This document shows positions 1 through 50,097 of a stretch of 50,097 nt of DNA, one piece after another. Below the pieces are notes generated by a model. That model worked only from the letters and a program-made list of their open reading frames with translations, was not told the DNA's origin and made no database searches. Each line of letters starts with the position of its first letter. Position 1 is the stretch's first letter. This stretch comes from Bacillota bacterium (GTDB lineage: Bacteria; Bacillota; Limnochordia; DTU087): assembly GCA_012510855.1 (NCBI GenBank), contig JAAZHE010000011.1, positions 1-50,097 on the forward strand. The letters are read 5' to 3'. A program made the translations under genes and the position numbers.

Positions 1-381
1 CTGGTTGACCATTTGTATGTAATATCTAAGTCTAGCATACCCCTAACTAGGTCCGGCAGTGTTAGGTGATCGACCCCAAGAAAGAGAAGAGATATCTTTC
101 TTCTTTATGAAAAAAAACTTCACCAGATACAGAAGGAATACCAAGATCAGACCAGAAGTACTATTACTGGGTAAATACCGGCGGTGAAAAAATATCCACC
201 AAGAAGGAAATCCCAGTGGTTGGTTTTGATTTACCAGGAGGCAGCATCAAAAAACCGCCATGAAACCTGTTAACTGGTGGAGACTGCCCAGGCGTGGTAG
301 TTGGTACCGAGCCCGTAGGCTAGTCCCAAGGACTGGCCCGAAGTGACGAGGTGGTGGGTAATACCCGTGGCCAAGACAGTT

Positions 382-1212
382 ATGGAAAGACTTATAGAAG
401 AAAAATCGAAACTGCGCTCCTCTGAGGAAAAGGCAGCTGATTATATCATCGCCCATGCCAGGGAGGTTGTGAATCTGCCCATAACCGAATTGGCTGCTCG
501 GATAGGTGTGAGCGAAGCGACCATTGTGCGGATGTGCCAGAAGGTGGGCTACCGCGGTTTTCAGGAGCTCAAAATCAGTTTGGCTATGGAAATTGTGAGC
601 CCCATTCAAGCGGTACATGAAGAGATCAGCGAAGACGACGACATGGAAGCTGTCATGCAGAAAGTGGTCAACGCGTATATCACCGCCTTGAACAGCACGC
701 TCCAAGTGATGCCATCATCAGAACTGTCTCGGGCTGTGGACTATCTGTATGCCGCCCGTTCCATCCAGTTTTACGGAGTCGGGGGTTCAGGTCCCGTGGC
801 CCACGATGCAGCTCACAAGTTTATGAAAACCGGCAAGCCTGTGGTAGCCTATACCGATACCCACATGCAGGCCATGGCGGCAGCCCTGACAGAACCTGGG
901 GATGTGATTGTGGCCATTTCCCATTCCGGCAGCAGCCGGGATATGATTGATGCCCTGGCCATAGCCAAGTCCAGAGGAGTCACCACCATCGGTGTATGCC
1001 ACTATGCCCGGGCGCCTATAGATAAAGTATTGACTATCAAGCTGGGGACATCGTCCTACGAGACTCTCTATCGCATGGAAAGCACCTCATCCAGGATTGC
1101 TCAGCTTGCCATCATCGATGCGCTGTTTATAGGGGTTTGTCTCCGCGACCCAGATAAAGCAGTGAACAATATCCGCCTTACCAGGGAAGTCATCGCTCCA
1201 AAGCGCTTCTAG
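382..1212 (+). CDS. RpiR/MurR-family transcriptional regulator (HTH_6 + SIS domain)
   Basis: ORF 343..1212; the likely start is ATG 382 (MERLIEEK). It has an HTH segment 'ITELAARIGVSEATIVRMCQKVGYRGFQELK' and a SIS-type 'FYGVGGSG...VIVAISHSGSS'. It is the first gene of a co-directional sugar-acid operon. Confidence 0.85.
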   Translation: MERLIEEKSKLRSSEEKAADYIIAHAREVVNLPITELAARIGVSEATIVRMCQKVGYRGFQELKISLAMEIVSPIQAVHEEISEDDDMEAVMQKVVNAYITALNSTLQVMPSSELSRAVDYLYAARSIQFYGVGGSGPVAHDAAHKFMKTGKPVVAYTDTHMQAMAAALTEPGDVIVAISHSGSSRDMIDALAIAKSRGVTTIGVCHYARAPIDKVLTIKLGTSSYETLYRMESTSSRIAQLAIIDALFIGVCLRDPDKAVNNIRLTREVIAPKRF

Positions 1213-1275
1213 TCTAGGAGATGCAGCATCTGATGGATGGTGTATATAGCACCATCAGTTGTTAGGGGGACTCTC

Positions 1276-2244
1276 ATGAACAAGAAGATTCTAGTGACAC
1301 CAAGGACCTTTGGTAAAGCCGACCCGGTTCCGATGCAGATGCTAAAGGAAGCGGGTTGTGAAGTTATTTCCAATCCCTACGGACGCTTGTTGACTGAAGA
1401 CGAAATTTCTGAACTTATCCAAGAGGTGGACGGCATCATCGTTGGACTTGATCCTCTCAATGCCTCTGTCCTCAGCAAGGCTAAGCGCCTCAAGGCCATA
1501 TCTAAGTATGGGGTTGGTGTTAACAACATAGACTTGGAGTATGCCAGCCAGCGGGGGATAGTAGTGGCCAATACCCCGGGGGCTAACAGCCTGGCGGTCG
1601 CGGAACTAGCCATTGGACTGATGTTTGCGGTTTCTAGGCGGATTTGCGTTTCCGACCGGAACATCCGGGAGGGCAAGTGGCAGCAGTATCCCGGTCTGCA
1701 GATCAAGGGGAAGGTTATGGGCCTTGTGGGAACTGGACAGATCGGCAGACACACAGGGGAGCTGGCCCGGGGACTGGGCATGGAGGTAATCTGCTACGAC
1801 CTTCATCCCGATGAGGAATGGGCCGAATCGATAGGTGCTAGATATGTGCCGCTTCCGGAGATTATCACCGATGCAGATTTTATATCCATCCATGTGCCCT
1901 TAACCGATGATACTTTCCACCTGATCTCCAGCACAGAACTGGATCAGATGAAGCCATCGGCGGTGGTTATCAACACCGCCCGGGGTGGAATCATTGATGA
2001 AGAAGCTTTGTATGAAGCTCTAAAGGACGGCAAGATTGCAGGAGCAGGCCTCGATGTCTTCGAAACGGAACCTTTGACTGACTCGAAGTTGTTGGAGCTG
2101 GACAATGTAGTACTCACATCACACATCGGCGCTCACACCCGAGAAGCAACTGAAAACATGGGGAGACTCGCGGCAGCTAATCTGTTGGCAATACTGAGAG
2201 GAGAAATTCCTCAGTATACTGTAAATCAGATCCAAATCAAATAG
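1276..2244 (+). CDS. D-isomer-specific 2-hydroxyacid dehydrogenase (PGDH/GhrB-like)
   Basis: ORF 1237..2244; ATG 1276 follows RBS 'agggggA'. NAD-binding motif 'GLVGTGQIGRH' and catalytic region 'INTARGGIIDEEAL...GAGLDVFETEP...LTSHIGAHT' are typical of the family. Confidence 0.85.
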   Translation: MNKKILVTPRTFGKADPVPMQMLKEAGCEVISNPYGRLLTEDEISELIQEVDGIIVGLDPLNASVLSKAKRLKAISKYGVGVNNIDLEYASQRGIVVANTPGANSLAVAELAIGLMFAVSRRICVSDRNIREGKWQQYPGLQIKGKVMGLVGTGQIGRHTGELARGLGMEVICYDLHPDEEWAESIGARYVPLPEIITDADFISIHVPLTDDTFHLISSTELDQMKPSAVVINTARGGIIDEEALYEALKDGKIAGAGLDVFETEPLTDSKLLELDNVVLTSHIGAHTREATENMGRLAAANLLAILRGEIPQYTVNQIQIK

Positions 2245-2253
2245 CCGATAGGG

Positions 2254-3504
2254 GTGCTGAACATGGAAGTGCGAGCTAATGAGCTGCCCAAAGTCGTCAC
2301 TGAACTGGTAAGGGAAGCGAGAGTGGCAGATGTTCATACCCATCTGTACCCGCCCATGTGTAAGGAGCTGTTTTTGCGGGGCATAGATGACCTCTTGACC
2401 TACCACTACTTGCTGGTGGAAACCCTCCGCTATGGCAAAATTAAACCTAACGACTTCTTCGCCCTCAGCAAAGAAGAACAGGCCGATGAGGTGTGGAAGA
2501 CTCTGTTTGTGGAGCATTCGCCTGTCAGCGAGGCTTGCCGGGGGGTGCTCACTGTCTTGAAAGCTTACGGGGTAGACGCTGCTCCTGGCTCTTTGAATGA
2601 AATCCGAGCCTTTTTCAGGGCATTAAGTCCTGAGGAGCACGCTGATAGGGTCTTTGCTGCTGCCAATTTGGACTATGTGGTGATGACCAATGACGCCTTC
2701 GATCCCGTGGAAACAGGTTACTGGGGGCCGGATTTTATCAAGGACAAGCGTTTCCGGGCAGCCCTGAGGATCGACCCGTTGCTCAATACACCGGATGAGG
2801 CCATGGGATTTATGCGGGAAAAGGGCTACAACGCGGGCCCCGAGATGTCTGCAAAGACCGCGGCCGAAATGCGGAGGTTCTTAGGGGACAATGCCGACAG
2901 GATCCAGCCTGTGTACCTGGCGGCATCACTACCTCCTACCTTCCGGTGGAAAGACGGAACGGTAAGGAGCAAGATTATGGAAGAGGTAATTGTACCCTTC
3001 TGCAAAGAGCGGAACATACCCCTGGCGCTGATGATTGGGGTCAGAAAGCTGGTCAATCCCGGCATGCGCCTAGGCGGCGACAGCCTCGGCAAATGCTGCG
3101 TCGCGTCCCTGGAAGAGATGTGCCTTGAACATCCCGATATGCGGTTCTTGATTACGCTCCTTTCCCGAGAAAACCAGCATGAACTTTGTGTTGCAGCAAG
3201 GAAATTCCCCAATCTCAAGCTCTTTGGCTGCTGGTGGTTCTTGGACAACCCCAGTTTGGTTAAGGAAATAACCGAGATGCGGATGGAGATGTTGGGGGTA
3301 AGCTTCATTCCGCAGCACTCTGACGCCCGGGTTCTAGACCAGCTTATTTACAAATGGGCACACAGTAAAGAGATAATCGCCGATGTTCTCGTTGACAATT
3401 ATTCCAAGCTGCTCAAAACCGGCTGGAAACTGTCTCAGGAGGACATCAAGCGGGATATAGATTTGCTCTTCTCCGGCAATGTCAATGAAGCTTTGGGTCT
3501 ATAG
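2254..3504 (+). CDS. Uronate (glucuronate) isomerase-like amidohydrolase, divergent UxaC type
   Basis: N-terminal metal motif 'VADVHTHLYPP' (HxH) and 'FGCWWFLDNP' (the WWF motif of uronate isomerases). About 416 aa. The start is GTG 2254 or ATG 2263. The operon context (mannonate-oxidoreductase-type SDR, Eda) agrees. Confidence 0.7.
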   Translation: MLNMEVRANELPKVVTELVREARVADVHTHLYPPMCKELFLRGIDDLLTYHYLLVETLRYGKIKPNDFFALSKEEQADEVWKTLFVEHSPVSEACRGVLTVLKAYGVDAAPGSLNEIRAFFRALSPEEHADRVFAAANLDYVVMTNDAFDPVETGYWGPDFIKDKRFRAALRIDPLLNTPDEAMGFMREKGYNAGPEMSAKTAAEMRRFLGDNADRIQPVYLAASLPPTFRWKDGTVRSKIMEEVIVPFCKERNIPLALMIGVRKLVNPGMRLGGDSLGKCCVASLEEMCLEHPDMRFLITLLSRENQHELCVAARKFPNLKLFGCWWFLDNPSLVKEITEMRMEMLGVSFIPQHSDARVLDQLIYKWAHSKEIIADVLVDNYSKLLKTGWKLSQEDIKRDIDLLFSGNVNEALGL

Positions 3505-3525
3505 AGAGGAAGGAAGATCAGGACT

Positions 3526-4176
3526 ATGGGAAAAGCTGAACAACTTAAAGCAATTGCAGATTCCGGTGTCGTGGCAGTGATCAGGACAAATAATGCCGAC
3601 GAGCTCATCAATATCTGCAAAGCCATGGCGGAAGGCGGCGTTATGGGAGTAGAGATCACCATGACATCGCCGGGAGCAGTGGATGCCATTAAAGAGGCCT
3701 CCAAGGTGTTGGGCTCCAAGGCAATAATCGGGGCAGGCTCTGTCTTGGATGCCGAGACGGCGAGAGTCTGCATCCTGGCAGGTGCCGACTTCGTTGTCAG
3801 CCCGATTTTCGACCCAGCGATAGTAGAAATGTGCCACCGGTACAGCAAGATTGTGATTCCGGGAGCCTTTACGCCCACTGAGATCCTGCGGGCCTGGCAG
3901 GCCGGGGCAGATGTCGTCAAGGTCTTTCCGGCAACCTCCGTGGGCCCTTCCTACCTCAAGGATATTCTTGGGCCCATGCCCCAGGTCAAGCTGACTCCCA
4001 CCGGCGGCATTAATCTAGATAACCTAGGAGATTTCATTAAGGCCGGTGCTGTCTTTGTCGGAGCCGGATCGTCCTTGGTGAATAAGAAGCTTGTTGCGGA
4101 AGGCAGATGGGACGAGCTGGCGGAGCGGGCAGCTCAGTTTGTAGCTGCAGCCAGGGCAGCCCGGAATGCTGGATAA
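3526..4176 (+). CDS. eda: 2-dehydro-3-deoxy-phosphogluconate / 4-hydroxy-2-oxoglutarate aldolase
   Basis: Family-typical 'GVVAVIRT', 'GVMGVEITMTSPGA', 'FVVSPIFD', 'IPGAFTPTEI...GADVVKVFPA' (Schiff-base Lys region). RBS 'gaggaaggaag' lies upstream. Confidence 0.9.
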   Translation: MGKAEQLKAIADSGVVAVIRTNNADELINICKAMAEGGVMGVEITMTSPGAVDAIKEASKVLGSKAIIGAGSVLDAETARVCILAGADFVVSPIFDPAIVEMCHRYSKIVIPGAFTPTEILRAWQAGADVVKVFPATSVGPSYLKDILGPMPQVKLTPTGGINLDNLGDFIKAGAVFVGAGSSLVNKKLVAEGRWDELAERAAQFVAAARAARNAG

Positions 4177-4197
4177 AGCTTTGAAAGGAGCAGTTGT

Positions 4198-5016
4198 ATG
4201 GCGGATCTTTTTGATGTCAGCGGTAAGGTTGCAGTAGTCACCGGCGGCGGGGGTGTTCTCTGCAGCGAGATGGCTAGAGCCCTTGCCAGTCGGGGTGTCA
4301 AGGTAGCAGTACTGGACATCAACGAAGGGCAAGCTAAGGTGGTGGCCGATGAGATTAAGGCCAATGGCGGAGAAGCCATCGCCGTTGCTGTTGACGTTTT
4401 GAATAAGGCTTCCATCGAGGGGGCCCGGGACGTAGTCCTGGAGCACTTCGGGACTGTAGATATTCTCATCAACGGTGCCGGCGGCAACAAGCCTGAGGCA
4501 CCAGCCAGTGACACCATGTCCTTCTTCGATATCCCTGCCGATGCCATTCAGTGGGTGTTTAATCTCAATATTATCGGCACAATACTCCCTACCCAGGTAT
4601 TCGGCAAGGTCATGGCCGAAAAAGGAGAAGGAGTCGGCATCAATATGTCCTCCATGGCGGCCTTCAAGCCCCTAACCAGGACAGTGGCCTACTCTGCCGC
4701 TAAGGCTGCCGTCAGCAACTTCACCCAGTGGATGGCGGTGCATTTTGCCCAGAATTATTCTCCCAATATCCGGGTCAACGCACTGGCACCTGGCTTTTTC
4801 TTGACCAATCAGAATTACTACCTGCTGGTGGACAAGGAGACCGGTGAACCTACCCAGCGCGGTCATCAGATTATCAGCCATACTCCCATGGGTAGATACG
4901 GCGAACCACGGGATCTGATCGGCACGCTGCTGTGGCTGGTATCCGATGCCGCAAGCTTTGTCAACGGTGTAGTCGTTCCAGTGGATGGCGCATTCTCTGC
5001 CTATAGTGGAGTGTGA
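4198..5016 (+). CDS. SDR-family oxidoreductase, D-mannonate (fructuronate) oxidoreductase subtype
   Basis: 'GKVAVVTGGGGVLC' cofactor motif, 'NGAGGNKPEA', 'YSAAKAA' (YxxxK), 'APGFFLTNQNYYLL' and the C-terminal 'PVDGAFSAYSGV' resemble the SDR-type UxuB/YjmF subgroup as I recall it. Confidence 0.7.
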   Translation: MADLFDVSGKVAVVTGGGGVLCSEMARALASRGVKVAVLDINEGQAKVVADEIKANGGEAIAVAVDVLNKASIEGARDVVLEHFGTVDILINGAGGNKPEAPASDTMSFFDIPADAIQWVFNLNIIGTILPTQVFGKVMAEKGEGVGINMSSMAAFKPLTRTVAYSAAKAAVSNFTQWMAVHFAQNYSPNIRVNALAPGFFLTNQNYYLLVDKETGEPTQRGHQIISHTPMGRYGEPRDLIGTLLWLVSDAASFVNGVVVPVDGAFSAYSGV

Positions 5017-6473
5017 ACGAGTTGGTTGTAGCTAGTCTAGAAGTCAGTACATCCTCAGCTAAGTGTATTCTCTTTTCAATAAAAGACGGAGTAATCGCTG
5101 AAGTATCGGAGCGCTATGGGCCTGATGTTGCCGATGGCCCTACCCAGGACCCCCAGGGGGTAGTGGGTTGTGCCCTGAGCGTCCTGCGGCAGATGGTCCA
5201 AGCCGCGGATGAGCGGGGCCTCAAGATAGAAGCCATTGGCCTCACAGGGATTTGGCACAGTTTGCTGCTTCTGGATGACCAGCGGCAGCCTGTCCACCGG
5301 ATTAAAACATGGGTCGATCTTTCCGGGGCTGACCACGTGTCAGCCCTGCGACAGGATCGGGAATTGGTTGATAAGATGTACCATAATACGGGCTGCATGG
5401 TCAACGCAATCTACCCGGCCTGGAAGTGGCACTATTTGAGGACTTCCCAGCCTGAGCTGACAAATAAGACCAGGTTCATTGCTTCGCAAATGGAGTTTGT
5501 ATTTGAAGCCCTTACCGGAGACAGGGCCGTGTCCCGCTGTACAGCCTCGGGTTCAGGCTTTTTCAACATCAGCACACTGGACTGGGATGAAGATGTGCTG
5601 AGCCTTGTGGGACTGAGGAAAGACCAGTTTAGTCCCTTGGTAGAAGCTTTCCACACTGCCCCTCTGAGGGCGGAAATCGCAAGGCAAGTGGGACTGCCGT
5701 CAGGCATACCGGTGACTGTGGGCTGTGCCGACGGAGCAATGAATCAACTGGCTATCGGCGGTCTAGACACCAAGGCCATGTCCATGTCGGTGGGGACCAG
5801 CGGTGCCCTTAGGGCAGTGCACTTAGAGCCGAAGATCCCCAAGGAACCCTCCACTTGGTGTTATTATCTCACCAAGGGCCGGAGGATAGCCGGAGCCGCT
5901 GTCAATAACGGCACCAACTGCGTTGACTGGTTCCTCACCCTCCAGGAGGGAGAGCTCAAGAGTCAAGTTTATGATCAATACTCAAAGGGTATAGAACAAG
6001 TCAGGCGGGCGAAAGCTCCCATTTTCATGCCTTTCCTTTTCGGCGAACGAAGCCCAGGCTGGAATGAGCGAAGACCCGGCGGATTTGTGGATGTCAAGGC
6101 CTTCCACAACAAATACGACCTGTATTATGCAATCCTGGAAGGCATCCTGTTTACCATGCGGCAATGCTACGACATATTGGTGGAAGTCGGGGGCCGGCCG
6201 GAGGAAGTGTTGGTTTCCGGCGGCATTGTCAACTCGGCTCCCTGGATGCAGATGGCTGCAGATATCTTCCAGAGGGAAATCAAGGTAACCGCCACAACCA
6301 ACGAATCCACCGTGGGCGGAGCCCTGGTAGCTTTGGAGGCGGTGGGCGGCAGCGAGCAGGTAGCAGGCTACAAGCCGGGGATCGTGAAGTCATATAAGCC
6401 TGAGGCAGAGGCGGTGGAGCTTTACCAAGTCCGCTATCAAAGATACCTTGAGCTGTATAGAACGCTGGAATAG
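5013..6473 (+). CDS. FGGY-family carbohydrate kinase (gluconokinase-like)
   Basis: GTG 5013 overlaps the SDR stop (GTGA). N-terminal 'SLEVSTSSAKC' matches the D-x-G-T-S-x-K-like phosphate-1 region. The FGGY C-domain has 'GGIVNSAPWMQMAADIF'. 486 aa. Confidence 0.8.
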   Translation: MNELVVASLEVSTSSAKCILFSIKDGVIAEVSERYGPDVADGPTQDPQGVVGCALSVLRQMVQAADERGLKIEAIGLTGIWHSLLLLDDQRQPVHRIKTWVDLSGADHVSALRQDRELVDKMYHNTGCMVNAIYPAWKWHYLRTSQPELTNKTRFIASQMEFVFEALTGDRAVSRCTASGSGFFNISTLDWDEDVLSLVGLRKDQFSPLVEAFHTAPLRAEIARQVGLPSGIPVTVGCADGAMNQLAIGGLDTKAMSMSVGTSGALRAVHLEPKIPKEPSTWCYYLTKGRRIAGAAVNNGTNCVDWFLTLQEGELKSQVYDQYSKGIEQVRRAKAPIFMPFLFGERSPGWNERRPGGFVDVKAFHNKYDLYYAILEGILFTMRQCYDILVEVGGRPEEVLVSGGIVNSAPWMQMAADIFQREIKVTATTNESTVGGALVALEAVGGSEQVAGYKPGIVKSYKPEAEAVELYQVRYQRYLELYRTLE

Positions 6474-6483
6474 GAGGGGTTGT

Positions 6484-7722
6484 ATGGATAGGGCAGAGCT
6501 TCGCTCAAGATTAGAAGCCTGGCTGAACTCCTTGGACAAGAAACTGGAGAGGCTGCTTTTGCTCCCTCCTGATTATACTAGATTCAACTCCGGGGCAGGC
6601 CTAATCGTCCAAGAACTCTACGATATTCTGGGCGGTTCCGCGGAGATCGACATCATGCCGGCCTTGGGCTGCCATGAGCCTATGACCGATGCGGAGATTG
6701 AGACGATGTTCGGCACCAAGATACCCAAGGATCGCTTCATCCACCGCAACTGGCGGACTGATGTAGTGAAGCTAGGTGAAGTGCCGGCAGAATTCGTGCG
6801 GGAAGTTTCCGGTGGGAAGCTGGATTTTTCCATCGAGGTGGAAATCGACCCCAGGCTGCTCGACTCCAAGTACGATGTTATCATCTCCATCGGTCAGGTA
6901 GTTCCCCACGAGGTTGTGGGGATGGCCAACTACACCAAGAACATCCTGGTGGGCTGCGGTGGCAAGGGCATGATCGATAAGACCCATTTCCTCGGGGCTG
7001 TCAGCAACATGGAACAGCTGATGGGCCGTGACCACTCCTCTGTCCGGAAGGTGTTTGACTACGCAGAGGTGCATTTCCTCAAGGATTTACCCATTGAGTA
7101 TATCCTCACAGTGACCACCACCAAGGGTGACGTCACTACCATTGAGGGTCTGTTTTTGGGTAGGTCCCGGAAGAACTTCGAGCAGGCAGTTGCCCTCAGT
7201 CAGCAGAAAAACCTTGACCTACTTGATGAGCCTTTGGAGAAGGTTGTTGCCTACATCGAACCCGACCACTTTAAGAGCACATGGGTTGGCAATAAAGCTA
7301 TTTACCGCCTGCGGATGGCCATGGCCGATAACGGTGAATTACTAATCATCGCTCCCGGGGTGAGGCACTTCGGTGAGGATCCGCTGTTTGATGAGTTGAT
7401 TAGAAAATACGGGTATCGCGGTACGCCTTACGTCTTGGCTATGGTTGAGCAAAACATAGATCTCCAAGAGAATTTGTCCTCGGCAGCCCATCTAATCCAC
7501 GGTTCTTCAGAGGGGCGGTTTCGAATTGTATATGCTCCCGGCCACTTGACCCGGGAAGAAGTGGAAGGGGTGGGGTTTGAGTACAGGGACATCAACGAAG
7601 TTCTTAAAGTCTATGACCCCGCCAAACTGCAGGATGGGTTCAACACCGTGAACGGTGAGCACATCTTCTTTGTCAGCAACCCGGCACTGGGCCTTTGGGC
7701 GCTGAAGAAAAGATTCCAGTAG
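6484..7722 (+). CDS. LarA-family (lactate-racemase-like, DUF2088) putative nickel-pincer-dependent 2-hydroxyacid racemase/epimerase
   Basis: ATG 6484 follows RBS 'aggagggg'. 'PPDYTRF', 'GCHEP' and 'VVPHEVVGMANYTKNILVGCGGKGMIDKTH' reproduce the LarA D-x-T-R, His108, His174-(10)-Lys184-(16)-His200 pattern and spacing, aligned from memory to the L. plantarum enzyme. Confidence 0.7.
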   Translation: MDRAELRSRLEAWLNSLDKKLERLLLLPPDYTRFNSGAGLIVQELYDILGGSAEIDIMPALGCHEPMTDAEIETMFGTKIPKDRFIHRNWRTDVVKLGEVPAEFVREVSGGKLDFSIEVEIDPRLLDSKYDVIISIGQVVPHEVVGMANYTKNILVGCGGKGMIDKTHFLGAVSNMEQLMGRDHSSVRKVFDYAEVHFLKDLPIEYILTVTTTKGDVTTIEGLFLGRSRKNFEQAVALSQQKNLDLLDEPLEKVVAYIEPDHFKSTWVGNKAIYRLRMAMADNGELLIIAPGVRHFGEDPLFDELIRKYGYRGTPYVLAMVEQNIDLQENLSSAAHLIHGSSEGRFRIVYAPGHLTREEVEGVGFEYRDINEVLKVYDPAKLQDGFNTVNGEHIFFVSNPALGLWALKKRFQ

Positions 7723-7760
7723 AATCCAAGGATCAGCCCCCAACTTCGAAAACCATAGAA

Positions 7761-7803
7761 AAAGGCAAAATCGTCTCGCGGCGGAGAGGATTTTGCCTTT
7801 CTT
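7761..7803 (+). terminator. Rho-independent terminator closing the 382-7722 operon
   Basis: The arms 'aaaggcaaaatcgtctc' and 'gagaggattttgccttt' form a 17-bp stem with one mismatch and a 6-nt loop. The stem ends in TTT and is followed by CTT. Confidence 0.75.
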
Positions 7804-7861
7804 GTGGAATAGTTTTAGGTGAATAAGTCTATTAGAGGAGCATCAAGGAGAGCGATCAAGG

Positions 7862-9721
7862 ATGAAGCGCACACTTTGGGCCAGAAGCATTGGGGGCAGG
7901 CTCACCATTTCTATTGTCATAGCAATCCTAGTCTTGTTGGGGGCCTCTACTTGGGTTACCTATCTGCAGTTTCGTCACACCATTGAAGACTCGGCTTTGG
8001 ATGCAGCAGCCCATAGTGCCGAGAACAATGCCCTAATTCTCAATAATTGGCTGCTGGCGAAAGGTAATCAGCTGGCAGCTCTAGCGGAAACCACCGATAT
8101 GCAGGGCATGAAGTGGGACACCCAAATCCCCGTTTTGCGGAGGCTGGCGGAAAGTCAGCCGGACTTTGAAATGCTGTACATTGTTCAGCCCAACGGTTAT
8201 GGTATTTTATCTGCCGGGGGAAGCGAGTTTTTCGATGACCGAGAATACTTTCAACAGGCCATGGCTACAGGTCAAATTGTATACTCCGACCTAATAACCA
8301 ACAAAGTGACGGGGGAATTGGTGGTGGCCATCGCCCAGCCCATTTTCCGGGAGGGAGTGGCTCGCCCCGTAGGGCTCATCTGCGGAACCCTGTGGATGGA
8401 CTACCTGCAGAGTTTAGTGGAGAACATGAAAATTAATGACCATGGGCATGGCTGGATCTTAGACAACAGCGGTGTAACCATCGCCCATCCTGTCAAAGAG
8501 TATGTAGGGAACAGCGATATCTTCACAGATGACGATGAACTGCGAAGCGCAGTAGAGACTATGATGGGGAATACGGGAGCTATGAGATTCACCTCCCGCG
8601 GGGTGCGGAAGCTCGCCGCATATGCACCCATCGAAGCAACGGGCTGGACCGTGGTTATGCTGGCCGATGAGGAGGATGTCCTAGCTCCGGTTTACCGCCA
8701 GCGCACCATGAGCATTCTTGTCGCTGTAGTGGGAGTAGCTGCCGGTGCGGTGCTGGCATCGCTAATAGCTAGGGGTATAGTAAATCCCCTTATCACCTTG
8801 AGGGACGCAGCCCAAAAGCTAGCCACCGGCGATCTAACTGTCACGGTTGACGTAAAGCGGCGGGATGAACTGGGAGAGCTGGCATCAGCCTTTAACGCCA
8901 TGGCCGATGAGCTGCGGGGTATGGTAGGCAGAATAGACAGCTCAGCCCAGGGGATCGCTGCCTCCAGCCAAGAGCTGTCAGCCTCCACCGCGGATGTGGG
9001 GGCCTCAGTGGAGGAGGTAGCGGCGACTGCGAATCAGTTTGCCTCCACCGTTGAGACCATGGGCATGAAAGCCCGGGAGATGGCCCAATCTGCCGCCGAA
9101 ATCTCTGCCATGGCCGCTGACGGCGGTGAGGCTGTGACCAGGGCCATGAAAGAGATTGAGCAGCTGCAAAAGATCATCTCGGTCTTAGCTGGGGTTGTGG
9201 GAGGCCTGGGTCAGCGTTCAGCTGAAATCAGTCGAATAGTAGAGGTTATTACAAGCATAGCCGATCAGACCAATCTCCTAGCCCTAAATGCCGCCATTGA
9301 GGCAGCTAGGGCAGGGGAGTACGGCCGGGGCTTTGCGGTTGTCGCGGAAGAAGCCCGGAAACTGGCGGAGCAGTCAGCGCAAGCAGCTGCTGAAATCACC
9401 GCTCTAGTGGAGGATATCCGGAAAGAAACCGAGGGCGCCGTGGCCGAAATGGACAAGGGAGCCAAGGATGCAGAGAACACAGCCCAAGTGATCAACTACA
9501 GCAATGAGCTCCTGAGCCGCATCTTAGCCGCCATAAATCCCATCATAGAGCAAATTCAAGCCTTCGCCTCAGATATTCAGCAAATTGGAACCGGCAGCGA
9601 GCAGGTGGCGGCAGCAACCGAGGAGCAGTCCGCCTCTATCCAGGAACTGGCATCTGCTGCCCAGACCCTTAATAACATGGCGGATGAACTTAACAGCTTA
9701 GTGCAGGGGTTTACTGTGTGA
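7862..9721 (+). CDS. Methyl-accepting chemotaxis protein with periplasmic Cache-type sensor, HAMP and MA domains
   Basis: Two TM segments flank a ~260-aa extracellular domain. There is a HAMP region ('[18 protein letters not shown]'). The hallmark signalling hairpin is '[37 protein letters not shown]'. Confidence 0.9.
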
Positions 9722-9875
9722 GGAAAAAGGGTTGTAAGGCTTCCAAGGAATTTGGGACACATAGGTTGAATTATAACATGTTAGGATATGGTTTCTTTAG
9801 CTCTAGGGGGGCCTAGGGAATATCAGAAATACCACTGGGCCATCAACCCCGAGGGTGTAGGAAAGGAGTATAGCG

Positions 9876-10973
9876 TTGCAGAATTACAGCTTTTTTATGC
9901 CGACAAGGGTTATCCATGGAGAGAAAGAGCTAGTTAACCAAGCTGGACTCTTAAAACAGCTGGGGAACAAATGCCTTCTAGTAACCGGCAAGACGTCGGC
10001 TAGGGCGAGCGGTGCCTTAGATGATGCCGTGGAAGCCCTTACATCCCAGGGTATACGGTACGAACTGTTTGATCAGGTGGAGAACAATCCATCATTGGAG
10101 AACGTAGGTGCCGGCGGGGAAGCTGCCAGGCAGTTCAAGCCGGACTTTATCCTGGGCATCGGCGGCGGTTCTCCCCTTGATGCCAGTAAGGCTATTGCCG
10201 TATTAGCTGTCAATGACATAGATCCCGAGGAGCTTTACCGCAACCAATTTGACAACCGGCCGCTCCCCATAGTGGCTGTACCGACAACTGCCGGAACCGG
10301 CAGTGAAGTAACCCCTTACTCGGTTTTGACCACCCGGGAATTGGAAACCAAGAAATCCTTCTCGGTGCCGGAGCTGTTCCCCAGGCTGGCTTTCTTGGAC
10401 TGGCGGTATACTGAGAAGCTGCCGCTGACTATTACCCGGGATACCGCTTTGGATGCCCTTTCCCATTTGGTAGAGGGGTATCTATCCCAGCGGGCCACAG
10501 GGACCAGCGATTTATTTGCCGAACAGGGGATGAAGCTCTGGACCAAGTCCTTGAAGAGTCTGCGGGAGGGGGTGCTCCCTCCCGAAGACCGGGATCGCCT
10601 GTTGGTCGCATCTACTCTAGGGGGCATTACCATTTCCTATACCGGTACTACTTTAGTTCATGCCCTGGGTTACTCCCTAACGTATTATTACGACATACCC
10701 CACGGCCGGGCCAATGGCCTCTTGATGGCTGAGTACTTGCGCTACAATGCTGAACACGTACCCCAGCGGGTTACCAATATCCTCACCTGGCTGGGACTTA
10801 ACGATATAGAAGAGTTTGCCCAGATCATGACGGAATTGTCCGGTCCAATGGTGGAGCTCAGTGCTGAAGAGATTAAGCAATATGCAGCTAAGGCTGTTAC
10901 CACCAAAGCCGCACTTCAATCTCAAGGCGAAGTGACAGAAGAGGTTTTAGAGAGAATCCTACAAAACTCGTAA
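9876..10973 (+). CDS. Iron-containing (group III) alcohol dehydrogenase
   Basis: TTG 9876 lies 7 nt after 'ggaaaggag'. 'GIGGGSPLDASKAIA', 'AVPTTAGTGSEVT', 'ALDALSHLVEGY' and 'HALGY...PHGRANG' are typical Fe-ADH motifs. Confidence 0.85.
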   Translation: MQNYSFFMPTRVIHGEKELVNQAGLLKQLGNKCLLVTGKTSARASGALDDAVEALTSQGIRYELFDQVENNPSLENVGAGGEAARQFKPDFILGIGGGSPLDASKAIAVLAVNDIDPEELYRNQFDNRPLPIVAVPTTAGTGSEVTPYSVLTTRELETKKSFSVPELFPRLAFLDWRYTEKLPLTITRDTALDALSHLVEGYLSQRATGTSDLFAEQGMKLWTKSLKSLREGVLPPEDRDRLLVASTLGGITISYTGTTLVHALGYSLTYYYDIPHGRANGLLMAEYLRYNAEHVPQRVTNILTWLGLNDIEEFAQIMTELSGPMVELSAEEIKQYAAKAVTTKAALQSQGEVTEEVLERILQNS

Positions 10974-10990
10974 GCCTTGCGGGGATTCGG

Positions 10991-11043
10991 AAGGCTGCCG
11001 GAATAGGCTGCCGTGTCCCTGCTCGAGAGTGGCCGGCAGCCTT
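10991..11043 (+). terminator. Stem-loop downstream of the Fe-ADH gene (possible terminator with a duplicated 5' arm)
   Basis: 'aaggctgccgg' (10991-11001) and a second copy 'aggctgccg' (11005-11013) are both complementary to 'ccggcagcctt' (11033-11043). 'ggggttt' follows. Confidence 0.4.
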
Positions 11044-11360
11044 GGGGTTTATGAGGCACCCTCTCACTAAACAAAGAAAACCAAAAAAATCCATGAAAAA
11101 GGAACCCCTACAACTGATCTGTTCCCCTCGCTGTAGACAGTCGAAATAGCTGGCTACTTGATGGGCTGCAGTTCAAATTTGGGGTTCCTTTTGGTTATGT
11201 GGTATTTGCAGCGGATATGACATTTATCTTCTTTGTGATCAGATTTATCTGAAGGATAGCTGCAGCCAAGGGAAGAATTGTACATAAAGTGGGAGCTCGA
11301 GAGGATTGTCACACGAGCAGATTTCTGCATCAGCGGTCCTAGTAATAGAAGAAAGGATAG

Positions 11361-12239
11361 ATGTATATGGCAAGAGAGATCGGCATATATGTGAATAACT
11401 GGATTTTCGGCAATGCTTCCTTGACCGATGTCGTCTCCAGAGTAAGCAAAATCGGCTTTGACGGCATTGAGCTTGTGGGAGAACCGGCTATCTATGATGG
11501 AGCAGAAGTAAGAAAGCTAATGGAGGACCACGGGCTGAAAGTAATCAGCATCTGCGGCATGCACCCGGGCCCGGAGCCGGGGGATTTGAGGCTGCTCTCC
11601 CATCCAGATGCCGCTGAGCGGGAGAAGGCCATCGATTACGTGAAGTCCTGCGTTGATCTGGCGGTGGAAACCGGTGCCAGGAGTGTGCTGGTAGTGCCCA
11701 GCCCGGTTGGACAGCCGGAGGTTTTAACATCCAAGGAAGAAGATATCCAAAGGGCCATCGAATCACTGCAGAAAGCGGCAGTTTACGCTGAGGAACATAA
11801 GATAATTCTCACCATTGAACCCATTAACCGCTACGAAGTAGGCTTGGTCAACAGCATTGACGACGCTTTGGATATGGCTAAGAAAGTCGACAACCCCTAC
11901 GTGCGCATTATGGGTGACACTTTCCACACGCAGATCGAGGAAGGGGACGGCATTCCCAACGCCATACGGCGGGCCGGCGGTTATTGGTTCCAGCATCTTC
12001 ATGTTGCCGATAATACCAGGCAGGCACCGGGATTAGGCAACATGCCTTGGCGGGAGATCATTCGAGCCCTCCATGATATCCACTATGAAGGCGGAATCTC
12101 CTGCGAGCCCTTGCCCAAAGGGAAAGCTCCCTACGATGCCCGCAGCGGCAATATCCCTAAGGAGCAGCTGGATCGGGATCTCAAGCTGGGCCTGGAGTTC
12201 TTGCGGCGGGAGCAGGAAATTGTGATGGGAATGCTGTGA
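11361..12239 (+). CDS. Xylose-isomerase-like TIM barrel, ketose 3-epimerase (D-psicose/D-tagatose 3-epimerase) family
   Basis: 'IEPINRYE', 'GDTFHTQIEE', 'HLHVADNTRQAPGLGNMPW' and 'GISCEP' match the E/D/H/E metal-ligand pattern of the DTE/DPE family, aligned from memory. An alternative start is ATG 11367. Confidence 0.65.
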   Translation: MYMAREIGIYVNNWIFGNASLTDVVSRVSKIGFDGIELVGEPAIYDGAEVRKLMEDHGLKVISICGMHPGPEPGDLRLLSHPDAAEREKAIDYVKSCVDLAVETGARSVLVVPSPVGQPEVLTSKEEDIQRAIESLQKAAVYAEEHKIILTIEPINRYEVGLVNSIDDALDMAKKVDNPYVRIMGDTFHTQIEEGDGIPNAIRRAGGYWFQHLHVADNTRQAPGLGNMPWREIIRALHDIHYEGGISCEPLPKGKAPYDARSGNIPKEQLDRDLKLGLEFLRREQEIVMGML

Positions 12240-12315
12240 GATTCGCCTACCCGCGCTATCAGCGTCCTATAGGCCTAGAATTGGCTGGGTATTGGATGGA
12301 TGATGAGTTAGAGAG

Positions 12316-12335
12316 GCCCCGGAAACGGGGCTTTT
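12316..12335 (+). terminator. Rho-independent terminator
   Basis: 'gccccg-gaaa-cggggc' is a perfect 6-bp GC stem with a GAAA tetraloop, followed directly by TTTT. Confidence 0.8.
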
Positions 12336-12494
12336 CTAGTCTGCCCAAGTCCACTCTACTGCCCATCGGTGCCGGGGGTAACGGGCTTTTTGAATAGTTG
12401 TAAAGGGCTGCCTTCCCGTTGTGTAGAACTAAACAAGTAGAGATGCTTCCAGAGGCGGTCTTTTTGTATTACGGGGATTTGGGGGGTTATCAGC

Positions 12495-13220
12495 TTGCGG
12501 CTATCTGAGCGGTTTATTGCAGCATACAACAGAATCGATCGGGAAATGACAAAGCGGGCCAAGCTTGATCGCTACGTTGGCTTTGCCCAATTGGTGAGGC
12601 GCCTTTCCCGTACCGATAGTACCATTGCCCAGTTTGCCGATGAGCTCTTGGAATACGGAGATCTCCGCAATGCCATAGTCCACGATGCCGTGGAACCGGG
12701 TAGGATCATAGCCGAACCCCATCCCGATGTTGTAGAGCGCATGGAGCATATCGCGGCGGTTCTCGAACAGCCCCCTTTGGTGACCCCTGAGTTCGAACGC
12801 AAGGTTCATACTGTCCGTTCCAATGATTCTATCTTAGTTGTGATGAATCTGATCCGCCAGCTGGGTTATACCCAATTTCCCATCTATGATGAAGAGGGGA
12901 AGTTCGCAGGCTTGCTTACCGACCGCTGCATAGCCCGGTGGCTGACCTTTGAGCTGGATAAGGTAAGGATGAACTCCTTGGAAGAGATTACCGCTGCCCA
13001 TGTTGCCGCCTATGATAAGACCAAAGGTAAGAACGTCACTTTCTTGCCCAAAGATGCCACGGTGTTCGATGCTTACAATGAGTTCGAACTCCGGATAGGT
13101 ACCGAACGTCCCCGGCTAGAGGCGATATTGATCACCGAGCATGGCAAGAAGGAAGAGCCTCTGTTGGGTATTATTACTCCGTGGGATATTTTCCGCCTTC
13201 GCTCTCTTATGGGTAGATGA
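12495..13220 (+). CDS. Fusion protein: N-terminal HEPN-like domain (R-x4-H) + C-terminal CBS pair
   Basis: TTG 12495 lies ~8 nt after 'gggggg'. The N-terminal ~95 aa are helical and end in 'GDLRNAIVHD' (R58-N-A-I-V-H63). The C-terminal half has two CBS-like repeats ('VMNLIRQLGYTQFPIYDEEGKFAGLLT', 'ILITEHGKKEEPLLGIITPWDI'). Confidence 0.55.
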   Translation: MRLSERFIAAYNRIDREMTKRAKLDRYVGFAQLVRRLSRTDSTIAQFADELLEYGDLRNAIVHDAVEPGRIIAEPHPDVVERMEHIAAVLEQPPLVTPEFERKVHTVRSNDSILVVMNLIRQLGYTQFPIYDEEGKFAGLLTDRCIARWLTFELDKVRMNSLEEITAAHVAAYDKTKGKNVTFLPKDATVFDAYNEFELRIGTERPRLEAILITEHGKKEEPLLGIITPWDIFRLRSLMGR

Positions 13221-13282
13221 AGATGAATATTTCTCCTTCCTGTTTGGGAAAAAGCGTTTTATAGATTCCAGCGGGCCGCTAA

Positions 13283-14908
<1,626 letters not shown>

Positions 14909-14965
14909 TGAGTGAGCAATAACTTATCTATCTAACAATAAGTTATCTATCTAGTATACTAAAGA

Positions 14966-14987
14966 GGGCCAGCCTGCCGGCTGGCCC
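14966..14987. terminator. GC-rich hairpin between convergent genes (bidirectional terminator candidate)
   Basis: 'gggccagcc-tgcc-ggctggccc' is a 9-bp perfect stem. It sits between the abfA stop (14908) and the HD-GYP stop (14996). Confidence 0.6.
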
Positions 14988-14995
14988 CTGTGAAT

Positions 14996-15763
14996 TCATT
15001 CTACCACGAGGTGAGCGTAAACAGGTTCTTGGAAGGCATAATATACCCTCTGTCTGGACACCCCGTCCAATGCCTTTTCTTTGGCCACGTCGGTGACAAA
15101 CGCTTGGATAATCCGCGGGTCAAACTGCGTTCCTGACCTCTGTTGCAGTTCTTCTACCGCTTCTTCATGGGTAAGGCTGTTCCTGTACGGTCTAAAGCTG
15201 ACCATTGCATCATAAGCATCGGCTACAGCTACAATTCTGGCGTTCACAGGTATCTCCTCGCCCTTAAGCCCTCTGGGATACCCCGTTCCATCCCACCGCT
15301 CATGGTGAGCAAGGATAGCGGCGGCGACGGAGGACATGCCGGGTACAAAGTTCAGTAGACGATATCCCACTACTGGATGCCGCTGGATGTGTTTCCATTC
15401 CCTTTCATCAAGGTTGGTGGCCTTATTAAGTATTGCCTCATCGACAACGATCTTGCCGATATCGTGGAGCAGGCCGGTGAGCTTGAGTTCTTCTAGCTGC
15501 TCTCTGTTCAATCCCAAGGATTTACCTATCAACACACACAGTTCGGCTACCCTCTCGGAGTGCTGCTCTTCCCGGGGGTTTTTCTCAAATAAGGTATTGA
15601 GCAAAGTCATGATGATTTGATTGTGGGGATTGGATTCAAGGGAAAAGGATTCGCGATAGGCCCTTTGCAACCGACGGCTTTGGGCCTTCCCGCTCAACCT
15701 TATCTCCGTCCACAAAATAGTGGATAGAATGATAGCCACCAAGACCAACCACTGCAATTCCAT
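14996..15763 (-). CDS. HD-GYP domain phosphohydrolase (putative c-di-GMP phosphodiesterase) with one N-terminal TM helix
   Basis: 'HSERVAELC', 'LLHDIGKI' and 'HHERWDGTGYPRGLKGEEIP' are HD-GYP signatures. The N-terminus 'LVLVAIILSTILW' is hydrophobic. Confidence 0.85.
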   Translation of the reverse strand: MELQWLVLVAIILSTILWTEIRLSGKAQSRRLQRAYRESFSLESNPHNQIIMTLLNTLFEKNPREEQHSERVAELCVLIGKSLGLNREQLEELKLTGLLHDIGKIVVDEAILNKATNLDEREWKHIQRHPVVGYRLLNFVPGMSSVAAAILAHHERWDGTGYPRGLKGEEIPVNARIVAVADAYDAMVSFRPYRNSLTHEEAVEELQQRSGTQFDPRIIQAFVTDVAKEKALDGVSRQRVYYAFQEPVYAHLVVE

Positions 15764-16045
15764 TGGAAACTGACCCTCTCTGTTTAGTTTTCGGTCATCG
15801 AGAACTGGATGATAGACTGATAAGGAGTTCAGTCATCTGGGTGCTCAGTTGTTATCGTAATTTGTCATGCTTTTAGAGATTTCTCGATACACACATGGCA
15901 AATTATACCATCCCGCAAATAGCCGGTCAAACCCTTGAAGGCAAAAGCTACAGGAAGTTCACATCCGCGGGTAAGAAGGCTGTGCAAGATGCTGCGAAGG
16001 TGCTAATATAGAAGATGTATGCGACCAAATGGATAAGGGGAACAG

Positions 16046-17314
16046 TTGAGTATGGTAAGATCTAATCCACTAATCAAAACTCTACTTACTCTAAAGGGGA
16101 ATGCCCGGGCTTGTGTCTGGACGGAGCCGCTGTTTTCTATTCCTTGGCAGCTGTACATGCCGTATGTTGCACTGTACCAGATGGCCTTAGGCCTCACGGA
16201 GCGGCAAATCGGATTGATTGCCAGTGTCAGCATGTTTGTCCAAGTATTGGCTGCCTCGGTCAGCGGGGTTATCACGGATAAGATGGGGCGTAAGCACACA
16301 ACCCACCGCTTTGATATTATATCCTGGAGTATTCCTTGCCTGATTTGGGCCTTTTCCCAGAATTTCACCCATTTCTTATTGGCAGCGGTGATCAACGGCT
16401 TGTGGAGGATACCGGCAAACTCCTGGAACTGCCTGCTGGTGGAAGATACCGACGAACGGCAGTTAGTTCATGTATTTTCATGGATTAATATAGCAGGGCT
16501 GTTGGCGGCCTTTGTGGCACCGGTGGCCGGCATTTTTGTCGCCCGTTACGGTCTTGTTCCAACGGTCCGGGGACTGTATCTTTTGGCCTTTGTCATGATG
16601 ACGGTGAAGTTCATGGTGCTGGATTGGCTCGCTGAGGAGACTCAGCGGGGTAAAATCCGGATGCAGGAAACCGCGGAGGTCAGCCCTTGGACATTGCTGA
16701 GGCAATATGGCGGGGTCTGGGACAAAGTCATCCATTCACCCCAAACCTTGGTGGCCCTCGGGGTTATGGTTGTTATTAATATCAGCACCATGATCAATAC
16801 CAACTTCTGGGGTATTCTGCTCACCCAAAGGCTCCAGATTCCCAAACAGTATATAGCTGTATTTCCCTTTGCCAAGTCCTTAGTCATGTTGTTTTTCTAC
16901 TTTCTCATCATTCCGCGGCTGGATCCCCTGAAGTTCAGGCGGCCCATGTTGACTGGCTTTTTCCTTTTTGTGGCCAGCCAAACCGTCTTGATTTCAGCTC
17001 CCGTGCTGGGGTACGGCTTCCTCTTGGTCAGTATCGCCCTGGAAGCCTGCAGCTTGGCTCTGCTTCAGCCCTTTATGGATGCGTTGGTGGTGGTCTCAGT
17101 GGATTCGGTGGAGCGGGCGAGGATTGTCTCTATTCTCCATGTGGCCATGCTGCTTTTCAGCACGCCTTTCGGCTGGCTAGCGGGCAGTTTTGCTGAGCTG
17201 GATCATAGACTGCCCTTTGTGATCAACATCGTCCTCTTGACTTTGGGCTTTGTTCTCATGTTACAGACCGGTCGGGAGGCAGGACGCCGGGGTACGATTT
17301 CTGCTGTGCGGTGA
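16046..17314 (+). CDS. MFS-type transporter
   Basis: About 12 hydrophobic segments. 'GVITDKMGRKHT' matches the MFS loop 2-3 motif (D-x-x-G-R-K). The start is TTG 16046 or ATG 16052. Confidence 0.75.
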   Translation: MSMVRSNPLIKTLLTLKGNARACVWTEPLFSIPWQLYMPYVALYQMALGLTERQIGLIASVSMFVQVLAASVSGVITDKMGRKHTTHRFDIISWSIPCLIWAFSQNFTHFLLAAVINGLWRIPANSWNCLLVEDTDERQLVHVFSWINIAGLLAAFVAPVAGIFVARYGLVPTVRGLYLLAFVMMTVKFMVLDWLAEETQRGKIRMQETAEVSPWTLLRQYGGVWDKVIHSPQTLVALGVMVVINISTMINTNFWGILLTQRLQIPKQYIAVFPFAKSLVMLFFYFLIIPRLDPLKFRRPMLTGFFLFVASQTVLISAPVLGYGFLLVSIALEACSLALLQPFMDALVVVSVDSVERARIVSILHVAMLLFSTPFGWLAGSFAELDHRLPFVINIVLLTLGFVLMLQTGREAGRRGTISAVR

Positions 17315-17573
17315 CGGCGGGCTGAAGCTCTTCAGCTGTCTATTCATTGCAGATATGGTTAAGTTAGAGTGCTCACTCCCTAGGGAGCCTTAAAAGCCAT
17401 CAAGTAGGCCCGGGGAGTGAGCTTGCTGTTGTGGAAAACCTAGACAGTGGTTGTTGATGGGATGTCGAGAGTAAATCAGCACCTTGGAAAAGTTTGAGGT
17501 TAGTTTGAGAACTTTATGACCACGCAGAGGTAAATTATAGTTGCCAATATCAAATTGCAAGGAGGCAACTATA

Positions 17574-18083
17574 ATGAAGTTATCTCGGTATTCAATTCTT
17601 GCGTGCTTGATTGTGTTAGTCTTGGCAGGTGCTGTAAGCGCGAGTGAACTGGCTGGCGATGATGTAAGGTTGACGCTAATACTGCAGCCTTACGCTGAAG
17701 TAGCCATTGCAGGTAATCTAGAGCTTAAGGCTAGTGTCCCTGAAGGCGGCGAAGCCAATACGTCTTTCGAGATTAGGACCACTACACGGCTGAATGTTGA
17801 AATAGCCTCCCGTGGTATGGGGACAGTGTCAACAGACTTCGACGTCATTGACCCGTTTGTTACATACACCGTCACGGCAGGTGAAGCAGTGACTTCCTTT
17901 ACGGCAGGCCAGAAGTCAAACTTCGTAACGCCCCTTGGTGGTGCAGATGGTAAATATGGTAATGGGTATTATACGTATGGGTTGCGAGCCGTTTTCAATG
18001 CAGAAGGCCTTGAGTGGTGGAGTTTCCCATCTGACCTACACTATTTCGATAGGATTTCTGTGACAGTGTCGAAAGCCTCGTAA
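17574..18083 (+). CDS. Secreted protein of unknown function
   Basis: ATG 17574 lies 8 nt after 'ggagg'. Signal peptide 'MKLSRYSILACLIVLVLAGAVSA|SE'. The mature part looks beta-rich. I recognise no family. Confidence 0.6.
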   Translation: MKLSRYSILACLIVLVLAGAVSASELAGDDVRLTLILQPYAEVAIAGNLELKASVPEGGEANTSFEIRTTTRLNVEIASRGMGTVSTDFDVIDPFVTYTVTAGEAVTSFTAGQKSNFVTPLGGADGKYGNGYYTYGLRAVFNAEGLEWWSFPSDLHYFDRISVTVSKAS

Positions 18084-18132
18084 ACTAGACAACCAAACCC
18101 ATAACTCAAATTTCACATCTGGATCGGATAAA

Positions 18133-18171
18133 CATGAGCCGCAGCTTCTCAATAGAAGCTTGCGGCTCATG
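18133..18171. terminator. Hairpin between convergent genes
   Basis: 'catgagccgcagcttct-caat-agaagcttgcggctcatg' is a 17-bp stem with one bulged T, followed by 'ctggttt'. Confidence 0.6.
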
Positions 18172-18234
18172 CTGGTTTCGGCCGCAATAACACAGGCCAG
18201 CACTGCCTCCCAGACTAGCATTAAACCTAGGACC

Positions 18235-18918
18235 TCAAATCGTCCATTGATTATGGATCACGCCTACTAAATACCAACTGCCCTCCAACTCTTCAAAGGC
18301 CAGCCGCAGGCTCTCCCAGTCCAGCCCTCCGTACTGGGGGTCAAATCCAGAAAAATGGTATTCGACGATAATGGCATTGGGATAAACTTCGAATTGATTC
18401 TCCAGAGTATTGCCGACTCCAAGGGTTTCATTGTAGCTTACATTCTCGGCATTGATGAAATCAGCAGTGTAAACGAACTTATCGAAGTACTCCCGGGGTG
18501 TCAACTCGATGGGATCGCCCGTGCCGTCGTAATACCCCCAGGTATACTTTGTGTTATCCTCGTCAAACACCGCTACCTGTTCAGGAGTAAACACCAGATC
18601 TCCAGTCTCGGAAACATCAACATAGGAATACGGCGAGAACCTCACCCCGGAAGGATGGACCCGTTCTGCCAACCCGGCAAAATCCCTCTCTTTGATGATT
18701 TTCAAGGTCTCCATTGCCCGTTCCTCAATGATCCGCTTAGCATCGATGGGGGGAAGCTGAGATGCCGGTACAGACACCTCTTTCTTAGGTTTTTCGGCCC
18801 TTTGTTCTTCATTAAGCTCCTTATCCTCTGCCCGATCCAGCAAGGCAGGTACACAGGCAGAAAGGGCGGTGATAAGGAACAAAGCCAGTACTAACAGTAA
18901 GAATCCCTTGGTATTCAT
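18235..18918 (-). CDS. Putative lipoprotein of unknown function
   Basis: ATG (complement of 18916-18918) follows 'aggagg'. Signal and lipobox 'LVLALFLITALSAC'. A Lys/Glu-rich linker precedes a ~160-aa globular domain. Confidence 0.65.
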   Translation of the reverse strand: MNTKGFLLLVLALFLITALSACVPALLDRAEDKELNEEQRAEKPKKEVSVPASQLPPIDAKRIIEERAMETLKIIKERDFAGLAERVHPSGVRFSPYSYVDVSETGDLVFTPEQVAVFDEDNTKYTWGYYDGTGDPIELTPREYFDKFVYTADFINAENVSYNETLGVGNTLENQFEVYPNAIIVEYHFSGFDPQYGGLDWESLRLAFEELEGSWYLVGVIHNQWTI

Positions 18919-19021
18919 GGGCACCTCCTGATTACTCGTGTAAATGTGAGATTCGGCTAGCATGCTGGCTTGACCTTTCGCCCACTTTCTCTCCTTGGCC
19001 TTTCCTTTGGCTCTTTGGCCC

Positions 19022-19186
19022 GCCTTTAGACATTATTCCCACTTCGCCAAATGCTACCCCTAGAATACCGGTTCTGCCAGGATAATGGAAAAGAACGGCA
19101 TGAGAAAAGAGGGTTGCCTGGGGGACCATATGTTCAAAGACGGCCAGTATTCCGATGCGCTGGTCTATGCCATCCTGGAGGATTAA
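19022..19186 (+). pseudogene. Remnant of a GNAT (RimJ/RimL-like) acetyltransferase C-terminus
   Basis: The translation '...HFAKCYP*NTGSARIMEKNGMRKEGCLGDHMFKDGQYSDALVYAILED*' matches the typical GNAT C-terminal pattern 'N..S.R..EK.GF..EG.....F..G.Y.D...Y.LL'. There is an in-frame TAG at 19061-19063 and no N-terminal half. Confidence 0.45.
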
Positions 19187-19362
19187 TGGCGGAAGCTGGT
19201 AGGGAAGGCCACTGATTAGAAAGACGCTAAATAGAACGATGCGGGACTACCTCCCGCACCGAACGATCAAAATGCGCTCTTCACCCCTGGGAAAAGGCGG
19301 CCTATATAACGTCAGGAGATAGTAGAAGTAACCTGGGTTCGGGCAGACACCGTGCCTCTGTC

Positions 19363-21117
19363 CTAGGAGACATCCAGTGCTGGCGTCTTGGTATTGGCCT
19401 CTACCAGCTTGGCGTAGAGACCGCCGAGGGCGATGAGTTCCCTGTGTGTGCCCTGCTCAACGATCTCACCCTCATGGAGGACCACGATCTTATCTGCATT
19501 CCGGATGGTGGACAAGCGGTGGGCAATGACGATGGTGGTACGGCCCTTGACCAGGTTCTGCAAAGCCGCGGTGATCTGAGCTTCAGTTTCAGTATCTACT
19601 GCCGAGGTTGCCTCATCGAGGATGAGGATCGGCGCATCATAGAGGATAGCTCTGGCGATGGCCAGCCTTTGCTTCTGGCCGCCGGAAAGCCTTGCCCCCC
19701 GCTCTCCAATCTCTGTCTCGTACCCATCGGGCATTGCTTGGATAAACTCATGGGCTTTGGCAGCTACTGCGGCTGCTTTGATCTCTTCCATTGTGGCGTT
19801 GGGGCTGCCGTAAGCGATATTCTCCGCCACCGTTCCATTGAACAGGAAGACATCCTGAAGCACCATACTGATGTGCTTCCGCAAAGAGGAGATTTTGATC
19901 TTCCGGATGTCCTGGCCGTCGATGAGGATCCGGCCTTGGGTGGGATCGTAAAACCTCGGGATCAGATTCACCATAGTTGTCTTCCCAACGCCGGTGGGCC
20001 CAACTAAGGCAACCATTTCTCCCGGCTCAATCTCCAGATTGATATTCTTCAATACCGGGGTTTCATCGTAGTTAAAAGAGACATTTTCAAAGGTAATGCG
20101 GCCCTTAACGTCTTTAAGCTCCACCGCATCAGGTGCATCTTGAATCTCGGGCTCAGTATCCAGAAGCTCAAAGTAGCGGTCCGCGGCGGCTAAAGACTGC
20201 TGGAGTCCCTCGTTAATGTGGTTCAGGCGCATGATGGGCTCATAGAAGGAGCCGACATACAAGAGGTATCCAGTGATATCAGCAATAGATATCTGATCTT
20301 TCAGGGCCATAAGGCCGCCAAACAAGGCAACGGCAACTGTACCGATGCCGGCAAAGAAGTCTATCCCGCCGTGGAAACATGCGCTGATGGATACCGCCTT
20401 AGTAATGGCCTTAGCATGGGAGACAATCCGGGTACCGATCCGCTGTTTTTCCTTTTCCTCTTGGGTAAAAACCTGGATTTCCCTCATGCCGGAAAGGTTA
20501 TCTTGCAAAGTAGAGTTTAGATCACCCAGCCTTGCCTGGGCCTGGCGGAATAAAGGCCGGACGTAGCGGTTGTACATAATAAACCCCATGATGATTAGTG
20601 GAATGGGAATTAGGGTGTAAAGGGCCAGGCGCCCGTTGATGGAAAAGAGGACAACAAATACCCCGACAACGGTCAGAATACTGACTGCTATCTCTGGAAT
20701 GGCATGGGCGATGAGCGCCTCAAAATTGGCGGTGTCGTTGACCACCCTGGACATGATCTGGCCGGTTTGGGTCGCGGTGTAGTACTTGGGAGACAGCCTC
20801 TGCAGGTGTTCATACACCTTTTGCCGCGCCTCTGCCACACTGCCCCAACCCGCCACATGGGTAGTCCATGTCTGCAGGGCCCGCAGGGCAGGGCGCACGG
20901 CATAAACCAACAGTAGAGCTGCCGATGTGGTTATAACTCGGCGGGCAGCCAATGTCTGATCAACCACTATGGTCTCTTCAATGGAACTCAAAAGACTTCT
21001 GATAAGCCACGGACCGGCTAAGGTAGCCAAGGTTGTGCCGATCATAGCTACAAGGGCAGCTGCCATCCAACTCCAGTACTTACGGGAAATCATGATGAGA
21101 CGGGCTATATGTCGCAA
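19363..21117 (-). CDS. ABC exporter, fused permease/ATPase (MsbA/multidrug type)
   Basis: A six-TM N-terminal domain is followed by an NBD with Walker A 'GPTGVGKTT', signature 'LSGGQKQRLAIAR' and Walker B 'ILILDEATSAVD'. TTG start at 21117 lies 8 nt after 'gaggtg'. Confidence 0.9.
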   Translation of the reverse strand: MRHIARLIMISRKYWSWMAAALVAMIGTTLATLAGPWLIRSLLSSIEETIVVDQTLAARRVITTSAALLLVYAVRPALRALQTWTTHVAGWGSVAEARQKVYEHLQRLSPKYYTATQTGQIMSRVVNDTANFEALIAHAIPEIAVSILTVVGVFVVLFSINGRLALYTLIPIPLIIMGFIMYNRYVRPLFRQAQARLGDLNSTLQDNLSGMREIQVFTQEEKEKQRIGTRIVSHAKAITKAVSISACFHGGIDFFAGIGTVAVALFGGLMALKDQISIADITGYLLYVGSFYEPIMRLNHINEGLQQSLAAADRYFELLDTEPEIQDAPDAVELKDVKGRITFENVSFNYDETPVLKNINLEIEPGEMVALVGPTGVGKTTMVNLIPRFYDPTQGRILIDGQDIRKIKISSLRKHISMVLQDVFLFNGTVAENIAYGSPNATMEEIKAAAVAAKAHEFIQAMPDGYETEIGERGARLSGGQKQRLAIARAILYDAPILILDEATSAVDTETEAQITAALQNLVKGRTTIVIAHRLSTIRNADKIVVLHEGEIVEQGTHRELIALGGLYAKLVEANTKTPALDVS

Positions 21118-21463
21118 TGGTTAATCACCTCGTTGGAAATTATTCTCGCCGCAAGGGAAAAATCCTCGAGGGTAGGAGAGTGAGGCACTGCGGCCGCTTT
21201 ACTTCCTTTTGGAATGGTATTCTTTGGACCTATTGGTGATTATACCTGATTATATCAAAGGAGAATGACACCCGCTCGGGTCAGGCCCACCCTGCTTCGG
21301 TTTGATGTGGCTATTAGACATTGACACTCAACGGTTTGCGGCTCCTCTTGTCGCCAACAAAATTCTCCTCGAAGCAGGAAAGCCCCGGTCGGGATAGAAG
21401 TGGAGGTCCATGGATTCGTTTCGTCAGGCCGGACATACTAAAGGGCTAAAGGAGGCAGATTAG

Positions 21464-22492
21464 ATGGCGAAAGATAAACTACGGGTGGCCATTGCCGGCT
21501 GCGGCATGATTACACAGTTTCACCTGAGGGCTATTGAGCAGATTCCCGAGCTTGAAGTTGCTGGCGTATGGGACATTGCAAATCATCTGGCCGAAGCCGT
21601 TGCGGAACAGTGGAATGTAAAGGCTTATGGTTCTTACGAGGATATGATAGCCGACCCCCAGGTAGATATAATTGATATCTGCCTGCCGGCGGGGGTCCAT
21701 GCCCAGTACGGCTGCCAGGCAGCAGAGGCCGGCAAGCATGTGATTGTAGAAAAGCCCATCGATGTTACTAAAGAGGCTGGAGAGCGGCTAATTGCCGCGG
21801 CCGACGAGGCGGGGGTCCGGTTGGCGGTGATACTGCAGACCCGGTTCGCTCCGGCGGTAGGCAAGGTGAAGAAAGCCTTGGATGAGGGGGCTTTAGGGCG
21901 CCTCCTCTACGGCGAGGCTGCCTTTAAGTGGTACCGGGACGAAAGCTATTACACCTCTAAGCCTTGGAAGGGAACATGGGAATTCGACGGAGGCGGAGCC
22001 CTGCTGGTTCAAGCCATTCATACAATTGACCAGCTCCTGTGGTTCATGGGCAGCAAGGTAAAGAACATTACGGGTTTTGCCCGGACCGTGCTGCATCCCA
22101 TTGAAGTTGAAGACCTAGCAGCGGCAGTATTGGAGTTTGAATCGGGAGCCCTCGGGTACATAGTCGGTTCCACCGCGATGAAGCCGGGCTTTCCTGAGCG
22201 GATAGAGCTCTACGGCGAAAAGGGCTCCATTGCTTTAGAAGCTGGACGGGTAGTCCGCTGGCAGGTAGAGGGAATGAACGAGGAAGATTATCTCGATCCC
22301 ACACCCAGAGGTTCCGGTAGTTCAGATCCCGGAGGAATCCCCGTGGAAAACCATACTGCCCAGCTGCAGGCCATTGCCAGAGCCATCCTAGCCGGAGAGC
22401 AGCCGCCGGTAAGCGGCCCAGAAGCCATGGTGTCTTTGAACTGCATCTTGGACATCTACCGGCTGGGCGGAATGGAGCCTAAAAGGAAATAA
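21464..22492 (+). CDS. Gfo/Idh/MocA-family NAD(P)-dependent oxidoreductase
   Basis: Rossmann 'LRVAIAGCGMITQFH' and 'GKHVIVEKPI' (EKP motif), plus the C-terminal alpha/beta domain. RBS 'aaggagg'. Confidence 0.85.
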   Translation: MAKDKLRVAIAGCGMITQFHLRAIEQIPELEVAGVWDIANHLAEAVAEQWNVKAYGSYEDMIADPQVDIIDICLPAGVHAQYGCQAAEAGKHVIVEKPIDVTKEAGERLIAAADEAGVRLAVILQTRFAPAVGKVKKALDEGALGRLLYGEAAFKWYRDESYYTSKPWKGTWEFDGGGALLVQAIHTIDQLLWFMGSKVKNITGFARTVLHPIEVEDLAAAVLEFESGALGYIVGSTAMKPGFPERIELYGEKGSIALEAGRVVRWQVEGMNEEDYLDPTPRGSGSSDPGGIPVENHTAQLQAIARAILAGEQPPVSGPEAMVSLNCILDIYRLGGMEPKRK

Positions 22493-22552
22493 GCTAGGGC
22501 TCAGTCGGCAAGGTGTGGGTGTTCAAAAGAGCGCATAATCAGCAGGACGAAA

Positions 22553-22575
22553 AAGAGGGGAGGAGCTCCCCTCTT
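22553..22575. terminator. Bidirectional terminator hairpin
   Basis: 'aagaggggag-gag-ctcccctctt' is a 9-10-bp perfect stem. AAAA(A) lies upstream on +, which is a TTTTT run after the hairpin on -. So it is a canonical terminator for the minus-strand VOC remnant. Confidence 0.7.
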
Positions 22576-22580
22576 ACTGT

Positions 22581-22778
22581 TTATGATTCGCGGTTTTCCT
22601 CCCAGAGCTTGCCCCTGTCTTCGAAGCTTACTTCTTTGTGAATCTGAAGCAGCATCCAGTGATATCCAAAGGGATCGCTGAAAGAGGCATTGGAGACACC
22701 GTAATCCGCCATTACGGTGACCGGCCGTACTTGGGTGCAGCCAGCACCGATGGCTTTGGCAAAGGTCTCCTCCGAAAT
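22581..22778 (-). pseudogene. C-terminal remnant of a VOC/glyoxalase (PhnB-like) family gene
   Basis: The minus-strand translation 'ISEETFAKAIGAGCTQVRPVTVMADYGVSNASFSDPFGYHWMLLQIHKEVSFEDRGKLWEENRES*' has the family-typical '..DPFG..W.l' end. A TAA lies just upstream and no N-terminal half or start codon is present. Confidence 0.5.
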
Positions 22779-22916
22779 CCTAGACTTATGTTTTTAATGC
22801 GATATTTTGTGCAAATCAGCAGGGATTCCCAGAGACTGCGGGGAAGCAAAAAAGTGGAAGCGCACCAATGAAGATGATCAAACGGTCCCATCAGCCTATT
22901 TGAATATGTATTAACA

Positions 22917-23615
22917 ATGGGGTGGTTCTTTGTGAAGCGCTCGGAGATAAATGACCTTATGCGTAAGGCAGTTGAGTTTACGAAAAAGATGGGTTTTCAT
23001 CTGCCGCCCTTTGCCTTCTGTGGTCCAAAGGACTGGGAAACCAAGGGTAAGGAATATGATGAGATCAGTGATAACATGTTGGGTTGGGACATCACTGATT
23101 TCGGCAGCGGCGATTTTTACAAGGTAGGGCTATTGCTGTTTACAATTCGCAATGGCAATTTCAATGACAGTAGGTATACCAAACCCTATTGTGAGAAGCT
23201 GCTGATCGTGGAAGAGGAACAGATTACTCCTTTTCATTTTCATTGGAAGAAAATGGAAGATATCATCAACAGGGGCGGCGGCAACTTATTGATTCAGGTT
23301 TACAATTCTACCCAAGATGAAAAATTAGCTGACACCCCTGTTCAGATCTCCGTAGATTGCCGCAACTACACTGCACCAGCGGGAACCATCGTCCGATTGA
23401 CTCCAGGTGAAAGCATCACACTGGGTCCCGGAGTCTATCATCAGTTCTGGGGTGAAAAGGGAACCGGCACCGTTCTCGTGGGTGAAGTGTCCAAGGTCAA
23501 CGATGACCGAGTGGATAACAGGTTCTTGGACCAAATAGGTAGGTTCCCAGAGATCGAGGAAGATGAGGAACCCTTGTATCTTTTGTGCAACGAATACCCA
23601 CCGGCAAAGGACTGA
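22917..23615 (+). CDS. D-lyxose/D-mannose ketol-isomerase (cupin)
   Basis: It is closely collinear with D-lyxose isomerases as I recall them: 'KRSEINDL', 'HLPPFAF', 'LGWDITDFG', 'TPFHFHWKKMEDIINRGGGNL', 'GEVSKVNDDRVDNRF', 'LCNEY'. The start is ATG 22917 or GTG 22932. Confidence 0.85.
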   Translation: MGWFFVKRSEINDLMRKAVEFTKKMGFHLPPFAFCGPKDWETKGKEYDEISDNMLGWDITDFGSGDFYKVGLLLFTIRNGNFNDSRYTKPYCEKLLIVEEEQITPFHFHWKKMEDIINRGGGNLLIQVYNSTQDEKLADTPVQISVDCRNYTAPAGTIVRLTPGESITLGPGVYHQFWGEKGTGTVLVGEVSKVNDDRVDNRFLDQIGRFPEIEEDEEPLYLLCNEYPPAKD

Positions 23616-24132
23616 GTTACAGGAGCTGGTTGAAATTCATCTTTCTATCATGGAGGCAGGGTCCTATTGCCAGGATTCTGCCTTTGTCATACCTTCTTGG
23701 CCTCTAACCTTTGACCTGCTTCTACTCCGCCGCCCAGCTGTAAATGTCCCACCTCCAACAGGTCGCCTACATCTATGGTTCAGATTCCCACACAGTGCGT
23801 AAGCGGAAAGCTCTGCTCAAGATGGCATCCCTAAAGAGACAGCTTAAAAGGGTTTGTGTGACTCCGGTGGTAACACTGCGTTGCATCATGGCGATGCATT
23901 TTTTTGATCACCAAAGAATAGAATATAATGCCTGCGATGGCAATAAATAGAAAGCAAAGGAGGTGGGCAGAAGAAGCAAGATAGCCTACAAGCCAAACAT
24001 GACAAAACCCAATGAAAAACGCAACGGGACCCGTTTCGTAGAGAAATCAGTACCAACCAACGAGGATGCTCGCGTCGACATAAGTGTGCTTTCGTGGGAA
24101 ATTTCTGTAGACGCAGGAGGGAGGATTTCTCG

Positions 24133-26037
24133 ATGAAGGGTAAACGCTGTATTTTCGTTATCAGCCTGGTGCTTCTTATTCTGCTGAGTCTCTGCGGGCT
24201 TGGGATAGCACAGCCTATGTACAAAGAGGCTCCAATGTTGGCGGAACTGGTTAAACAGGGCCAACTCCCGCCTGTAGAGGAGAGGCTGCCCAGTGAGCCG
24301 TTGGTCGTTGAACCTGTAGAGGTGATCGGTAAGTATGGTGGAACGTGGAATAGAGTAGCGCTTTCACCAACCGATACCCGGATCAGGGATAGGATGGGTT
24401 ATGAAACCCTGGTTAGATGGGGCAGAGATGGAGTCTCCATCGTCCCCAATCTGGCAAAATCGTGGGAACTAAAAGATGACGGAAAGACATATGTGTTCTA
24501 CCTAAGAGAAGGGGTCAAGTGGTCCGACGGACATCCCTTTACCGCTGATGACGTGCTCTTCTGGTATTACGATGTCATGCGGAATGAGGAGATTACCCCA
24601 GTATTTCCCGCTTGGCTGACGGCCGGAAATGAGCCGGTAGAAGTGGTAAAAGTCGATGACTACACAGTCGAGTTTAGGTTCGCAACTCCACACTCCTTGT
24701 TCCTCTACTACCTAGCCGGTCCAGATACCGGAGCCTTGATGTTTAACCATCCCAAGCACTACATGAAGAATTTCCATCCCAACTACACCCCCAAAGAGGA
24801 ACTGGATGCCAAAGTGGCGGAGGCCAAATTTGAGTCATGGTTCCAGTTGTATACCCAAATGGCTGAGCCCAACCTCAATAAGGATCTTCCTACGTTAAGA
24901 CCATGGGTGCTTCAGAGTGATCCTACATCCACTCGCATAGTTGCCGAGAGGAATCCTTACTACTGGAAGGTAGATCCAGAGGGCAACCAGCTGCCATATA
25001 TTGACAGAGTGGCCTGGGACATTGTCCAGAGTGTAGAGATGGCAGTCATGAAGGCGGTATCCGGAGAAATAGACATGCAGGGAAGGCACATGTCTATCTA
25101 TGATTACCCACTGCTAATGGAGAATCGGGATAAAGGCAACTATGATGTCTACCTATGGGATGAGGGCAAAGCGGGTACCGCTTTCTATATTAATCAGAAC
25201 GTAACCGGGGATGAAGAGACAGCCAAGCTGGTGCGCAGTATTGAGTTCCGGAAGGCTCTTTCCCTGGCCGTTAACCGAGACCAGATCAATGAGCTAGTAT
25301 ACTTGGGGCAGGCTTCAGCCTGTGAGCTCATGTATCCATATGAATCCCTTAGGAATGACCCGGAAATTAAGGCCCTGTATGAATATGACCCGGATGAAGC
25401 TGATAGGATCCTTGATAGTCTGGGACTCGACAAACGGGATGCCAATGGATTTAGACTGCTTTCCGATGGCCGTCCTCTTCAGTTGACTCTCCTTGTTGGT
25501 TTGGGATACCCGATGCACCCCGATGTTGCCGAAATTGTCAAGGTCCATTGGGAGAGTGTGGGTGTTAAAACCGGCCTGGATGTCGTCTCCCAGGAGTTGT
25601 GGTGGTCCCGGGTACAGGGTAATGAGTATCAAATAGTGCCCCATTACCTTGAGTTCTGCGAAGGGTTTATCGACATGAGCTATTCCAGCATGTGTATTGT
25701 TCCCTGCAGAGCCCTGACATACTGGGCTCCCGTCTGGGGGCTGTGGTATGAGAGTCAAGGCAGGAACGGCGAAAAACCCGATGGCGAACCCCGCAGACTG
25801 CAGGAGCTCTTCGATGAGCTGAGGGTTACTCCCGAACCCGAGGAGCAGGACCGGTTGGTGGAGGAGATCCTTGAGATATGGGCCAAGAATCTTTGGGTTA
25901 TTCCAACCGCAGGAAATTACAAGATCCCCATTGTGGTAAAAAGAGATTTCAAGAATGTGCCCAAAGAAGCAAGCTTAGCCTATCCGTATTGTAGTCCAGG
26001 TCACTTGAATCCAGAGCAGTTCTTTTTCGACAGATGA
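24133..26037 (+). CDS. ABC transporter substrate-binding protein, family 5 (Opp/Dpp/oligosaccharide type)
   Basis: ATG 24133 follows 'ggagggagg'. It has an N-terminal signal/anchor 'CIFVISLVLLILLSLCG', a size of ~635 aa and motifs such as 'GVKWSDGHPFTADDV', and it sits in the same locus as Opp-type permeases and ATPases. Confidence 0.85.
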   Translation: MKGKRCIFVISLVLLILLSLCGLGIAQPMYKEAPMLAELVKQGQLPPVEERLPSEPLVVEPVEVIGKYGGTWNRVALSPTDTRIRDRMGYETLVRWGRDGVSIVPNLAKSWELKDDGKTYVFYLREGVKWSDGHPFTADDVLFWYYDVMRNEEITPVFPAWLTAGNEPVEVVKVDDYTVEFRFATPHSLFLYYLAGPDTGALMFNHPKHYMKNFHPNYTPKEELDAKVAEAKFESWFQLYTQMAEPNLNKDLPTLRPWVLQSDPTSTRIVAERNPYYWKVDPEGNQLPYIDRVAWDIVQSVEMAVMKAVSGEIDMQGRHMSIYDYPLLMENRDKGNYDVYLWDEGKAGTAFYINQNVTGDEETAKLVRSIEFRKALSLAVNRDQINELVYLGQASACELMYPYESLRNDPEIKALYEYDPDEADRILDSLGLDKRDANGFRLLSDGRPLQLTLLVGLGYPMHPDVAEIVKVHWESVGVKTGLDVVSQELWWSRVQGNEYQIVPHYLEFCEGFIDMSYSSMCIVPCRALTYWAPVWGLWYESQGRNGEKPDGEPRRLQELFDELRVTPEPEEQDRLVEEILEIWAKNLWVIPTAGNYKIPIVVKRDFKNVPKEASLAYPYCSPGHLNPEQFFFDR

Positions 26038-26060
26038 GAGTAGATAAAGGGACTAAAAAA

Positions 26061-26090
26061 GCCAGGGGGTACACTCTGTGCCCCCTGGGC
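26061..26090. other. Intercistronic stem-loop after the binding-protein gene
   Basis: 'gccagggggtaca-ctc-tgtgccccctgggc' forms a ~13-bp stem. It is preceded by AAAAAA and not followed by a T-run on +. In the minus orientation it looks like a canonical terminator. Confidence 0.6.
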
Positions 26091-26209
26091 TATGCTAGAT
26101 GCAGCACAAAGCAGAATCAGCATATACTTGGCAAAAACCGGCATCTAGAAAATACGGGCCTGCGCTCCGAAAGGTGCGGGTTCAATAGACCAATCTCATC
26201 CTGGAAGGA

Positions 26210-27238
26210 ATGGCTGATGTGAAAAGAAGAGCTATTTGCTTTCTAGGCAAGGGTAAGGCGGTCCTGAAGGAAGAGGAAATACCTGGGGGCCTGATGCAAG
26301 ATGAGGTCTTGGTCCAAACCCTAAAGACCCTCATTAGCCCGGGGACAGAACTTGCCCTTTATACTGGGACCCATGTGGGGTTTAAGGATCCAAAGAATAC
26401 ATGGGCCAAATATCCTCATTATCCCGGTTATATATGTCTGGCTAGAGTTATAGAGATCGGTCCAGCTGTTTCAAATTTGAAAGTCGGCGATATTGTCTTA
26501 TGCAGCTTGAACCACTGCTCCCATGGAGTGGTGAAAAGCTCTGACTCCTTAGTAATCAAGATTCCCGATGACGCTGATTGGGAGGCCATGCTTTTTGCCA
26601 GAATGGCTTTGATTTCCTGCACAGCTTTAGTATTAGCCAGCTATTCCATCGGAGACAACGTTGCGGTAATCGGATTAGGGATCGTCGGCAATCTATGCGG
26701 GCAGCTCTTCCAATTGGCCGGAACAAACGTATATGGGATAGAAGTAGATCCTGGGAGGATTAGTCTTGCCAAGAGCACTGGGATAAGCCAGATCGTAGTT
26801 GGTGGGGAGACTTCTGATGTGAAACAAGAGCTCTTGGCTGCAACCGACAACTTAGGTATTGACATCGTGATTGAAGCTACAGGTATCCCCGGGCTTGTAA
26901 ATCAGGCCTTGGGACTGGTCAACAACCTGGGACAAGTCATAATGCTGGGTTCTACTCGGGGTCTTGTAAACATAGATGTATATACACATATTCATCGTAA
27001 AGGGCTTGTGGTCAGGGGGGCCCATGCGAACCTAATGAGTTCTCCCAGGGCAACTGGTGAAGCAGACGGAACGGGCAAATACCTAAGGAAGATGATTAAC
27101 CTTATCCACAATGACAGCCTAAAAGTGAAATCCCTTATAACCCATAGGATAACACCCGATGAGGCTGTGGACGCTTACAATTGGCTGCTTGAAAAGCCAA
27201 GTACAGCTTTGGGTGTGGTGATTGATTGGTGCAGTTAA
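26210..27238 (+). CDS. Medium-chain dehydrogenase/reductase (alcohol/polyol dehydrogenase-like)
   Basis: GroES-like N-domain ('VLVQTLKTLISPGTE', 'VGDIV') and Rossmann 'VAVIGLGIVGNL'. The usual catalytic-Zn 'GHE' position reads 'PGY', so it may be Zn-independent. An alternative start is GTG 26219. Confidence 0.75.
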   Translation: MADVKRRAICFLGKGKAVLKEEEIPGGLMQDEVLVQTLKTLISPGTELALYTGTHVGFKDPKNTWAKYPHYPGYICLARVIEIGPAVSNLKVGDIVLCSLNHCSHGVVKSSDSLVIKIPDDADWEAMLFARMALISCTALVLASYSIGDNVAVIGLGIVGNLCGQLFQLAGTNVYGIEVDPGRISLAKSTGISQIVVGGETSDVKQELLAATDNLGIDIVIEATGIPGLVNQALGLVNNLGQVIMLGSTRGLVNIDVYTHIHRKGLVVRGAHANLMSSPRATGEADGTGKYLRKMINLIHNDSLKVKSLITHRITPDEAVDAYNWLLEKPSTALGVVIDWCS

Positions 27239-27410
27239 TTGACCCAGAAGTTCACAATAGAGAAAGTCTTAGTCGATGGACATCGGTTTGCCTTTCTACG
27301 GTAAATATAATCACATATATTGTGAAGAGGGTAAGAGTAATAGCTAATATGGATTTAGCTGCCTTTATACTAAGGTGATAATGACCTGGCACAAGGAGGG
27401 GATGAGGTAC

Positions 27411-28604
27411 ATGGAAAGAGTCAGATTTGGTGTGATCGGTCTTGGTAACATTGGCCTTCACCATCTCAGCTATTTCCCAGAACTCAAAAATGCAGAGCTT
27501 ACCGCTATATGCGATATTGACAAGCGCAAGCTCACAGAGCTCAGGGCAGTAAGAGACTTTGACCATGCTACCGATGTCGGCTCTCTTGGCAGTGAGGTAG
27601 CCACCTTTACTGATTACGGGAAGATGCTAGATAGCGGCAAAGTAGATGCTGTACTCATCGCAACTCCACATTATTTTCACCCAGAAATGGCCATTGAGGC
27701 CTTTAGGCGGGGAATTCACGTGGTCTGTGAAAAGCCGGTGGCGATTACCGCTCGGGAAGCTCGGGAGATGAATACTGCCTATGCCGAATCTGGAGTTGTA
27801 TATGCAGCGATGTTTCAGATGAGGACCGATCCAGTATTTATGAGAATAAAAGAAATGCTGGAAGATGGCACCATAGGTGAAATCCGGAGAGTTAGCTGGA
27901 TTATCACCAGTTGGTTCCGTACCCAGGCATATTATGATTCCGGAGGTTGGCGGGGTAACTGGACCGGCGAGGGCGGCGGAGTATTGATGAACCAATGCCC
28001 GCATAATTTGGACCTCTTCCAGTGGTTCTTTGGGTTACCAAGACGGTTGAAAGCTTTCGCCTACCTAGGCAAGTGGCATGATATAACGGTAGAAGATGAT
28101 GTCTCTGTTCTGATGGAGCTGGAGAATGGGGCTCCTGCCGCCTTTATCACCACTACTGGTGATACTCCAGGCACTAATCGATTGGAGATTACGGGCAACA
28201 ATGGGAAGCTGGTACTAGAAAACGGTAAACTCACTTTCTTTGAGCCAGAGGCACCTGTACAGAAAATTTTAGAGGAAAGCCAACAGCATTTTTACTCTGT
28301 AAAGCCAAAGGTAATAGAGATCGAGGTAGAGTCTAAAGATCATGGACATAAGTATATTACCCAAAACGCCATCAACGCCATACTAGAAAACGAAGAATTA
28401 ATCGCTCCGGGAACCGAAGGGCTCAAGTCTGTGCAATTGGCCAACGCTATGCTCCTTTCCGGGCTAAGAGACAAGACCGTGGAGGTGCCAGTTTGTGAAG
28501 ATGAGTTTGACCAACTACTAGAAGAACTGCGGGAGCATGAACGCAAGCACTCTCCTGACAAAGCCTTCGATTGGGATGCATACTTGAACAGGCTTAAGGA
28601 CTGA
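27411..28604 (+). CDS. Gfo/Idh/MocA-family oxidoreductase (long form)
   Basis: ATG 27411. 'VRFGVIGLGNIGLHH' and 'GIHVVCEKPV' are present. 'WRGNWTGEGGGVLMNQCPHNLD' is typical of glycoside/inositol-type members. It has a C-terminal extension of ~60 aa. Confidence 0.85.
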   Translation: MERVRFGVIGLGNIGLHHLSYFPELKNAELTAICDIDKRKLTELRAVRDFDHATDVGSLGSEVATFTDYGKMLDSGKVDAVLIATPHYFHPEMAIEAFRRGIHVVCEKPVAITAREAREMNTAYAESGVVYAAMFQMRTDPVFMRIKEMLEDGTIGEIRRVSWIITSWFRTQAYYDSGGWRGNWTGEGGGVLMNQCPHNLDLFQWFFGLPRRLKAFAYLGKWHDITVEDDVSVLMELENGAPAAFITTTGDTPGTNRLEITGNNGKLVLENGKLTFFEPEAPVQKILEESQQHFYSVKPKVIEIEVESKDHGHKYITQNAINAILENEELIAPGTEGLKSVQLANAMLLSGLRDKTVEVPVCEDEFDQLLEELREHERKHSPDKAFDWDAYLNRLKD

Positions 28605-28654
28605 CCCTAATTTTTAGCTTTACTAACAGTATAGCTCAAGAGGGAGGTTATCAA

Positions 28655-29491
28655 ATGAAGTTGTCTATTTGCCACTACAGTTTCCACCGCCGCTGGGAAA
28701 AGGAGAAATGGACGCCCTTGAGGCTTTGTGAAGAAGTGAAGGCTCTAGGAATTGAGGCTGTTGATTTCCATGCCCGCTTACTGGGCAAGATGGACGGAGT
28801 TGTTGAGGAGATCAAGAGTGCGCTGTCCAAGACGGGGCTGGCTTTATCGGGCCTTTCCCTGTCTACAGATTTTAACCTTGAAGATCCCGAAGCCCAACAG
28901 AAAATGATCAAGAACACCATCGACTGGATGCGGGTTGCGGCTGAGGTCGAGGCTCCGGTATCGAGGATTTTTGGCGGTTATCTTGCCAACAGGCTGGAAA
29001 TCGATGAAGAGACCCGCAAGGCTGTTTATCAGAGGTTGATCGATGCTTTGGGAACTGTCGCCCGAGAGGCAGAGAAACTCGGCCTTGTACTAGCCCTCGA
29101 GAATCATGGAGGTCTTCCCTGTACTGGCGAGGAGCAGGTTGAAGTCATTGAGGCAGTTGGCTCGCAATATCTGCGGGCCACTATCGATGTGGGCAATTAC
29201 CTGCAGGGCGGTCAGGAGGCAGTTGACGGCACCCGGGCTGCGGCTAAGTACTGTGCCTATGTGCACTTTAAAGACTACAAGAAATATCCCGATCCGCAAA
29301 TGCCCTGGGGTTGGAACATTGAGCCCTGTACAGTGGGTAAGGGTGATGTAGATCATCTGGGCTGCCTCAGGGAGCTCCAAGCGGTAGGCTATGACGGTTA
29401 TATTGCCCTTGAGTACGAAGGGAAAGATGATGAAGCCGTTGGGGTGCCCGAGAGCGTCGAGTTCATGAAATCTGTAGTCGCGAAGCTCTAG
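28655..29491 (+). CDS. Xylose-isomerase-like TIM-barrel protein (sugar phosphate isomerase/epimerase family)
   Basis: 'VLALENHGG', 'ATIDVGNY', 'YVHFKDY' and 'YIALEYEG' give the E/D/H/E metal-site pattern of the AP_endonuc_2 fold. Confidence 0.8.
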   Translation: MKLSICHYSFHRRWEKEKWTPLRLCEEVKALGIEAVDFHARLLGKMDGVVEEIKSALSKTGLALSGLSLSTDFNLEDPEAQQKMIKNTIDWMRVAAEVEAPVSRIFGGYLANRLEIDEETRKAVYQRLIDALGTVAREAEKLGLVLALENHGGLPCTGEEQVEVIEAVGSQYLRATIDVGNYLQGGQEAVDGTRAAAKYCAYVHFKDYKKYPDPQMPWGWNIEPCTVGKGDVDHLGCLRELQAVGYDGYIALEYEGKDDEAVGVPESVEFMKSVVAKL

Positions 29492-29513
29492 CCTTTATCA
29501 GCCAGTCCATATA

Positions 29514-29546
29514 CCCAGGATTCATCTCGCGTAGATGAATCCTGGG
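29514..29546 (+). other. Perfect 14-bp stem-loop between the TIM-barrel gene and the permease genes
   Basis: 'cccaggattcatct-cgcgt-agatgaatcctggg'. There is no T-run downstream. Confidence 0.6.
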
Positions 29547-29688
29547 CGCTGTCTCAGCAGCTTACAATATTAAGTCAAGCCGATGATTACACGATGCTTG
29601 ACGAGGTTTTCTCGCGGCTCGGCCACTAGCTCGGATGGCACAAAGGCTGGATAAGTGTTCTCGCCTGATTACAAAAGGGGGCGATACC

Positions 29689-30675
29689 TTGTCGACCTAC
29701 ATCCTGAGGCGGATAATCGCGACAATCCCCACCCTGATTTTGATATCAATAGTCTCATTCATCATAATCCAACTGCCGCCCGGGGATTTTCTTACCTCCT
29801 ATATGGCTCAGCTCAGCCAGACTGGAGAGACGGCCGATGAAGCCATGTTAGCGGCGCTGAAAAAGCGTTACGGGCTTGATAAACCCATGTACGTTCAGTA
29901 TTTCATGTGGATTCGGGGAATCTTGCTTAGGGGCGATTTTGGTCAGTCCTTTCAATGGAACAGGCCGGTGAGTGATCTTATCTGGGAGAGGCTGGGACTG
30001 ACTGTACTAGTCTCCTTTTGTACTATGATTTTCACCTGGATAGTCGCGTTCCCTGTAGGTGTGTACTCGGCGACCCACCAGTATTCAATAGGAGACTACA
30101 TCGCTACATTCATTGGATTCATTGGAGTTGCTACACCGAGATTCATGATCGCCTTGGTGCTTATGTGGGTGGCATATGCATACTTTGGCCAGAGTGTTGG
30201 TGGGCTTTTTTCACCGGCCTTTGTGGATGCCCCATGGAGCTTTGCCAAGTTCATCGATATGCTCAAACACCTATGGATACCCATCATAGTCATCGGTATG
30301 AGCGGTACAGCTGGCCTTATAAGAACTTTTCGGGCTAATCTGCTGGATGAATTGAATAAACCATATGTGGATACGGCGAGGGCCAAAGGTGTGCCAGAGG
30401 GGAGACTGCTCTACAAATACCCTGTCAGGGTGGCTTTGATTCCCTTCATAAGTACTGTTGGCTGGTCTCTGCCGGGACTAATCTCTGGTGAGACGATAAC
30501 ATCAGTGGTATTAAGTCTACCTACTACAGGCCCTTTGCTTCTTCGAGCACTTCAGAACCAGGACATGTACCTTGCTGGAAGCTTTGTGATGCTGCTCAGC
30601 TGCCTGACAGTGGCAGGAACGCTAATATCGGATATATTGCTGGCCGCAGTAGACCCCAGGATTAGGTACGACTGA
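29689..30675 (+). CDS. ABC transporter permease (OppB/DppB type)
   Basis: The ORF opens at 29635. TTG 29689 lies ~7 nt after 'aaaggggg' and gives the family-typical N-terminus 'LSTYILRRIIATIPTL'. The EAA-like loop is 'YVDTARAKGVPEGRLLYKY'. Confidence 0.85.
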   Translation: MSTYILRRIIATIPTLILISIVSFIIIQLPPGDFLTSYMAQLSQTGETADEAMLAALKKRYGLDKPMYVQYFMWIRGILLRGDFGQSFQWNRPVSDLIWERLGLTVLVSFCTMIFTWIVAFPVGVYSATHQYSIGDYIATFIGFIGVATPRFMIALVLMWVAYAYFGQSVGGLFSPAFVDAPWSFAKFIDMLKHLWIPIIVIGMSGTAGLIRTFRANLLDELNKPYVDTARAKGVPEGRLLYKYPVRVALIPFISTVGWSLPGLISGETITSVVLSLPTTGPLLLRALQNQDMYLAGSFVMLLSCLTVAGTLISDILLAAVDPRIRYD

Positions 30676-30729
30676 TAGCTTCAGCCTACAGCCGGCGTGT
30701 AGAGATAAACGGGGATTAGGAGGAAGCTT

Positions 30730-31878
30730 ATGACCGGTGTGCGTGTTAAAAAGAGCGGCGCGAAGGCATTCTTACCGGAACCGGAGCCGAGGACTGAAGA
30801 AAAACTATACGTTGCGTCTCAGTGGCAGCTGATGTGGTGGAAATTCCGCAAGCATCGGTTAGCCCTCGTAAGCGGGATCGTGCTGATACTCATATATACC
30901 CTTGGGATATTCTGCGAGTTTTTTGCACCGTATAATCCCAACGCGTTTGACACCCAGTATGTTTACGCGCCGCCGCAGGTACCTAGGTTTTTCACTAAAG
31001 ATGGCTTCAGTTTAAGACCCGTTGTCTATGGATACAAGAGACAAATAAACCCCGAGACTCTTAGGCGAACCTATGTACCAGATCCTGACAAGGTATATCC
31101 CATTTACTTCTTTGTTAGAGGTGAGCCCTACAAACTGCTGGGACTGTGGGATACAGACATTCATCTTTTCGGAGTTAAGGAAGGTACGATGTTTATCTTA
31201 GGCACTGACCGAATGGGAAGGGATATGTTTTCCAGAATCCTATACGGAGCGAGGATATCCACTTCCATCGGTCTGGTGGGAGTGTTCGTGAGTTTTGTCT
31301 TAGGCATATTGGTAGGGGGATTCTCAGGATACTATGGAGGGGTAGTTGACCATGTGGTTCAGCGGCTCATCGAGTTCTTGAGAAGTATCCCCACCATCCC
31401 GCTATGGATGGCTCTCAGCGCTGCACTTCCCGCTCATTGGCCTCCCCTTAGGGTGTATTTCGGCATAACAATCATCCTGTCGCTGATAGGATGGACTGGG
31501 CTGGCCAGAGTGGTAAGGAGCAAGTTTCTCTCCCTGCGGGAGGAAGACTTTGTCAAGGCTGCTCGTTTTTGCGGAGCCAGCCAGACTAGAATCGTCCTAC
31601 GCCATATGGTGCCATCCTTCCTCAGCCATATCATAGCATCCATTACCTTAGCCATCCCCGATATGATCCTTGGTGAAACAAGCCTAAGCTTTCTTGGAGT
31701 TGGGCTTCGTCCGCCCGTCATCAGCTGGGGAGTTCTTCTACAAGAAGCCCAAAATGTGAGGACAGTAGCTCTAGCTCCGTGGCTCCTCTTACCTGGAGTT
31801 TTTGTCGTGATTACTGTGCTCGCGTTTAACTTCCTAGGTGATGGGCTGCGGGATGCGGCTGATCCCTATACAAGATAG
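30730..31878 (+). CDS. ABC transporter permease (OppC/DppC type) with long N-terminal extension
   Basis: 'GTDRMGRDMFSRILYGARIS' and the EAA loop 'FVKAARFCGASQTRIVLRH'. RBS 'aggagg'. Confidence 0.85.
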   Translation: MTGVRVKKSGAKAFLPEPEPRTEEKLYVASQWQLMWWKFRKHRLALVSGIVLILIYTLGIFCEFFAPYNPNAFDTQYVYAPPQVPRFFTKDGFSLRPVVYGYKRQINPETLRRTYVPDPDKVYPIYFFVRGEPYKLLGLWDTDIHLFGVKEGTMFILGTDRMGRDMFSRILYGARISTSIGLVGVFVSFVLGILVGGFSGYYGGVVDHVVQRLIEFLRSIPTIPLWMALSAALPAHWPPLRVYFGITIILSLIGWTGLARVVRSKFLSLREEDFVKAARFCGASQTRIVLRHMVPSFLSHIIASITLAIPDMILGETSLSFLGVGLRPPVISWGVLLQEAQNVRTVALAPWLLLPGVFVVITVLAFNFLGDGLRDAADPYTR

Positions 31879-31891
31879 GGGGCTTGTCCAT

Positions 31892-32899
31892 ATGAGTAAG
31901 CTCTTGGAGATCAGGAACCTCAAGACATACTTCTTTACCGACGAAGGTATTGTCAAGGCCGTAGATAGGGTTAGTTTCCATGTTGAACGAGGGAAGACCC
32001 TAGGGGTGGTCGGTGAAAGCGGCTCCGGTAAGAGTGTCACCGCTCGGTCAATCTTGAGGATAGAAGGCGCCAGAGGGAGAAGTGTAGATGGAGAGATACT
32101 CTTCCATCGGGCTCCCGGTGATACGGTGGATCTCGCAAAACTTCATCCAACGGGCCCAGAGATCAGAAGTATTAGGGGTAAGGAAATAGCTATGATATTT
32201 CAGGAGCCGATGACGGCTCTCAGCCCTGTCCATACAATTGGAAACCAGGTCATGGAGGCTATTTTGCTGCATCAAGATGTGACTAAGGAGGAAGCAAGGG
32301 AACTAGCCTTAGATATACTGAAGAGGGTCGGGATCCCCAATCCTGAGCGGAGGATCGATGAGTATCCCCATCAGCTTTCTGGGGGTATGCGCCAGCGGGC
32401 AATGATAGCCATGGCGCTTTCGTGTCACCCTAAGCTCTTGATCGCCGATGAACCGACAACTGCCTTGGATGTTACTATCCAGGCTCAGATACTGGAACTA
32501 ATGAAAGAACTTCAAGAGGAGCTGGGGACTGCCATTATGATGATCACCCACAACTTGGGTGTCATATCCGAGATGGCAGATGATGTCGTAGTCATGTATT
32601 TAGGTAGAATCGTTGAAAGTGTGTCTGTAGAAGGCCTTTTTTACAACCCCGCGCATCCCTACACCAAGGCGCTCTTGCGGTCAATACCTAGGGTGGGAAA
32701 AAAGGTCGAGAAAAGGCTGGAGTCCATTAAAGACGTAGTGCCGGATGCATATAACATACCTTCAGGGTGTACGTTCCATCCCAGATGTCCTGAGTTTCAG
32801 GAAGGGTTTTGTGATGTATATGTGCCTGAGTTGGTCGAGCTCGCGCCCGGACATCAGGTAAGCTGTCTCCTTTACAATGGGAGGGAAAGGGATGCGTAG
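31892..32899 (+). CDS. ABC transporter ATP-binding protein (OppD/DppD type)
   Basis: ATG 31892. Walker A 'GESGSGKS', signature 'LSGGMRQR', Walker B '[12 protein letters not shown]', and an oligopeptide-type C-terminal Cys motif 'GCTFHPRCP'. Confidence 0.9.
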
Positions 32900-33926
32900 A
32901 GAATGCATACTGGAAGTAAGAAACTTAAAGAAGTACTTTCCCATCCGCGAAGGATTCCGCAGAAAGGTTGCCGGCTACGTGAGGGCCGTTGATGATGTAA
33001 GCTTTGCTGTGAGGGAAGGAGAAACACTTGGGCTGGTGGGTGAAAGCGGTTGCGGTAAAACCACCATAGGGATGTGTATTCTCCGGGGTTTGCAACCTAC
33101 CGCAGGGGAAATCCTTTTTAAGAAGCGAGATGGAGAAATTGTACATCTAGAGAAACTGGGGGAGAATGAACTAAGAGAACTTAGGAAAGATATCCAGTTG
33201 ATTTTCCAGGACCCTTATTCCTCCCTGAACCCCAGGATGACGATTCGAGAAATAATTGGTGAACCCCTTCTGGTACACGGTGTTGCAAGGGGTAAAGAAC
33301 TCAGAGATAGCGTGGAGGAGTTGATGCTCAAAGTAGGTCTCAGGCCTGAGTATATGAACAGGTACCCCCATGCGTTCAGCGGGGGACAGAGGCAGCGGAT
33401 AGGTATAGCCAGGGCTTTAGCTCTCAACCCCAGATTAGTTGTCTGTGATGAGCCGGTATCATCCCTTGACGTATCGATTCAGGCACAGATACTCAACCTC
33501 CTCAAAGACCTCCAGGAAGAGTCGCAGCTCACTTACATCTTTATCTCCCACGATCTCGGTGTAGTTCAGCACATCAGCGATCGGGTAGCAGTGATGTATG
33601 TGGGGAGAATAGTAGAGCTAGCCGATACCGGCGAATTGTTTGCGAATCCAAGACACCCCTACACCGAGGCACTGCTTTCGGCAGTTCCCAAACTAGATCC
33701 CAAAGCCGCCTCCAGAAGGATCCTATTGAAGGGTGAAGTAGCTGATGCATCCAATCCCCCGCCGGGGTGTTACTTCCACCCAAGGTGTAGGTATGCAGAG
33801 GACATCTGCCGCAGGAAGACCCCGGTACTGGAGGACATATACGGTGGGGATGGCGCAAAAAAGCATTACGCTGCATGTCACTTTGCCCAACAGCTCAATC
33901 TCAAGGGTATCGAAGCAATTGCGTAG
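32892..33926 (+). CDS. ABC transporter ATP-binding protein (OppF/DppF type)
   Basis: ATG 32892 overlaps the upstream stop. 'GESGCGKT', 'FSGGQRQR', '[12 protein letters not shown]', 'GCYFHPRC'. Confidence 0.9.
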
Positions 33927-33970
33927 TGTTGGCTTCTTGTTCTACTTGCCCAGGATTCATCATCCAAAGG

Positions 33971-33999
33971 GTGAATTTATGATCTGAGGGTTGTATAAT
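33971..33999 (+). promoter_or_regulatory. Candidate sigma-A-type promoter upstream of the long GH51-like gene
   Basis: -35 'gtgaat' (3/6 match), a 17-nt spacer, and a perfect -10 'tataat' (33994-33999). It would leave a ~190-nt leader. This is a by-eye prediction only. Confidence 0.3.
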
Positions 34000-34193
34000 G
34001 CCGGGTCTTAGATTTAGGATATCCAAAAGGTAATGCCCACAGGCGACAGGGAGTCAATCGAGAGGACTGCCCATGACATGATTAGATACTCAAGATGACT
34101 GCCCGGAATCTAGCCCATTGGAAGAGTATGTGACCTTAGATTTCACTAGACTTCTTCTACGTCACTGAAACAAATTTAAAGGAGAGAGATGCT

Positions 34194-36356
34194 GTGAGAA
34201 TAGAACCAGGGCACTATGGTAAAAACCTCTTGGAATTTGTCCGGACAGCCGACAACCACAAGCCGACAATCGATATCTTCCCCGACCAAAAAGGCCATCG
34301 GATTCCGGCTACCATCTTGGGCAACTTCCTGGAACATCTGGGCTTTGCCATTTACGGCGGTGTTTGGGCGCAGCTTCTGGCTAATCACGTGTTTCACCAA
34401 GAACACCACCTGGATGCCGATTCCCTGGCAAGATTGCTCCGGGATGGAGAGCTGTTGGTCGATCTTCCCAACCGGGATCCTAAGGATATCCCGCCATATT
34501 GGATACCGGGCCTGGTGGGCGCAACTGGGTTTGGAGTTGCCATTTTGGATGATGAGACTAAGGACGGCCTTCCGCTGCCCTGGGCTGTCCTGGAGGGCAA
34601 TCAAGGCCATGTCTATCCCGCTGCCGGAAGACTCGGACACGGCATTAGGCTGAGTCCCGGCGGTCAAAGCTCAGGCATCCGGCAGTCAGTATTTCTCCCA
34701 ATCCACCGGGTGACAGGATATGAGGGGCTGGCCTGGGTGCGGAGAGAAGATGGGGCAAAGGCCGGCACAACGGAACTTACGGTAGGCTTTAAGCGTCGGG
34801 GTTCGTCGCAGGTGCTGGCGGAAAGTAAGCTAGAGCCTATATCCTCCAAGTGGTCTAAAATTGCATTTCACCTGGAACTACCTGCAGGCAGCGTTGCCGA
34901 TTTTGAACCAGTAGATTTCTTCATTGCTGCCTTTGGAGCATCAGACATTCTGCTGGATAGAGTCGAGCTCTATCCCGAAGATCATATCGAAGGCTTTGAT
35001 CCTGAGATAGTCCAGCTGACTAAGGATTGGAGAGTACCCCTTCTCAGAGGTCCGGGTGGGAACTTTGTCAGCGGTTATCACTGGCGGGATGGGGTTGGCC
35101 CTCGGGATCTCCGGCCCACGAGGCCAAATCCTGCCTGGGGAGGCTTGGAATACAACGACTTCGGCACCGATGAATTTGTGCGCTTTTGCAGGCTGGTGGG
35201 AGCAGAGCCCCATATGTGTGTCAATATCGGTACAGGCACGCCGGAGGAGGCAGCTGCCTGGGTAGAATACTGCAACGGCTCTGTAGATACCTCCATGGGC
35301 AGACTGCGGGCGGAGAACGGGCATCCCGAACCTTACAACATCCGCTACTGGGAAGTTGGCAATGAGATCTACGGCTGCTGGCAGATCGGCAACTGCGGTT
35401 CCGAGGAGAATGCCAGGCGGTACAAGCTGTTTGCCGAGGCCATGCGGAAGGTTGACCCCAATATTGTACTCATCGCGACCGGCAATCCCTTTGATTTCGT
35501 CACACCGGAGCCCCACTGGAGCTTCGCAACGGCGGATCAAAACTGGCACCGGGCACTTATGGAAGAAAACGGCAGTAGTGTGGAATATATTTCGCTCCAT
35601 GCCTTACCTGAAAACACCAGGCGCATGGAAGATAAGAGCGATGAGCATGCCTATTACGGCCTCATGGCCCATCCAACCCAATGGGAAAGGGACGATCTTC
35701 CCCAACTCCTGGACCTGATGAAAGAATACGGAGTTAAGGAGCCGAAACTAGCCATCACCGAATGGGGCATCCTCGGTCCCAATGCGCGCCGCCCCCGGGT
35801 GGAAAATTTCGGTGAAGTAATCTACGCAGGGCTGTTCTTGAATCTGATGATGCGCAATGCCCCGCATATACCCATCGCGAATGCCACTGCCCTCCTCCAC
35901 GGAGGATGCATCCGCAAGGCTGGAGCGAAGACCTTTGTAGATGCCCAGTATTATGCCATCCAGCTGTACAACGACGTAGTGTCCCGCTATGCCCTTCCCT
36001 GCCGGTATCAGGGGCCGGGGTATGATATTGCAGGCGGCACGGAGACTACCCCTGTGGTGAATGATGTGCCATATCTTGATGCTGCTGCCTGCATTTCTCA
36101 AGATGGCTCTGAGCTGGTGGTCTATTTGGTGAACCGCCATCTTACTTGGGAAATGAGGCCGGTAATTAACCTCAACGGCTTTGTCCCTAAAGGAGCCGAG
36201 GGAGTTCACATGGTCTCATCGGATCCTGTGGCGGTATCCTCACCCTTGGAGCCCGAGAGGTTTAAGCCGGAGCCGTGTGATGTTACTGTCAGCGGCGATA
36301 GCCTAGAATTAGTGCTGCCGCCGTGCTCGCTGACCCGAGTGCGGCTGAGTCGGTGA
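34194..36356 (+). CDS. GH51-family glycoside hydrolase (arabinofuranosidase-like) with ~200-aa inserted domain
   Basis: GTG 34194 follows 'aaaggagagag'. 'GNFLEHLGFAIYGG' and '[20 protein letters not shown]' are present, with acid/base 'YWEVGNEIYG' and nucleophile 'LAITEWGI'. About 230 residues separate the first two motifs, versus ~40 in the 13394 AbfA. Confidence 0.8.
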   Translation: MRIEPGHYGKNLLEFVRTADNHKPTIDIFPDQKGHRIPATILGNFLEHLGFAIYGGVWAQLLANHVFHQEHHLDADSLARLLRDGELLVDLPNRDPKDIPPYWIPGLVGATGFGVAILDDETKDGLPLPWAVLEGNQGHVYPAAGRLGHGIRLSPGGQSSGIRQSVFLPIHRVTGYEGLAWVRREDGAKAGTTELTVGFKRRGSSQVLAESKLEPISSKWSKIAFHLELPAGSVADFEPVDFFIAAFGASDILLDRVELYPEDHIEGFDPEIVQLTKDWRVPLLRGPGGNFVSGYHWRDGVGPRDLRPTRPNPAWGGLEYNDFGTDEFVRFCRLVGAEPHMCVNIGTGTPEEAAAWVEYCNGSVDTSMGRLRAENGHPEPYNIRYWEVGNEIYGCWQIGNCGSEENARRYKLFAEAMRKVDPNIVLIATGNPFDFVTPEPHWSFATADQNWHRALMEENGSSVEYISLHALPENTRRMEDKSDEHAYYGLMAHPTQWERDDLPQLLDLMKEYGVKEPKLAITEWGILGPNARRPRVENFGEVIYAGLFLNLMMRNAPHIPIANATALLHGGCIRKAGAKTFVDAQYYAIQLYNDVVSRYALPCRYQGPGYDIAGGTETTPVVNDVPYLDAAACISQDGSELVVYLVNRHLTWEMRPVINLNGFVPKGAEGVHMVSSDPVAVSSPLEPERFKPEPCDVTVSGDSLELVLPPCSLTRVRLSR

Positions 36357-36450
36357 TGGCGGGTTGAAGTAGTGCGGGGCCTCTCGGAAAAGAAGGCCCC
36401 AAGGCTAAGAGGCGGATTTCTATAAACCGCGTAAGAAACTGCTTAACAGT

Positions 36451-36489
36451 AGGCTGTCCTCTGGGTTTTTGGAGGGCAGCCTGTTTTCT
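36451..36489 (+). terminator. Rho-independent terminator
   Basis: 'aggctgtcctct-gggttttt-ggagggcagcct' is a 12-bp stem including G-U pairs, followed by 'gttttctt'. Confidence 0.7.
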
Positions 36490-37061
36490 TGAGACTTACC
36501 TTACCTCATCAGTGTCTTCATTTGAAATATCCGGCTGCCCGGAAGTCCATGAAGGACTTATGGCCAGCAGATGGCAGACAGGGTTCTCTAGAAAAACCAC
36601 CGCCTTCTTATAGTCAGTATCCGGTCAGTGTGGGTTGCGATTATCGGGCACTGCCCCGGTGGAGAACATGAAAAAAAGTTTCTATTCTGGGTTCAAGGCT
36701 GCTATCCCTAAGTCACTTCCCCCTAAGTATATGGCTTTCCTGAAAGTATTTACCTACCAATAGGCAGCTGCCTTGAACAAATCCGTTTACTTCTTTCTTA
36801 TCAGTTACCATGGGTCTAGCCGGTCGGATACAGCCCAAAGCCAGATCATGAAAAAAACTTTCTGCAGGAAGAAGGAAATAACAAATCCTTAACGAATTAG
36901 ACACAGGGACTTAATTAGACAAAAAAAGAATGATTGTGCTGGGTAGATTTTAACTGGTTAATGAGGCTCTGCTGGCTGCAGTGCCAGCCAAGCTGGGGAG
37001 AGCCTAAGGGATAAAGATTGCATCACTGCTTGAATTGCTGAATTACAAGGAGGGCTGCGGC

Positions 37062-37919
37062 ATGGATCTGGGAGTTGTATCCTTGAGCTTAGGCTGTCTG
37101 GATTTTGATGATCTACTTGAATTCGTCAAGGCAATAGACGGCAGCGCTATAGAGCTCAGCACTGCAGATGGTGTTCATAACAAGACAGTGGATTTTTCAG
37201 CAGAAGGACGGCGGGTAGTTGTCGACAAGGTAAAGGCCCAAGGTCTAAGAATCGTTTCCGTAGGCGGCTATAGTGATTTTACTATTTCAGATCCAGAAGC
37301 AGTCCAAGGGCAGCTGGAGCGGCTCAGATGGTACTGCCAGCTGGCTTTAGACCTCGGTGCCCGGATCTTGCGGGTAATGGCCGGGAATCCCCGTCCGGGC
37401 CTCAGCGAGACAGAGATGATTGACAACATCATTGCCGGATTCAAGGCAGCGGTAGAGGTTGCAGAGGAATACGGAGTCATTTTTGCTTTAGAGAACCACG
37501 GGACATTGATCAATGACCTCGATGTGATGCTGAAAATCGTTGAATCGGTGGGATCCCCCTACTTCCGGGTTACCCTAGATACCGGCAATTATTGCTGGGC
37601 AGGTAAGAGTCTAGAAGAAGCTTACGTTTTCTTTGAGAAGATGGCTCCTTATACAGCAAATGTTCATTTAAAGGATTTTGTGGTTCAGCTGGACCGAAGC
37701 GTCAAGTTCGTCCCCCTAGGTGACGGGGAGTTGGACCTGAAGAGGGTACTGGACATCCTCCGTGGGGTTGGATACCAAGGTACGCTCCTTTGCGAGTATG
37801 AGGGAGTGGGTGAACCAAAAGAGCTCATTGCCGCCGGTACCTTTGATGAATACGTTGCAGAGCTCAAAGCAGGGACCAAGCGCAGTTTGGATTATATGCG
37901 TTCACTACTAAACAGCTGA
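37062..37919 (+). CDS. Xylose-isomerase-like TIM-barrel protein (sugar phosphate isomerase/epimerase family)
   Basis: ATG 37062 lies 7 nt after 'aaggaggg'. 'IFALENHG', 'VTLDTGNY', 'NVHLKDF', 'TLLCEYEG'. Confidence 0.8.
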   Translation: MDLGVVSLSLGCLDFDDLLEFVKAIDGSAIELSTADGVHNKTVDFSAEGRRVVVDKVKAQGLRIVSVGGYSDFTISDPEAVQGQLERLRWYCQLALDLGARILRVMAGNPRPGLSETEMIDNIIAGFKAAVEVAEEYGVIFALENHGTLINDLDVMLKIVESVGSPYFRVTLDTGNYCWAGKSLEEAYVFFEKMAPYTANVHLKDFVVQLDRSVKFVPLGDGELDLKRVLDILRGVGYQGTLLCEYEGVGEPKELIAAGTFDEYVAELKAGTKRSLDYMRSLLNS

Positions 37920-38001
37920 ATCAGGTCTTGAAAAATGTTCCGGAGGGGCAGCAATCAAAGGCAGAAAGGTGCAGGCGGGGACTATGGGACGAAGGGAACC
38001 C

Positions 38002-39183
38002 ATGCGGAGGCTTTATCTGGTTAACGGCAGAGTGATTACACCCTACCGGGTGATAGATTCCGGGGGCGTCGTGATCCAAGGTGAATACATAGAACAAGTC
38101 TTTTCTATGGATGAGGCCATAATCCCCCCGGAGGCTGAGCAGCTTGACGTATATGGGGCATGGATCATGCCGGGCCTCATCGATATGCACCTTCACGGTG
38201 GTGACGGTGCCGATGTCATGGATGCGACTGTTGAAGCCTTTCATGTGATAGCTGCGGCCCATGCCCGAAACGGCACCACCAGCATTGTTCCTACCACCTT
38301 GACAAGTTCATATGCGGTGCTCCGAGATGTGCTGGATGCCTTTGGCGAGGCCAAAAGGCACCGACATCAAGGTGCCCGGCTCTTGGGCATCCATCTCGAG
38401 GGTCCGTATTTCGCCTACGAACAAAGGGGGGCGCAGGATCCGCGTTACCTAAAGAACCCTGAGCCTGAGGAATACCTTGAAATCCTTGATCAGTACCCCT
38501 TTATCCTCAGGGTGTCTGCAGCACCTGAGCTTCCCGGAGCCCTGGAATTGGGAAGGGAGCTTAGGAGGCGGGGAATTGTGGCCGCCATCGGTCACACCAA
38601 CGCATACTTTGAAGATGTCTTAGCTGCAGTAGAAGCCGGCTACACCCATGTTACCCATCTGTATTCCGGCATGGAGGGGGTACGGAGGGTCAACTGCTAC
38701 CGCCGGGCGGGTACCGTCGAGGCAGGTCTTCTCCTGGATGAGCTCACGGTGGAAGTCATCGCGGATGGCAAGCATCTTCCCCCATCACTGCTGCAGCTGG
38801 TCTACAAATGCAAGGGTGCCCACGGTATGGCTCTATGTTCCGATGCACTTCGGGCTGCAGGAATGCCCGAGGGGGTATATCAGATGGGGAGTGAGGATTA
38901 TCAGGTGGTGGTGGAGGACGGCGTTGCCTGGCTGCCAGACCGGTCAGCCTTCGCGGGCAGTGTGGTGGCAGGCAGCGAGCTCCTGAGGACTATGGTAGAA
39001 CTGGCCGGTGTTCCCCTGCCGGATGCCGTCAAAATGGCAACTACCACACCAGCCCGGATCCTCAAGCTGGATGATCAACTAGGCAGTCTTGATAAAGGAA
39101 AATACGCCGATCTTGTGGTTTTGCGGGATGATTTCTCAGTCATGTTCACGATCGTCGGCGGTGAGATAGTATACAAAGGCTAA
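38002..39183 (+). CDS. nagA: N-acetylglucosamine-6-phosphate deacetylase
   Basis: 'PGLIDMHLHGGDGAD', 'GIHLEGPYF', 'AAIGHTNA', 'THLYSGM', 'IADGKH'. The ORF opens at 37969 (GTG); ATG 38002 or 37984 is the likely start. Confidence 0.85.
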   Translation: MRRLYLVNGRVITPYRVIDSGGVVIQGEYIEQVFSMDEAIIPPEAEQLDVYGAWIMPGLIDMHLHGGDGADVMDATVEAFHVIAAAHARNGTTSIVPTTLTSSYAVLRDVLDAFGEAKRHRHQGARLLGIHLEGPYFAYEQRGAQDPRYLKNPEPEEYLEILDQYPFILRVSAAPELPGALELGRELRRRGIVAAIGHTNAYFEDVLAAVEAGYTHVTHLYSGMEGVRRVNCYRRAGTVEAGLLLDELTVEVIADGKHLPPSLLQLVYKCKGAHGMALCSDALRAAGMPEGVYQMGSEDYQVVVEDGVAWLPDRSAFAGSVVAGSELLRTMVELAGVPLPDAVKMATTTPARILKLDDQLGSLDKGKYADLVVLRDDFSVMFTIVGGEIVYKG

Positions 39184-39199
39184 GTTCAGGAGGGTTAAA

Positions 39200-39979
39200 A
39201 TGCAGAATCTAGTTAAATCCTTTACAGTCGAGAAGCTAGCTGTGGAGATCTATGAAAATCGGCAGGCCCTAGGGCAGGCGGCAGGTAAGCGAGCCGCTGA
39301 GAAAATGCGGGAACTCCTTAAAGAGCGGGATTCCATCAATGTGGTCTTTGCTGCTGCTCCCTCCCAGAATGAGTTTCTGGACACTTTGATGAGCGAACCG
39401 GATATCGATTGGGAAAGGGTAAGGGCTTTTCATCTAGATGAGTATCTAGGCCTACCCAGCGATGCACCCCAGAGATTTGCCGTTTATCTAAACCAGCGGG
39501 TTTTCAGCAAGGTTAAGTTCAAGGAGATTCATTATCTCAAGGGAGATACCGATTCACCGGAGGCAGAAGCCCAACGCTATGCCGATCTCCTTACAAAATA
39601 TCCTTTGGATATCGCCTTCCTCGGCATCGGTGAAAACGGCCATTTGGCATTCATTGATCCGCCGGTGGCGGATTTCGAAGACCCGTATCTTGTGAAAATA
39701 GTTGAGCTAGACGACATCTGCCGCCAGCAGCAGGTTAACGATGGAGCTTTCCCATCCATTGATCTCGTACCTAAGACGGCCCTCAGCATGACCATCCCTG
39801 CCATCATGGCGGCCAAGAATATCTACTGCATGGTGCCCGGCCCGACCAAGGCTCAGGCGGTGAAGGAGACCTTGTATGGACCCATTGATACCCACTGCCC
39901 AGCCTCCATCCTGCGCCGCCATGACGCAGCGGTACTGTTCATCGATAAGGATTCGGCAGCTTTGCTGGAGGATAAGTAG
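39200..39979 (+). CDS. Glucosamine-6-phosphate deaminase/isomerase family protein (NagB-like)
   Basis: 'FAAAPSQNEF', 'AFHLDEY' and 'AFLGIGENGHLAFIDPP' are typical of the NagB/6-phosphogluconolactonase fold. RBS 'aggaggg'. Confidence 0.8.
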   Translation: MQNLVKSFTVEKLAVEIYENRQALGQAAGKRAAEKMRELLKERDSINVVFAAAPSQNEFLDTLMSEPDIDWERVRAFHLDEYLGLPSDAPQRFAVYLNQRVFSKVKFKEIHYLKGDTDSPEAEAQRYADLLTKYPLDIAFLGIGENGHLAFIDPPVADFEDPYLVKIVELDDICRQQQVNDGAFPSIDLVPKTALSMTIPAIMAAKNIYCMVPGPTKAQAVKETLYGPIDTHCPASILRRHDAAVLFIDKDSAALLEDK

Positions 39980-40080
39980 GCTAAAGGGTAAATGGGTTCT
40001 AAAGCTATAGAAAGCTCACCGGAGCCCTGGATTTACCAGCGGTTTGATTAAAACTCAAGCAACCATGAAGGTTTGAGAAA

Positions 40081-41307
40081 ATGTGGTCAGGTACCAACAG
40101 CAAGGACTTAAAAATACTCAATCGAATACTAGTCAGAAATATCATCCGGAGACGGGGCCCCATCTCCCGCTCTGAGATCGCGCAAGAGACAGGTCTCACC
40201 CCTTCAACGGTGACCGTCATAACCGCAGAACTCCTGGAAGCGGGGGTCATCAAAGAAGCGGGTCACGGTGAGTCGACGGGTGGGCGGCGGCCGGTACTTC
40301 TGGAACTAAACCCCACCGCTGCCCACATCTTCGCGGTCAAGCTGCAGCGGGGAGAAGCGACCGCTGCTCTGTTCGGCCTCACCTGCAACCTGTTGGCGGA
40401 GCGCACTTACCATCTTGACACCGATGCTCCGGAGGGGGTAGTTGAGACCATCGGGCGCTCTTTCCAGGAGCTAGCCCGAGAAGCCGACATCGATCCCGGC
40501 TCTGTGCTCTTGTGCGGGGTGGCTTGCCCAGGCTTAGTCTGTTCTGAGCGGGGGATCGTAGAACGGTCCTCGAACTTGGGCTGGCTGAAGGTCCCCCTGG
40601 GGGAAATGATCAGAAACCGGCTGGGCGGTATCTCGGTACATGTCGAGAATATCTCCAATGCTGCTGCTTTAGCAGAGAAGGAGTTTGGCCTCGGTAAGGG
40701 CTACAGCGACATGGTCTTCGTCAATCTCTCGGTGGGAGTTAGTGCCGGGATCCTGGTCAATGGGGAGATCTACGGCGGAGTTCAGGGCTACGCCGGAGAG
40801 ATCGGCCACGTCAGCTTCATTCCCAAGGATGGCCCCTGGTGCGCCTGCGGCCGGCGAGGCTGTTTTGAAGCAGTTTGCGGTGCAAGGGCAGTATTGGAAC
40901 GCATCAAGGCGCGGGTTCCCGAGGAGGAGTTCGCCCGGTACGGCCTTTCCAAAGACCTGGTGAAGCTGAATGAGCTGATCGGCTCGCCCCTAGTTGATTC
41001 CCCGGAAGTGCAAAGGGTGGTTGATGAGACCGGCAGGGCTGTAGGGATCCTGGTTGCTAATCTGGTGAATCTCTTAAATCCGAGGATCATCATTTTAGGC
41101 GGAGAACTCTCTGCCTTTGGCAAGCCCCTGCTACGGGCGGTTGAAGAAGAAGTGAAGCTGCGGTCTTTGGAGGAAATGTACAACAGCACAAGCATTGAGC
41201 TTTCTAACTTGCGGGGGTCCGGTCCACTGATGGGAGTATATGCCCTGGCCCTTGAAAAGGTGTTCTCCTTAGAGGAGTGGGACGTCAATGTGGAACTGCG
41301 GGTATAG
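40081..41307 (+). CDS. ROK-family transcriptional regulator (NagC/XylR-like)
   Basis: N-terminal wHTH 'ISRSEIAQETGLTPSTVTVITAELLEAGVI', then a ROK sugar-kinase fold with the Zn motif 'CACGRRGCFEAVCG'. Confidence 0.85.
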   Translation: MWSGTNSKDLKILNRILVRNIIRRRGPISRSEIAQETGLTPSTVTVITAELLEAGVIKEAGHGESTGGRRPVLLELNPTAAHIFAVKLQRGEATAALFGLTCNLLAERTYHLDTDAPEGVVETIGRSFQELAREADIDPGSVLLCGVACPGLVCSERGIVERSSNLGWLKVPLGEMIRNRLGGISVHVENISNAAALAEKEFGLGKGYSDMVFVNLSVGVSAGILVNGEIYGGVQGYAGEIGHVSFIPKDGPWCACGRRGCFEAVCGARAVLERIKARVPEEEFARYGLSKDLVKLNELIGSPLVDSPEVQRVVDETGRAVGILVANLVNLLNPRIIILGGELSAFGKPLLRAVEEEVKLRSLEEMYNSTSIELSNLRGSGPLMGVYALALEKVFSLEEWDVNVELRV

Positions 41308-41446
41308 ATACCGCTTATGCAAGAAAGGCCAGGTGTGGATATATAAAGAGCGGTAAGTCTCTGAAATCTCCTTGGAGTGAGGAATGAGAGCAACGCCGCC
41401 AGGAGAAATGTGTACATCGCTAGAAAAGGAATGGGAGGTTTAGCAC

Positions 41447-42517
41447 ATGCCAACCAAGTCAGGTAAGGTGGGAATCGGAATTGTAGGGGCTAAGTTTGCC
41501 GGCGAACTGCACGCCACCTCTTATGCCCGCTGCGCTGATGCTGAAATGGTAGCGGCCTGCTCCAATCGCCCTGAGGAATTGGAGGAGTTTACAGCCCGCT
41601 TCGGCATCAAGAAGTCTTATTTGGATTATCGGGAACTGGTAAAAGACCCAGAGGTAGATATAGTCAGCATTTGCGTGCCCAATTTCCTGCACTACGAAGT
41701 TGCCATGGCAGCTTGTGAGGCCGGCAAGCATGTAGTGTGCGAAAAACCCCTGGCCACCACCATCGAGCATGCCCGGGAGATGGTGGAAGCCTTTGAGAAA
41801 AAGGGTCTAAAACTCATGTACGCCGAAGATTGGAACTTTGCTCCGGCGCTGGTTCGGGCTAAGCAGATCGTGGATGAAGGGGCTATCGGCGAAATCCTTT
41901 ATATCCGGGCCAAGGAATCCCACAACGGTTCCCATTCGCCCTTTGCCCAGAAGTTGGAATACTGCGGCGGAGGGGCCCTGCTGCACCTCGGCTGCCATCC
42001 CGCTGCCTTCGTCCGCTATATTACGGGACAGGAAGTTGTGGAGGTAGTGGCATCGGTAACCGGCGGCCTGGATGAGAATCTCGTTCACAAAGGTCTTGAG
42101 GGAGAAGACTTTGGCGTTGCTCTCTTGACCCTGGCTAATGGAACCCGTGCCGTTATCGAAGGCAACTACGTGACCCAGGGCGGCATGGATGACTGTGTCG
42201 AGATCTATGGCACCAAGGGTGTTGTCAAGGTAGATTTGACCTTCGGTTCCCCCATCTCTGTCTACAGCTCAGTGGGCTATTCCTACGTGCTGGAGAAGGC
42301 AGATATGTCCACAGGTTGGACGAAGCCTGCCGTTGACGAGTTCTATTCACTGGGGTACCAGACAGAGCTGGCTGAGTTCGTCCGCTGTGTGAAAGAAGAC
42401 CTGCCTGTGCCGCAAGGCGCACGGGGCATTGATGGTTTGATGACTCTGGCCATCATTAAAGCTGCCTATCAGTCAGCTGTGGAAGGCCGTCCAGTCGATC
42501 CCAGGGACTTGGTTTAA
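41447..42517 (+). CDS. Gfo/Idh/MocA-family oxidoreductase
   Basis: 'VGIGIVGAKFAGELH' and 'GKHVVCEKPL'. RBS 'gggagg'. Confidence 0.85.
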   Translation: MPTKSGKVGIGIVGAKFAGELHATSYARCADAEMVAACSNRPEELEEFTARFGIKKSYLDYRELVKDPEVDIVSICVPNFLHYEVAMAACEAGKHVVCEKPLATTIEHAREMVEAFEKKGLKLMYAEDWNFAPALVRAKQIVDEGAIGEILYIRAKESHNGSHSPFAQKLEYCGGGALLHLGCHPAAFVRYITGQEVVEVVASVTGGLDENLVHKGLEGEDFGVALLTLANGTRAVIEGNYVTQGGMDDCVEIYGTKGVVKVDLTFGSPISVYSSVGYSYVLEKADMSTGWTKPAVDEFYSLGYQTELAEFVRCVKEDLPVPQGARGIDGLMTLAIIKAAYQSAVEGRPVDPRDLV

Positions 42518-42534
42518 GATAGGAGGAGAATTGC

Positions 42535-43716
42535 ATGTTTAAAGAGATCGAGTACGCTGGACTCAAGTTCAAAAATCCCTTCGTAGTAGCATCTGGCCCG
42601 CCGGGAGCCACCGTTGAGCGCCTGGTTAAGGCAGAAGATGCAGGTGCTGCAGGTGTATCGGTGAAGCTCACCTTCACGAAGCAGCCCTTCTACGGCCGGC
42701 TGCGGATGTACTCCAAACCAGGCGAAGCTTCCATCGTCTGCCACGATCGGCGGCTGGATATGGAGGAAGGTTTTGAGTTAGTTCGAAAAGGAAAGGAACG
42801 GACTGATCTCAAATTATTGGCTAATATCACCCATCCGGCGGAGGACCTGGAAGGCTGGCAGACCCTGGCTAAGGGATATGAAGAGGCTGGTGCCGATGCC
42901 ATCGAGCTCAACCTCATCTGCCCCAACATCAGCTTTTCCGAACGGCGGATGGGCCGCAGCACAGATAAGTCCCACGGCGCCGCCATCGGACAGCATCCCG
43001 AGATTGTCGAGCAGGTGGTAGGGGCTGTACGGGAAGCTGTCAATATCCCGGTGGTTGCCAAACTGACTCCGAATGTGAATGACATTACCGTCACCGCTAA
43101 GGCTGCCGAGCGGGCAGGAGCTGCCGGCGTCGTCATGGCTGGCGGCCAGTCGGGCCTGCCCCGGGTGGATATTTATAACGGCGGTCGGCCATTAGGCGCC
43201 TATTGTGTCGACGGCTATTCCTTCGGCAGCATGGGTGGCCCCGGCATCATCTACCAGTCCTTTGCCCTTACAGCTCAGCTGGCCCGGGCTTTGAACATCC
43301 CCGTAATGGCCGGCGGCGGTTTGAGCACTTGGGAAGACGGGATCAATTTCATGATGTACGGAGCAACCCTGGTGACTGCTTGTACAGTCCTGATGTGGGA
43401 GGGCTTCGGTGTAATTCGGGAGATTGTAGACGGCATGGAGCGGTTTATGAATGAGGCCGGCTACAGCTCTTGGCAGGATATCATCGGTATGTCTCTCCCG
43501 TATCTAAAACCAGCTAAAGAACTACAAGTTGTACCTGGAAAGGCGGTGATAGATGAGGATATCTGTACAGGATGTCTGAAATGTGTTGGCCTGGCACACT
43601 GTGATGCTATCGTCGAAGCTGACGGTATGCCCCAGGTCATACCAGAGGAATGCGTCGCTTGTGGTATCTGTATTGGAGTTTGCCCAGTAGGGACGATCTC
43701 GGTAGTGGAGTGCTAA
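42535..43716 (+). CDS. PreA/dihydropyrimidine-dehydrogenase-domain-IV-like flavoprotein (DHOD fold) with C-terminal 2x[4Fe-4S] ferredoxin domain
   Basis: 'LKFKNPFVVASGP', 'ADAIELNLICPN', 'IPVVAKLTPNVNDI', 'PVMAGGGLSTWEDG', then 'CTGCLKCVGLAHC' and 'CVACGICIGVCP'. Confidence 0.8.
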   Translation: MFKEIEYAGLKFKNPFVVASGPPGATVERLVKAEDAGAAGVSVKLTFTKQPFYGRLRMYSKPGEASIVCHDRRLDMEEGFELVRKGKERTDLKLLANITHPAEDLEGWQTLAKGYEEAGADAIELNLICPNISFSERRMGRSTDKSHGAAIGQHPEIVEQVVGAVREAVNIPVVAKLTPNVNDITVTAKAAERAGAAGVVMAGGQSGLPRVDIYNGGRPLGAYCVDGYSFGSMGGPGIIYQSFALTAQLARALNIPVMAGGGLSTWEDGINFMMYGATLVTACTVLMWEGFGVIREIVDGMERFMNEAGYSSWQDIIGMSLPYLKPAKELQVVPGKAVIDEDICTGCLKCVGLAHCDAIVEADGMPQVIPEECVACGICIGVCPVGTISVVEC

Positions 43717-43794
43717 AGGCGTAAGCTAAGTGGTCTCTACATCAACAGCAAGCGGAACACAATGAATCTATCTTGAAGAAAAGGAGATGGAGAA

Positions 43795-44955
43795 ATGAAG
43801 CGGTTTGCGCTAATTCTAGCAATCCTGCTAGTAGCTTTTGGTTCAGTCGCCCATGCAAATGAACCTATCGTAATCGGGTTTATCACTGCCCTTACAGGCT
43901 CCACCAGCTTGTGGGGAACCCAGGAAGCTAACGGCGCCATTCTCCGTACCGAAGAGATCAACGCTGCGGGCGGAGTTCTTGGTCGGCCTCTCAAGCTGAT
44001 CGTGTATGACCACAAGGGAAGCCCCCAGGAGGGAGTATTGGCTTACCGCCGTCTAGTTGACGAAGACAAGGCAGTGGCAGTTCTGGGTACCCATTTCTCC
44101 AACATCAGCCTCGCCATTGCCCCAGTAGCAGAGCAGAAGAAAGTGCCGGTACTGGGCCAGGCAGTAGAGCCCAAGGTAACTATGCCGGCTCCCGGCAGGC
44201 TCAACAAGTACCACTTCCTCGCTCAGCCCAGCTGTATTGAGCAGGGTCGGATGATGGCCAGGTTTGCCTTTGAAGAGCTCGGCGCTCGCAAGGCTGCGGT
44301 CCTGACCGACAAATCCAACTCCTACTCCATTTCCCAGGCAGAGCACTTTGCTGAGTACTTCAAGAGCCGGGGTGGAGAGATCACCGACTTCATCGAGTAC
44401 GCAGCTGGTACCGTCGATTACCGTGCTCATCTCACCCAGATCAAGCAGGGTAATCCAGACGTCATCTTCCTGCCCCAGTATGCACAGCCCGGCGGCATGC
44501 AGGTCAAGCAGGCCAAGGAATTGGGTATCGATGCCATCTTCCTAGGCTCCAACAGCTTGTCTGACCCGCCCTTCATGGCTGCTGCTGGCGGTGCCGAGAA
44601 CGTCGCAGGCCTATACTTCCTGTTCAACGTCAACTGGAATGAGCCCAAGTTCGAGGGCTTCATCAAGAACTATGAGGCCAGGTTCGGCGAGAAGCCGGTA
44701 ACTTACCACAGCCTGTTCGGGTATGACGATGTGACCCTGATCTGCGAGGCCATCAAGAACGCTGGATCCACTGACCCCGAGGCAATTCGGACCGCAGTAG
44801 AGAATCTGACCAATGTACCCATCATGTTGGGTGACGGCTACTTCACCATGGATCCCGAGACCCACAGGCCTCTGAATATGCCGTCCTGGATTATGATGTG
44901 GAACGAAGCTGGTGAGCATGTTCCTGTACAGCTAGTTTATCCTCCTGCAGATTAA
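43795..44955 (+). CDS. ABC transporter substrate-binding protein, LIV (branched-chain amino acid/amide) family
   Basis: Signal peptide 'MKRFALILAILLVAFGSVAHA'. 'IVIGFITALTGSTSLWG' and the overall Peripla_BP_6-like pattern. LivHMGF genes follow. Confidence 0.85.
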   Translation: MKRFALILAILLVAFGSVAHANEPIVIGFITALTGSTSLWGTQEANGAILRTEEINAAGGVLGRPLKLIVYDHKGSPQEGVLAYRRLVDEDKAVAVLGTHFSNISLAIAPVAEQKKVPVLGQAVEPKVTMPAPGRLNKYHFLAQPSCIEQGRMMARFAFEELGARKAAVLTDKSNSYSISQAEHFAEYFKSRGGEITDFIEYAAGTVDYRAHLTQIKQGNPDVIFLPQYAQPGGMQVKQAKELGIDAIFLGSNSLSDPPFMAAAGGAENVAGLYFLFNVNWNEPKFEGFIKNYEARFGEKPVTYHSLFGYDDVTLICEAIKNAGSTDPEAIRTAVENLTNVPIMLGDGYFTMDPETHRPLNMPSWIMMWNEAGEHVPVQLVYPPAD

Positions 44956-44980
44956 TCTGGGGGTTAACAGCGGAATTAGC

Positions 44981-45001
44981 GGGGCCGGTAAACCCGGCCC
45001 C
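44981..45001 (+). other. GC-rich intercistronic stem-loop after the binding-protein gene
   Basis: 'ggggccgg-taaac-ccggcccc' is a perfect 8-bp GC stem, followed by 'tgacaaaaaaa' (an A-run, not a T-run). Confidence 0.6.
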
Positions 45002-45028
45002 TGACAAAAAAAGGTAGGGAATGAGCTT

Positions 45029-45901
45029 ATGTTTGTACAGCAACTGGTAAACGGCATCTCACTTGGCTCTATGTATGCACTCTTGGCCGTCGGTTTTGCC
45101 ATTGTGTATAACATCTTGGGGATCGTGAACTTTTCCCACGGAGCTACGATTACATTAGGCGCTTACTGTGCTTACTGGCTTTCGACATATCTACGCCTGC
45201 CCCTGGAGCTTGCTATGGTGACGGCAGTGATTATTGCGGGACTGGTCAGTGCATTAATCGAAAGGGTTACTCTTAATCCACTGCGCCGCAAAGGGCAGCC
45301 CCAGATCTTCTTTTTCATTGCTTCACTGACTGTGTTTAACCTGGTTACCGCCATCGTGATTTATGTTTCCAAAGCCAACATAACATCTTATCCGAGAACT
45401 CTTATCTATGGAAGCATCAGGATGGCAAATGTGGTGGTCCCCAAACTGGATGCTTTGATGCTGGGGATAGCCGTTCTGGCCCTGCTGGCGTTATCTGCAG
45501 TACTTTATAGGACGAAGATCGGGCTGGCCATTCGCTGCTGCTCCTATGACATTAAGGCAGCGCAGCTGATGGGCATCAACACTGACCTGGCCATCGGTGC
45601 CACCTTCATGTTGGCCGGTCTTTTGGGCGGCATCGGCGGTGCCCTTCTGGGCGCAAAATACGCTGTTTATCCCGAGCTTGGCGACATGGTGTACCGGGCC
45701 TTTTTCGCGTGTATGGTGGGAGGCCTGGGTAGTCTGACGGGAGCCATCTTTGGGGGTCTTCTGATCGGCATGATCGAGACGGTCTCCAACGCCTACATCA
45801 ACGCGGCTATCAGTCCAGCTATTACCTTTGGTCTATTGGTCATCATACTGCTTGTCAGACCGCAGGGTATTGCCGGCAAGCTGGTTGAAGACAAGATATA
45901 G
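45029..45901 (+). CDS. livH: Branched-chain amino acid-type ABC permease
   Basis: 'MFVQQLVNGISLGSMYALLAVGFAIVY' is a classic LivH N-terminus. About 8 TM segments. Confidence 0.9.
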   Translation: MFVQQLVNGISLGSMYALLAVGFAIVYNILGIVNFSHGATITLGAYCAYWLSTYLRLPLELAMVTAVIIAGLVSALIERVTLNPLRRKGQPQIFFFIASLTVFNLVTAIVIYVSKANITSYPRTLIYGSIRMANVVVPKLDALMLGIAVLALLALSAVLYRTKIGLAIRCCSYDIKAAQLMGINTDLAIGATFMLAGLLGGIGGALLGAKYAVYPELGDMVYRAFFACMVGGLGSLTGAIFGGLLIGMIETVSNAYINAAISPAITFGLLVIILLVRPQGIAGKLVEDKI

Positions 45902-45913
45902 GAGGTGAGCCAA

Positions 45914-46789
45914 GTGTCGTTTTATGAGAGCGTATTTGTCAACGTAGGCATCATGATCATCATCGCACAGGGAGTATACGTGATCACCGGGCTCACCGGA
46001 CTGTTTTCCCTCGGCCAATCGTCCTTTGTCGCGGTGGGTGCTTATACAGCTGGATTCCTGGCGACTATGTATGGGCTCCATCCCTTTCTGTGCCTTTTGG
46101 CGGGAATGGTGATGTCTGTACTAGTAAGCTTTGTTATCGGTATCCCCAGCCTGCGGCTGCGGCACGTCTACTTTTCCCTTGCCACCATCGCCTATTGATA
46201 TGCTCTGCGGGCCATCCGGATTGTCTCCCAGACCTTTGGAGGGTCCAACGGTTTAGTTGCGATTCCCACTCTAACCCGCTGGTGGCATGTAGTGATAGCA
46301 ATCATCGTCACCGTATGGGCAGTGAGGAACTTCAAGCTGTCCCGGTTCGGCCTGGCCTGTCTTTCGGTGCGCACTGATGAACTGGCAGCTAGAACCTACG
46401 GGATTCAGACCTTTGTCAGCAAGCAGATTGCCTTTTCCTTCGCAGCTGCAATTTCCGGCCTGGCCGGCGGTCTTTTGGCCTTCAATCTAGGGTATTTATC
46501 TCCAGATATGTTCGGTGTGCCCATTTCCTCAGAGTACCTGATTATGGTATTCTTCGGCGGCCTTTACAGCCAAACCGGTGCTGTGGTGGGATCTGCCCTG
46601 CTCACGGTGCTGATGGAGCTTCTTAGGACCACAGCCGCCTGGCGGATGATCGCTTACTCCGCGATTATCTTGATTATCATCCTTGTTAAACCTAATGGAC
46701 TGTTCGGCACCTGGGAATTCAGTTTCGATTCCTTAAATCCTCAGCGGCGCGCCAAACAGGGACTGGCAAAGGGAGGTGAGAGGGCATGA
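45914..46789 (+). pseudogene. livM: LivM-type ABC permease interrupted by a single in-frame TGA (46196-46198)
   Basis: ORFs 45905..46198 and 46292..46789 are in the same frame. The read-through translation is continuous LivM-like sequence ('...VYFSLATIAY*YALRAIRIVSQTFGGSNGLVAIP...'). The likely start is GTG 45914, 8 nt after 'ggagg'. Confidence 0.75.
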
Positions 46790-47562
46790 ACGCCTCAACG
46801 GAGCATGTACTGGAGGTAAAGGATCTATGCAAACAGTTCGGGGGCCTCGTTGCCGTTGACAATATGTGCTTCAGCGTGCATCCTCAGCAGATTGTGGGGA
46901 TTATTGGGCCCAATGGAGCTGGGAAAACAACGGTTTTCAATCTCATCAGCGGCATCACACCTCCGACCAGTGGGCAGATCCTCTTGGACGGCAACTGCAT
47001 TACCTCACATTCTTGCCATCAAGTGGCTATGTTGGGCATGAGGAGGACATTTCAAGAAATCCACCTCTTCCGGGGCCTAACGGTACTTCAGAATGTAAAA
47101 TCCGCAGCCTACCGGCAGATGGGTTACTCCTTGGTGGATGCCCTGCTCTGGACCAGGAAGCTGAGAAGCGAAGAACGGGCCATAACCGAGCTAGCTATGG
47201 AGCTCTTGGATCGATTTGGTCTAGCCGGAACCGCCCACGAGCGAGCCGACAGTCTGCCCTACGGCATGCAGAAGCGCCTTGAGATCGTCAAGGCCATCGT
47301 GTCAAATCCCAAAGTGCTGCTCTTAGATGAGCCCGCCGCCGGACTCAACGATGGAGAAACCATCGAACTCATGGAGCTGATTCACAAGATCCGAGAGGAA
47401 ATGGACATGACCATCCTCATTATCGAGCACTCCATGGAGGTCATCGAGGGGATCTGTGACCACGTGATTGTGATGAATTTCGGTAAGAAACTGGCCGAGG
47501 GCTCCTGGGATGAAGTCCGTACCAATGAAGAAGTAATTCGCTGTTATCTGGGGGTGGACTAG
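46786..47562 (+). CDS. livG: ABC transporter ATP-binding protein (LivG type)
   Basis: ATGA overlap with livM. 'GPNGAGKTT' and 'LLLDEPAAGLN', plus the LivG-type C-terminal extension. Confidence 0.9.
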   Translation: MNASTEHVLEVKDLCKQFGGLVAVDNMCFSVHPQQIVGIIGPNGAGKTTVFNLISGITPPTSGQILLDGNCITSHSCHQVAMLGMRRTFQEIHLFRGLTVLQNVKSAAYRQMGYSLVDALLWTRKLRSEERAITELAMELLDRFGLAGTAHERADSLPYGMQKRLEIVKAIVSNPKVLLLDEPAAGLNDGETIELMELIHKIREEMDMTILIIEHSMEVIEGICDHVIVMNFGKKLAEGSWDEVRTNEEVIRCYLGVD

Positions 47563-47563
47563 G

Positions 47564-48292
47564 GTGTTAAAGGTTGAAAACCTGTGTGTTTCCTACGGAG
47601 CCGTAAAGGCCTTGCGCAACATCAGCATTGAGGTGCCGGAAGGATCCATCGTCGCCTTGGTGGGAGCAAACGGAGCCGGTAAGACCAGCTTGCTGTCGGC
47701 TATATCCGGTCTTGTGCCCTATGAAGGCACCATCACCTATGCTGGAGAACCTTTGCCTAAGCGGAGCCATGAGATCGTTGCCAAGGGATTAGTCCATGTA
47801 CCGGAGGGCCGCCGCATCTTTGCCAACCTCACGGTTTATGAAAATCTCATGGCCGGTGCCTATACCGCCTGGGACAAGAACGGCATCAAAGAAAACCTAG
47901 ACAGGGTTTATCAGCTGTTTCCAAGGCTCAAGAACCGGGAAACGCAGTATGCCGGTACCCTCTCAGGAGGAGAGCGGCAGATGCTGGCAATTGGACGGGC
48001 CCTGATGAGCCGGCCCCGGATGCTCCTGGTGGATGAGCCGTCCTTGGGGTTAGCTCCCCTTCTGGTCAGCCAGGTCTTAGACCTGATTGTTCAAGTCAAT
48101 AAGCAGGGTGTAACAATCCTCTTGGTTGACCAGAATGCCCGTAAGTCCCTGCAGATTGCGGACTATGCCTATGTTCTCCAGCAGGGGAAAATCGTCAAAG
48201 AGGGCCGGGGTCAAGACCTCCTCAATGACGAAGCAGTGCAGATTGCTTACCTTGGCGGTAGAAAAAAGGAGTCAGATAACTGTACAGCTTAA
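47564..48292 (+). CDS. livF: ABC transporter ATP-binding protein (LivF type)
   Basis: GTG 47564. 'GANGAGKTS', 'LSGGERQMLAIGRAL', 'LLVDEPSLGLAP'. Confidence 0.9.
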   Translation: MLKVENLCVSYGAVKALRNISIEVPEGSIVALVGANGAGKTSLLSAISGLVPYEGTITYAGEPLPKRSHEIVAKGLVHVPEGRRIFANLTVYENLMAGAYTAWDKNGIKENLDRVYQLFPRLKNRETQYAGTLSGGERQMLAIGRALMSRPRMLLVDEPSLGLAPLLVSQVLDLIVQVNKQGVTILLVDQNARKSLQIADYAYVLQQGKIVKEGRGQDLLNDEAVQIAYLGGRKKESDNCTA

Positions 48293-48315
48293 TCGACAGG
48301 GAGGGCCGAGGCTAG

Positions 48316-49179
48316 GTGAACATCACTACCCGTCTGAGCAGACCCGATGAAAGTGCCACTATCCATGAAGTCATAGATACGGCCCGGTGGGGTATCACCC
48401 GGGAATGTGTTGAACTAGTATTAACCCTCGATCCGCAAGGATATGTTCTAGGCCTCGATGAAACCGGTCGGGCCCTGGGAGTAGGATTTGGCCTGGGGTT
48501 AGGGCAGACGGCTTGGTTGGGCCATCTTGTGGTACGCCCTGAAGCCCGAGGTCAGGGTTTGGGTACCCGCTTGTTTACTGAGCTCTTAGAGAAAGTAAAG
48601 CAAGCGGGCAGATGGCCCATCTATCTTACTGCCACCGAAATGGGCGCACCGCTTTATGCCAAGTTTGGCTTTGTTCTAGATGGCGGCTTAACCCGCTGGG
48701 AAATCCCGGAAAACAGCCAAGTGAAAGTGGACGAGAGCTGGTCCCGACATCCAGACATCCAGGTCCTCAAGATCAAGGAAGAAGACTTACCCGAAATCGC
48801 TGAATTCGATGCCCTGCGGTTCGGCGACAATCGGGGTGAACTTTTGGCCTTATTCTATCGATTATATCCAGAAAATGGGCGGCTGGCACGGCGCTCAGAC
48901 GGCCAGCTCGCCGGTTATGTCCTCGGGGGGACATTAGGTTTGGGACCCTTTGTCGCTGATGCCGATGCGGCGGGGCCCCTCTTTGCTGAAGCTCTGACCA
49001 TGCCCCTTGAAGGTAGACCCCCGAGGTCCTTTACCTTCCTTGATGCCAATACACAAGCTGCGGAGCTCTGCCAAAGGGCAGGTCTTGTTTCTACCAGGAC
49101 TTGGGTGCGGATGAGACTAGGTGAAGGCTGTCAGCCCAAGGATGAGACCATCTTTAATATGTCAGTAGCACACGGCTAA
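48316..49179 (+). CDS. Two-domain GNAT-family N-acetyltransferase
   Basis: The acetyl-CoA motif A is 'LVVRPEARGQGLGTRLF', with 'APLYAKFGF' downstream. The C-terminal ~150 aa resemble the YitH-type second domain. Confidence 0.75.
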   Translation: MNITTRLSRPDESATIHEVIDTARWGITRECVELVLTLDPQGYVLGLDETGRALGVGFGLGLGQTAWLGHLVVRPEARGQGLGTRLFTELLEKVKQAGRWPIYLTATEMGAPLYAKFGFVLDGGLTRWEIPENSQVKVDESWSRHPDIQVLKIKEEDLPEIAEFDALRFGDNRGELLALFYRLYPENGRLARRSDGQLAGYVLGGTLGLGPFVADADAAGPLFAEALTMPLEGRPPRSFTFLDANTQAAELCQRAGLVSTRTWVRMRLGEGCQPKDETIFNMSVAHG

Positions 49180-49219
49180 TCTACCGTTGGCCAAGGCTGA
49201 TTATAAGGAGGCAGAAATC

Positions 49220-50097
49220 ATGATCGACTTCGGTGGACTAAAGCTGAGAAACCCTGTAGTAATAGCCTCGGGACCGGTTAGCGCAACCATTGAACAACTA
49301 GAGGCCGCGGATCGAGCGGGTGCCGCTGCGGCCAGCATCAAGCAGGTAATGACCCGGCAGACATTCCGGGGCAACCTGCGGGCCTACTCCCAGCCCGACC
49401 ATGTGATGATCTTCCCCATCGACAGGCGGTTAGACGTGGAAGAAGGTCTGGAGCTGGTAAAAGAGGCCAAACGGCGAAAACTAAAGATGGCAATCATCGT
49501 GAACCTCTCCTCCCAGGAGCCTGACATCGAAGATTACGGCCGTCTTGCCCGCAAGTTCGAGCAAGCTGGAGCCGATGCCATCGAGATCAATCTCTGCTGC
49601 CCCAACTTCAGCTTAACCAAAAGGCAGCTGGGGCGTACTGTAACCGAAGATGATATTGAGACCGGCGCGGTCACTGGCCAAAACCCCAAGCTGGCGGCAG
49701 CAATAACCAAGTGCATTAAGGACTATGTAGACATTCCAGTCATTCCCAAACTCACCCCCACGGCCCTTGATCCCGGTCTGGTGGCAGAGATGTGCGAACA
49801 GGCTGGAGCCGACGGTTTCTCAGTTGTCGGTGGTCCCAGCTTAGGCGCACCTCCAGTTGATATCTACAACCAGGGAAGACCTCTGTATCCCCTGATGGAG
49901 CGAGCCGCCTTCGGAGCCATGACCGGTTCCATCATCCGCTACGCGACCTTCAAGATCACCGGCCAGGTGGCCCAACGGGTAAAGGCCCCGGTAATGTCCT
50001 CCGGTGGCATCGATACTTGGGAACACGCCATTCAGATGATGATGTACGGCGCTAAGGTAGTATCTGTCTGCACGTCTGTGATGTGGCACGGCTGGGA
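49220..50097 (+). CDS. PreA/DPD-like flavoprotein, paralogue of 42535..43716 (3'-truncated by the window end)
   Basis: This ORF is not in the supplied track because it has no stop in the window. ATG 49220 follows 'aaggagg'. 'LKLRNPVVIASGP', 'ADAIEINLCCPN', 'IPVIPKLTP' and 'PVMSSGGIDTWEHA' are collinear with the 42535 protein, at roughly 40% identity by eye. Confidence 0.8.
   Translation, partial: MIDFGGLKLRNPVVIASGPVSATIEQLEAADRAGAAAASIKQVMTRQTFRGNLRAYSQPDHVMIFPIDRRLDVEEGLELVKEAKRRKLKMAIIVNLSSQEPDIEDYGRLARKFEQAGADAIEINLCCPNFSLTKRQLGRTVTEDDIETGAVTGQNPKLAAAITKCIKDYVDIPVIPKLTPTALDPGLVAEMCEQAGADGFSVVGGPSLGAPPVDIYNQGRPLYPLMERAAFGAMTGSIIRYATFKITGQVAQRVKAPVMSSGGIDTWEHAIQMMMYGAKVVSVCTSVMWHGW

What the first reader, a model, noticed from the sequence alone, without database searches (positions are those of the whole stretch)
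382..7722. Hexuronate-type operon with no dehydratase or KDG kinase, carrying a LarA-type epimerase and an FGGY kinase: possible mannonate-to-gluconate bypass
Seen in the sequence: seven tightly packed co-directional genes end at a strong terminator (7761-7803). They encode an RpiR regulator, a D-2-hydroxyacid dehydrogenase, a uronate-isomerase-like amidohydrolase, Eda aldolase, a mannonate-oxidoreductase-type SDR, an FGGY kinase and a LarA-family protein.

Established knowledge: the classical route is UxaC -> UxuB -> UxuA (mannonate dehydratase) -> KdgK (PfkB kinase) -> Eda. I find no UxuA/UxaA/enolase-type dehydratase and no PfkB kinase anywhere in the window. The LarA superfamily contains 2-hydroxyacid racemases and epimerases. 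To my recollection, one reported member epimerises gluconate at C2.

Inference: the route may be glucuronate -> fructuronate -> mannonate -> (C2 epimerisation) gluconate -> 6-phosphogluconate via the gluconokinase-like FGGY enzyme. Eda would then be fed by an Edd encoded elsewhere. The 2-hydroxyacid dehydrogenase (GhrB-like) could alternatively handle a 2-keto-aldonate intermediate.
Basis: partly seen in the sequence, partly recalled or inferred. Interest (0 to 1): 0.7.

Follow-up and report, generated by a model that had tools for sequence, protein, structure and literature searches.

The report
Hexuronate operon with nickel-epimerase bypass
This is a real seven-gene sugar-acid operon from an uncultured Limnochordia-like bacterium. 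It most likely turns glucuronate into 6-phosphogluconate using a nickel-dependent epimerase and a sugar-acid kinase, a bypass already proposed and partly proven in Thermotoga and Lactobacillus, so it is a further example rather than a new pathway.

Summary
Seven tightly packed + strand genes (about 364..7722) end at a strong terminator. They encode an RpiR regulator, a D-2-hydroxyacid dehydrogenase, a BH0493-type uronate isomerase, Eda, a mannonate-oxidoreductase-type SDR, an FGGY kinase and a LarA homolog. No dehydratase, PfkB kinase, Edd, Gnd or LarBCE is encoded anywhere in the window.

The LarA homolog is a clear member of Desguin's group 18. It passes NCBIfam NF052594 ("putative hexonate epimerase", 605 bits against a 500-bit cut-off) and keeps every catalytic, cofactor-binding and specificity residue.

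In other genomes its homologs sit next to 6-phosphogluconate dehydrogenase (48 of 80 loci), the same SDR, sugar-acid kinases, UxaC, UxaE and pectate lyases. One orthologous operon reads RpiR-isomerase-SDR-FGGY-LarAH-Gnd-UxaE.

So the SDR-FGGY-LarAH triad is the known GntE-type route from fructuronate through mannonate to 6-phosphogluconate (T. maritima uxaD-gntE-gntK; L. suebicus).

Three things remain unresolved:
- whether epimerisation or phosphorylation comes first;
- what feeds Eda, which replaces Gnd in this lineage;
- what the conserved 2-hydroxyacid dehydrogenase does.

Verdict: new member of a known kind, modest interest.

The parts
364..1212 (+). RpiR/MurR-family regulator (HTH_6 plus SIS). 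The start is GTG 364 or ATG 382. It is probably the operon's dedicated regulator, sensing a phosphorylated sugar acid.
   Evidence: Pfam HTH_6 at 4.4e-21 and SIS at 1e-23. Orthologs of 68-91% identity head the related operons L081, L084, L088, L091 and L095. The start position is inferred from relatives' gene calls and the ribosome-binding site.
1237..2244 (+). D-isomer-specific 2-hydroxyacid dehydrogenase of the PGDH/GyaR/GhrB type. Its specificity is unknown. My inference is a 2-keto-(6-phospho)gluconate reductase acting at C2.
   Evidence: Pfam 2-Hacid_dh_C at 3.3e-62. All NCBIfam equivalogs score below their cut-offs. The best PDB hit is 1wwk, a phosphoglycerate dehydrogenase, at 3.3e-79; a probable 2-ketogluconate reductase (9m0t) scores 8.9e-59. 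Orthologs of 63-88% identity sit in L081, L084, L088 and L091. A 45% identical copy sits in a 2HADH-FGGY-LarAH-Gnd cluster in L004.
2254..3504 (+). BH0493-type uronate isomerase, a divergent member of the amidohydrolase superfamily. It would convert glucuronate to fructuronate, and galacturonate to tagaturonate.
   Evidence: phmmer gives 4.6e-131 to BH0493 (2pnk, 2q08, 3hk5...) over residues 11-410, with the HTH (HxH) motif aligned. There is no Pfam or NCBIfam hit. Homologs are named 'glucuronate isomerase' by NCBI.
3526..4176 (+). Eda: KDPG/KHG aldolase.
   Evidence: Pfam Aldolase at 3.6e-45. TIGR01182 eda scores 195 bits against a 156-bit cut-off. It is conserved at 77-93% identity in L081, L084, L088 and L091. 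It is absent from the Gnd-type orthologous operon L095.
4198..5016 (+). SDR-type fructuronate reductase, also called D-mannonate oxidoreductase.
   Evidence: NF006132 D-mannonate oxidoreductase scores 385 bits against a 281-bit cut-off. The same cluster lies next to LarAH18 homologs in 25 of 80 other loci. It is 71-86% identical in related operons.
5013..6473 (+). FGGY-family sugar-acid kinase, either a gluconokinase or a mannonate kinase. It overlaps the SDR gene by 4 nt.
   Evidence: Pfam FGGY_N and FGGY_C. It scores 231 bits on gntK_FGGY and 234 bits on XylB, both below their cut-offs. The best PDB hit is the gluconate kinase 3gbt at 1.6e-52, against XylB at 1.5e-34. Homologs are annotated 'gluconokinase', 'FGGY family carbohydrate kinase' or 'hypothetical protein'. 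It is adjacent to LarAH18 in L001, L004, L081-L086, L091, L092 and L095.
6484..7722 (+). LarA homolog of group 18: a nickel-pincer-nucleotide-dependent hexonate 2-epimerase (GntE-type), acting on D-mannonate/D-gluconate or their 6-phosphates.
   Evidence: NF052594 scores 605 bits against a 500-bit cut-off. The best PDB hit is 4nar, T. maritima GntE2, at 8e-31. It is 57-61% identical to Desguin's group-18 Firmicute members. All signature residues are present: D30, R33, H64, H142, E143, V144, K152, H168, W267, N270, K271, S333, A334, A335, L337, I338, H339 and S341.
7761..7803 (+). Intrinsic terminator that closes the operon.
   Evidence: The hairpin folds at -30 kcal/mol, z = -6.05, with 0 of 200 shuffles folding as well, and is followed by a U-rich tail.

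Best explanation
The operon encodes a hexuronate catabolic route of the known GntE type.

1. The BH0493-type isomerase converts D-glucuronate to D-fructuronate.
2. The SDR reduces fructuronate to D-mannonate.
3. The adjacent FGGY kinase and group-18 LarA homolog together convert D-mannonate to 6-phosphogluconate.

For step 3 I commit to epimerase-first as the more likely order. The nickel-pincer enzyme would invert C2 of free D-mannonate to give D-gluconate, and the FGGY kinase would then phosphorylate C6.

The RpiR protein, whose SIS domain typically binds sugar phosphates, is the dedicated regulator. It probably senses a phosphorylated intermediate.

In most lineages the product goes to Gnd, which is encoded next door. 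In this Limnochordia-like lineage Gnd is replaced in the operon by Eda plus a D-2-hydroxyacid dehydrogenase. Eda must be fed with KDPG made elsewhere, either from 6-phosphogluconate by an Edd or from mannonate by UxuA plus KdgK.

The dehydrogenase most plausibly reduces 2-keto-(6-phospho)gluconate to (6-phospho)gluconate. That 2-keto compound is the intermediate oxidation state of the epimerase reaction.

Shown here:
- gene content;
- family memberships;
- conservation of active-site residues;
- conserved gene neighbourhoods.

Inferred:
- every substrate;
- the order of the two steps;
- the source of KDPG;
- the role of the dehydrogenase.
For: **Family membership.** The window protein passes the curated group-18 model and carries all catalytic, NPN-binding and GntE-type specificity residues (signature from PMC7583248 Dataset S2).

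**Biochemical precedent.** Characterised members of the GntE branch epimerise D-mannonate/D-gluconate: GntE1, GntE2 and Phytophthora LarAH15 (PMC7583248, PMC11770544). P. infestans falls in group 18 in the 2020 dataset.

**Neighbours of LarAH18 homologs in 80 genome loci**:

| Neighbour | Loci |
|---|---|
| Gnd (median about 108 nt away; same strand in 42 of 43 pairs scored) | 48 |
| The same SDR | 25 |
| A KDG-kinase-like PfkB | 23 |
| UxaC | 9 |
| UxaE | 5 |

**Related operons.**
- RpiR-BH0493like-SDR-FGGY-LarAH-Gnd-UxaE in L095/L096. Its five shared proteins are 54-71% identical to the window's.
- Gnd-LarAH-UxaE-UxaC with pectate lyases in L094.
- A minimal SDR-FGGY-LarAH module in L092.
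- The identical seven-gene operon in L081 and L084.

**Known analogue.** T. maritima gnd-uxaR-uxaE-uxaD-gntE-gntK is the same SDR, LarA-homolog and FGGY triad (PMC3750489).

**Kinase.** The FGGY protein's nearest solved relative is a gluconate kinase.
Against: - No activity has been measured for any bacterial group-18 protein.
- The Km values of characterised GntEs for free mannonate are high, from 9 to 120 mM. That leaves room for a phosphorylated physiological substrate.
- L. suebicus extracts phosphorylate first and do not epimerise free mannonate.
- The FGGY kinase fails both the GntK and the XylB equivalog cut-offs.
- The window encodes no Gnd, Edd, UxuA, KdgK, LarB/C/E or obvious hexuronate transporter. 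The fate of 6-phosphogluconate, the source of KDPG and the cofactor supply all rest on unseen parts of the genome.
- The role proposed for the 2-hydroxyacid dehydrogenase is conjecture.
Confidence: 0.6

Rival explanations
1. Kinase-first order, as measured in Lactobacillus suebicus. The FGGY protein would be a D-mannonate kinase. The group-18 LarA homolog would be a 6-phosphomannonate 2-epimerase that hands 6-phosphogluconate directly to Gnd or Edd.
For: - L. suebicus extracts convert mannonate only when ATP is present, via 6-phosphomannonate. The genes are unidentified, but a GntE homolog is expressed on galacturonate (PMC6978723).
- Gnd is the commonest immediate neighbour of LarAH18 homologs.
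- The FGGY kinase lies outside the GntK equivalog.
- GntE Km values for free mannonate are in the millimolar to 100 mM range.
- RpiR/SIS regulators usually sense sugar phosphates.
Against: - All three characterised enzymes of the GntE branch act on free mannonate with kcat of 59-197 per second.
- Several LarAH18-Gnd loci (L088, L093, L094) have no dedicated kinase nearby. That fits use of an ordinary gluconokinase after epimerisation.
- Nobody has tested 6-phosphomannonate on any LarA homolog.
Confidence: 0.27
2. The operon is a partial classical Ashwell operon (isomerase, reductase, Eda) whose dehydratase and KDG kinase are simply encoded elsewhere. The FGGY and LarA genes would be a minor side branch, or would act on a different aldonate such as L-gulonate, L-idonate or altronate.
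For: - Eda is in the operon but nothing in the window makes KDPG.
- T. maritima has both routes, kdgAK-uxuBA and gntEK.
- Upstream of the orthologous operon in L084 lie Zn-ADH and GFO oxidoreductases, which could feed other aldonates.
- GntE1's native substrate is itself doubted by its authors.
Against: - SDR-FGGY-LarAH is the most conserved core, and it stands alone in L092.
- It is linked to Gnd, UxaC, UxaE and pectate lyases across phyla.
- The C2 epimer of altronate is allonate. To my knowledge allonate has no known catabolic route.
Confidence: 0.1
3. Dehydratase-free outlet. The conserved 2-hydroxyacid dehydrogenase would oxidise 6-phosphogluconate to 2-keto-6-phosphogluconate. The Eda-type aldolase would split that into hydroxypyruvate plus glyceraldehyde-3-phosphate. 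The same dehydrogenase would then reduce hydroxypyruvate to D-glycerate.
For: - 2HADH and Eda are adjacent or nearly adjacent, and conserved, in five related operons that lack Edd, UxuA and KdgK.
- The dehydrogenase resembles phosphoglycerate dehydrogenases and glyoxylate/hydroxypyruvate reductases.
- The scheme is redox-neutral.
Against: - This is pure inference.
- To my knowledge, KDPG aldolases need a 3-deoxy donor and accept hydroxypyruvate poorly.
- The 2HADH also occurs without Eda, next to Gnd, in L004.
- No glycerate kinase is in the operon.
Confidence: 0.03

Closest known systems
Thermotoga maritima pectin/galacturonate locus gnd-uxaR-uxaE-uxaD-gntE-gntK (Rodionova 2012, as cited; PMC3750489; GntE2 activity in PMC7583248)
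   Same: It has the same triad: an SDR fructuronate reductase, a LarA-family 2-epimerase and an FGGY kinase. The same logic applies: mannonate is diverted to 6-phosphogluconate instead of being dehydrated.
   Different: - T. maritima uses LarAH group 20, which is only about 30% identical to the window protein.
- Its gene order is epimerase then kinase.
- It has Gnd and UxaE in the operon and a GntR-type regulator, and relies on a classical UxaC.
- The window has group 18, a BH0493-type isomerase, an RpiR regulator, and Eda plus a 2-hydroxyacid dehydrogenase instead of Gnd.
Lactobacillus suebicus galacturonate pathway: mannonate kinase plus 6-phosphomannonate 2-epimerase (PMC6978723)
   Same: Hexuronate goes to mannonate and then to 6-phosphogluconate without UxuA or KdgK. 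Gluconokinase-like FGGY proteins and a GntE homolog are expressed.
   Different: The order, kinase first, was measured there in extracts, but the genes were never assigned. The outlet is Gnd and phosphoketolase. Nothing has been measured for the window.
Classical Ashwell isomerase pathway (UxaC-UxuB-UxuA-KdgK-Eda)
   Same: The first two chemical steps, isomerisation and reduction to mannonate, and the last enzyme, Eda, are present.
   Different: There is no dehydratase and no PfkB KDG kinase in 50 kb. The isomerase is BH0493-type rather than Pfam UxaC. The reductase is an SDR rather than a long-chain UxuB.
BH0493 uronate isomerase of Bacillus halodurans (PDB 2q08, 3hk5 and others; Nguyen et al. 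2008, not readable here)
   Same: Full-length similarity at 4.6e-131, with the HxH motif conserved.
   Different: From my memory of the abstract, BH0493 sits in a galacturonate operon. Its neighbourhood could not be checked with these tools.
Orthologous operon in uncultured Bacillota (L095/L096): RpiR-BH0493like-SDR-FGGY-LarAH18-Gnd-UxaE
   Same: Five of the seven window genes appear in the same order, at 54-71% protein identity.
   Different: It carries Gnd and UxaE. It lacks Eda and the 2-hydroxyacid dehydrogenase.

Membership tests
LarA superfamily group 18 (GntE-type; NCBIfam NF052594 'nickel-dependent putative hexonate epimerase') | Scores above the curated whole-protein cut-off of the family model | tested here: met
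   605 bits against a 500-bit cut-off. The next LarA-type model scores 50 bits.
LarA superfamily group 18 (GntE-type; NCBIfam NF052594 'nickel-dependent putative hexonate epimerase') | Catalytic and NPN-binding residues equivalent to LarA D72, R75, H108, H174, K184, H200 and K298 | tested here: met
   D30, R33, H64, H142, K152, H168 and K271 are present. They align with the corresponding residues of GntE2 (4nar).
LarA superfamily group 18 (GntE-type; NCBIfam NF052594 'nickel-dependent putative hexonate epimerase') | Group-18 specificity signature: E-V after the catalytic His, W-x-x-N-K in helix 11, and S-A-A-x-L-I-H-x-S in helix 14 | tested here: met
   The window has HEV at 142-144, WVGNK at 267-271 and SAAHLIHGS at 333-341. 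These match Dataset S2 of PMC7583248.
LarA superfamily group 18 (GntE-type; NCBIfam NF052594 'nickel-dependent putative hexonate epimerase') | NPN cofactor supply (larB, larC, larE) in the same genome | not testable with these tools
   None is encoded in the 50 kb window. The rest of the MAG is not available. Group 18 is not usually clustered with larBCE (Table S1).
LarA superfamily group 18 (GntE-type; NCBIfam NF052594 'nickel-dependent putative hexonate epimerase') | C2 epimerisation of D-mannonate/D-gluconate | not testable with these tools
   This needs an enzyme assay. The precedent comes only from homologs (PMC7583248, PMC11770544).
BH0493-type uronate isomerase (amidohydrolase superfamily outlier) | Full-length homology to BH0493 with the HxH metal motif | tested here: met
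   E = 4.6e-131 over residues 11-410. 'DVHTHLY' aligns with 'DMHTHLF'.
Classical UxaC glucuronate isomerase (Pfam PF02614) | Match to the UxaC profile | tested here: not met
   No Pfam or NCBIfam hit at E <= 0.001. A solved classical uronate isomerase (2q01) gives only E = 0.65.
SDR-type D-mannonate oxidoreductase (NCBIfam NF006132) | Score above the curated cut-off | tested here: met
   385 bits against 281. The next family scores 188 bits.
FGGY gluconokinase GntK (TIGR01314) | Score above the equivalog cut-off | tested here: not met
   231 bits against 648.55. XylB scores 234 bits against 380. Only membership of the FGGY superfamily is established.
Eda KDPG/KHG aldolase (TIGR01182) | Score above the curated cut-off | tested here: met
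   195 bits against 156.
Classical Ashwell hexuronate operon | Mannonate or altronate dehydratase and a PfkB KDG kinase | tested here: not met
   Absent from all scanned ORFs of the window. Their presence elsewhere in the genome cannot be tested.
GntE-type hexuronate-to-6-phosphogluconate bypass (T. maritima type) | Adjacent fructuronate reductase, LarA-family epimerase and sugar-acid kinase | tested here: met
   The genes at 4198..5016, 5013..6473 and 6484..7722 are separated by -4 and 10 nt. The same triad occurs in L092, L095, L001 and L091.
GntE-type hexuronate-to-6-phosphogluconate bypass (T. maritima type) | 6-phosphogluconate dehydrogenase as the co-encoded outlet | tested here: not met
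   No 6PGD domain is found in the window. Gnd is present in 48 of 80 homolog loci and in L088 and L095.
   No ILVD_EDD domain is found in the window. The genome collection returned no genome of this lineage among the best 80 loci; the best locus was 61% identical.

The most novel reading that the evidence does not exclude
In this lineage the 6-phosphogluconate made by the bypass may leave through the conserved pair of 2-hydroxyacid dehydrogenase and Eda, without any dehydratase. The steps would be:
1. oxidation to 2-keto-6-phosphogluconate;
2. aldol cleavage to hydroxypyruvate plus glyceraldehyde-3-phosphate;
3. reduction of hydroxypyruvate to D-glycerate.

This would be a redox-neutral replacement for both Gnd and Edd. 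A less radical novel reading is listed as the first rival, at a probability of about 0.27. [quoted passage not shown]
Probability: 0.04. Interest if true: 0.75.

Novelty: new member of a known kind. Interest (0 to 1): 0.3.

Why it matters
The GntE-type bypass links pectin and glucuronoxylan breakdown to 6-phosphogluconate. It has been proposed as a redox-neutral route for engineering galacturonate fermentation.

This operon and its relatives show that the bypass is widespread in uncultured anaerobic Bacillota. It usually runs on the uncharacterised bacterial group-18 LarA enzymes and a dedicated FGGY kinase subfamily.

They offer ready candidate genes for two open points:
- what the native substrate of group-18 enzymes is.

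The Eda plus 2-hydroxyacid dehydrogenase version seen here is an undescribed operon layout. Its functional meaning is unknown.

Tried and rejected
1. **Genome-wide search for uxuA, kdgK, edd, gnd and larBCE.** This was not possible. The only genome-contig scan returned LarAH18 loci of at most 61% identity among the 80 it kept, so no genome of this lineage was recovered. The closest contigs (L081-L083) are syntenic with the window and add no new genes.
2. **RpiR operator.** The palindrome CCTGTTAACTGG at 266-277 recurs only in L082, whose upstream region looks near-identical to the window's over the stretch printed. Upstream regions of the other orthologous operons share no such motif. I dropped it as evidence.
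3. **Riboswitch or other RNA element.** There are no Rfam hits at gathering threshold in the whole window.
4. **Promoter scan.** The number of sigma-70-like sites does not exceed that in shuffled sequence, and none lies upstream of rpiR.
5. **Primary papers.** Nguyen 2008 (BH0493) and Rodionova 2012 (GntE proposal) are not held. Their content is cited second-hand or from memory.
6. **BH0493's own neighbourhood.** B. halodurans was not among the listed homologs.
7. **Kinase naming.** I considered filing the kinase as GntK. I rejected this because it fails the curated cut-off.
8. **Dehydrogenase naming.** I considered calling the 2HADH GhrB. I rejected this because it scores 208 bits against a 492-bit cut-off, and PGDH and GyaR models score higher.

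Full report
**What is in the sequence.**

Window positions 343-7722 hold seven + strand ORFs. The gaps between them are 24, 9, 21, 21, -4 and 10 nt. A hairpin at 7761-7803 folds at -30 kcal/mol, with z = -6.05 and none of 200 shuffles folding as well. A U-rich tail follows it.

| Coordinates | Assignment | Evidence (unless noted) |
|---|---|---|
| 364/382..1212 | RpiR regulator | HTH_6 plus SIS |
| 1237..2244 | D-2-hydroxyacid dehydrogenase | 2-Hacid_dh; every NCBIfam equivalog below cut-off |
| 2254..3504 | Uronate isomerase, BH0493 type | no profile hit; 4.6e-131 to BH0493 |
| 3526..4176 | Eda | TIGR01182, 195 bits against 156 |
| 4198..5016 | SDR D-mannonate oxidoreductase | NF006132, 385 bits against 281 |
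| 5013..6473 | FGGY kinase | gntK_FGGY 231 bits against 648; XylB 234 bits against 380 |
| 6484..7722 | LarA homolog, group 18 | NF052594, 605 bits against 500 |

The 416-aa protein at 2254..3504 matches BH0493 of Bacillus halodurans over residues 11-410, with the HxH motif aligned. BH0493 is the solved uronate isomerase at the edge of the amidohydrolase superfamily.

I ran Pfam scans on all the major non-overlapping ORFs of 110 aa or more and on the partial ORF at the window end. They show no mannonate or altronate dehydratase, enolase-superfamily protein, PfkB kinase, Edd, Gnd or LarB/C/E in the 50 kb. The only correction is that rpiR probably starts at GTG 364.

**Where it comes from.**

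The LarA homolog is identical to a protein from an NCBI 'MAG: Firmicutes bacterium' contig of exactly 50,097 bp. Its nearest named relatives, at 88% identity, are Limnochordia MAGs.

**What the LarA homolog is.**

Desguin et al. 2020 (PMC7583248) split LarA homologs into 25 groups.
- Groups 19 (C. glutamicum GntE1) and 20 (T. maritima GntE2, PDB 4nar) were shown to interconvert D-mannonate and D-gluconate.
- Group 18 was predicted to be a hexonate epimerase on the basis of a shared signature.

The window protein is 57-61% identical to their group-18 Firmicute members and 45% identical to a diatom member. It carries every position of the group-18 signature: D30, R33, H64, H142, E143, V144, K152, H168, W267, N270, K271, S333, A334, A335, L337, I338, H339 and S341. 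These include the catalytic and nickel-pincer-binding residues, which align with GntE2.

A 2024 paper (PMC11770544) showed that a Phytophthora nicotianae enzyme is also a GntE. It has a Km of 9.4 mM for mannonate and a kcat of 111 per second. The paper also states that all eukaryotic LarA homologs lie in the GntE branch. P. infestans is in group 18 in the 2020 dataset. I therefore infer that group 18 now has a characterised member. Some NCBI records already name close homologs 'D-mannonate epimerase' (P0112).

**What the neighbours say.**

I fetched 80 genome loci encoding homologs with 50-61% identity in the best matching segment. I called and clustered their ORFs and identified the recurrent clusters with Pfam and NCBIfam. 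Many loci are truncated, so the counts below are lower bounds.

| Neighbour | Loci out of 80 |
|---|---|
| 6-phosphogluconate dehydrogenase (median about 108 nt away; same strand in 42 of 43 pairs scored) | 48 |
| The window-type SDR | 25 |
| A KDG-kinase-like PfkB protein of about 360 aa | 23 |
| A PHP-domain phosphoesterase | 13 |
| UxaC | 9 |
| UxaE | 5 |
| The window-type FGGY kinase | 4 |
| The window-type 2-hydroxyacid dehydrogenase | 4 |

Individual operons are more telling.
- L095/L096 read RpiR-BH0493like-SDR-FGGY-LarAH-Gnd-UxaE. Their five shared proteins are 54-71% identical to the window's.
- L094 reads Gnd-LarAH-UxaE-UxaC, flanked by pectate lyases.
- L092 has only SDR-FGGY-LarAH.
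- L004 reads 2HADH-FGGY-LarAH-Gnd.
- T. maritima has gnd-uxaR-uxaE-uxaD-gntE-gntK (PMC3750489).

The conserved core is therefore a fructuronate reductase, a LarA-type epimerase and a sugar-acid kinase. The usual inlet is a hexuronate isomerase with or without UxaE. The usual outlet is Gnd. This is the route Rodionova et al. proposed in 2012, as cited in PMC7583248 and PMC6978723.

**This lineage's version.**

The exact seven-gene operon recurs in relatives at 88% and 74% LarAH identity (L081-L085).
- A 71% relative has the same operon without the isomerase (L091).
- A widespread 66% relative reads TRAP transporter-SDR-GFO-RpiR-2HADH-Eda-SDR-LarAH-Gnd, with no kinase or isomerase (L088-L090).

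The RpiR, 2HADH, Eda and SDR proteins are 63-93% identical across these operons. The lineage-specific feature is therefore a conserved 2HADH plus Eda, in place of or in addition to Gnd.

**Mechanism I consider most likely (confidence 0.6).**

1. Glucuronate is isomerised to fructuronate by the BH0493-type enzyme.
2. Fructuronate is reduced to mannonate by the SDR.
3. Mannonate is epimerised at C2 to gluconate by the LarA homolog.
4. Gluconate is phosphorylated to 6-phosphogluconate by the FGGY kinase.

Steps 1 and 2 rest on ortholog-level or curated-model matches. Steps 3 and 4 rest on family membership, conserved residues and gene context.

I chose epimerase-first for three reasons.
- All characterised enzymes of the GntE branch work on free mannonate.
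- The kinase's nearest solved relative is a gluconate kinase (3gbt at 1.6e-52, against XylB at 1.5e-34).
- Several LarAH-Gnd loci have no dedicated kinase.

This is inference, not demonstration.

**The main rival (confidence 0.27).**

The rival is the reverse order, as measured in L. suebicus extracts. There, mannonate is converted only when ATP is present, via 6-phosphomannonate. The genes are still unassigned (PMC6978723). Three observations keep this rival alive:
- the high Km of the characterised GntEs for free mannonate;
- the tight LarAH-Gnd adjacency;
- the kinase's failure to reach the GntK cut-off.

**What remains unexplained.**

*Source of KDPG.* Eda needs KDPG, and nothing in the window makes it. 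So is a uxuA-kdgK pair elsewhere, as in T. maritima, which has both routes. I could not test either, because the genome collection returned no genome of this lineage among the best 80 loci.

*Role of the dehydrogenase.* The 2-hydroxyacid dehydrogenase resembles short phosphoglycerate dehydrogenases and glyoxylate/hydroxypyruvate reductases, and more distantly a 2-ketogluconate reductase. D-specific enzymes of this family produce the 2R configuration found in gluconate. The gene also accompanies FGGY-LarAH-Gnd in a Tepidanaerobacteraceae MAG (L004). My guess is therefore a 2-keto-(6-phospho)gluconate reductase. I cannot exclude a more exotic dehydratase-free outlet through 2HADH plus Eda, but I rate it at a few percent.

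*Regulator.* The RpiR regulator is orthologous between the Gnd-type and Eda-type operons (68% identity). Its effector is therefore more likely an intermediate they share, such as 6-phosphogluconate or 6-phosphomannonate, than KDPG. This too is inference.

**Comparison and novelty.**

Every protein belongs to a known family. The pathway logic has been published, with the proposal in 2012 and the enzyme activities in 2020 and 2024. NCBI has a curated model for exactly this epimerase group.

What is not in the literature I could search:
- any assay of a bacterial group-18 enzyme;
- the assignment of the dedicated FGGY subfamily;
- the Eda plus 2HADH operon layout.

I therefore class the finding as a new member of a known kind, with modest interest (0.3). 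It is a good, correctly read operon and a useful source of candidate genes for the L. suebicus activities. A specialist would not find it surprising.

Noticed in passing
window 2254..3504; homologs P0241-P0360: The BH0493-type uronate isomerase family gave 7,982 hits at E <= 1e-20 among the 8,000 candidates scored. It has no hit in Pfam-A or NCBIfam as held here. JGI calls its members 'hypothetical protein', while NCBI names some 'glucuronate isomerase'. This is an annotation gap for a biochemically characterised enzyme family.
   Followed up: partly
L022:2151-3017, L040:10508, L057:10493 and 10 other loci: A PHP-domain phosphoesterase of about 288 aa sits immediately after LarAH18 homologs in 13 of 80 loci, at a median distance of 6 nt. 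Its best NCBIfam matches, both below cut-off, are 3',5'-nucleoside bisphosphate phosphatase and RNase RNM. Gnd and a PfkB kinase usually follow it. Its role in a sugar-acid cluster is unexplained.
   Followed up: partly
L022:4545-5627 and 22 other loci: In 23 of 80 loci a divergent PfkB kinase of about 360 aa accompanies LarAH18 and Gnd in place of the FGGY kinase. It most resembles the kinase half of a KHG/KDPG-aldolase/sugar-kinase fusion, and KDG kinases. This is apparently a non-orthologous replacement of the sugar-acid kinase.
   Followed up: partly
window 7862..9721: A methyl-accepting chemotaxis protein with a dCache_1 sensor domain lies just after the operon terminator. It is also present after the orthologous operon in L084/L085. 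It is missing from L081-L083, where window 7707-9854 has no counterpart. It is a lineage-specific insertion and possibly a chemoreceptor for the operon's substrate.
   Followed up: partly
window 9876..10973: An iron-containing alcohol dehydrogenase, below the lactaldehyde-reductase and ErcA cut-offs, directly follows the LarA homolog in L081-L083, about 110 nt downstream. It lies further downstream in L084. It is conserved synteny of unknown relevance.
   Followed up: no
window 266..277: The perfect palindrome CCTGTTAACTGG lies about 90-105 nt upstream of the rpiR start. It recurs only in L082, whose upstream region looks near-identical over the stretch I printed. It is not found in the other orthologous operons, so it is not usable as operator evidence.
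   Followed up: yes
window 21464..33926 and 37035..44955: The rest of the window is rich in sugar-modifying genes of unclear pathway. They include a D-lyxose isomerase, four GFO/IDH/MocA oxidoreductases, four xylose-isomerase-like TIM barrels, an Opp-type ABC transporter (SBP_bac_5), and two GH51-type arabinofuranosidases at 13373..14908 and 34194..36356. There is also a NagA-like amidohydrolase, a glucosamine-6-phosphate-isomerase-like protein and a ROK regulator.
   Followed up: no
L088-L090 (P0022 operon): A relative seen on more than 130 contigs carries both Eda and Gnd after LarAH18. Upstream lie a TRAP transporter, a second SDR and a GFO oxidoreductase, and there is no kinase or isomerase. 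This suggests a different entry substrate, an imported aldonate or unsaturated uronate, feeding the same epimerase.
   Followed up: no

Follow-up and report, generated by a model that had tools for sequence, protein, structure and literature searches.

A conserved cassette of a binding protein and putative keto-sugar enzymes, predicted to act on an imported glycoside, precedes an Opp-type importer in an anaerobic-digester bacterium

Introduction

Non-hydrolytic handling of glycosides through 3-keto intermediates has only recently been recognised as widespread, and few of the gene architectures involved have been tested. In the genome of an anaerobic-digester bacterium, three enzyme genes stand between a family-5 binding-protein gene and the permease and ATPase genes of an Opp-type ABC importer. 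Do these enzymes belong with the binding protein, and what would they do to the compound that it delivers? The original prediction described an importer interrupted by three genes, serving an arabinose- or pentose-containing substrate that would be processed partly by a redox/lyase route. Here, we report an analysis of the locus within its window (the whole stretch of 50,097 nucleotides that was analysed).

Results

Pfam matches bore out all gene positions in the original prediction, including those of the lyxose-isomerase-type cupin upstream and the GH51-like gene downstream (Table 1). The chosen start codons also look right: the ATG at 24133 lies behind GGAGGGAGG, the Met equivalent to that at 27411 begins both the relatives and 8TDI, and the TTG at 29689 lies behind GGGGG. 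The terminator-like hairpin at 23877-23898 probably marks the upstream boundary of the unit; across the whole scan, terminator hairpins were no more numerous than in shuffled sequence. For the stem-loop behind the binding-protein gene, the spacer z-score was -2.9, with equally good folding in 0 of 200 shuffles. The hairpin in the 197-nt spacer between the TIM-barrel and OppB genes contains the first copy of a 14-mer whose second copy follows OppF, and this repeat borders the OppBCDF block. No further exact copy was found in the genome, where one site on contig C187 matched with one mismatch.

Table 1. Features of the locus and of its context in the window.
Feature	Position	Strand	Evidence and remarks
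Hexuronate/hexonate catabolic operon (context)	343..7722	+	
D-lyxose isomerase cupin	22917-23615		PF07385, E 1e-100
Terminator-like hairpin with T-run, between lyxose isomerase and binding-protein genes	23877..23898	+	Hairpin scan
Binding protein, SBP_bac_5, family-5 cluster C	24133..26037	+	Pfam, E 7e-67
Stable stem-loop, ~13 bp, without U-run	26061..26090	+	Directly 3' of binding-protein stop codon
MDR-superfamily NAD dehydrogenase	26210..27238	+	Pfam; ADH_zinc_N clear, ADH_N barely above cut-off
Gfo/Idh/MocA dehydrogenase, 397 aa from 27411	27411..28604	+	Pfam; ORF open from GTG 27375 (409 aa)
Xylose-isomerase-like TIM barrel, AP_endonuc_2, 278 aa	28655..29491	+	Pfam
Hairpin, perfect 15-bp stem, 5-nt loop, without U-run	29513..29547	+	z-score -4.2
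OppB-type permease	29689..30675	+	Pfam; TTG start; ORF open from 29635
OppC-type permease	30730..31878	+	Pfam
OppD-type ATPase	31838..32899	+	Pfam
OppF-type ATPase	32877..33926	+	Pfam
14-mer GCCCAGGATTCATC, second copy	33948..33961	+	22 nt 3' of OppF stop codon
GH51-like protein, 720 aa	34194..36356	+	Residues 260-720 are a GH51 arabinofuranosidase domain

The order binding protein, MDR, Gfo/Idh/MocA (hereafter Gfo) and TIM barrel was kept on six other metagenomic contigs (L028, L032, L047, L121, L122 and L123), with the contig end of L121 falling before the TIM gene. Identities to the proteins encoded in the window were 71-81% for the binding protein, 58-78% for the MDR and 66-74% for the TIM barrel, and the organisms bearing the cassette differ in G+C content (37-47%, versus 52% here). 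Because this order recurs, the three enzymes go with the binding protein. None of the six contigs carries permease genes directly behind the cassette, and at the matching places in same-genus genomes the SBP-OppBCDF sets are uninterrupted, which argues against an interrupted importer; a cassette placed before the OppBCDF block fits better. The conserved unit is therefore better read as four genes, presumably co-transcribed. Three protein queries did not find the cassette in 40 related genomes, four of them from the same genus, and a DNA search of 14 of these, including all four same-genus genomes, likewise did not find it.

Five of these six cassettes have a Gfo gene from a different subfamily, whose product is 27% identical to that of the window. 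The binding protein, MDR and TIM barrel thus stay orthologous across cassettes while the Gfo is swapped; the Gfo here and in the closest relative is a resident paralog that replaced the one from the other subfamily. The enzyme pairing had also been said to recur at 21464, 11361, 37062 and 41447. Gfo or TIM genes do occur there, but each stands alone without an adjacent partner, and identity to the cassette genes does not exceed about 31%. In this genome, the counterpart of the P2B11 glucuronide-cleaving pair is more probably a Gfo and a TIM gene on contig C41.

The binding protein (634 aa from its ATG) has an N-terminal signal sequence and is predicted to be secreted; it belongs to a family of ~650-aa binding proteins, five of which are encoded in this genome and as many as 17 in related genomes. 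Its best solved relatives, all aligned over the full length, were T. maritima 5IPW (E 6e-133), SPH1118 of Sphingomonas sp. A1, which binds pectin (E 1e-97), and MelB, which binds alpha-galactosides (E 3e-37), whereas the match to peptide and nickel binders was limited to a short N-terminal segment, of ~110 residues for classical peptide binders. SPH1118 and 5IPW fall in the same family-5 branch, cluster C, and these comparisons support placing the binding protein in the sugar-binding branch of the family. Of the SPH1118 ligand contacts, only Arg294 is conserved, and Tyr takes the place of the stacking Trp594. The galacturonide site is not kept: Arg57 gives way to an Arg-rich loop (TRIRDR), Glu216 is absent, and Arg438, Arg466 and Arg496 are replaced by Tyr, Gln and Met, respectively (PMC9314435). 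Since most ligand-contact residues are lost, the idea of an acidic ligand is weak. Small non-glycan ligands are known for cluster-C binding proteins as well, and 5IPW was deposited as an oligopeptide binder, yet has no known ligand (PMC9314435).

The Gfo dehydrogenase matched the P2B11 glucuronide 3-dehydrogenase Oxido1 (8TDI) over residues 13-387 with 251 bits (E 2e-73), at an identity of roughly 38-40% as counted from the alignment. The next solved chain scored 119 bits, so that the 8TDI score was more than twice those of 3Q2K and 3Q2I, which we take to be WlbA UDP-GlcNAcA 3-dehydrogenases. Five of the six pocket residues named for 8TDI are kept (Trp179, Arg181, Tyr185, Asn205 and His209), and Asn147 is replaced by Gln (bioRxiv 10.1101/2024.03.25.586180; the numbering of that paper is the chain numbering plus 10). 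Identity to E. coli YcjS was 25%, and scores lay far below the NCBIfam equivalog cut-offs for BT_2158 (58 versus 750), BT_2159 (36 versus 650) and LgdA (77 versus 650). By its match to 8TDI, the Gfo is closely related to an enzyme whose oxidation of glycosides at C3 is proven, and it is predicted to oxidise C3 itself; this makes a keto-sugar route a good interpretation of the locus. No signal sequence was found in the MDR, Gfo or TIM protein, which places all three in the cytoplasm.

The MDR lacks the usual GHE zinc motif, as originally predicted, and the motifs for catalytic and structural zinc are both absent. The enzyme and its orthologs carry SPGTE and PGY[IA], where the canonical MDR on locus L031 has C..GSD and PGHE, and the structural-zinc loop is missing as well. 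The enzyme falls in the YcjQ/BchC-like branch. YcjQ shares the GTE motif and has GNM at the GHE position, versus GY[IA] here. Identity to YcjQ was 23-29%, and the hhalign probability of 99.4% is a value that any MDR would approach.

The TIM barrel matched PF01261 with 127 bits against a gathering cut-off of 31. Glu149, Asp178, His204 and Glu253 were invariant in 28 sequences of its family, a pattern that suggests metal ligands. The structure model (pLDDT 96.5) adopts a TIM fold, and Foldseek matched it to YcjR at TM 0.77-0.81 and also to the lyase DgpBC and the glycal hydratase AtHYD. The likeness to YcjR holds at the fold level only and is not significant by sequence (hhalign probability 7%). 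A Gfo gene lay within 4 kb in only 17 of the 49 loci of this TIM family; since most loci have none nearby, an epimerase or isomerase is easier to reconcile with the family than an obligate 3-keto-glycoside lyase. Two-gene modules of a Gfo and a TIM barrel of this family occur in several phyla.

The proposal of an arabinose- or pentose-containing substrate was not borne out. Relatives without the cassette still have the lyxose isomerase and GH51-like genes, so the link of the GH51-like gene to the cassette is weak, and the hairpin at 23877-23898 and a 267-nt spacer separate the two genes from it. Other cassettes adjoin GH95 or GH13 genes, and no glycosidase that could take the proposed product is conserved among the cassette loci. 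An acidic sugar is weakly pointed to by the Gfo homology and by the operon at 343-7722, which encodes an RpiR regulator, a 2-hydroxyacid dehydrogenase, a divergent glucuronate-isomerase-like protein, KDPG aldolase, D-mannonate oxidoreductase, an FGGY kinase and a Ni-dependent hexonate epimerase. Further hints come from a 55%-identical hexonate epimerase adjoining the cassette on L123 and from a 63%-identical Gfo on L004, encoded after two TIM genes and before UxaC and UxaE. A search of this genome, which is 85% complete, found neither a canonical UxaC nor a canonical UxaE.

Discussion

On balance, we consider it fairly probable that the cassette processes an imported glycoside by one form or another of 3-keto chemistry. 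The keto-sugar part of the originally predicted redox/lyase route gained support. In place of its putative lyase step, the E. coli YcjQRS scheme of oxidation, epimerisation and reduction fits at least as well, because two dehydrogenases with a single TIM barrel make up that scheme. We tentatively propose a version of it, as one possibility suggested by analogy. Outside the cell, the binding protein would capture its ligand, a glycoside or short oligosaccharide that probably contains a hexuronic or other acidic sugar, and the ABC system would import it. One NAD enzyme would then oxidise C3 of the sugar in the cytoplasm, the TIM enzyme would invert a neighbouring centre (C4 or C2), using the acidity beside the 3-keto group, and the second NAD enzyme would reduce C3 back. 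Through such a redox-neutral sequence, an unusual glycoside would become an ordinary one, open to cleavage by other enzymes. If the Gfo works on the generic side of the scheme, its swap beside three constant partners is what one would expect.

Against epimerisation stands the fact that the closest characterised relative of the Gfo, Oxido1 of the P2B11 set, belongs to a cleavage pathway. The same relationship favours oxidation followed by elimination, in which the Gfo would oxidise C3, the TIM barrel would eliminate the aglycone and perhaps hydrate the glycal, and the MDR would reduce the 3-keto sugar. The P2B11, Alistipes/Bacteroides AL/BT, DgpA/DgpBC, LgdA/LgdB and Agrobacterium OGE/HYD systems follow this logic. 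The gene order on L004 would be expected if free uronate were released, the operon at 343-7722 would take free hexuronate, Gfo and TIM modules of this TIM family are present in several phyla, and DgpBC and AtHYD are among the structural matches. Published work found enzyme modules to be interchangeable between organisms, so that elimination would also fit the Gfo swap. However, the characterised cleavage sets compared here each include, besides the first TIM protein, another of TIM type or a DUF1080 protein that handles the other anomer or carries out hydration, whereas the cassette has one TIM barrel and no DUF1080 protein, and an MDR is absent from the characterised sets compared. To our knowledge, DgpA/DgpBC and LgdA/LgdB likewise have two TIM-type proteins or a TIM barrel with DUF1080, and no MDR. 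Moreover, the TIM barrel is only 25-26% identical to the TIM proteins that accompany close relatives of the Gfo, and 32 of the 49 loci of its family have no Gfo nearby. We regard net cleavage as somewhat unlikely, and for the TIM step we slightly favour epimerisation over β-elimination.

Two further explanations do without a keto-glycoside. The enzymes could oxidise and isomerise a non-glycoside solute (a cyclitol, a polyol, a free rare sugar or a sugar acid) carried by the binding protein, as in IolG/IolE/IolI chemistry or in the inositol route of T. maritima, which uses IolG as Gfo, IolM as MDR and IolO as TIM barrel. We found weak NCBIfam matches to IolG, IolM and IolE, but the scores lay far below the cut-offs (110 versus 355, 56 versus 450 for the Rossmann part only, and 41 versus 290, respectively), and IolO did not match the TIM protein encoded at 28655. 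Hexonate and 2-hydroxyacid genes near two cassettes and the small non-glycan ligands of cluster-C binding proteins (PMC9314435) would suit such a solute, but among solved relatives whose ligand is known, those closest to the binding protein take oligosaccharides, and the best relatives of the Gfo act on glycosides or nucleotide sugars; we judge this explanation improbable. The locus might also be a chance mosaic, in which the binding protein would deliver peptides to the Opp system, with three unrelated enzyme genes that happen to lie there. The lack of a cassette match in the 40 related genomes searched with three protein queries, on which the DNA search of 14 agreed, the long spacers and strong hairpins between blocks, the repeat around OppBCDF and the deposition of 5IPW as an oligopeptide binder are in keeping with this idea. 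Yet the gene order is kept on six contigs of clearly different G+C content, 5IPW has no known ligand (PMC9314435), and classical peptide binders match only the N-terminal part of the binding protein, which together make a mosaic very improbable.

More speculatively, and with rather low likelihood, the cassette might be a laterally mobile keto-sugar module. The zinc-less MDR and the TIM barrel of a new subfamily would make it specific for an uncommon glycoside, perhaps one of a uronic acid; the Gfo would be freely exchangeable, and the product would feed a hexuronate route with a nickel-pincer hexonate epimerase. If true, the exchangeable Gfo would be a natural example of module swapping that has so far been shown only in vitro. 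By analogy, the cassette is probably a variant of the recently described alternative to ordinary glycosidases. As a test case it comprises just four genes, with a binding protein of its own; it also features an MDR type not seen in cleavage pathways, and one of its dehydrogenases has been replaced in nature by a distant paralog. The identity of the ligand would assign a function to the large, expanded family of ~650-aa binding proteins in plant-biomass-degrading anaerobic-digester bacteria.

Among known systems, Alistipes AL1-4, Bacteroides BT2156-2160, Agrobacterium GlycDH-OGE-HYD-Gfo, DgpA-DgpBC and LgdA-LgdB pair a Gfo-type dehydrogenase or a functional equivalent with xylose-isomerase-like TIM barrels that act on 3-keto sugars, and the cassette would do likewise. 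The AL enzymes are periplasmic, whereas those of the cassette are predicted to be cytoplasmic; these cleavage pathways are not known to use an MDR, and the cassette has no DUF1080 protein. The P2B11 set, Iso1-Oxido1-Oxido2-Iso2, comes from a human-gut Gram-positive bacterium (Nasseri et al., bioRxiv 10.1101/2024.03.25.586180). Its host and ours are both Gram-positive, our Gfo has no export signal, and 8TDI is its closest solved relative. P2B11 comprises two Gfo and two TIM proteins with no MDR and no nearby transporter, whereas the cassette has one TIM barrel, of another subfamily, and an MDR instead of the second Gfo. In the E. coli ycj cluster, YcjQ is a D-guloside 3-dehydrogenase (MDR), YcjR a 3-keto-glycoside 4-epimerase (TIM) and YcjS a D-glucoside 3-dehydrogenase (Gfo/Idh/MocA). 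That cluster contains phosphorylases, whereas our locus has none; its importer combines a family-1 binding protein with MalFG-type permeases rather than Opp-type components, and identity to the cassette enzymes is at the superfamily level only, short of orthology to YcjQ, YcjR or YcjS. Nevertheless, both loci place one MDR, one TIM barrel and one Gfo beside an ABC importer (ycjNOP-ycjQ-ycjR-ycjS-...-ycjV in E. coli), both MDR enzymes have GTE and lack GHE, and the two dehydrogenases of the ycj scheme make it redox-neutral.

Results

Every gene between positions 22917 and 36356 lies on the forward strand, and Pfam searches confirmed each gene call that the original prediction had made there; the feature is real and conserved. 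The cassette at its center comprises a binding protein (SBP), a medium-chain dehydrogenase (MDR), a Gfo/Idh/MocA dehydrogenase (Gfo), and a TIM barrel. None of the three enzymes carries an export signal, and none of the cassette enzymes reached the cut-off of an NCBIfam equivalog. Binding proteins of this ~650-aa family have multiplied strongly, to 5 copies in this genome and as many as 17 in its relatives. The first ~260 residues of the GH51-like protein (34194-34970) match no Pfam family; in a genome of the same genus, the 87%-identical ortholog of this protein stands before a different SBP-OppBC set.

Features annotated in the window and the basis of their assignment
Feature	Position	Strand	Basis
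RpiR regulator and 2-hydroxyacid dehydrogenase	within 343-7722		
D-mannonate oxidoreductase	within 343-7722		NCBIfam, 385 bits (cut-off 281)
Ni-dependent putative hexonate epimerase	within 343-7722		NCBIfam, 605 (cut-off 500)
KDPG aldolase and FGGY kinase	within 343-7722		
D-lyxose-isomerase cupin	22917-23615	+	Pfam
Family-5 binding protein	24133-26037	+	Pfam; export signal present
MDR dehydrogenase	26210-27238	+	Pfam
Gfo/Idh/MocA dehydrogenase (397-409 aa)	27411-28604	+	Pfam
Xylose-isomerase-like TIM barrel	28655-29491	+	Pfam
OppB, OppC, OppD, OppF	29689-33926	+	Pfam
720-aa protein; C-terminal 460 residues, GH51 arabinofuranosidase domain	34194-36356	+	Pfam

In genomic contexts drawn from homologs of the cassette TIM and MDR proteins, the order binding protein-MDR-Gfo-TIM recurred on six other contigs. 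At five loci (L028, L032, L047, L122, and L123), from host organisms with 37-42% G+C, the proteins share 71-72% (SBP), 58-62% (MDR), and 66-74% (TIM) identity with those of the window; the Gfo-TIM pair is inverted in L122, and a LacI regulator lies upstream in L123. Locus L121 (47% G+C) shows 81% (SBP), 78% (MDR), and 82% (Gfo) identity, its contig stopping within the Gfo gene. Opp permease genes directly follow the cassette on none of the six contigs, and a second binding-protein gene (41-44% identical) lies nearby on four.

Queries with the SBP, MDR, and TIM proteins recovered no orthologs from 40 related genomes, four of which belong to the same genus, and a cassette DNA query against 14 of the 40 agreed with this result. 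Neither the TIM nor the MDR protein had a match in a plasmid collection. Relatives lacking the cassette retain its flanking genes at 77-90% identity (an ABC exporter, a 342-aa Gfo, the lyxose isomerase, and the GH51-like protein). Because these genes there adjoin other, uninterrupted SBP-OppBCDF sets, the predicted "interrupted importer" is correct as a gene arrangement but is better read as an accessory cassette placed ahead of a permease block.

The spacer between TIM and OppB contains a strong perfect hairpin (29513-29547) that includes the 14-mer GCCCAGGATTCATC. This 14-mer recurs once, at 33948-33961, 22 nt past the OppF stop codon; the 2.27-Mb assembly holds no further exact copy, and one site on contig C187 of the same genome differs by one base. 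The two copies may be the scar of a recombination event, or they may act as paired RNA elements flanking the permease block. Strong U-less hairpins lie 3' of the binding-protein gene and of the TIM gene; together with the repeat, they are compatible with either a composite origin or differential expression and prove neither. A promoter/terminator scan returned the same counts as in shuffled sequence and thus yielded no operon map, and an Rfam search of 21000-37500 detected no RNA family.

Near-identical DNA was present in anaerobic-digester, sludge, leachate, and bioreactor metagenomes (11 studies). Metatranscriptome contigs from four runs in three studies contributed short pieces, at 95-100% identity (mostly at least 99%), that hit the GH51-like gene and each gene of the stretch that starts with the binding protein and ends with OppD. 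Some pieces straddle the junction of the TIM gene with the spacer behind it, others the junction of that spacer with OppB, and none bridges any spacer in full. These pieces are a weak hint that the locus is expressed, at low depth and with DNA carry-over possible, and they do not prove co-transcription.

Among proteins of solved structure, the Gfo best matched PDB 8TDI, the P2B11 glucuronide 3-dehydrogenase (E 2e-73), whose score was over double that of the chains ranked next (3Q2K and 3Q2I, which we take to be UDP-GlcNAcA 3-dehydrogenases). Of the six pocket residues that the P2B11 paper names (bioRxiv 10.1101/2024.03.25.586180), the window's Gfo keeps five. By contrast, the Gfo proteins of the five low-G+C cassettes are 344-348 aa long and only 27% identical to it; among solved structures, they come closest to uncharacterised proteins, DgpA2, and YvaA. 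The window and L121 share the other type, which falls within an 18-row clade (support 94/98), several of whose members are labelled by NCBI as Firmicutes-bacterium metagenome-assembled genomes. Another member of the clade, a paralog that is 75% identical to the window's Gfo, is encoded on contig C41 of this genome (locus L112, 3857-5976), followed by its own TIM barrel of a different subfamily, which is 85% identical to the TIM of L001 and only about 26% to that of the cassette. Within this genome, the true equivalent of the P2B11-type pair is probably the C41 Gfo and TIM. Because the clade holds this resident paralog and the genome has no ortholog of the 347-aa type, we conclude that a resident paralog displaced the original Gfo gene of the cassette, while SBP, MDR, and TIM remained orthologous.

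Around close relatives of the window's Gfo, the following neighborhoods fit C3 oxidation of glycosides. ThuA-family genes adjoin 69%-identical relatives (L003, 12630-13589; L008, 11328-12098), and rhizobial ThuA and its Gfo-family partner ThuB form 3-keto-disaccharides. A GH4 glycosidase occurs in the context of another (L006); GH4 enzymes use an oxidation-elimination mechanism. At L004 and L005, the context of a close relative includes two TIM genes and, further on, UxaC-UxaE and sugar-acid genes. The full order in L004 (1891-14772), as in L005, is GntR, TIM, TIM, Gfo, UxaC, UxaE, SDR, 6PGD, 2-hydroxyacid dehydrogenase, and FGGY, the Gfo being 63% identical to the window's and the SDR 57% identical to the product of the window's gene at 4198. 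This operon resembles a set for glucuronide cleavage joined to genes of uronate catabolism.

The MDR, as predicted, lacks the usual GHE zinc motif: it and its orthologs have SPGTE and PGY[IA] where a canonical MDR has C..GSD and PGHE, and they also lack the structural-zinc loop. The TIM family is well conserved across many phyla, with Glu149, Asp178, His204, and Glu253 invariant, and a Gfo gene within 4 kb is missing at 32 of 49 loci. Structural models leave the chemistry undecided, since the confident TIM model matched epimerases, isomerases, the C-glycoside lyase DgpBC, the glycal hydratase AtHYD, and E. coli YcjR about equally in Foldseek, and the confident MDR model has a generic polyol-dehydrogenase fold and matched generic polyol dehydrogenases. 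In other phyla, TIM-family genes lie beside URO-D-family genes (L030/L037, 7930-10985; L031/L038; L028, 5167-6089). CbiM/PDGLE cobalt-transport genes adjoin the TIM gene on L028 and lie ~8 kb away on L030/L037, where sulfatases are also nearby. The P2B11 enzymes are stimulated by Co2+ (bioRxiv 10.1101/2024.03.25.586180).

The operon at 343-7722 is of a hexuronate/hexonate type and may provide a uronate route via a nickel-pincer epimerase. It also encodes a 416-aa protein without a Pfam family, which an ESM-atlas feature search places in "glucuronate isomerase family" clusters (score 0.99); on this basis only, a divergent UxaC-like protein is suggested. The 416-aa protein is unrelated to the enolase-like gene product of L121.

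The arabinose- or pentose-containing substrate of the original prediction lost support. A terminator-like hairpin stands between the lyxose isomerase and the cassette, relatives that lack the cassette also have this gene and the GH51-like gene, and the neighbors of other cassettes are GH95 or GH13 genes instead. A weak pointer toward an acidic sugar comes from the homology of the Gfo to a glucuronide 3-dehydrogenase, from UxaC and UxaE in the L004 context, and from the several sugar-acid enzymes encoded at 343-7722. In L123, genes for a hexonate epimerase (55% identical) and for a 2-hydroxyacid dehydrogenase lie ~5 kb from the cassette; tblastn found no canonical UxaC or UxaE in the window's own genome (85% complete). 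The binding protein belongs to the branch of T. maritima 5IPW, the pectin binder SPH1118, and the alpha-galactoside binder MelB. An oligogalacturonide ligand is not supported, because most galacturonide-contact residues of SPH1118 are not kept (PMC9314435).

Discussion

From its sequence, the cassette appears to be a new architecture within known keto-sugar glycoside processing, with an MDR component of putative role and a natural dehydrogenase swap. A 3-keto route acting on an imported glycoside is probable, which bears out part of the original prediction. That the solute is something other than a glycoside is unlikely, and that so recurrent a gene order is a chance mosaic is highly improbable.

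The original prediction envisaged cleavage by oxidation, elimination, hydration, and reduction, the known scheme of P2B11, AL/BT, Agrobacterium OGE/HYD, DgpA/BC, and LgdA/B. Although a lyase step fits, the cleavage sets compared lack an MDR and include a further protein of the TIM type or with DUF1080; we regard this scheme as possible but doubtful, just below epimerisation. Oxidation, epimerisation, and reduction, after E. coli YcjQ (MDR), YcjR (TIM), and YcjS (Gfo), would be our tentative first choice, although two points count against it: no glycosidase is conserved alongside the cassette, and the cassette MDR, TIM, and Gfo are not orthologs of YcjQRS. We place it slightly ahead because an exchangeable Gfo suits a generic redox partner of a specific MDR-TIM pair, because the TIM family so often lacks a nearby Gfo gene, and because of two likenesses to the E. 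coli set, in MDR motifs and in composition. In E. coli, ycjQRS are also part of an ABC-importer locus, with permease genes on one side and the ATPase gene on the other (PMC11543891). YcjQ and the cassette MDR have the GTE motif in common and both lack the GHE site, and YcjQRS likewise combines two dehydrogenases of different families with one TIM barrel, exactly the make-up of the cassette.

What the first reader, a model, noticed from the sequence alone, without database searches (positions are those of the whole stretch)
42535..50097. Two paralogous PreA/DPD-like flavo-FeS proteins, apparently lacking the catalytic Cys, bracket a LIV-type importer and a GNAT
Seen in the sequence: 42535..43716 and the window-truncated 49220..50097 are collinear paralogues of the DHOD/dihydropyrimidine-dehydrogenase fold. 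The first carries two C-terminal 4Fe-4S motifs. Between them lie a complete LivJ-HMGF-type ABC importer and a two-domain GNAT. A Gfo/Idh/MocA gene sits immediately upstream.

I aligned these from memory to the mammalian DPD loop 'GMGLACGQDPELV', whose Cys is the catalytic acid. The corresponding residues here read 'HGAAIGQHPEIV' (Ile151, nt 42985-42987) and 'TGAVTGQNPKL' (Thr152, nt 49673-49675). No PreT/GltD-like NAD(P)H-FAD partner subunit is present in the window.

Inference: this is a reductase or oxidase system acting on an imported nitrogenous or acidic substrate other than pyrimidines, possibly with an acetylation step. It does not match a pathway I know.
Basis: partly seen in the sequence, partly recalled or inferred. 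Interest (0 to 1): 0.65.

Follow-up and report, generated by a model that had tools for sequence, protein, structure and literature searches.

The report
PreA-like reductases in sugar-acid operon
Their substrate pocket is remodelled, and in anaerobes of three phyla they sit in operons for an imported acidic (amino) sugar, so they probably act on a sugar-derived intermediate rather than on a pyrimidine.

Summary
The gene layout is as described: Gfo/Idh/MocA, PreA-like P1 (FMN barrel plus 2x[4Fe-4S]), a five-gene LIV-type ABC importer, a two-domain GNAT and a truncated paralogue P2 (45% identical).

The headline claim is wrong. The catalytic Cys of DPD is Cys671 in 'LNLSCP'. It aligns with P1 Cys129 ('LNLICP') and P2 Cys127 ('INLCCP') and is present in 222/222 homologues.

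The proteins are nevertheless not ordinary PreA or PyrD:
- They score below both curated cut-offs.
- They lack the pyrimidine-binding Asn609 and Asn736/Thr737.
- They carry a conserved D-[RK]-R motif and an 8-13 residue active-site-loop insertion.
- No PreT gene occurs in the window or in 52 related loci (816 kb).

In Bacillota, Chloroflexota and Bathyarchaeia this subfamily lies next to Gfo/Idh/MocA. It often lies with a NagB-like deaminase, an amidohydrolase, the LIV importer, and hexuronate/hexonate-to-KDPG genes. Those last genes are also in this window, at 343-7722. Metatranscriptome contigs bridge the gene junctions.

Best reading: a probably ferredoxin-driven FMN reductase for a carboxylated sugar-derived enone. 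The substrate is unknown. This is a new variant of a known kind, of moderate interest.

The parts
343..7722 (+). 'Lower pathway' operon. RpiR regulator 343-1212; D-2-hydroxyacid dehydrogenase 1237-2244; BH0493-type uronate isomerase 2254-3504; KDPG/KHG aldolase (Eda) 3526-4176; SDR D-mannonate oxidoreductase 4198-5016; FGGY sugar-acid kinase 5013-6473; LarA-family Ni-dependent putative hexonate epimerase 6448-7722.
   Evidence: Pfam. NCBIfam matches above the curated cut-off: Eda TIGR01182 195>156, D-mannonate oxidoreductase NF006132 385>281, hexonate epimerase NF052594 605>500. The 2254-3504 product matches PDB BH0493 uronate isomerase at 440 bits, E 5e-131. Orthologues of RpiR, 2-Hacid_dh, Eda, SDR and FGGY lie contiguous with the DHOD-FeS/LIV cluster in L014, L052, L055, L050 and L013.
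37969..39183 (+). NagA, N-acetylglucosamine-6-phosphate deacetylase type amidohydrolase.
   Evidence: TIGR00221 280 bits against a cut-off of 226. NagA-like, creatininase-family or Amidohydro_3 genes accompany the module in relatives.
39200..39979 (+). NagB-like deaminase/isomerase (Glucosamine_iso family, divergent subfamily).
   Evidence: nagB TIGR00502 scores 130 bits, below the 237 cut-off. Best PDB match is B. subtilis NagB at 118 bits. D72, H143 and K208 (E. coli numbering) are kept; the motif holding R172, 'ANSRFF', becomes 'VNDGAF'; 'PTGGTP' becomes 'AAAPSQ'. It is 49-59% identical to copies next to the DHOD-FeS gene in at least 23 loci of three phyla.
40081..41307 (+). ROK-family NagC/Mlc-like regulator.
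   Evidence: NagC model 216 bits, below cut-off. ROK genes recur in related loci.
41447..42517 (+). Gfo/Idh/MocA NAD(P)-dependent sugar dehydrogenase, the conserved partner of the DHOD-FeS gene.
   Evidence: Pfam. It is adjacent to or near the DHOD-FeS gene in 39 of 49 loci by tblastn and 31 of 47 by HMM. Nearest solved relatives are sugar and inositol dehydrogenases, including DgpA and GFOR. An RNA contig at 42379-42559 bridges into P1.
42535..43716 (+). P1: PreA/DPD-like FMN barrel plus C-terminal 2x[4Fe-4S] domain ('AGGQS' clade).
   Evidence: AlphaFold2 model pLDDT 83.6; Foldseek best match is pig DPD, TM 0.75.
42745..42759 (+). P1 Asp71-Arg72-Arg73-Leu74-Asp75, the subfamily motif at the place of the DPD Asn609 'N-x-E-L-I' segment.
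   Evidence: D[RK]R is present in about 165 of 222 homologues and absent from PreA/PyrD-type sequences.
42919..42921 (+). P1 Cys129, the counterpart of the DPD catalytic Cys671.
   Evidence: 222/222 homologues. PMC3674756, PMC8097209.
43138..43152 (+). P1 'AGGQS', which replaces DPD 'TNTVS' (Asn736/Thr737).
   Evidence: Residue roles from PMC10970046.
43564..43686 (+). P1 ferredoxin-like domain with eight cluster-binding cysteines.
43795..44955 (+). LIV-type (Peripla_BP_6) substrate-binding protein.
   Evidence: Pfam 237 bits. The counterparts of LivJ Ser79, Thr102, Tyr150 and Tyr202 are kept, and Glu226 is Asn in all 14 members compared. It is the most abundant transcript of the region in digester metatranscriptomes.
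45029..48292 (+). LivH (45029-45901), LivM (45905-46789, with in-frame TGA at 46196-46198), LivG (46786-47562), LivF (47564-48292).
   Evidence: Pfam. Relatives read TGT at the TGA position. Three DNA metagenome runs and one RNA run read C at 46198, giving TGC.
48316..49179 (+). Two-domain GNAT, lineage-specific and not part of the conserved module.
   Evidence: Pfam. Present only in the window, L002 and L005, and at 47% identity in L006.
49220..50097 (+). P2: paralogue of P1 ('VGGPS' clade), cut by the window end. Catalytic Cys127 is at 49598-49600.
   Evidence: The 91%-identical orthologue P0121 is 394 aa, has the 2x[4Fe-4S] tail and is followed by a NanE gene.

Best explanation
SHOWN
- P1 and P2 belong to two sister clades of an uncharacterised PreA/DPD-like subfamily of about 390 aa, built as an FMN TIM barrel plus a C-terminal 2x[4Fe-4S] domain.
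- They keep the catalytic machinery of the family: Cys129, Asn126, Lys44 and Lys176.
- Their substrate pocket is rebuilt. There is no Asn609 or Asn736/Thr737 equivalent; there is a conserved D-[RK]-R motif and a longer active-site loop.
- They have no PreT/GltD partner.
- They are embedded in, and co-transcribed with, a sugar-catabolic gene set that is conserved across three phyla.

INFERRED
1. Without a partner that binds NAD(P)H and FAD, the two clusters wire the FMN to a one-electron carrier, most likely ferredoxin. This is what was shown for the clostridial enzyme PydAc.
2. The enzyme performs the family's chemistry on a non-pyrimidine substrate: hydride from FMNH2 to the beta carbon and a proton from Cys to the alpha carbon of a C=C conjugated to a carbonyl.
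3. That substrate is a carboxylated, sugar-derived enone or enaminone made by the adjacent Gfo/Idh/MocA dehydrogenase (keto-sugar formation, possibly followed by beta-elimination). The Arg pair would hold the carboxylate.
4. The pathway starts with an acidic, probably N-acylated, amino sugar taken up by the LIV-type importer. The sugar is deacylated (NagA-like or creatininase-like enzyme) and deaminated/isomerised (NagB-like enzyme). It then drains through keto-uronate and hexonate steps to KDPG and the Eda aldolase (mannonate oxidoreductase, LarA-type hexonate epimerase, 2-hydroxyacid dehydrogenase, kinase).
5. P1 and P2 serve two related substrates.

The identity of the substrate is not established.
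For: FAMILY AND CATALYTIC RESIDUES
-; fold.

NOT PreA OR PyrD
- Below curated cut-offs.
- Asn/Thr replaced by Gly-Gly or Gly-Ala, and the D[RK]R motif present, in about 165 of 222 homologues. The PreA/PyrD-like outgroup keeps N-T.
- Ligand roles of N609, N668, S670, N736 and T737 come from PMC10970046.

NO PreT
- tblastn finds nothing in the window plus 52 loci, 816 kb.
- Precedent for a stand-alone DPD-type enzyme that uses ferredoxin or methyl viologen: PMC7332683.

SYNTENY
- Gfo is near the gene in 39 of 49 loci and the NagB-like gene in at least 23.
- Recurrent neighbours are creatininase-family, 2-Hacid_dh, Eda, LIV SBP, LarA, Ldh_2, SDR and kinase genes.
- Full operons: L050, L052, L055 for the P2 clade, and Caldicoprobacter oshimai with a Mannitol_dh-type reductase.
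- The matching lower-pathway operon is in this window at 343-7722.

TRANSCRIPTION
- RNA contigs span Gfo|P1, P1|LivJ, LivH|LivM and GNAT|P2.
- Terminator-like and promoter-like sites are no more frequent than in shuffled sequence.

HINTS OF AN ACIDIC LIGAND THAT IS NOT A FREE AMINO ACID
- The SBP keeps the positions I recall as carboxylate-binding in LivJ but has Asn in place of Glu226.
- The NagB-like protein has lost Arg172 but keeps Lys208.
Against: - No member of the subfamily has been assayed, and I found no paper on it.
- Ferredoxin dependence, the direction of the reaction and the substrate are all inferences.
- The NagB-like gene, the LIV importer and the amidohydrolases are each missing from many loci. 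Some of those loci are short contigs. The 'amino' and 'imported acid' parts may therefore hold only for some lineages.
- Some relatives lack any Gfo neighbour: L015, L016, L047, L048, and L056, where the gene sits next to a pyruvate dehydrogenase complex.
- The window also has a bona fide NagA, and its syntenic relative a NanE. Both act on 6-phosphates, which fits an ordinary GlcNAc/ManNAc route better than an aminouronate route.
- The roles I assign to LivJ Glu226 and NagB Arg172/Lys208 come from memory and were not verified here.
- The pocket residues were placed by alignment in a poorly conserved, low-pLDDT region: residues 54-70 have pLDDT below 50.
Confidence: 0.4

Rival explanations
1. 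They are ordinary dihydropyrimidine dehydrogenase catalytic subunits (PreA, or ferredoxin-dependent as in PydAc) that reduce uracil or thymine. The sugar genes are merely neighbours.
For: The best NCBIfam match of P1 is PreA at 220 bits. The best structural match is pig DPD. The catalytic Cys, Asn668 equivalent, both Lys and the C-terminal 2x[4Fe-4S] domain are kept. A PreT-less, ferredoxin-dependent DPD exists (PMC7332683).
Against: The score is well below the PreA cut-off of 335. The equivalents of Asn609, Asn736, Thr737 and Ser670 are replaced throughout the subfamily, while true PreA-like outgroups keep them. There are no dihydropyrimidinase or ureidopropionase neighbours. There is no N-terminal ferredoxin domain such as PydAc has. 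Synteny with Gfo and NagB-like genes holds across three phyla.
Confidence: 0.06
2. They run in the oxidative direction, as DHOD does. They would dehydrogenate a saturated sugar acid or amino sugar acid (C-C, or C-N as in the imine chemistry of glutamate synthase) and pass electrons through the clusters to an acceptor. An example would be oxidative deamination of a 2-amino-aldonate to a 2-keto-aldonate, which the 2-hydroxyacid dehydrogenase then reduces.
For: DHODs of the same fold work oxidatively with the same Cys or Ser base (family knowledge). 2-Hacid_dh, an FGGY gluconokinase-like kinase and Eda co-occur, which would fit a 2-keto-aldonate intermediate. A Gfo enzyme could supply an aldonolactone.
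Against: Reducing ferredoxin with electrons from C-C or C-N dehydrogenation is thermodynamically uphill (inference). No conserved acceptor gene (ETF, quinone-linked subunit, PyrK) is in the loci. The NagB-like protein already provides a non-oxidative deamination.
Confidence: 0.2
3. The locus is a mosaic of independent units: a standard Leu/Ile/Val importer, a GlcNAc/ManNAc (NagA-NagB-NanE) route and unrelated redox genes, with no common pathway.
For: NagA passes its curated cut-off. NanE follows P2 in the syntenic contig. The transporter belongs to the HAAT family. The GNAT is lineage-specific.
Against: LIV genes travel with the DHOD-FeS gene in at least 11 loci, including distant Firmicutes and one Chloroflexi locus, in both the P1 and P2 clades. 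RNA contigs bridge P1|LivJ and GNAT|P2. Gaps between genes run from a 4-nt overlap to 78 nt, with no terminator signal above chance. The SBP has Asn at the Glu226 position. The NagB-like gene scores below the nagB cut-off and co-varies with the module across phyla.
Confidence: 0.12
4. P1 and P2 are class-1B-like dihydroorotate dehydrogenases used for pyrimidine biosynthesis in an anaerobe.
For: Pfam DHO_dh; the second-best NCBIfam matches are pyrD models.
Against: Scores of 152 and 128 bits against a cut-off near 270. There is no PyrK and there are no pyr genes nearby. The orotate-binding Asn of the 'INT' motif is lost. A C-terminal ferredoxin domain is typical of PreA/DPD, not of PyrD.
Confidence: 0.02

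Closest known systems
E. coli PreA (with PreT), NAD-dependent dihydropyrimidine dehydrogenase
   Same: Domain order (FMN barrel then 2x[4Fe-4S]), size, the 'N-x-x-C-P' catalytic loop, both FMN-site lysines and Asn126.
   Different: No PreT gene. Score of 220 against a cut-off of 335. 'KNMEQI' is replaced by 'CHDRRL' and 'AINTV' by 'MAGGQ'. There is an 8-13 residue insertion after the Cys. The genes sit in a sugar operon.
Pig dihydropyrimidine dehydrogenase (PDB 1h7w, 1gt8, 1h7x)
   Same: Best sequence and fold match for the FMN and C-terminal Fe-S domains (E 7e-35; TM 0.75). Cys671 aligns with Cys129.
   Different: The DPD domains that bind NADPH and FAD and the N-terminal Fe-S domain are absent. 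The pyrimidine ligands N609, S670, N736 and T737 are not conserved.
PydAc, ferredoxin-dependent DPD of Clostridium chromiireducens (PMC7332683)
   Same: A DPD-type FMN/Fe-S enzyme without an NAD(P)H/FAD module, driven by reduced ferredoxin or methyl viologen. It is the functional precedent for how P1 and P2 could be reduced.
   Different: According to the paper, PydAc keeps an N-terminal ferredoxin domain, lies in a pyd cluster and reduces uracil. P1 starts directly with the barrel and lies in a sugar cluster. I could not compare the sequences, because the PydAc sequence is not held.
Lactococcus lactis DHOD B (PyrDb/PyrK, PDB 1ep1-3)
   Same: Barrel fold, and the Cys in 'NISCPN'.
   Different: DHOD B has no ferredoxin tail and uses PyrK. 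Its Asn in 'INT' binds orotate, whereas P1 and P2 have Gly-Gly there.
Gfo/Idh/MocA keto-sugar routes (C-glycoside DgpA, levoglucosan dehydrogenase, 3-keto-glycoside pathways)
   Same: A Gfo/Idh/MocA dehydrogenase whose closest relatives include DgpA-type enzymes sits next to the enzyme that would handle the oxidised sugar.
   Different: In the known routes the partner is a xylose-isomerase-like lyase or hydratase, not a flavo-Fe-S reductase. That the Gfo product is the reductase's substrate is my inference.
Hexuronate (Ashwell-type) catabolism: uronate isomerase, mannonate oxidoreductase, KDG kinase, Eda
   Same: The window and related loci encode a BH0493-type uronate isomerase, an SDR D-mannonate oxidoreductase, a kinase and Eda.
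   Different: No UxuA- or UxaA-type dehydratase was seen. A LarA-type hexonate epimerase, a 2-Hacid_dh, a NagB-like deaminase and the Gfo plus DHOD-FeS pair are added.

Membership tests
DHOD/DPD/Dus FMN-barrel superfamily (PF01180) | Sequence and fold match to the FMN TIM barrel. | tested here: met
   Pfam 87 and 86 bits against a cut-off of 27. AlphaFold2 model with pTM 0.83; Foldseek to DPD at E 1e-25 and to DHODB at E 1e-17.
DHOD/DPD/Dus FMN-barrel superfamily (PF01180) | Catalytic Cys (or Ser) in the loop after the 'N-L-x' strand. | tested here: met
   P1 Cys129 and P2 Cys127; present in 222/222 homologues.
PreA, NAD-dependent DPD subunit (NF006183) | Score at or above the curated cut-off of 335 bits. 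| tested here: not met
   P1 scores 219.8 bits. P2, which is truncated, scores 109.9 bits.
PreA, NAD-dependent DPD subunit (NF006183) | Adjacent PreT (GltD-like NADH/FAD/Fe-S) subunit. | tested here: not met
   No tblastn hit at E<=1e-3 in the 50-kb window or in 52 related loci. The rest of the genome could not be searched.
PreA, NAD-dependent DPD subunit (NF006183) | Pyrimidine-binding Asn609, Asn668, Asn736 and Thr737. | tested here: not met
   Only the Asn668 equivalent (Asn126) is kept. 'NT' is replaced by 'GG', and the Asn609 segment by 'HDRRLD'.
PreA, NAD-dependent DPD subunit (NF006183) | C-terminal 2x[4Fe-4S] ferredoxin domain. | tested here: met
   Eight Cys; Fer4 and Fer4_21 matches. 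Also present in the P2 orthologue.
PreA, NAD-dependent DPD subunit (NF006183) | Uracil or thymine reduction. | not testable with these tools
   Needs an enzyme assay.
PydAc-type ferredoxin-dependent DPD | N-terminal ferredoxin domain plus FMN domain plus C-terminal ferredoxin domain, located in a pyd (PydB/PydC) cluster. | tested here: not met
   P1 begins with the barrel at residue 5. No dihydropyrimidinase or ureidopropionase is in the window region or in related loci.
PyrD class 1B (TIGR01037 / NF005574) | Score at or above about 270 bits, and the orotate-binding Asn residues. | tested here: not met
   152 and 128 bits. The 'INT' Asn is replaced.
HAAT (LIV) ABC importer | Peripla_BP_6 SBP, two BPD_transp_2 permeases and two ATPases. 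| tested here: met
   livM carries a TGA in this record, but reads TGC or TGT in related populations.
HAAT (LIV) ABC importer | Leu/Ile/Val specificity (LivJ ligand residues, including Glu226 for the alpha-ammonium group). | tested here: inconclusive
   Ser79, Thr102, Tyr150 and Tyr202 are kept, and Glu226 is Asn in all 14 SBPs compared. The residue roles are recalled from memory, not checked. The LivJ subfamily model scores 107 bits against a cut-off of 477.
NagB, glucosamine-6-phosphate deaminase (TIGR00502) | Score at or above 237 bits, plus catalytic Asp72 and His143 and the phosphate site (Arg172, Lys208, 'TGGT' loop). | tested here: not met
   130 bits. Asp72, His143 and Lys208 are kept. 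The Arg172 motif and the loop are changed. The phosphate-site roles are recalled from memory.

The most novel reading that the evidence does not exclude
Gfo/Idh/MocA plus the DHOD-FeS enzyme form a previously undescribed, ferredoxin-driven 'oxidise then ene-reduce' module. The Gfo enzyme would make a keto-sugar acid whose ring segment heteroatom-C(COO-)=CH-C(=O) is an isostere of orotate, for example a 3-keto-4,5-unsaturated (amino)hexuronate. The DHOD-like enzyme would then reduce that double bond. This would define a new anaerobic route for acidic amino sugars shared by Bacillota, Chloroflexota and Bathyarchaeia. Candidate substrates are hexosaminuronates from capsules, teichuronic acids or pseudomurein. 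Their carbon would be delivered to 2-keto-3-deoxy-gluconate/KDPG via the LarA-type epimerase and the 2-hydroxyacid dehydrogenase.
Probability: 0.15. Interest if true: 0.75.

Novelty: new variant of a known kind. Interest (0 to 1): 0.5.

Why it matters
- The DHOD/DPD fold is known for pyrimidine and tRNA-uridine chemistry. A clade that keeps the catalytic apparatus but has swapped its substrate ligands, and that is wired into sugar-acid operons of uncultured anaerobes in digesters, sediments and the subsurface, would extend the fold to carbohydrate metabolism.
- It could fill a gap: I found no described catabolic route for aminouronic acids or similar necromass sugars.
- Automatic names such as 'PreA', 'dihydroorotate dehydrogenase' or '4Fe-4S binding protein' on these proteins are probably misleading. 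This matters for gut-microbiome surveys that count PreA homologues as 5-fluorouracil inactivators.
- The case is also a caution. The catalytic Cys must be located by alignment to the 'LNLSCP' loop, not to the mammalian 'GLACGQ' segment.

Tried and rejected
1. Gfo-DHOD fusion as Rosetta-stone evidence. P0102 (626 aa) joins the two parts through a low-complexity linker ('...KKKNNIRHMKFFRQIFFFFLNHNGQ...') that looks like read-through of an AT-rich spacer on a 2-kb contig. I rejected it.
2. Selenocysteine recoding of the livM TGA, prompted by Cys in orthologues. The downstream hairpin is no better than in shuffled sequence (z -0.27). There is no Rfam hit. Near-identical populations read TGC. Rejected.
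3. Literature. Four searches for the module and one for aminouronate catabolism found nothing relevant.
4. Operon signals. The promoter and terminator scan gave no more sites than shuffled sequence.
5. Alignment A1 was too diverse for the locus scan. I repeated the scan with A2.
6. Crude motif counting on the 150 representative-library hits did not classify them reliably, so I give only the E-value counts.
7. I weighed several substrate schemes: muramic acid or its delta-lactam, glucosaminate, ascorbate/gulonate, Amadori/Heyns compounds, and plain 4,5-unsaturated uronates. Plain unsaturated uronates seem unlikely to need a reductase, because they open spontaneously to 4-deoxy-5-keto-uronate (family knowledge). 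None of the other schemes can be excluded or supported with these tools.

Full report
WHAT IS IN THE WINDOW

All genes from 37969 to the end of the window lie on the + strand. Neighbouring genes range from a 4-nt overlap to a 139-nt gap. In order they are:
- NagA, 37969-39183 (TIGR00221 280 bits, cut-off 226)
- a NagB-like gene, 39200-39979
- a ROK/NagC-like regulator, 40081-41307
- Gfo/Idh/MocA, 41447-42517
- P1, 42535-43716
- LivJ, LivH, LivM, LivG and LivF, 43795-48292
- a two-domain GNAT, 48316-49179
- P2, 49220-50097, which runs off the window

P1 and P2 both match Pfam DHO_dh and are 45% identical (E 5e-85). P1 ends in a ferredoxin-like domain with eight cysteines.

THE CATALYTIC CYSTEINE

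The central observation does not hold.
- HMMER alignment of P1 to pig DPD puts DPD 'ELNLSCPH' on P1 'ELNLICPN'. The deposited C671A (1h7x) and C671S (7m31) variants differ from wild type at exactly that column. The PDB titles returned by the fold search name the same mutants.
- I aligned P1 and P2 with E. coli PreA (taken from the K-12 record), pig DPD, L. lactis DHODB and 222 homologues. The Cys is present in 222/222: P1 Cys129 (nt 42919-42921) and P2 Cys127 (nt 49598-49600).
It is Val in E. coli PreA and Phe in DHODB. The mammalian Cys there is a lineage peculiarity, not the catalytic acid.

WHY THESE ARE STILL NOT ORDINARY PreA OR PyrD

- P1 scores 220 bits on the PreA model (cut-off 335) and 152 on pyrD (cut-off 270). 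P2 behaves alike.
- In the 5-fluorouracil complex of DPD the base is held by N609, N668, S670, N736 and T737 (PMC10970046). Only the N668 equivalent (Asn126) survives here.
- 'TNTVS' has become 'AGGQS' in P1 and 'VGGPS' in P2. S670 is Ile in P1 and Cys in P2. The 'N-x-E-L-I' segment is replaced by a conserved '[HYI]-D-[RK]-R-L-D'.
- The flexible active-site loop carries an insertion of 8-13 residues.
- These changes define about 170 of the 222 homologues, in two clades: the P1 type, A-G-[GA]-[QH] (n=120), and the P2 type, x-G-G-[PT] (n=49). The 43 PreA/PyrD-like outgroup sequences keep N-T.
- The AlphaFold2 model (pLDDT 83.6) matches DPD (TM 0.75) and then DHODB. No closer solved structure exists. 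Its low-confidence stretches are the lid before the DRR motif and the inserted loop.
- In a library of 1.84 billion representative proteins, 636 match the subfamily profile at E<=1e-30 with a continuous fall in score. Only about two dozen exceed about 330 bits.

NO PreT PARTNER

tblastn with E. coli PreT finds nothing in the window or in 52 related loci, 816 kb in total. The syntenic contigs L002 and L005 extend past the window end. They show that P2 is 394 aa with the same 2x[4Fe-4S] tail, and that the next gene is NanE, not PreT. A clostridial DPD homologue without the NAD(P)H/FAD module has been shown to use reduced ferredoxin or methyl viologen (PMC7332683). That is the precedent for how these enzymes may be reduced. 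It is an inference here, not a result.

CONTEXT ACROSS GENOMES

The closest genome match is the MAG 'Clostridiales bacterium DTU087', at 90% identity and fully syntenic. Other carriers are Bacillota, Anaerolineae/Chloroflexota and Bathyarchaeia MAGs, plus cultured Caldicoprobacter oshimai, Hydrogenispora ethanolica and Anaerotruncus massiliensis.

Neighbour frequencies:
- A Gfo/Idh/MocA gene lies beside or near the DHOD-FeS gene in 39 of 49 loci.
- The NagB-like gene, 49-59% identical across phyla, is present in at least 23 loci.
- De novo clustering and HMM searches add further recurrent neighbours: creatininase-family amidohydrolases (13 loci, often in tandem), D-2-hydroxyacid dehydrogenase (14), KDPG aldolase (9), the LIV SBP (11), LarA-family (6), Ldh_2, Zn-ADH, SDR, PfkB/FGGY kinases, and MR_MLE plus DHDPS.

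Complete operons:
- L050: LacI, P1-type, NagB-like, LIV ABC, Gfo, SDR, FGGY, Eda, 2-Hacid_dh.
- L055: ROK, NagA-like, Gfo, Gfo, P2-type, LIV ABC, NagB-like, 2-Hacid_dh, FGGY, Eda.
- C. oshimai: Mannitol_dh-type reductase, LacI, NagB-like, Gfo, Gfo, DHOD-FeS, Gfo, Amidohydro_3.

Both paralogue clades therefore head equivalent operons.

THE OTHER HALF OF THE PATHWAY IS IN THIS WINDOW

Positions 343-7722 encode seven genes:
- RpiR
- a 2-hydroxyacid dehydrogenase
- a protein with no Pfam or NCBIfam match that is a clear homologue of the BH0493 uronate isomerase (440 bits, E 5e-131)
- Eda (above cut-off)
- an SDR 'D-mannonate oxidoreductase' (385 bits, cut-off 281)
- an FGGY kinase
- a LarA-family 'nickel-dependent putative hexonate epimerase' (605 bits, cut-off 500)

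Orthologues of five of these genes, 46-80% identical in the main examples, are contiguous with the DHOD-FeS/LIV cluster in L014, L052, L055, L050 and L013. The module therefore feeds a hexuronate/hexonate-to-KDPG route.

IS THE IMPORTER PART OF IT?

- It travels with the enzyme in distant genomes, as listed above.
- In anaerobic-digester metatranscriptomes, assembled RNA contigs span Gfo|P1 (42379-42559), P1|LivJ (43398-44431), LivH|LivM (45748-46013) and GNAT|P2 (49082-49288). The SBP gene has the highest depth. RNA libraries can contain DNA, so this is good evidence but not proof.
- Terminator-like sites are no more frequent than in shuffled sequence.
- The SBP keeps the counterparts of LivJ Ser79, Thr102, Tyr150 and Tyr202 but has Asn for Glu226 in all 14 members compared. 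From memory, Glu226 binds the ligand's alpha-ammonium group and the other residues bind its carboxylate. If that is right, the ligand is an acid that is not a free alpha-amino acid.
- The NagB-like protein keeps Asp72, His143 and Lys208 but has lost the 'ANSRFF' Arg172 and the 'PTGGTP' loop. From memory these belong to the phosphate site, which suggests a different anionic group.

HOW IT MOST LIKELY WORKS

Shown: a PreA-like FMN/2x[4Fe-4S] enzyme with an intact proton donor, a rebuilt pocket and no PreT, conserved next to a sugar dehydrogenase and co-transcribed with an importer.

Inferred:
- Electrons enter from ferredoxin.
- The enzyme reduces a C=C conjugated to a carbonyl in a carboxylated sugar derivative produced by the Gfo enzyme.
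- The Arg pair binds the carboxylate.
- Upstream steps are uptake of an acidic, probably N-acylated, amino sugar, then deacylation, then NagB-like deamination/isomerisation to a keto-uronate.
- Downstream steps are mannonate oxidoreductase, hexonate epimerase, 2-hydroxyacid dehydrogenase, kinase and Eda.

I give this composite about 0.4. The family-level statements alone are near certain. The 'acidic amino sugar' part is about 0.3. The specific orotate-isostere idea (a 3-keto-4,5-unsaturated uronate) is about 0.15. The main rival is an oxidative role, at about 0.2. A true pyrimidine reductase is unlikely, at about 0.06.

WEAKNESSES

- Nothing has been assayed.
- Several loci lack the Gfo, NagB-like or LIV genes.
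- NagA and NanE point to 6-phosphate chemistry.
- The pocket assignments rest on alignment in a variable, low-confidence region.

NOVELTY

I found no paper on this subfamily or module in the held library. It is a new variant of a known enzyme kind rather than a new kind, and a good target for enzyme discovery.

Noticed in passing
window 46196-46260 (livM): There is an in-frame TGA at 46196-46198 where relatives have TGT (Cys). Three DNA metagenome runs that hold 87-98% of the region's 31-letter words, and one RNA run, read C at 46198 (TGC). The three DNA runs also differ from the window at 46209, 46218, 46243, 46248 and 46260. The stop and this cluster of six mismatches look like a strain variant or a consensus error in this record, not a general pseudogene. 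Selenocysteine recoding is not supported.
   Followed up: yes
window 2254-3504: A 416-aa protein has no Pfam or NCBIfam match at the thresholds used, but is a close homologue (E 5e-131) of the structurally characterised BH0493 uronate isomerase. Profile-based annotation would therefore leave it unnamed.
   Followed up: yes
window 343-7722: This is a hexuronate/hexonate operon: RpiR, 2-Hacid_dh, uronate isomerase, Eda, mannonate oxidoreductase, FGGY kinase and a LarA-type hexonate epimerase. I saw no UxuA- or UxaA-type dehydratase, so how the 3-deoxy-2-keto acid for Eda is made is unclear.
   Followed up: partly
window 39200-39979 and at least 23 related loci: This NagB-like subfamily keeps Asp72, His143 and Lys208 but lacks the Arg172 motif and the 'TGGT' loop. 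It is 49-59% identical between Bacillota, Chloroflexota and Bathyarchaeia, which suggests horizontal spread of the module and a substrate other than GlcN-6-P.
   Followed up: partly
window 21464-37919: The region holds further sugar genes: two more Gfo/Idh/MocA genes (21464-22492, 27375-28604), D-lyxose isomerase (22917-23615), an Opp/Dpp-type ABC system (24094-26037 and 29635-33926), a Zn-ADH, two xylose-isomerase-like TIM barrels (28655-29491, 37035-37919) and a 720-aa protein with an arabinofuranosidase C-terminal domain (34194-36356). Pairs of Gfo and TIM-barrel genes resemble keto-sugar elimination pathways.
   Followed up: no
window 7862-9721: A methyl-accepting chemotaxis protein with a dCache sensor lies directly after the hexonate operon. 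It may sense the same substrates.
   Followed up: no
P0102 (626 aa, 2-kb Logan contig): This apparent fusion of a Gfo C-terminal part and DHOD-FeS is joined by a low-complexity linker. It is probably a gene-calling read-through, not a real fusion.
   Followed up: yes
L056 (Treponemataceae contig) 10001-11191: Here a P2-clade homologue follows pyruvate dehydrogenase E1/E2/E3 genes, overlapping the E3 gene end by 4 nt, with no Gfo or sugar genes nearby. This context does not fit the sugar model.
   Followed up: no
representative-library hits P0263, P0266, P0273, P0275, P0278, P0279, P0302 (775-886 aa): In these long proteins the DHOD-like barrel is N-terminal and is followed by about 450 further residues of unknown nature. 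Some carry an 'EKRLT' motif at the DRR position. They may be a fused relative with its own electron-input module.
   Followed up: no
window 45006: A one-base deletion relative to the window, in the LivJ-LivH spacer, is seen in contigs of two DNA runs and one RNA run. It is a minor strain or consensus difference.
   Followed up: no
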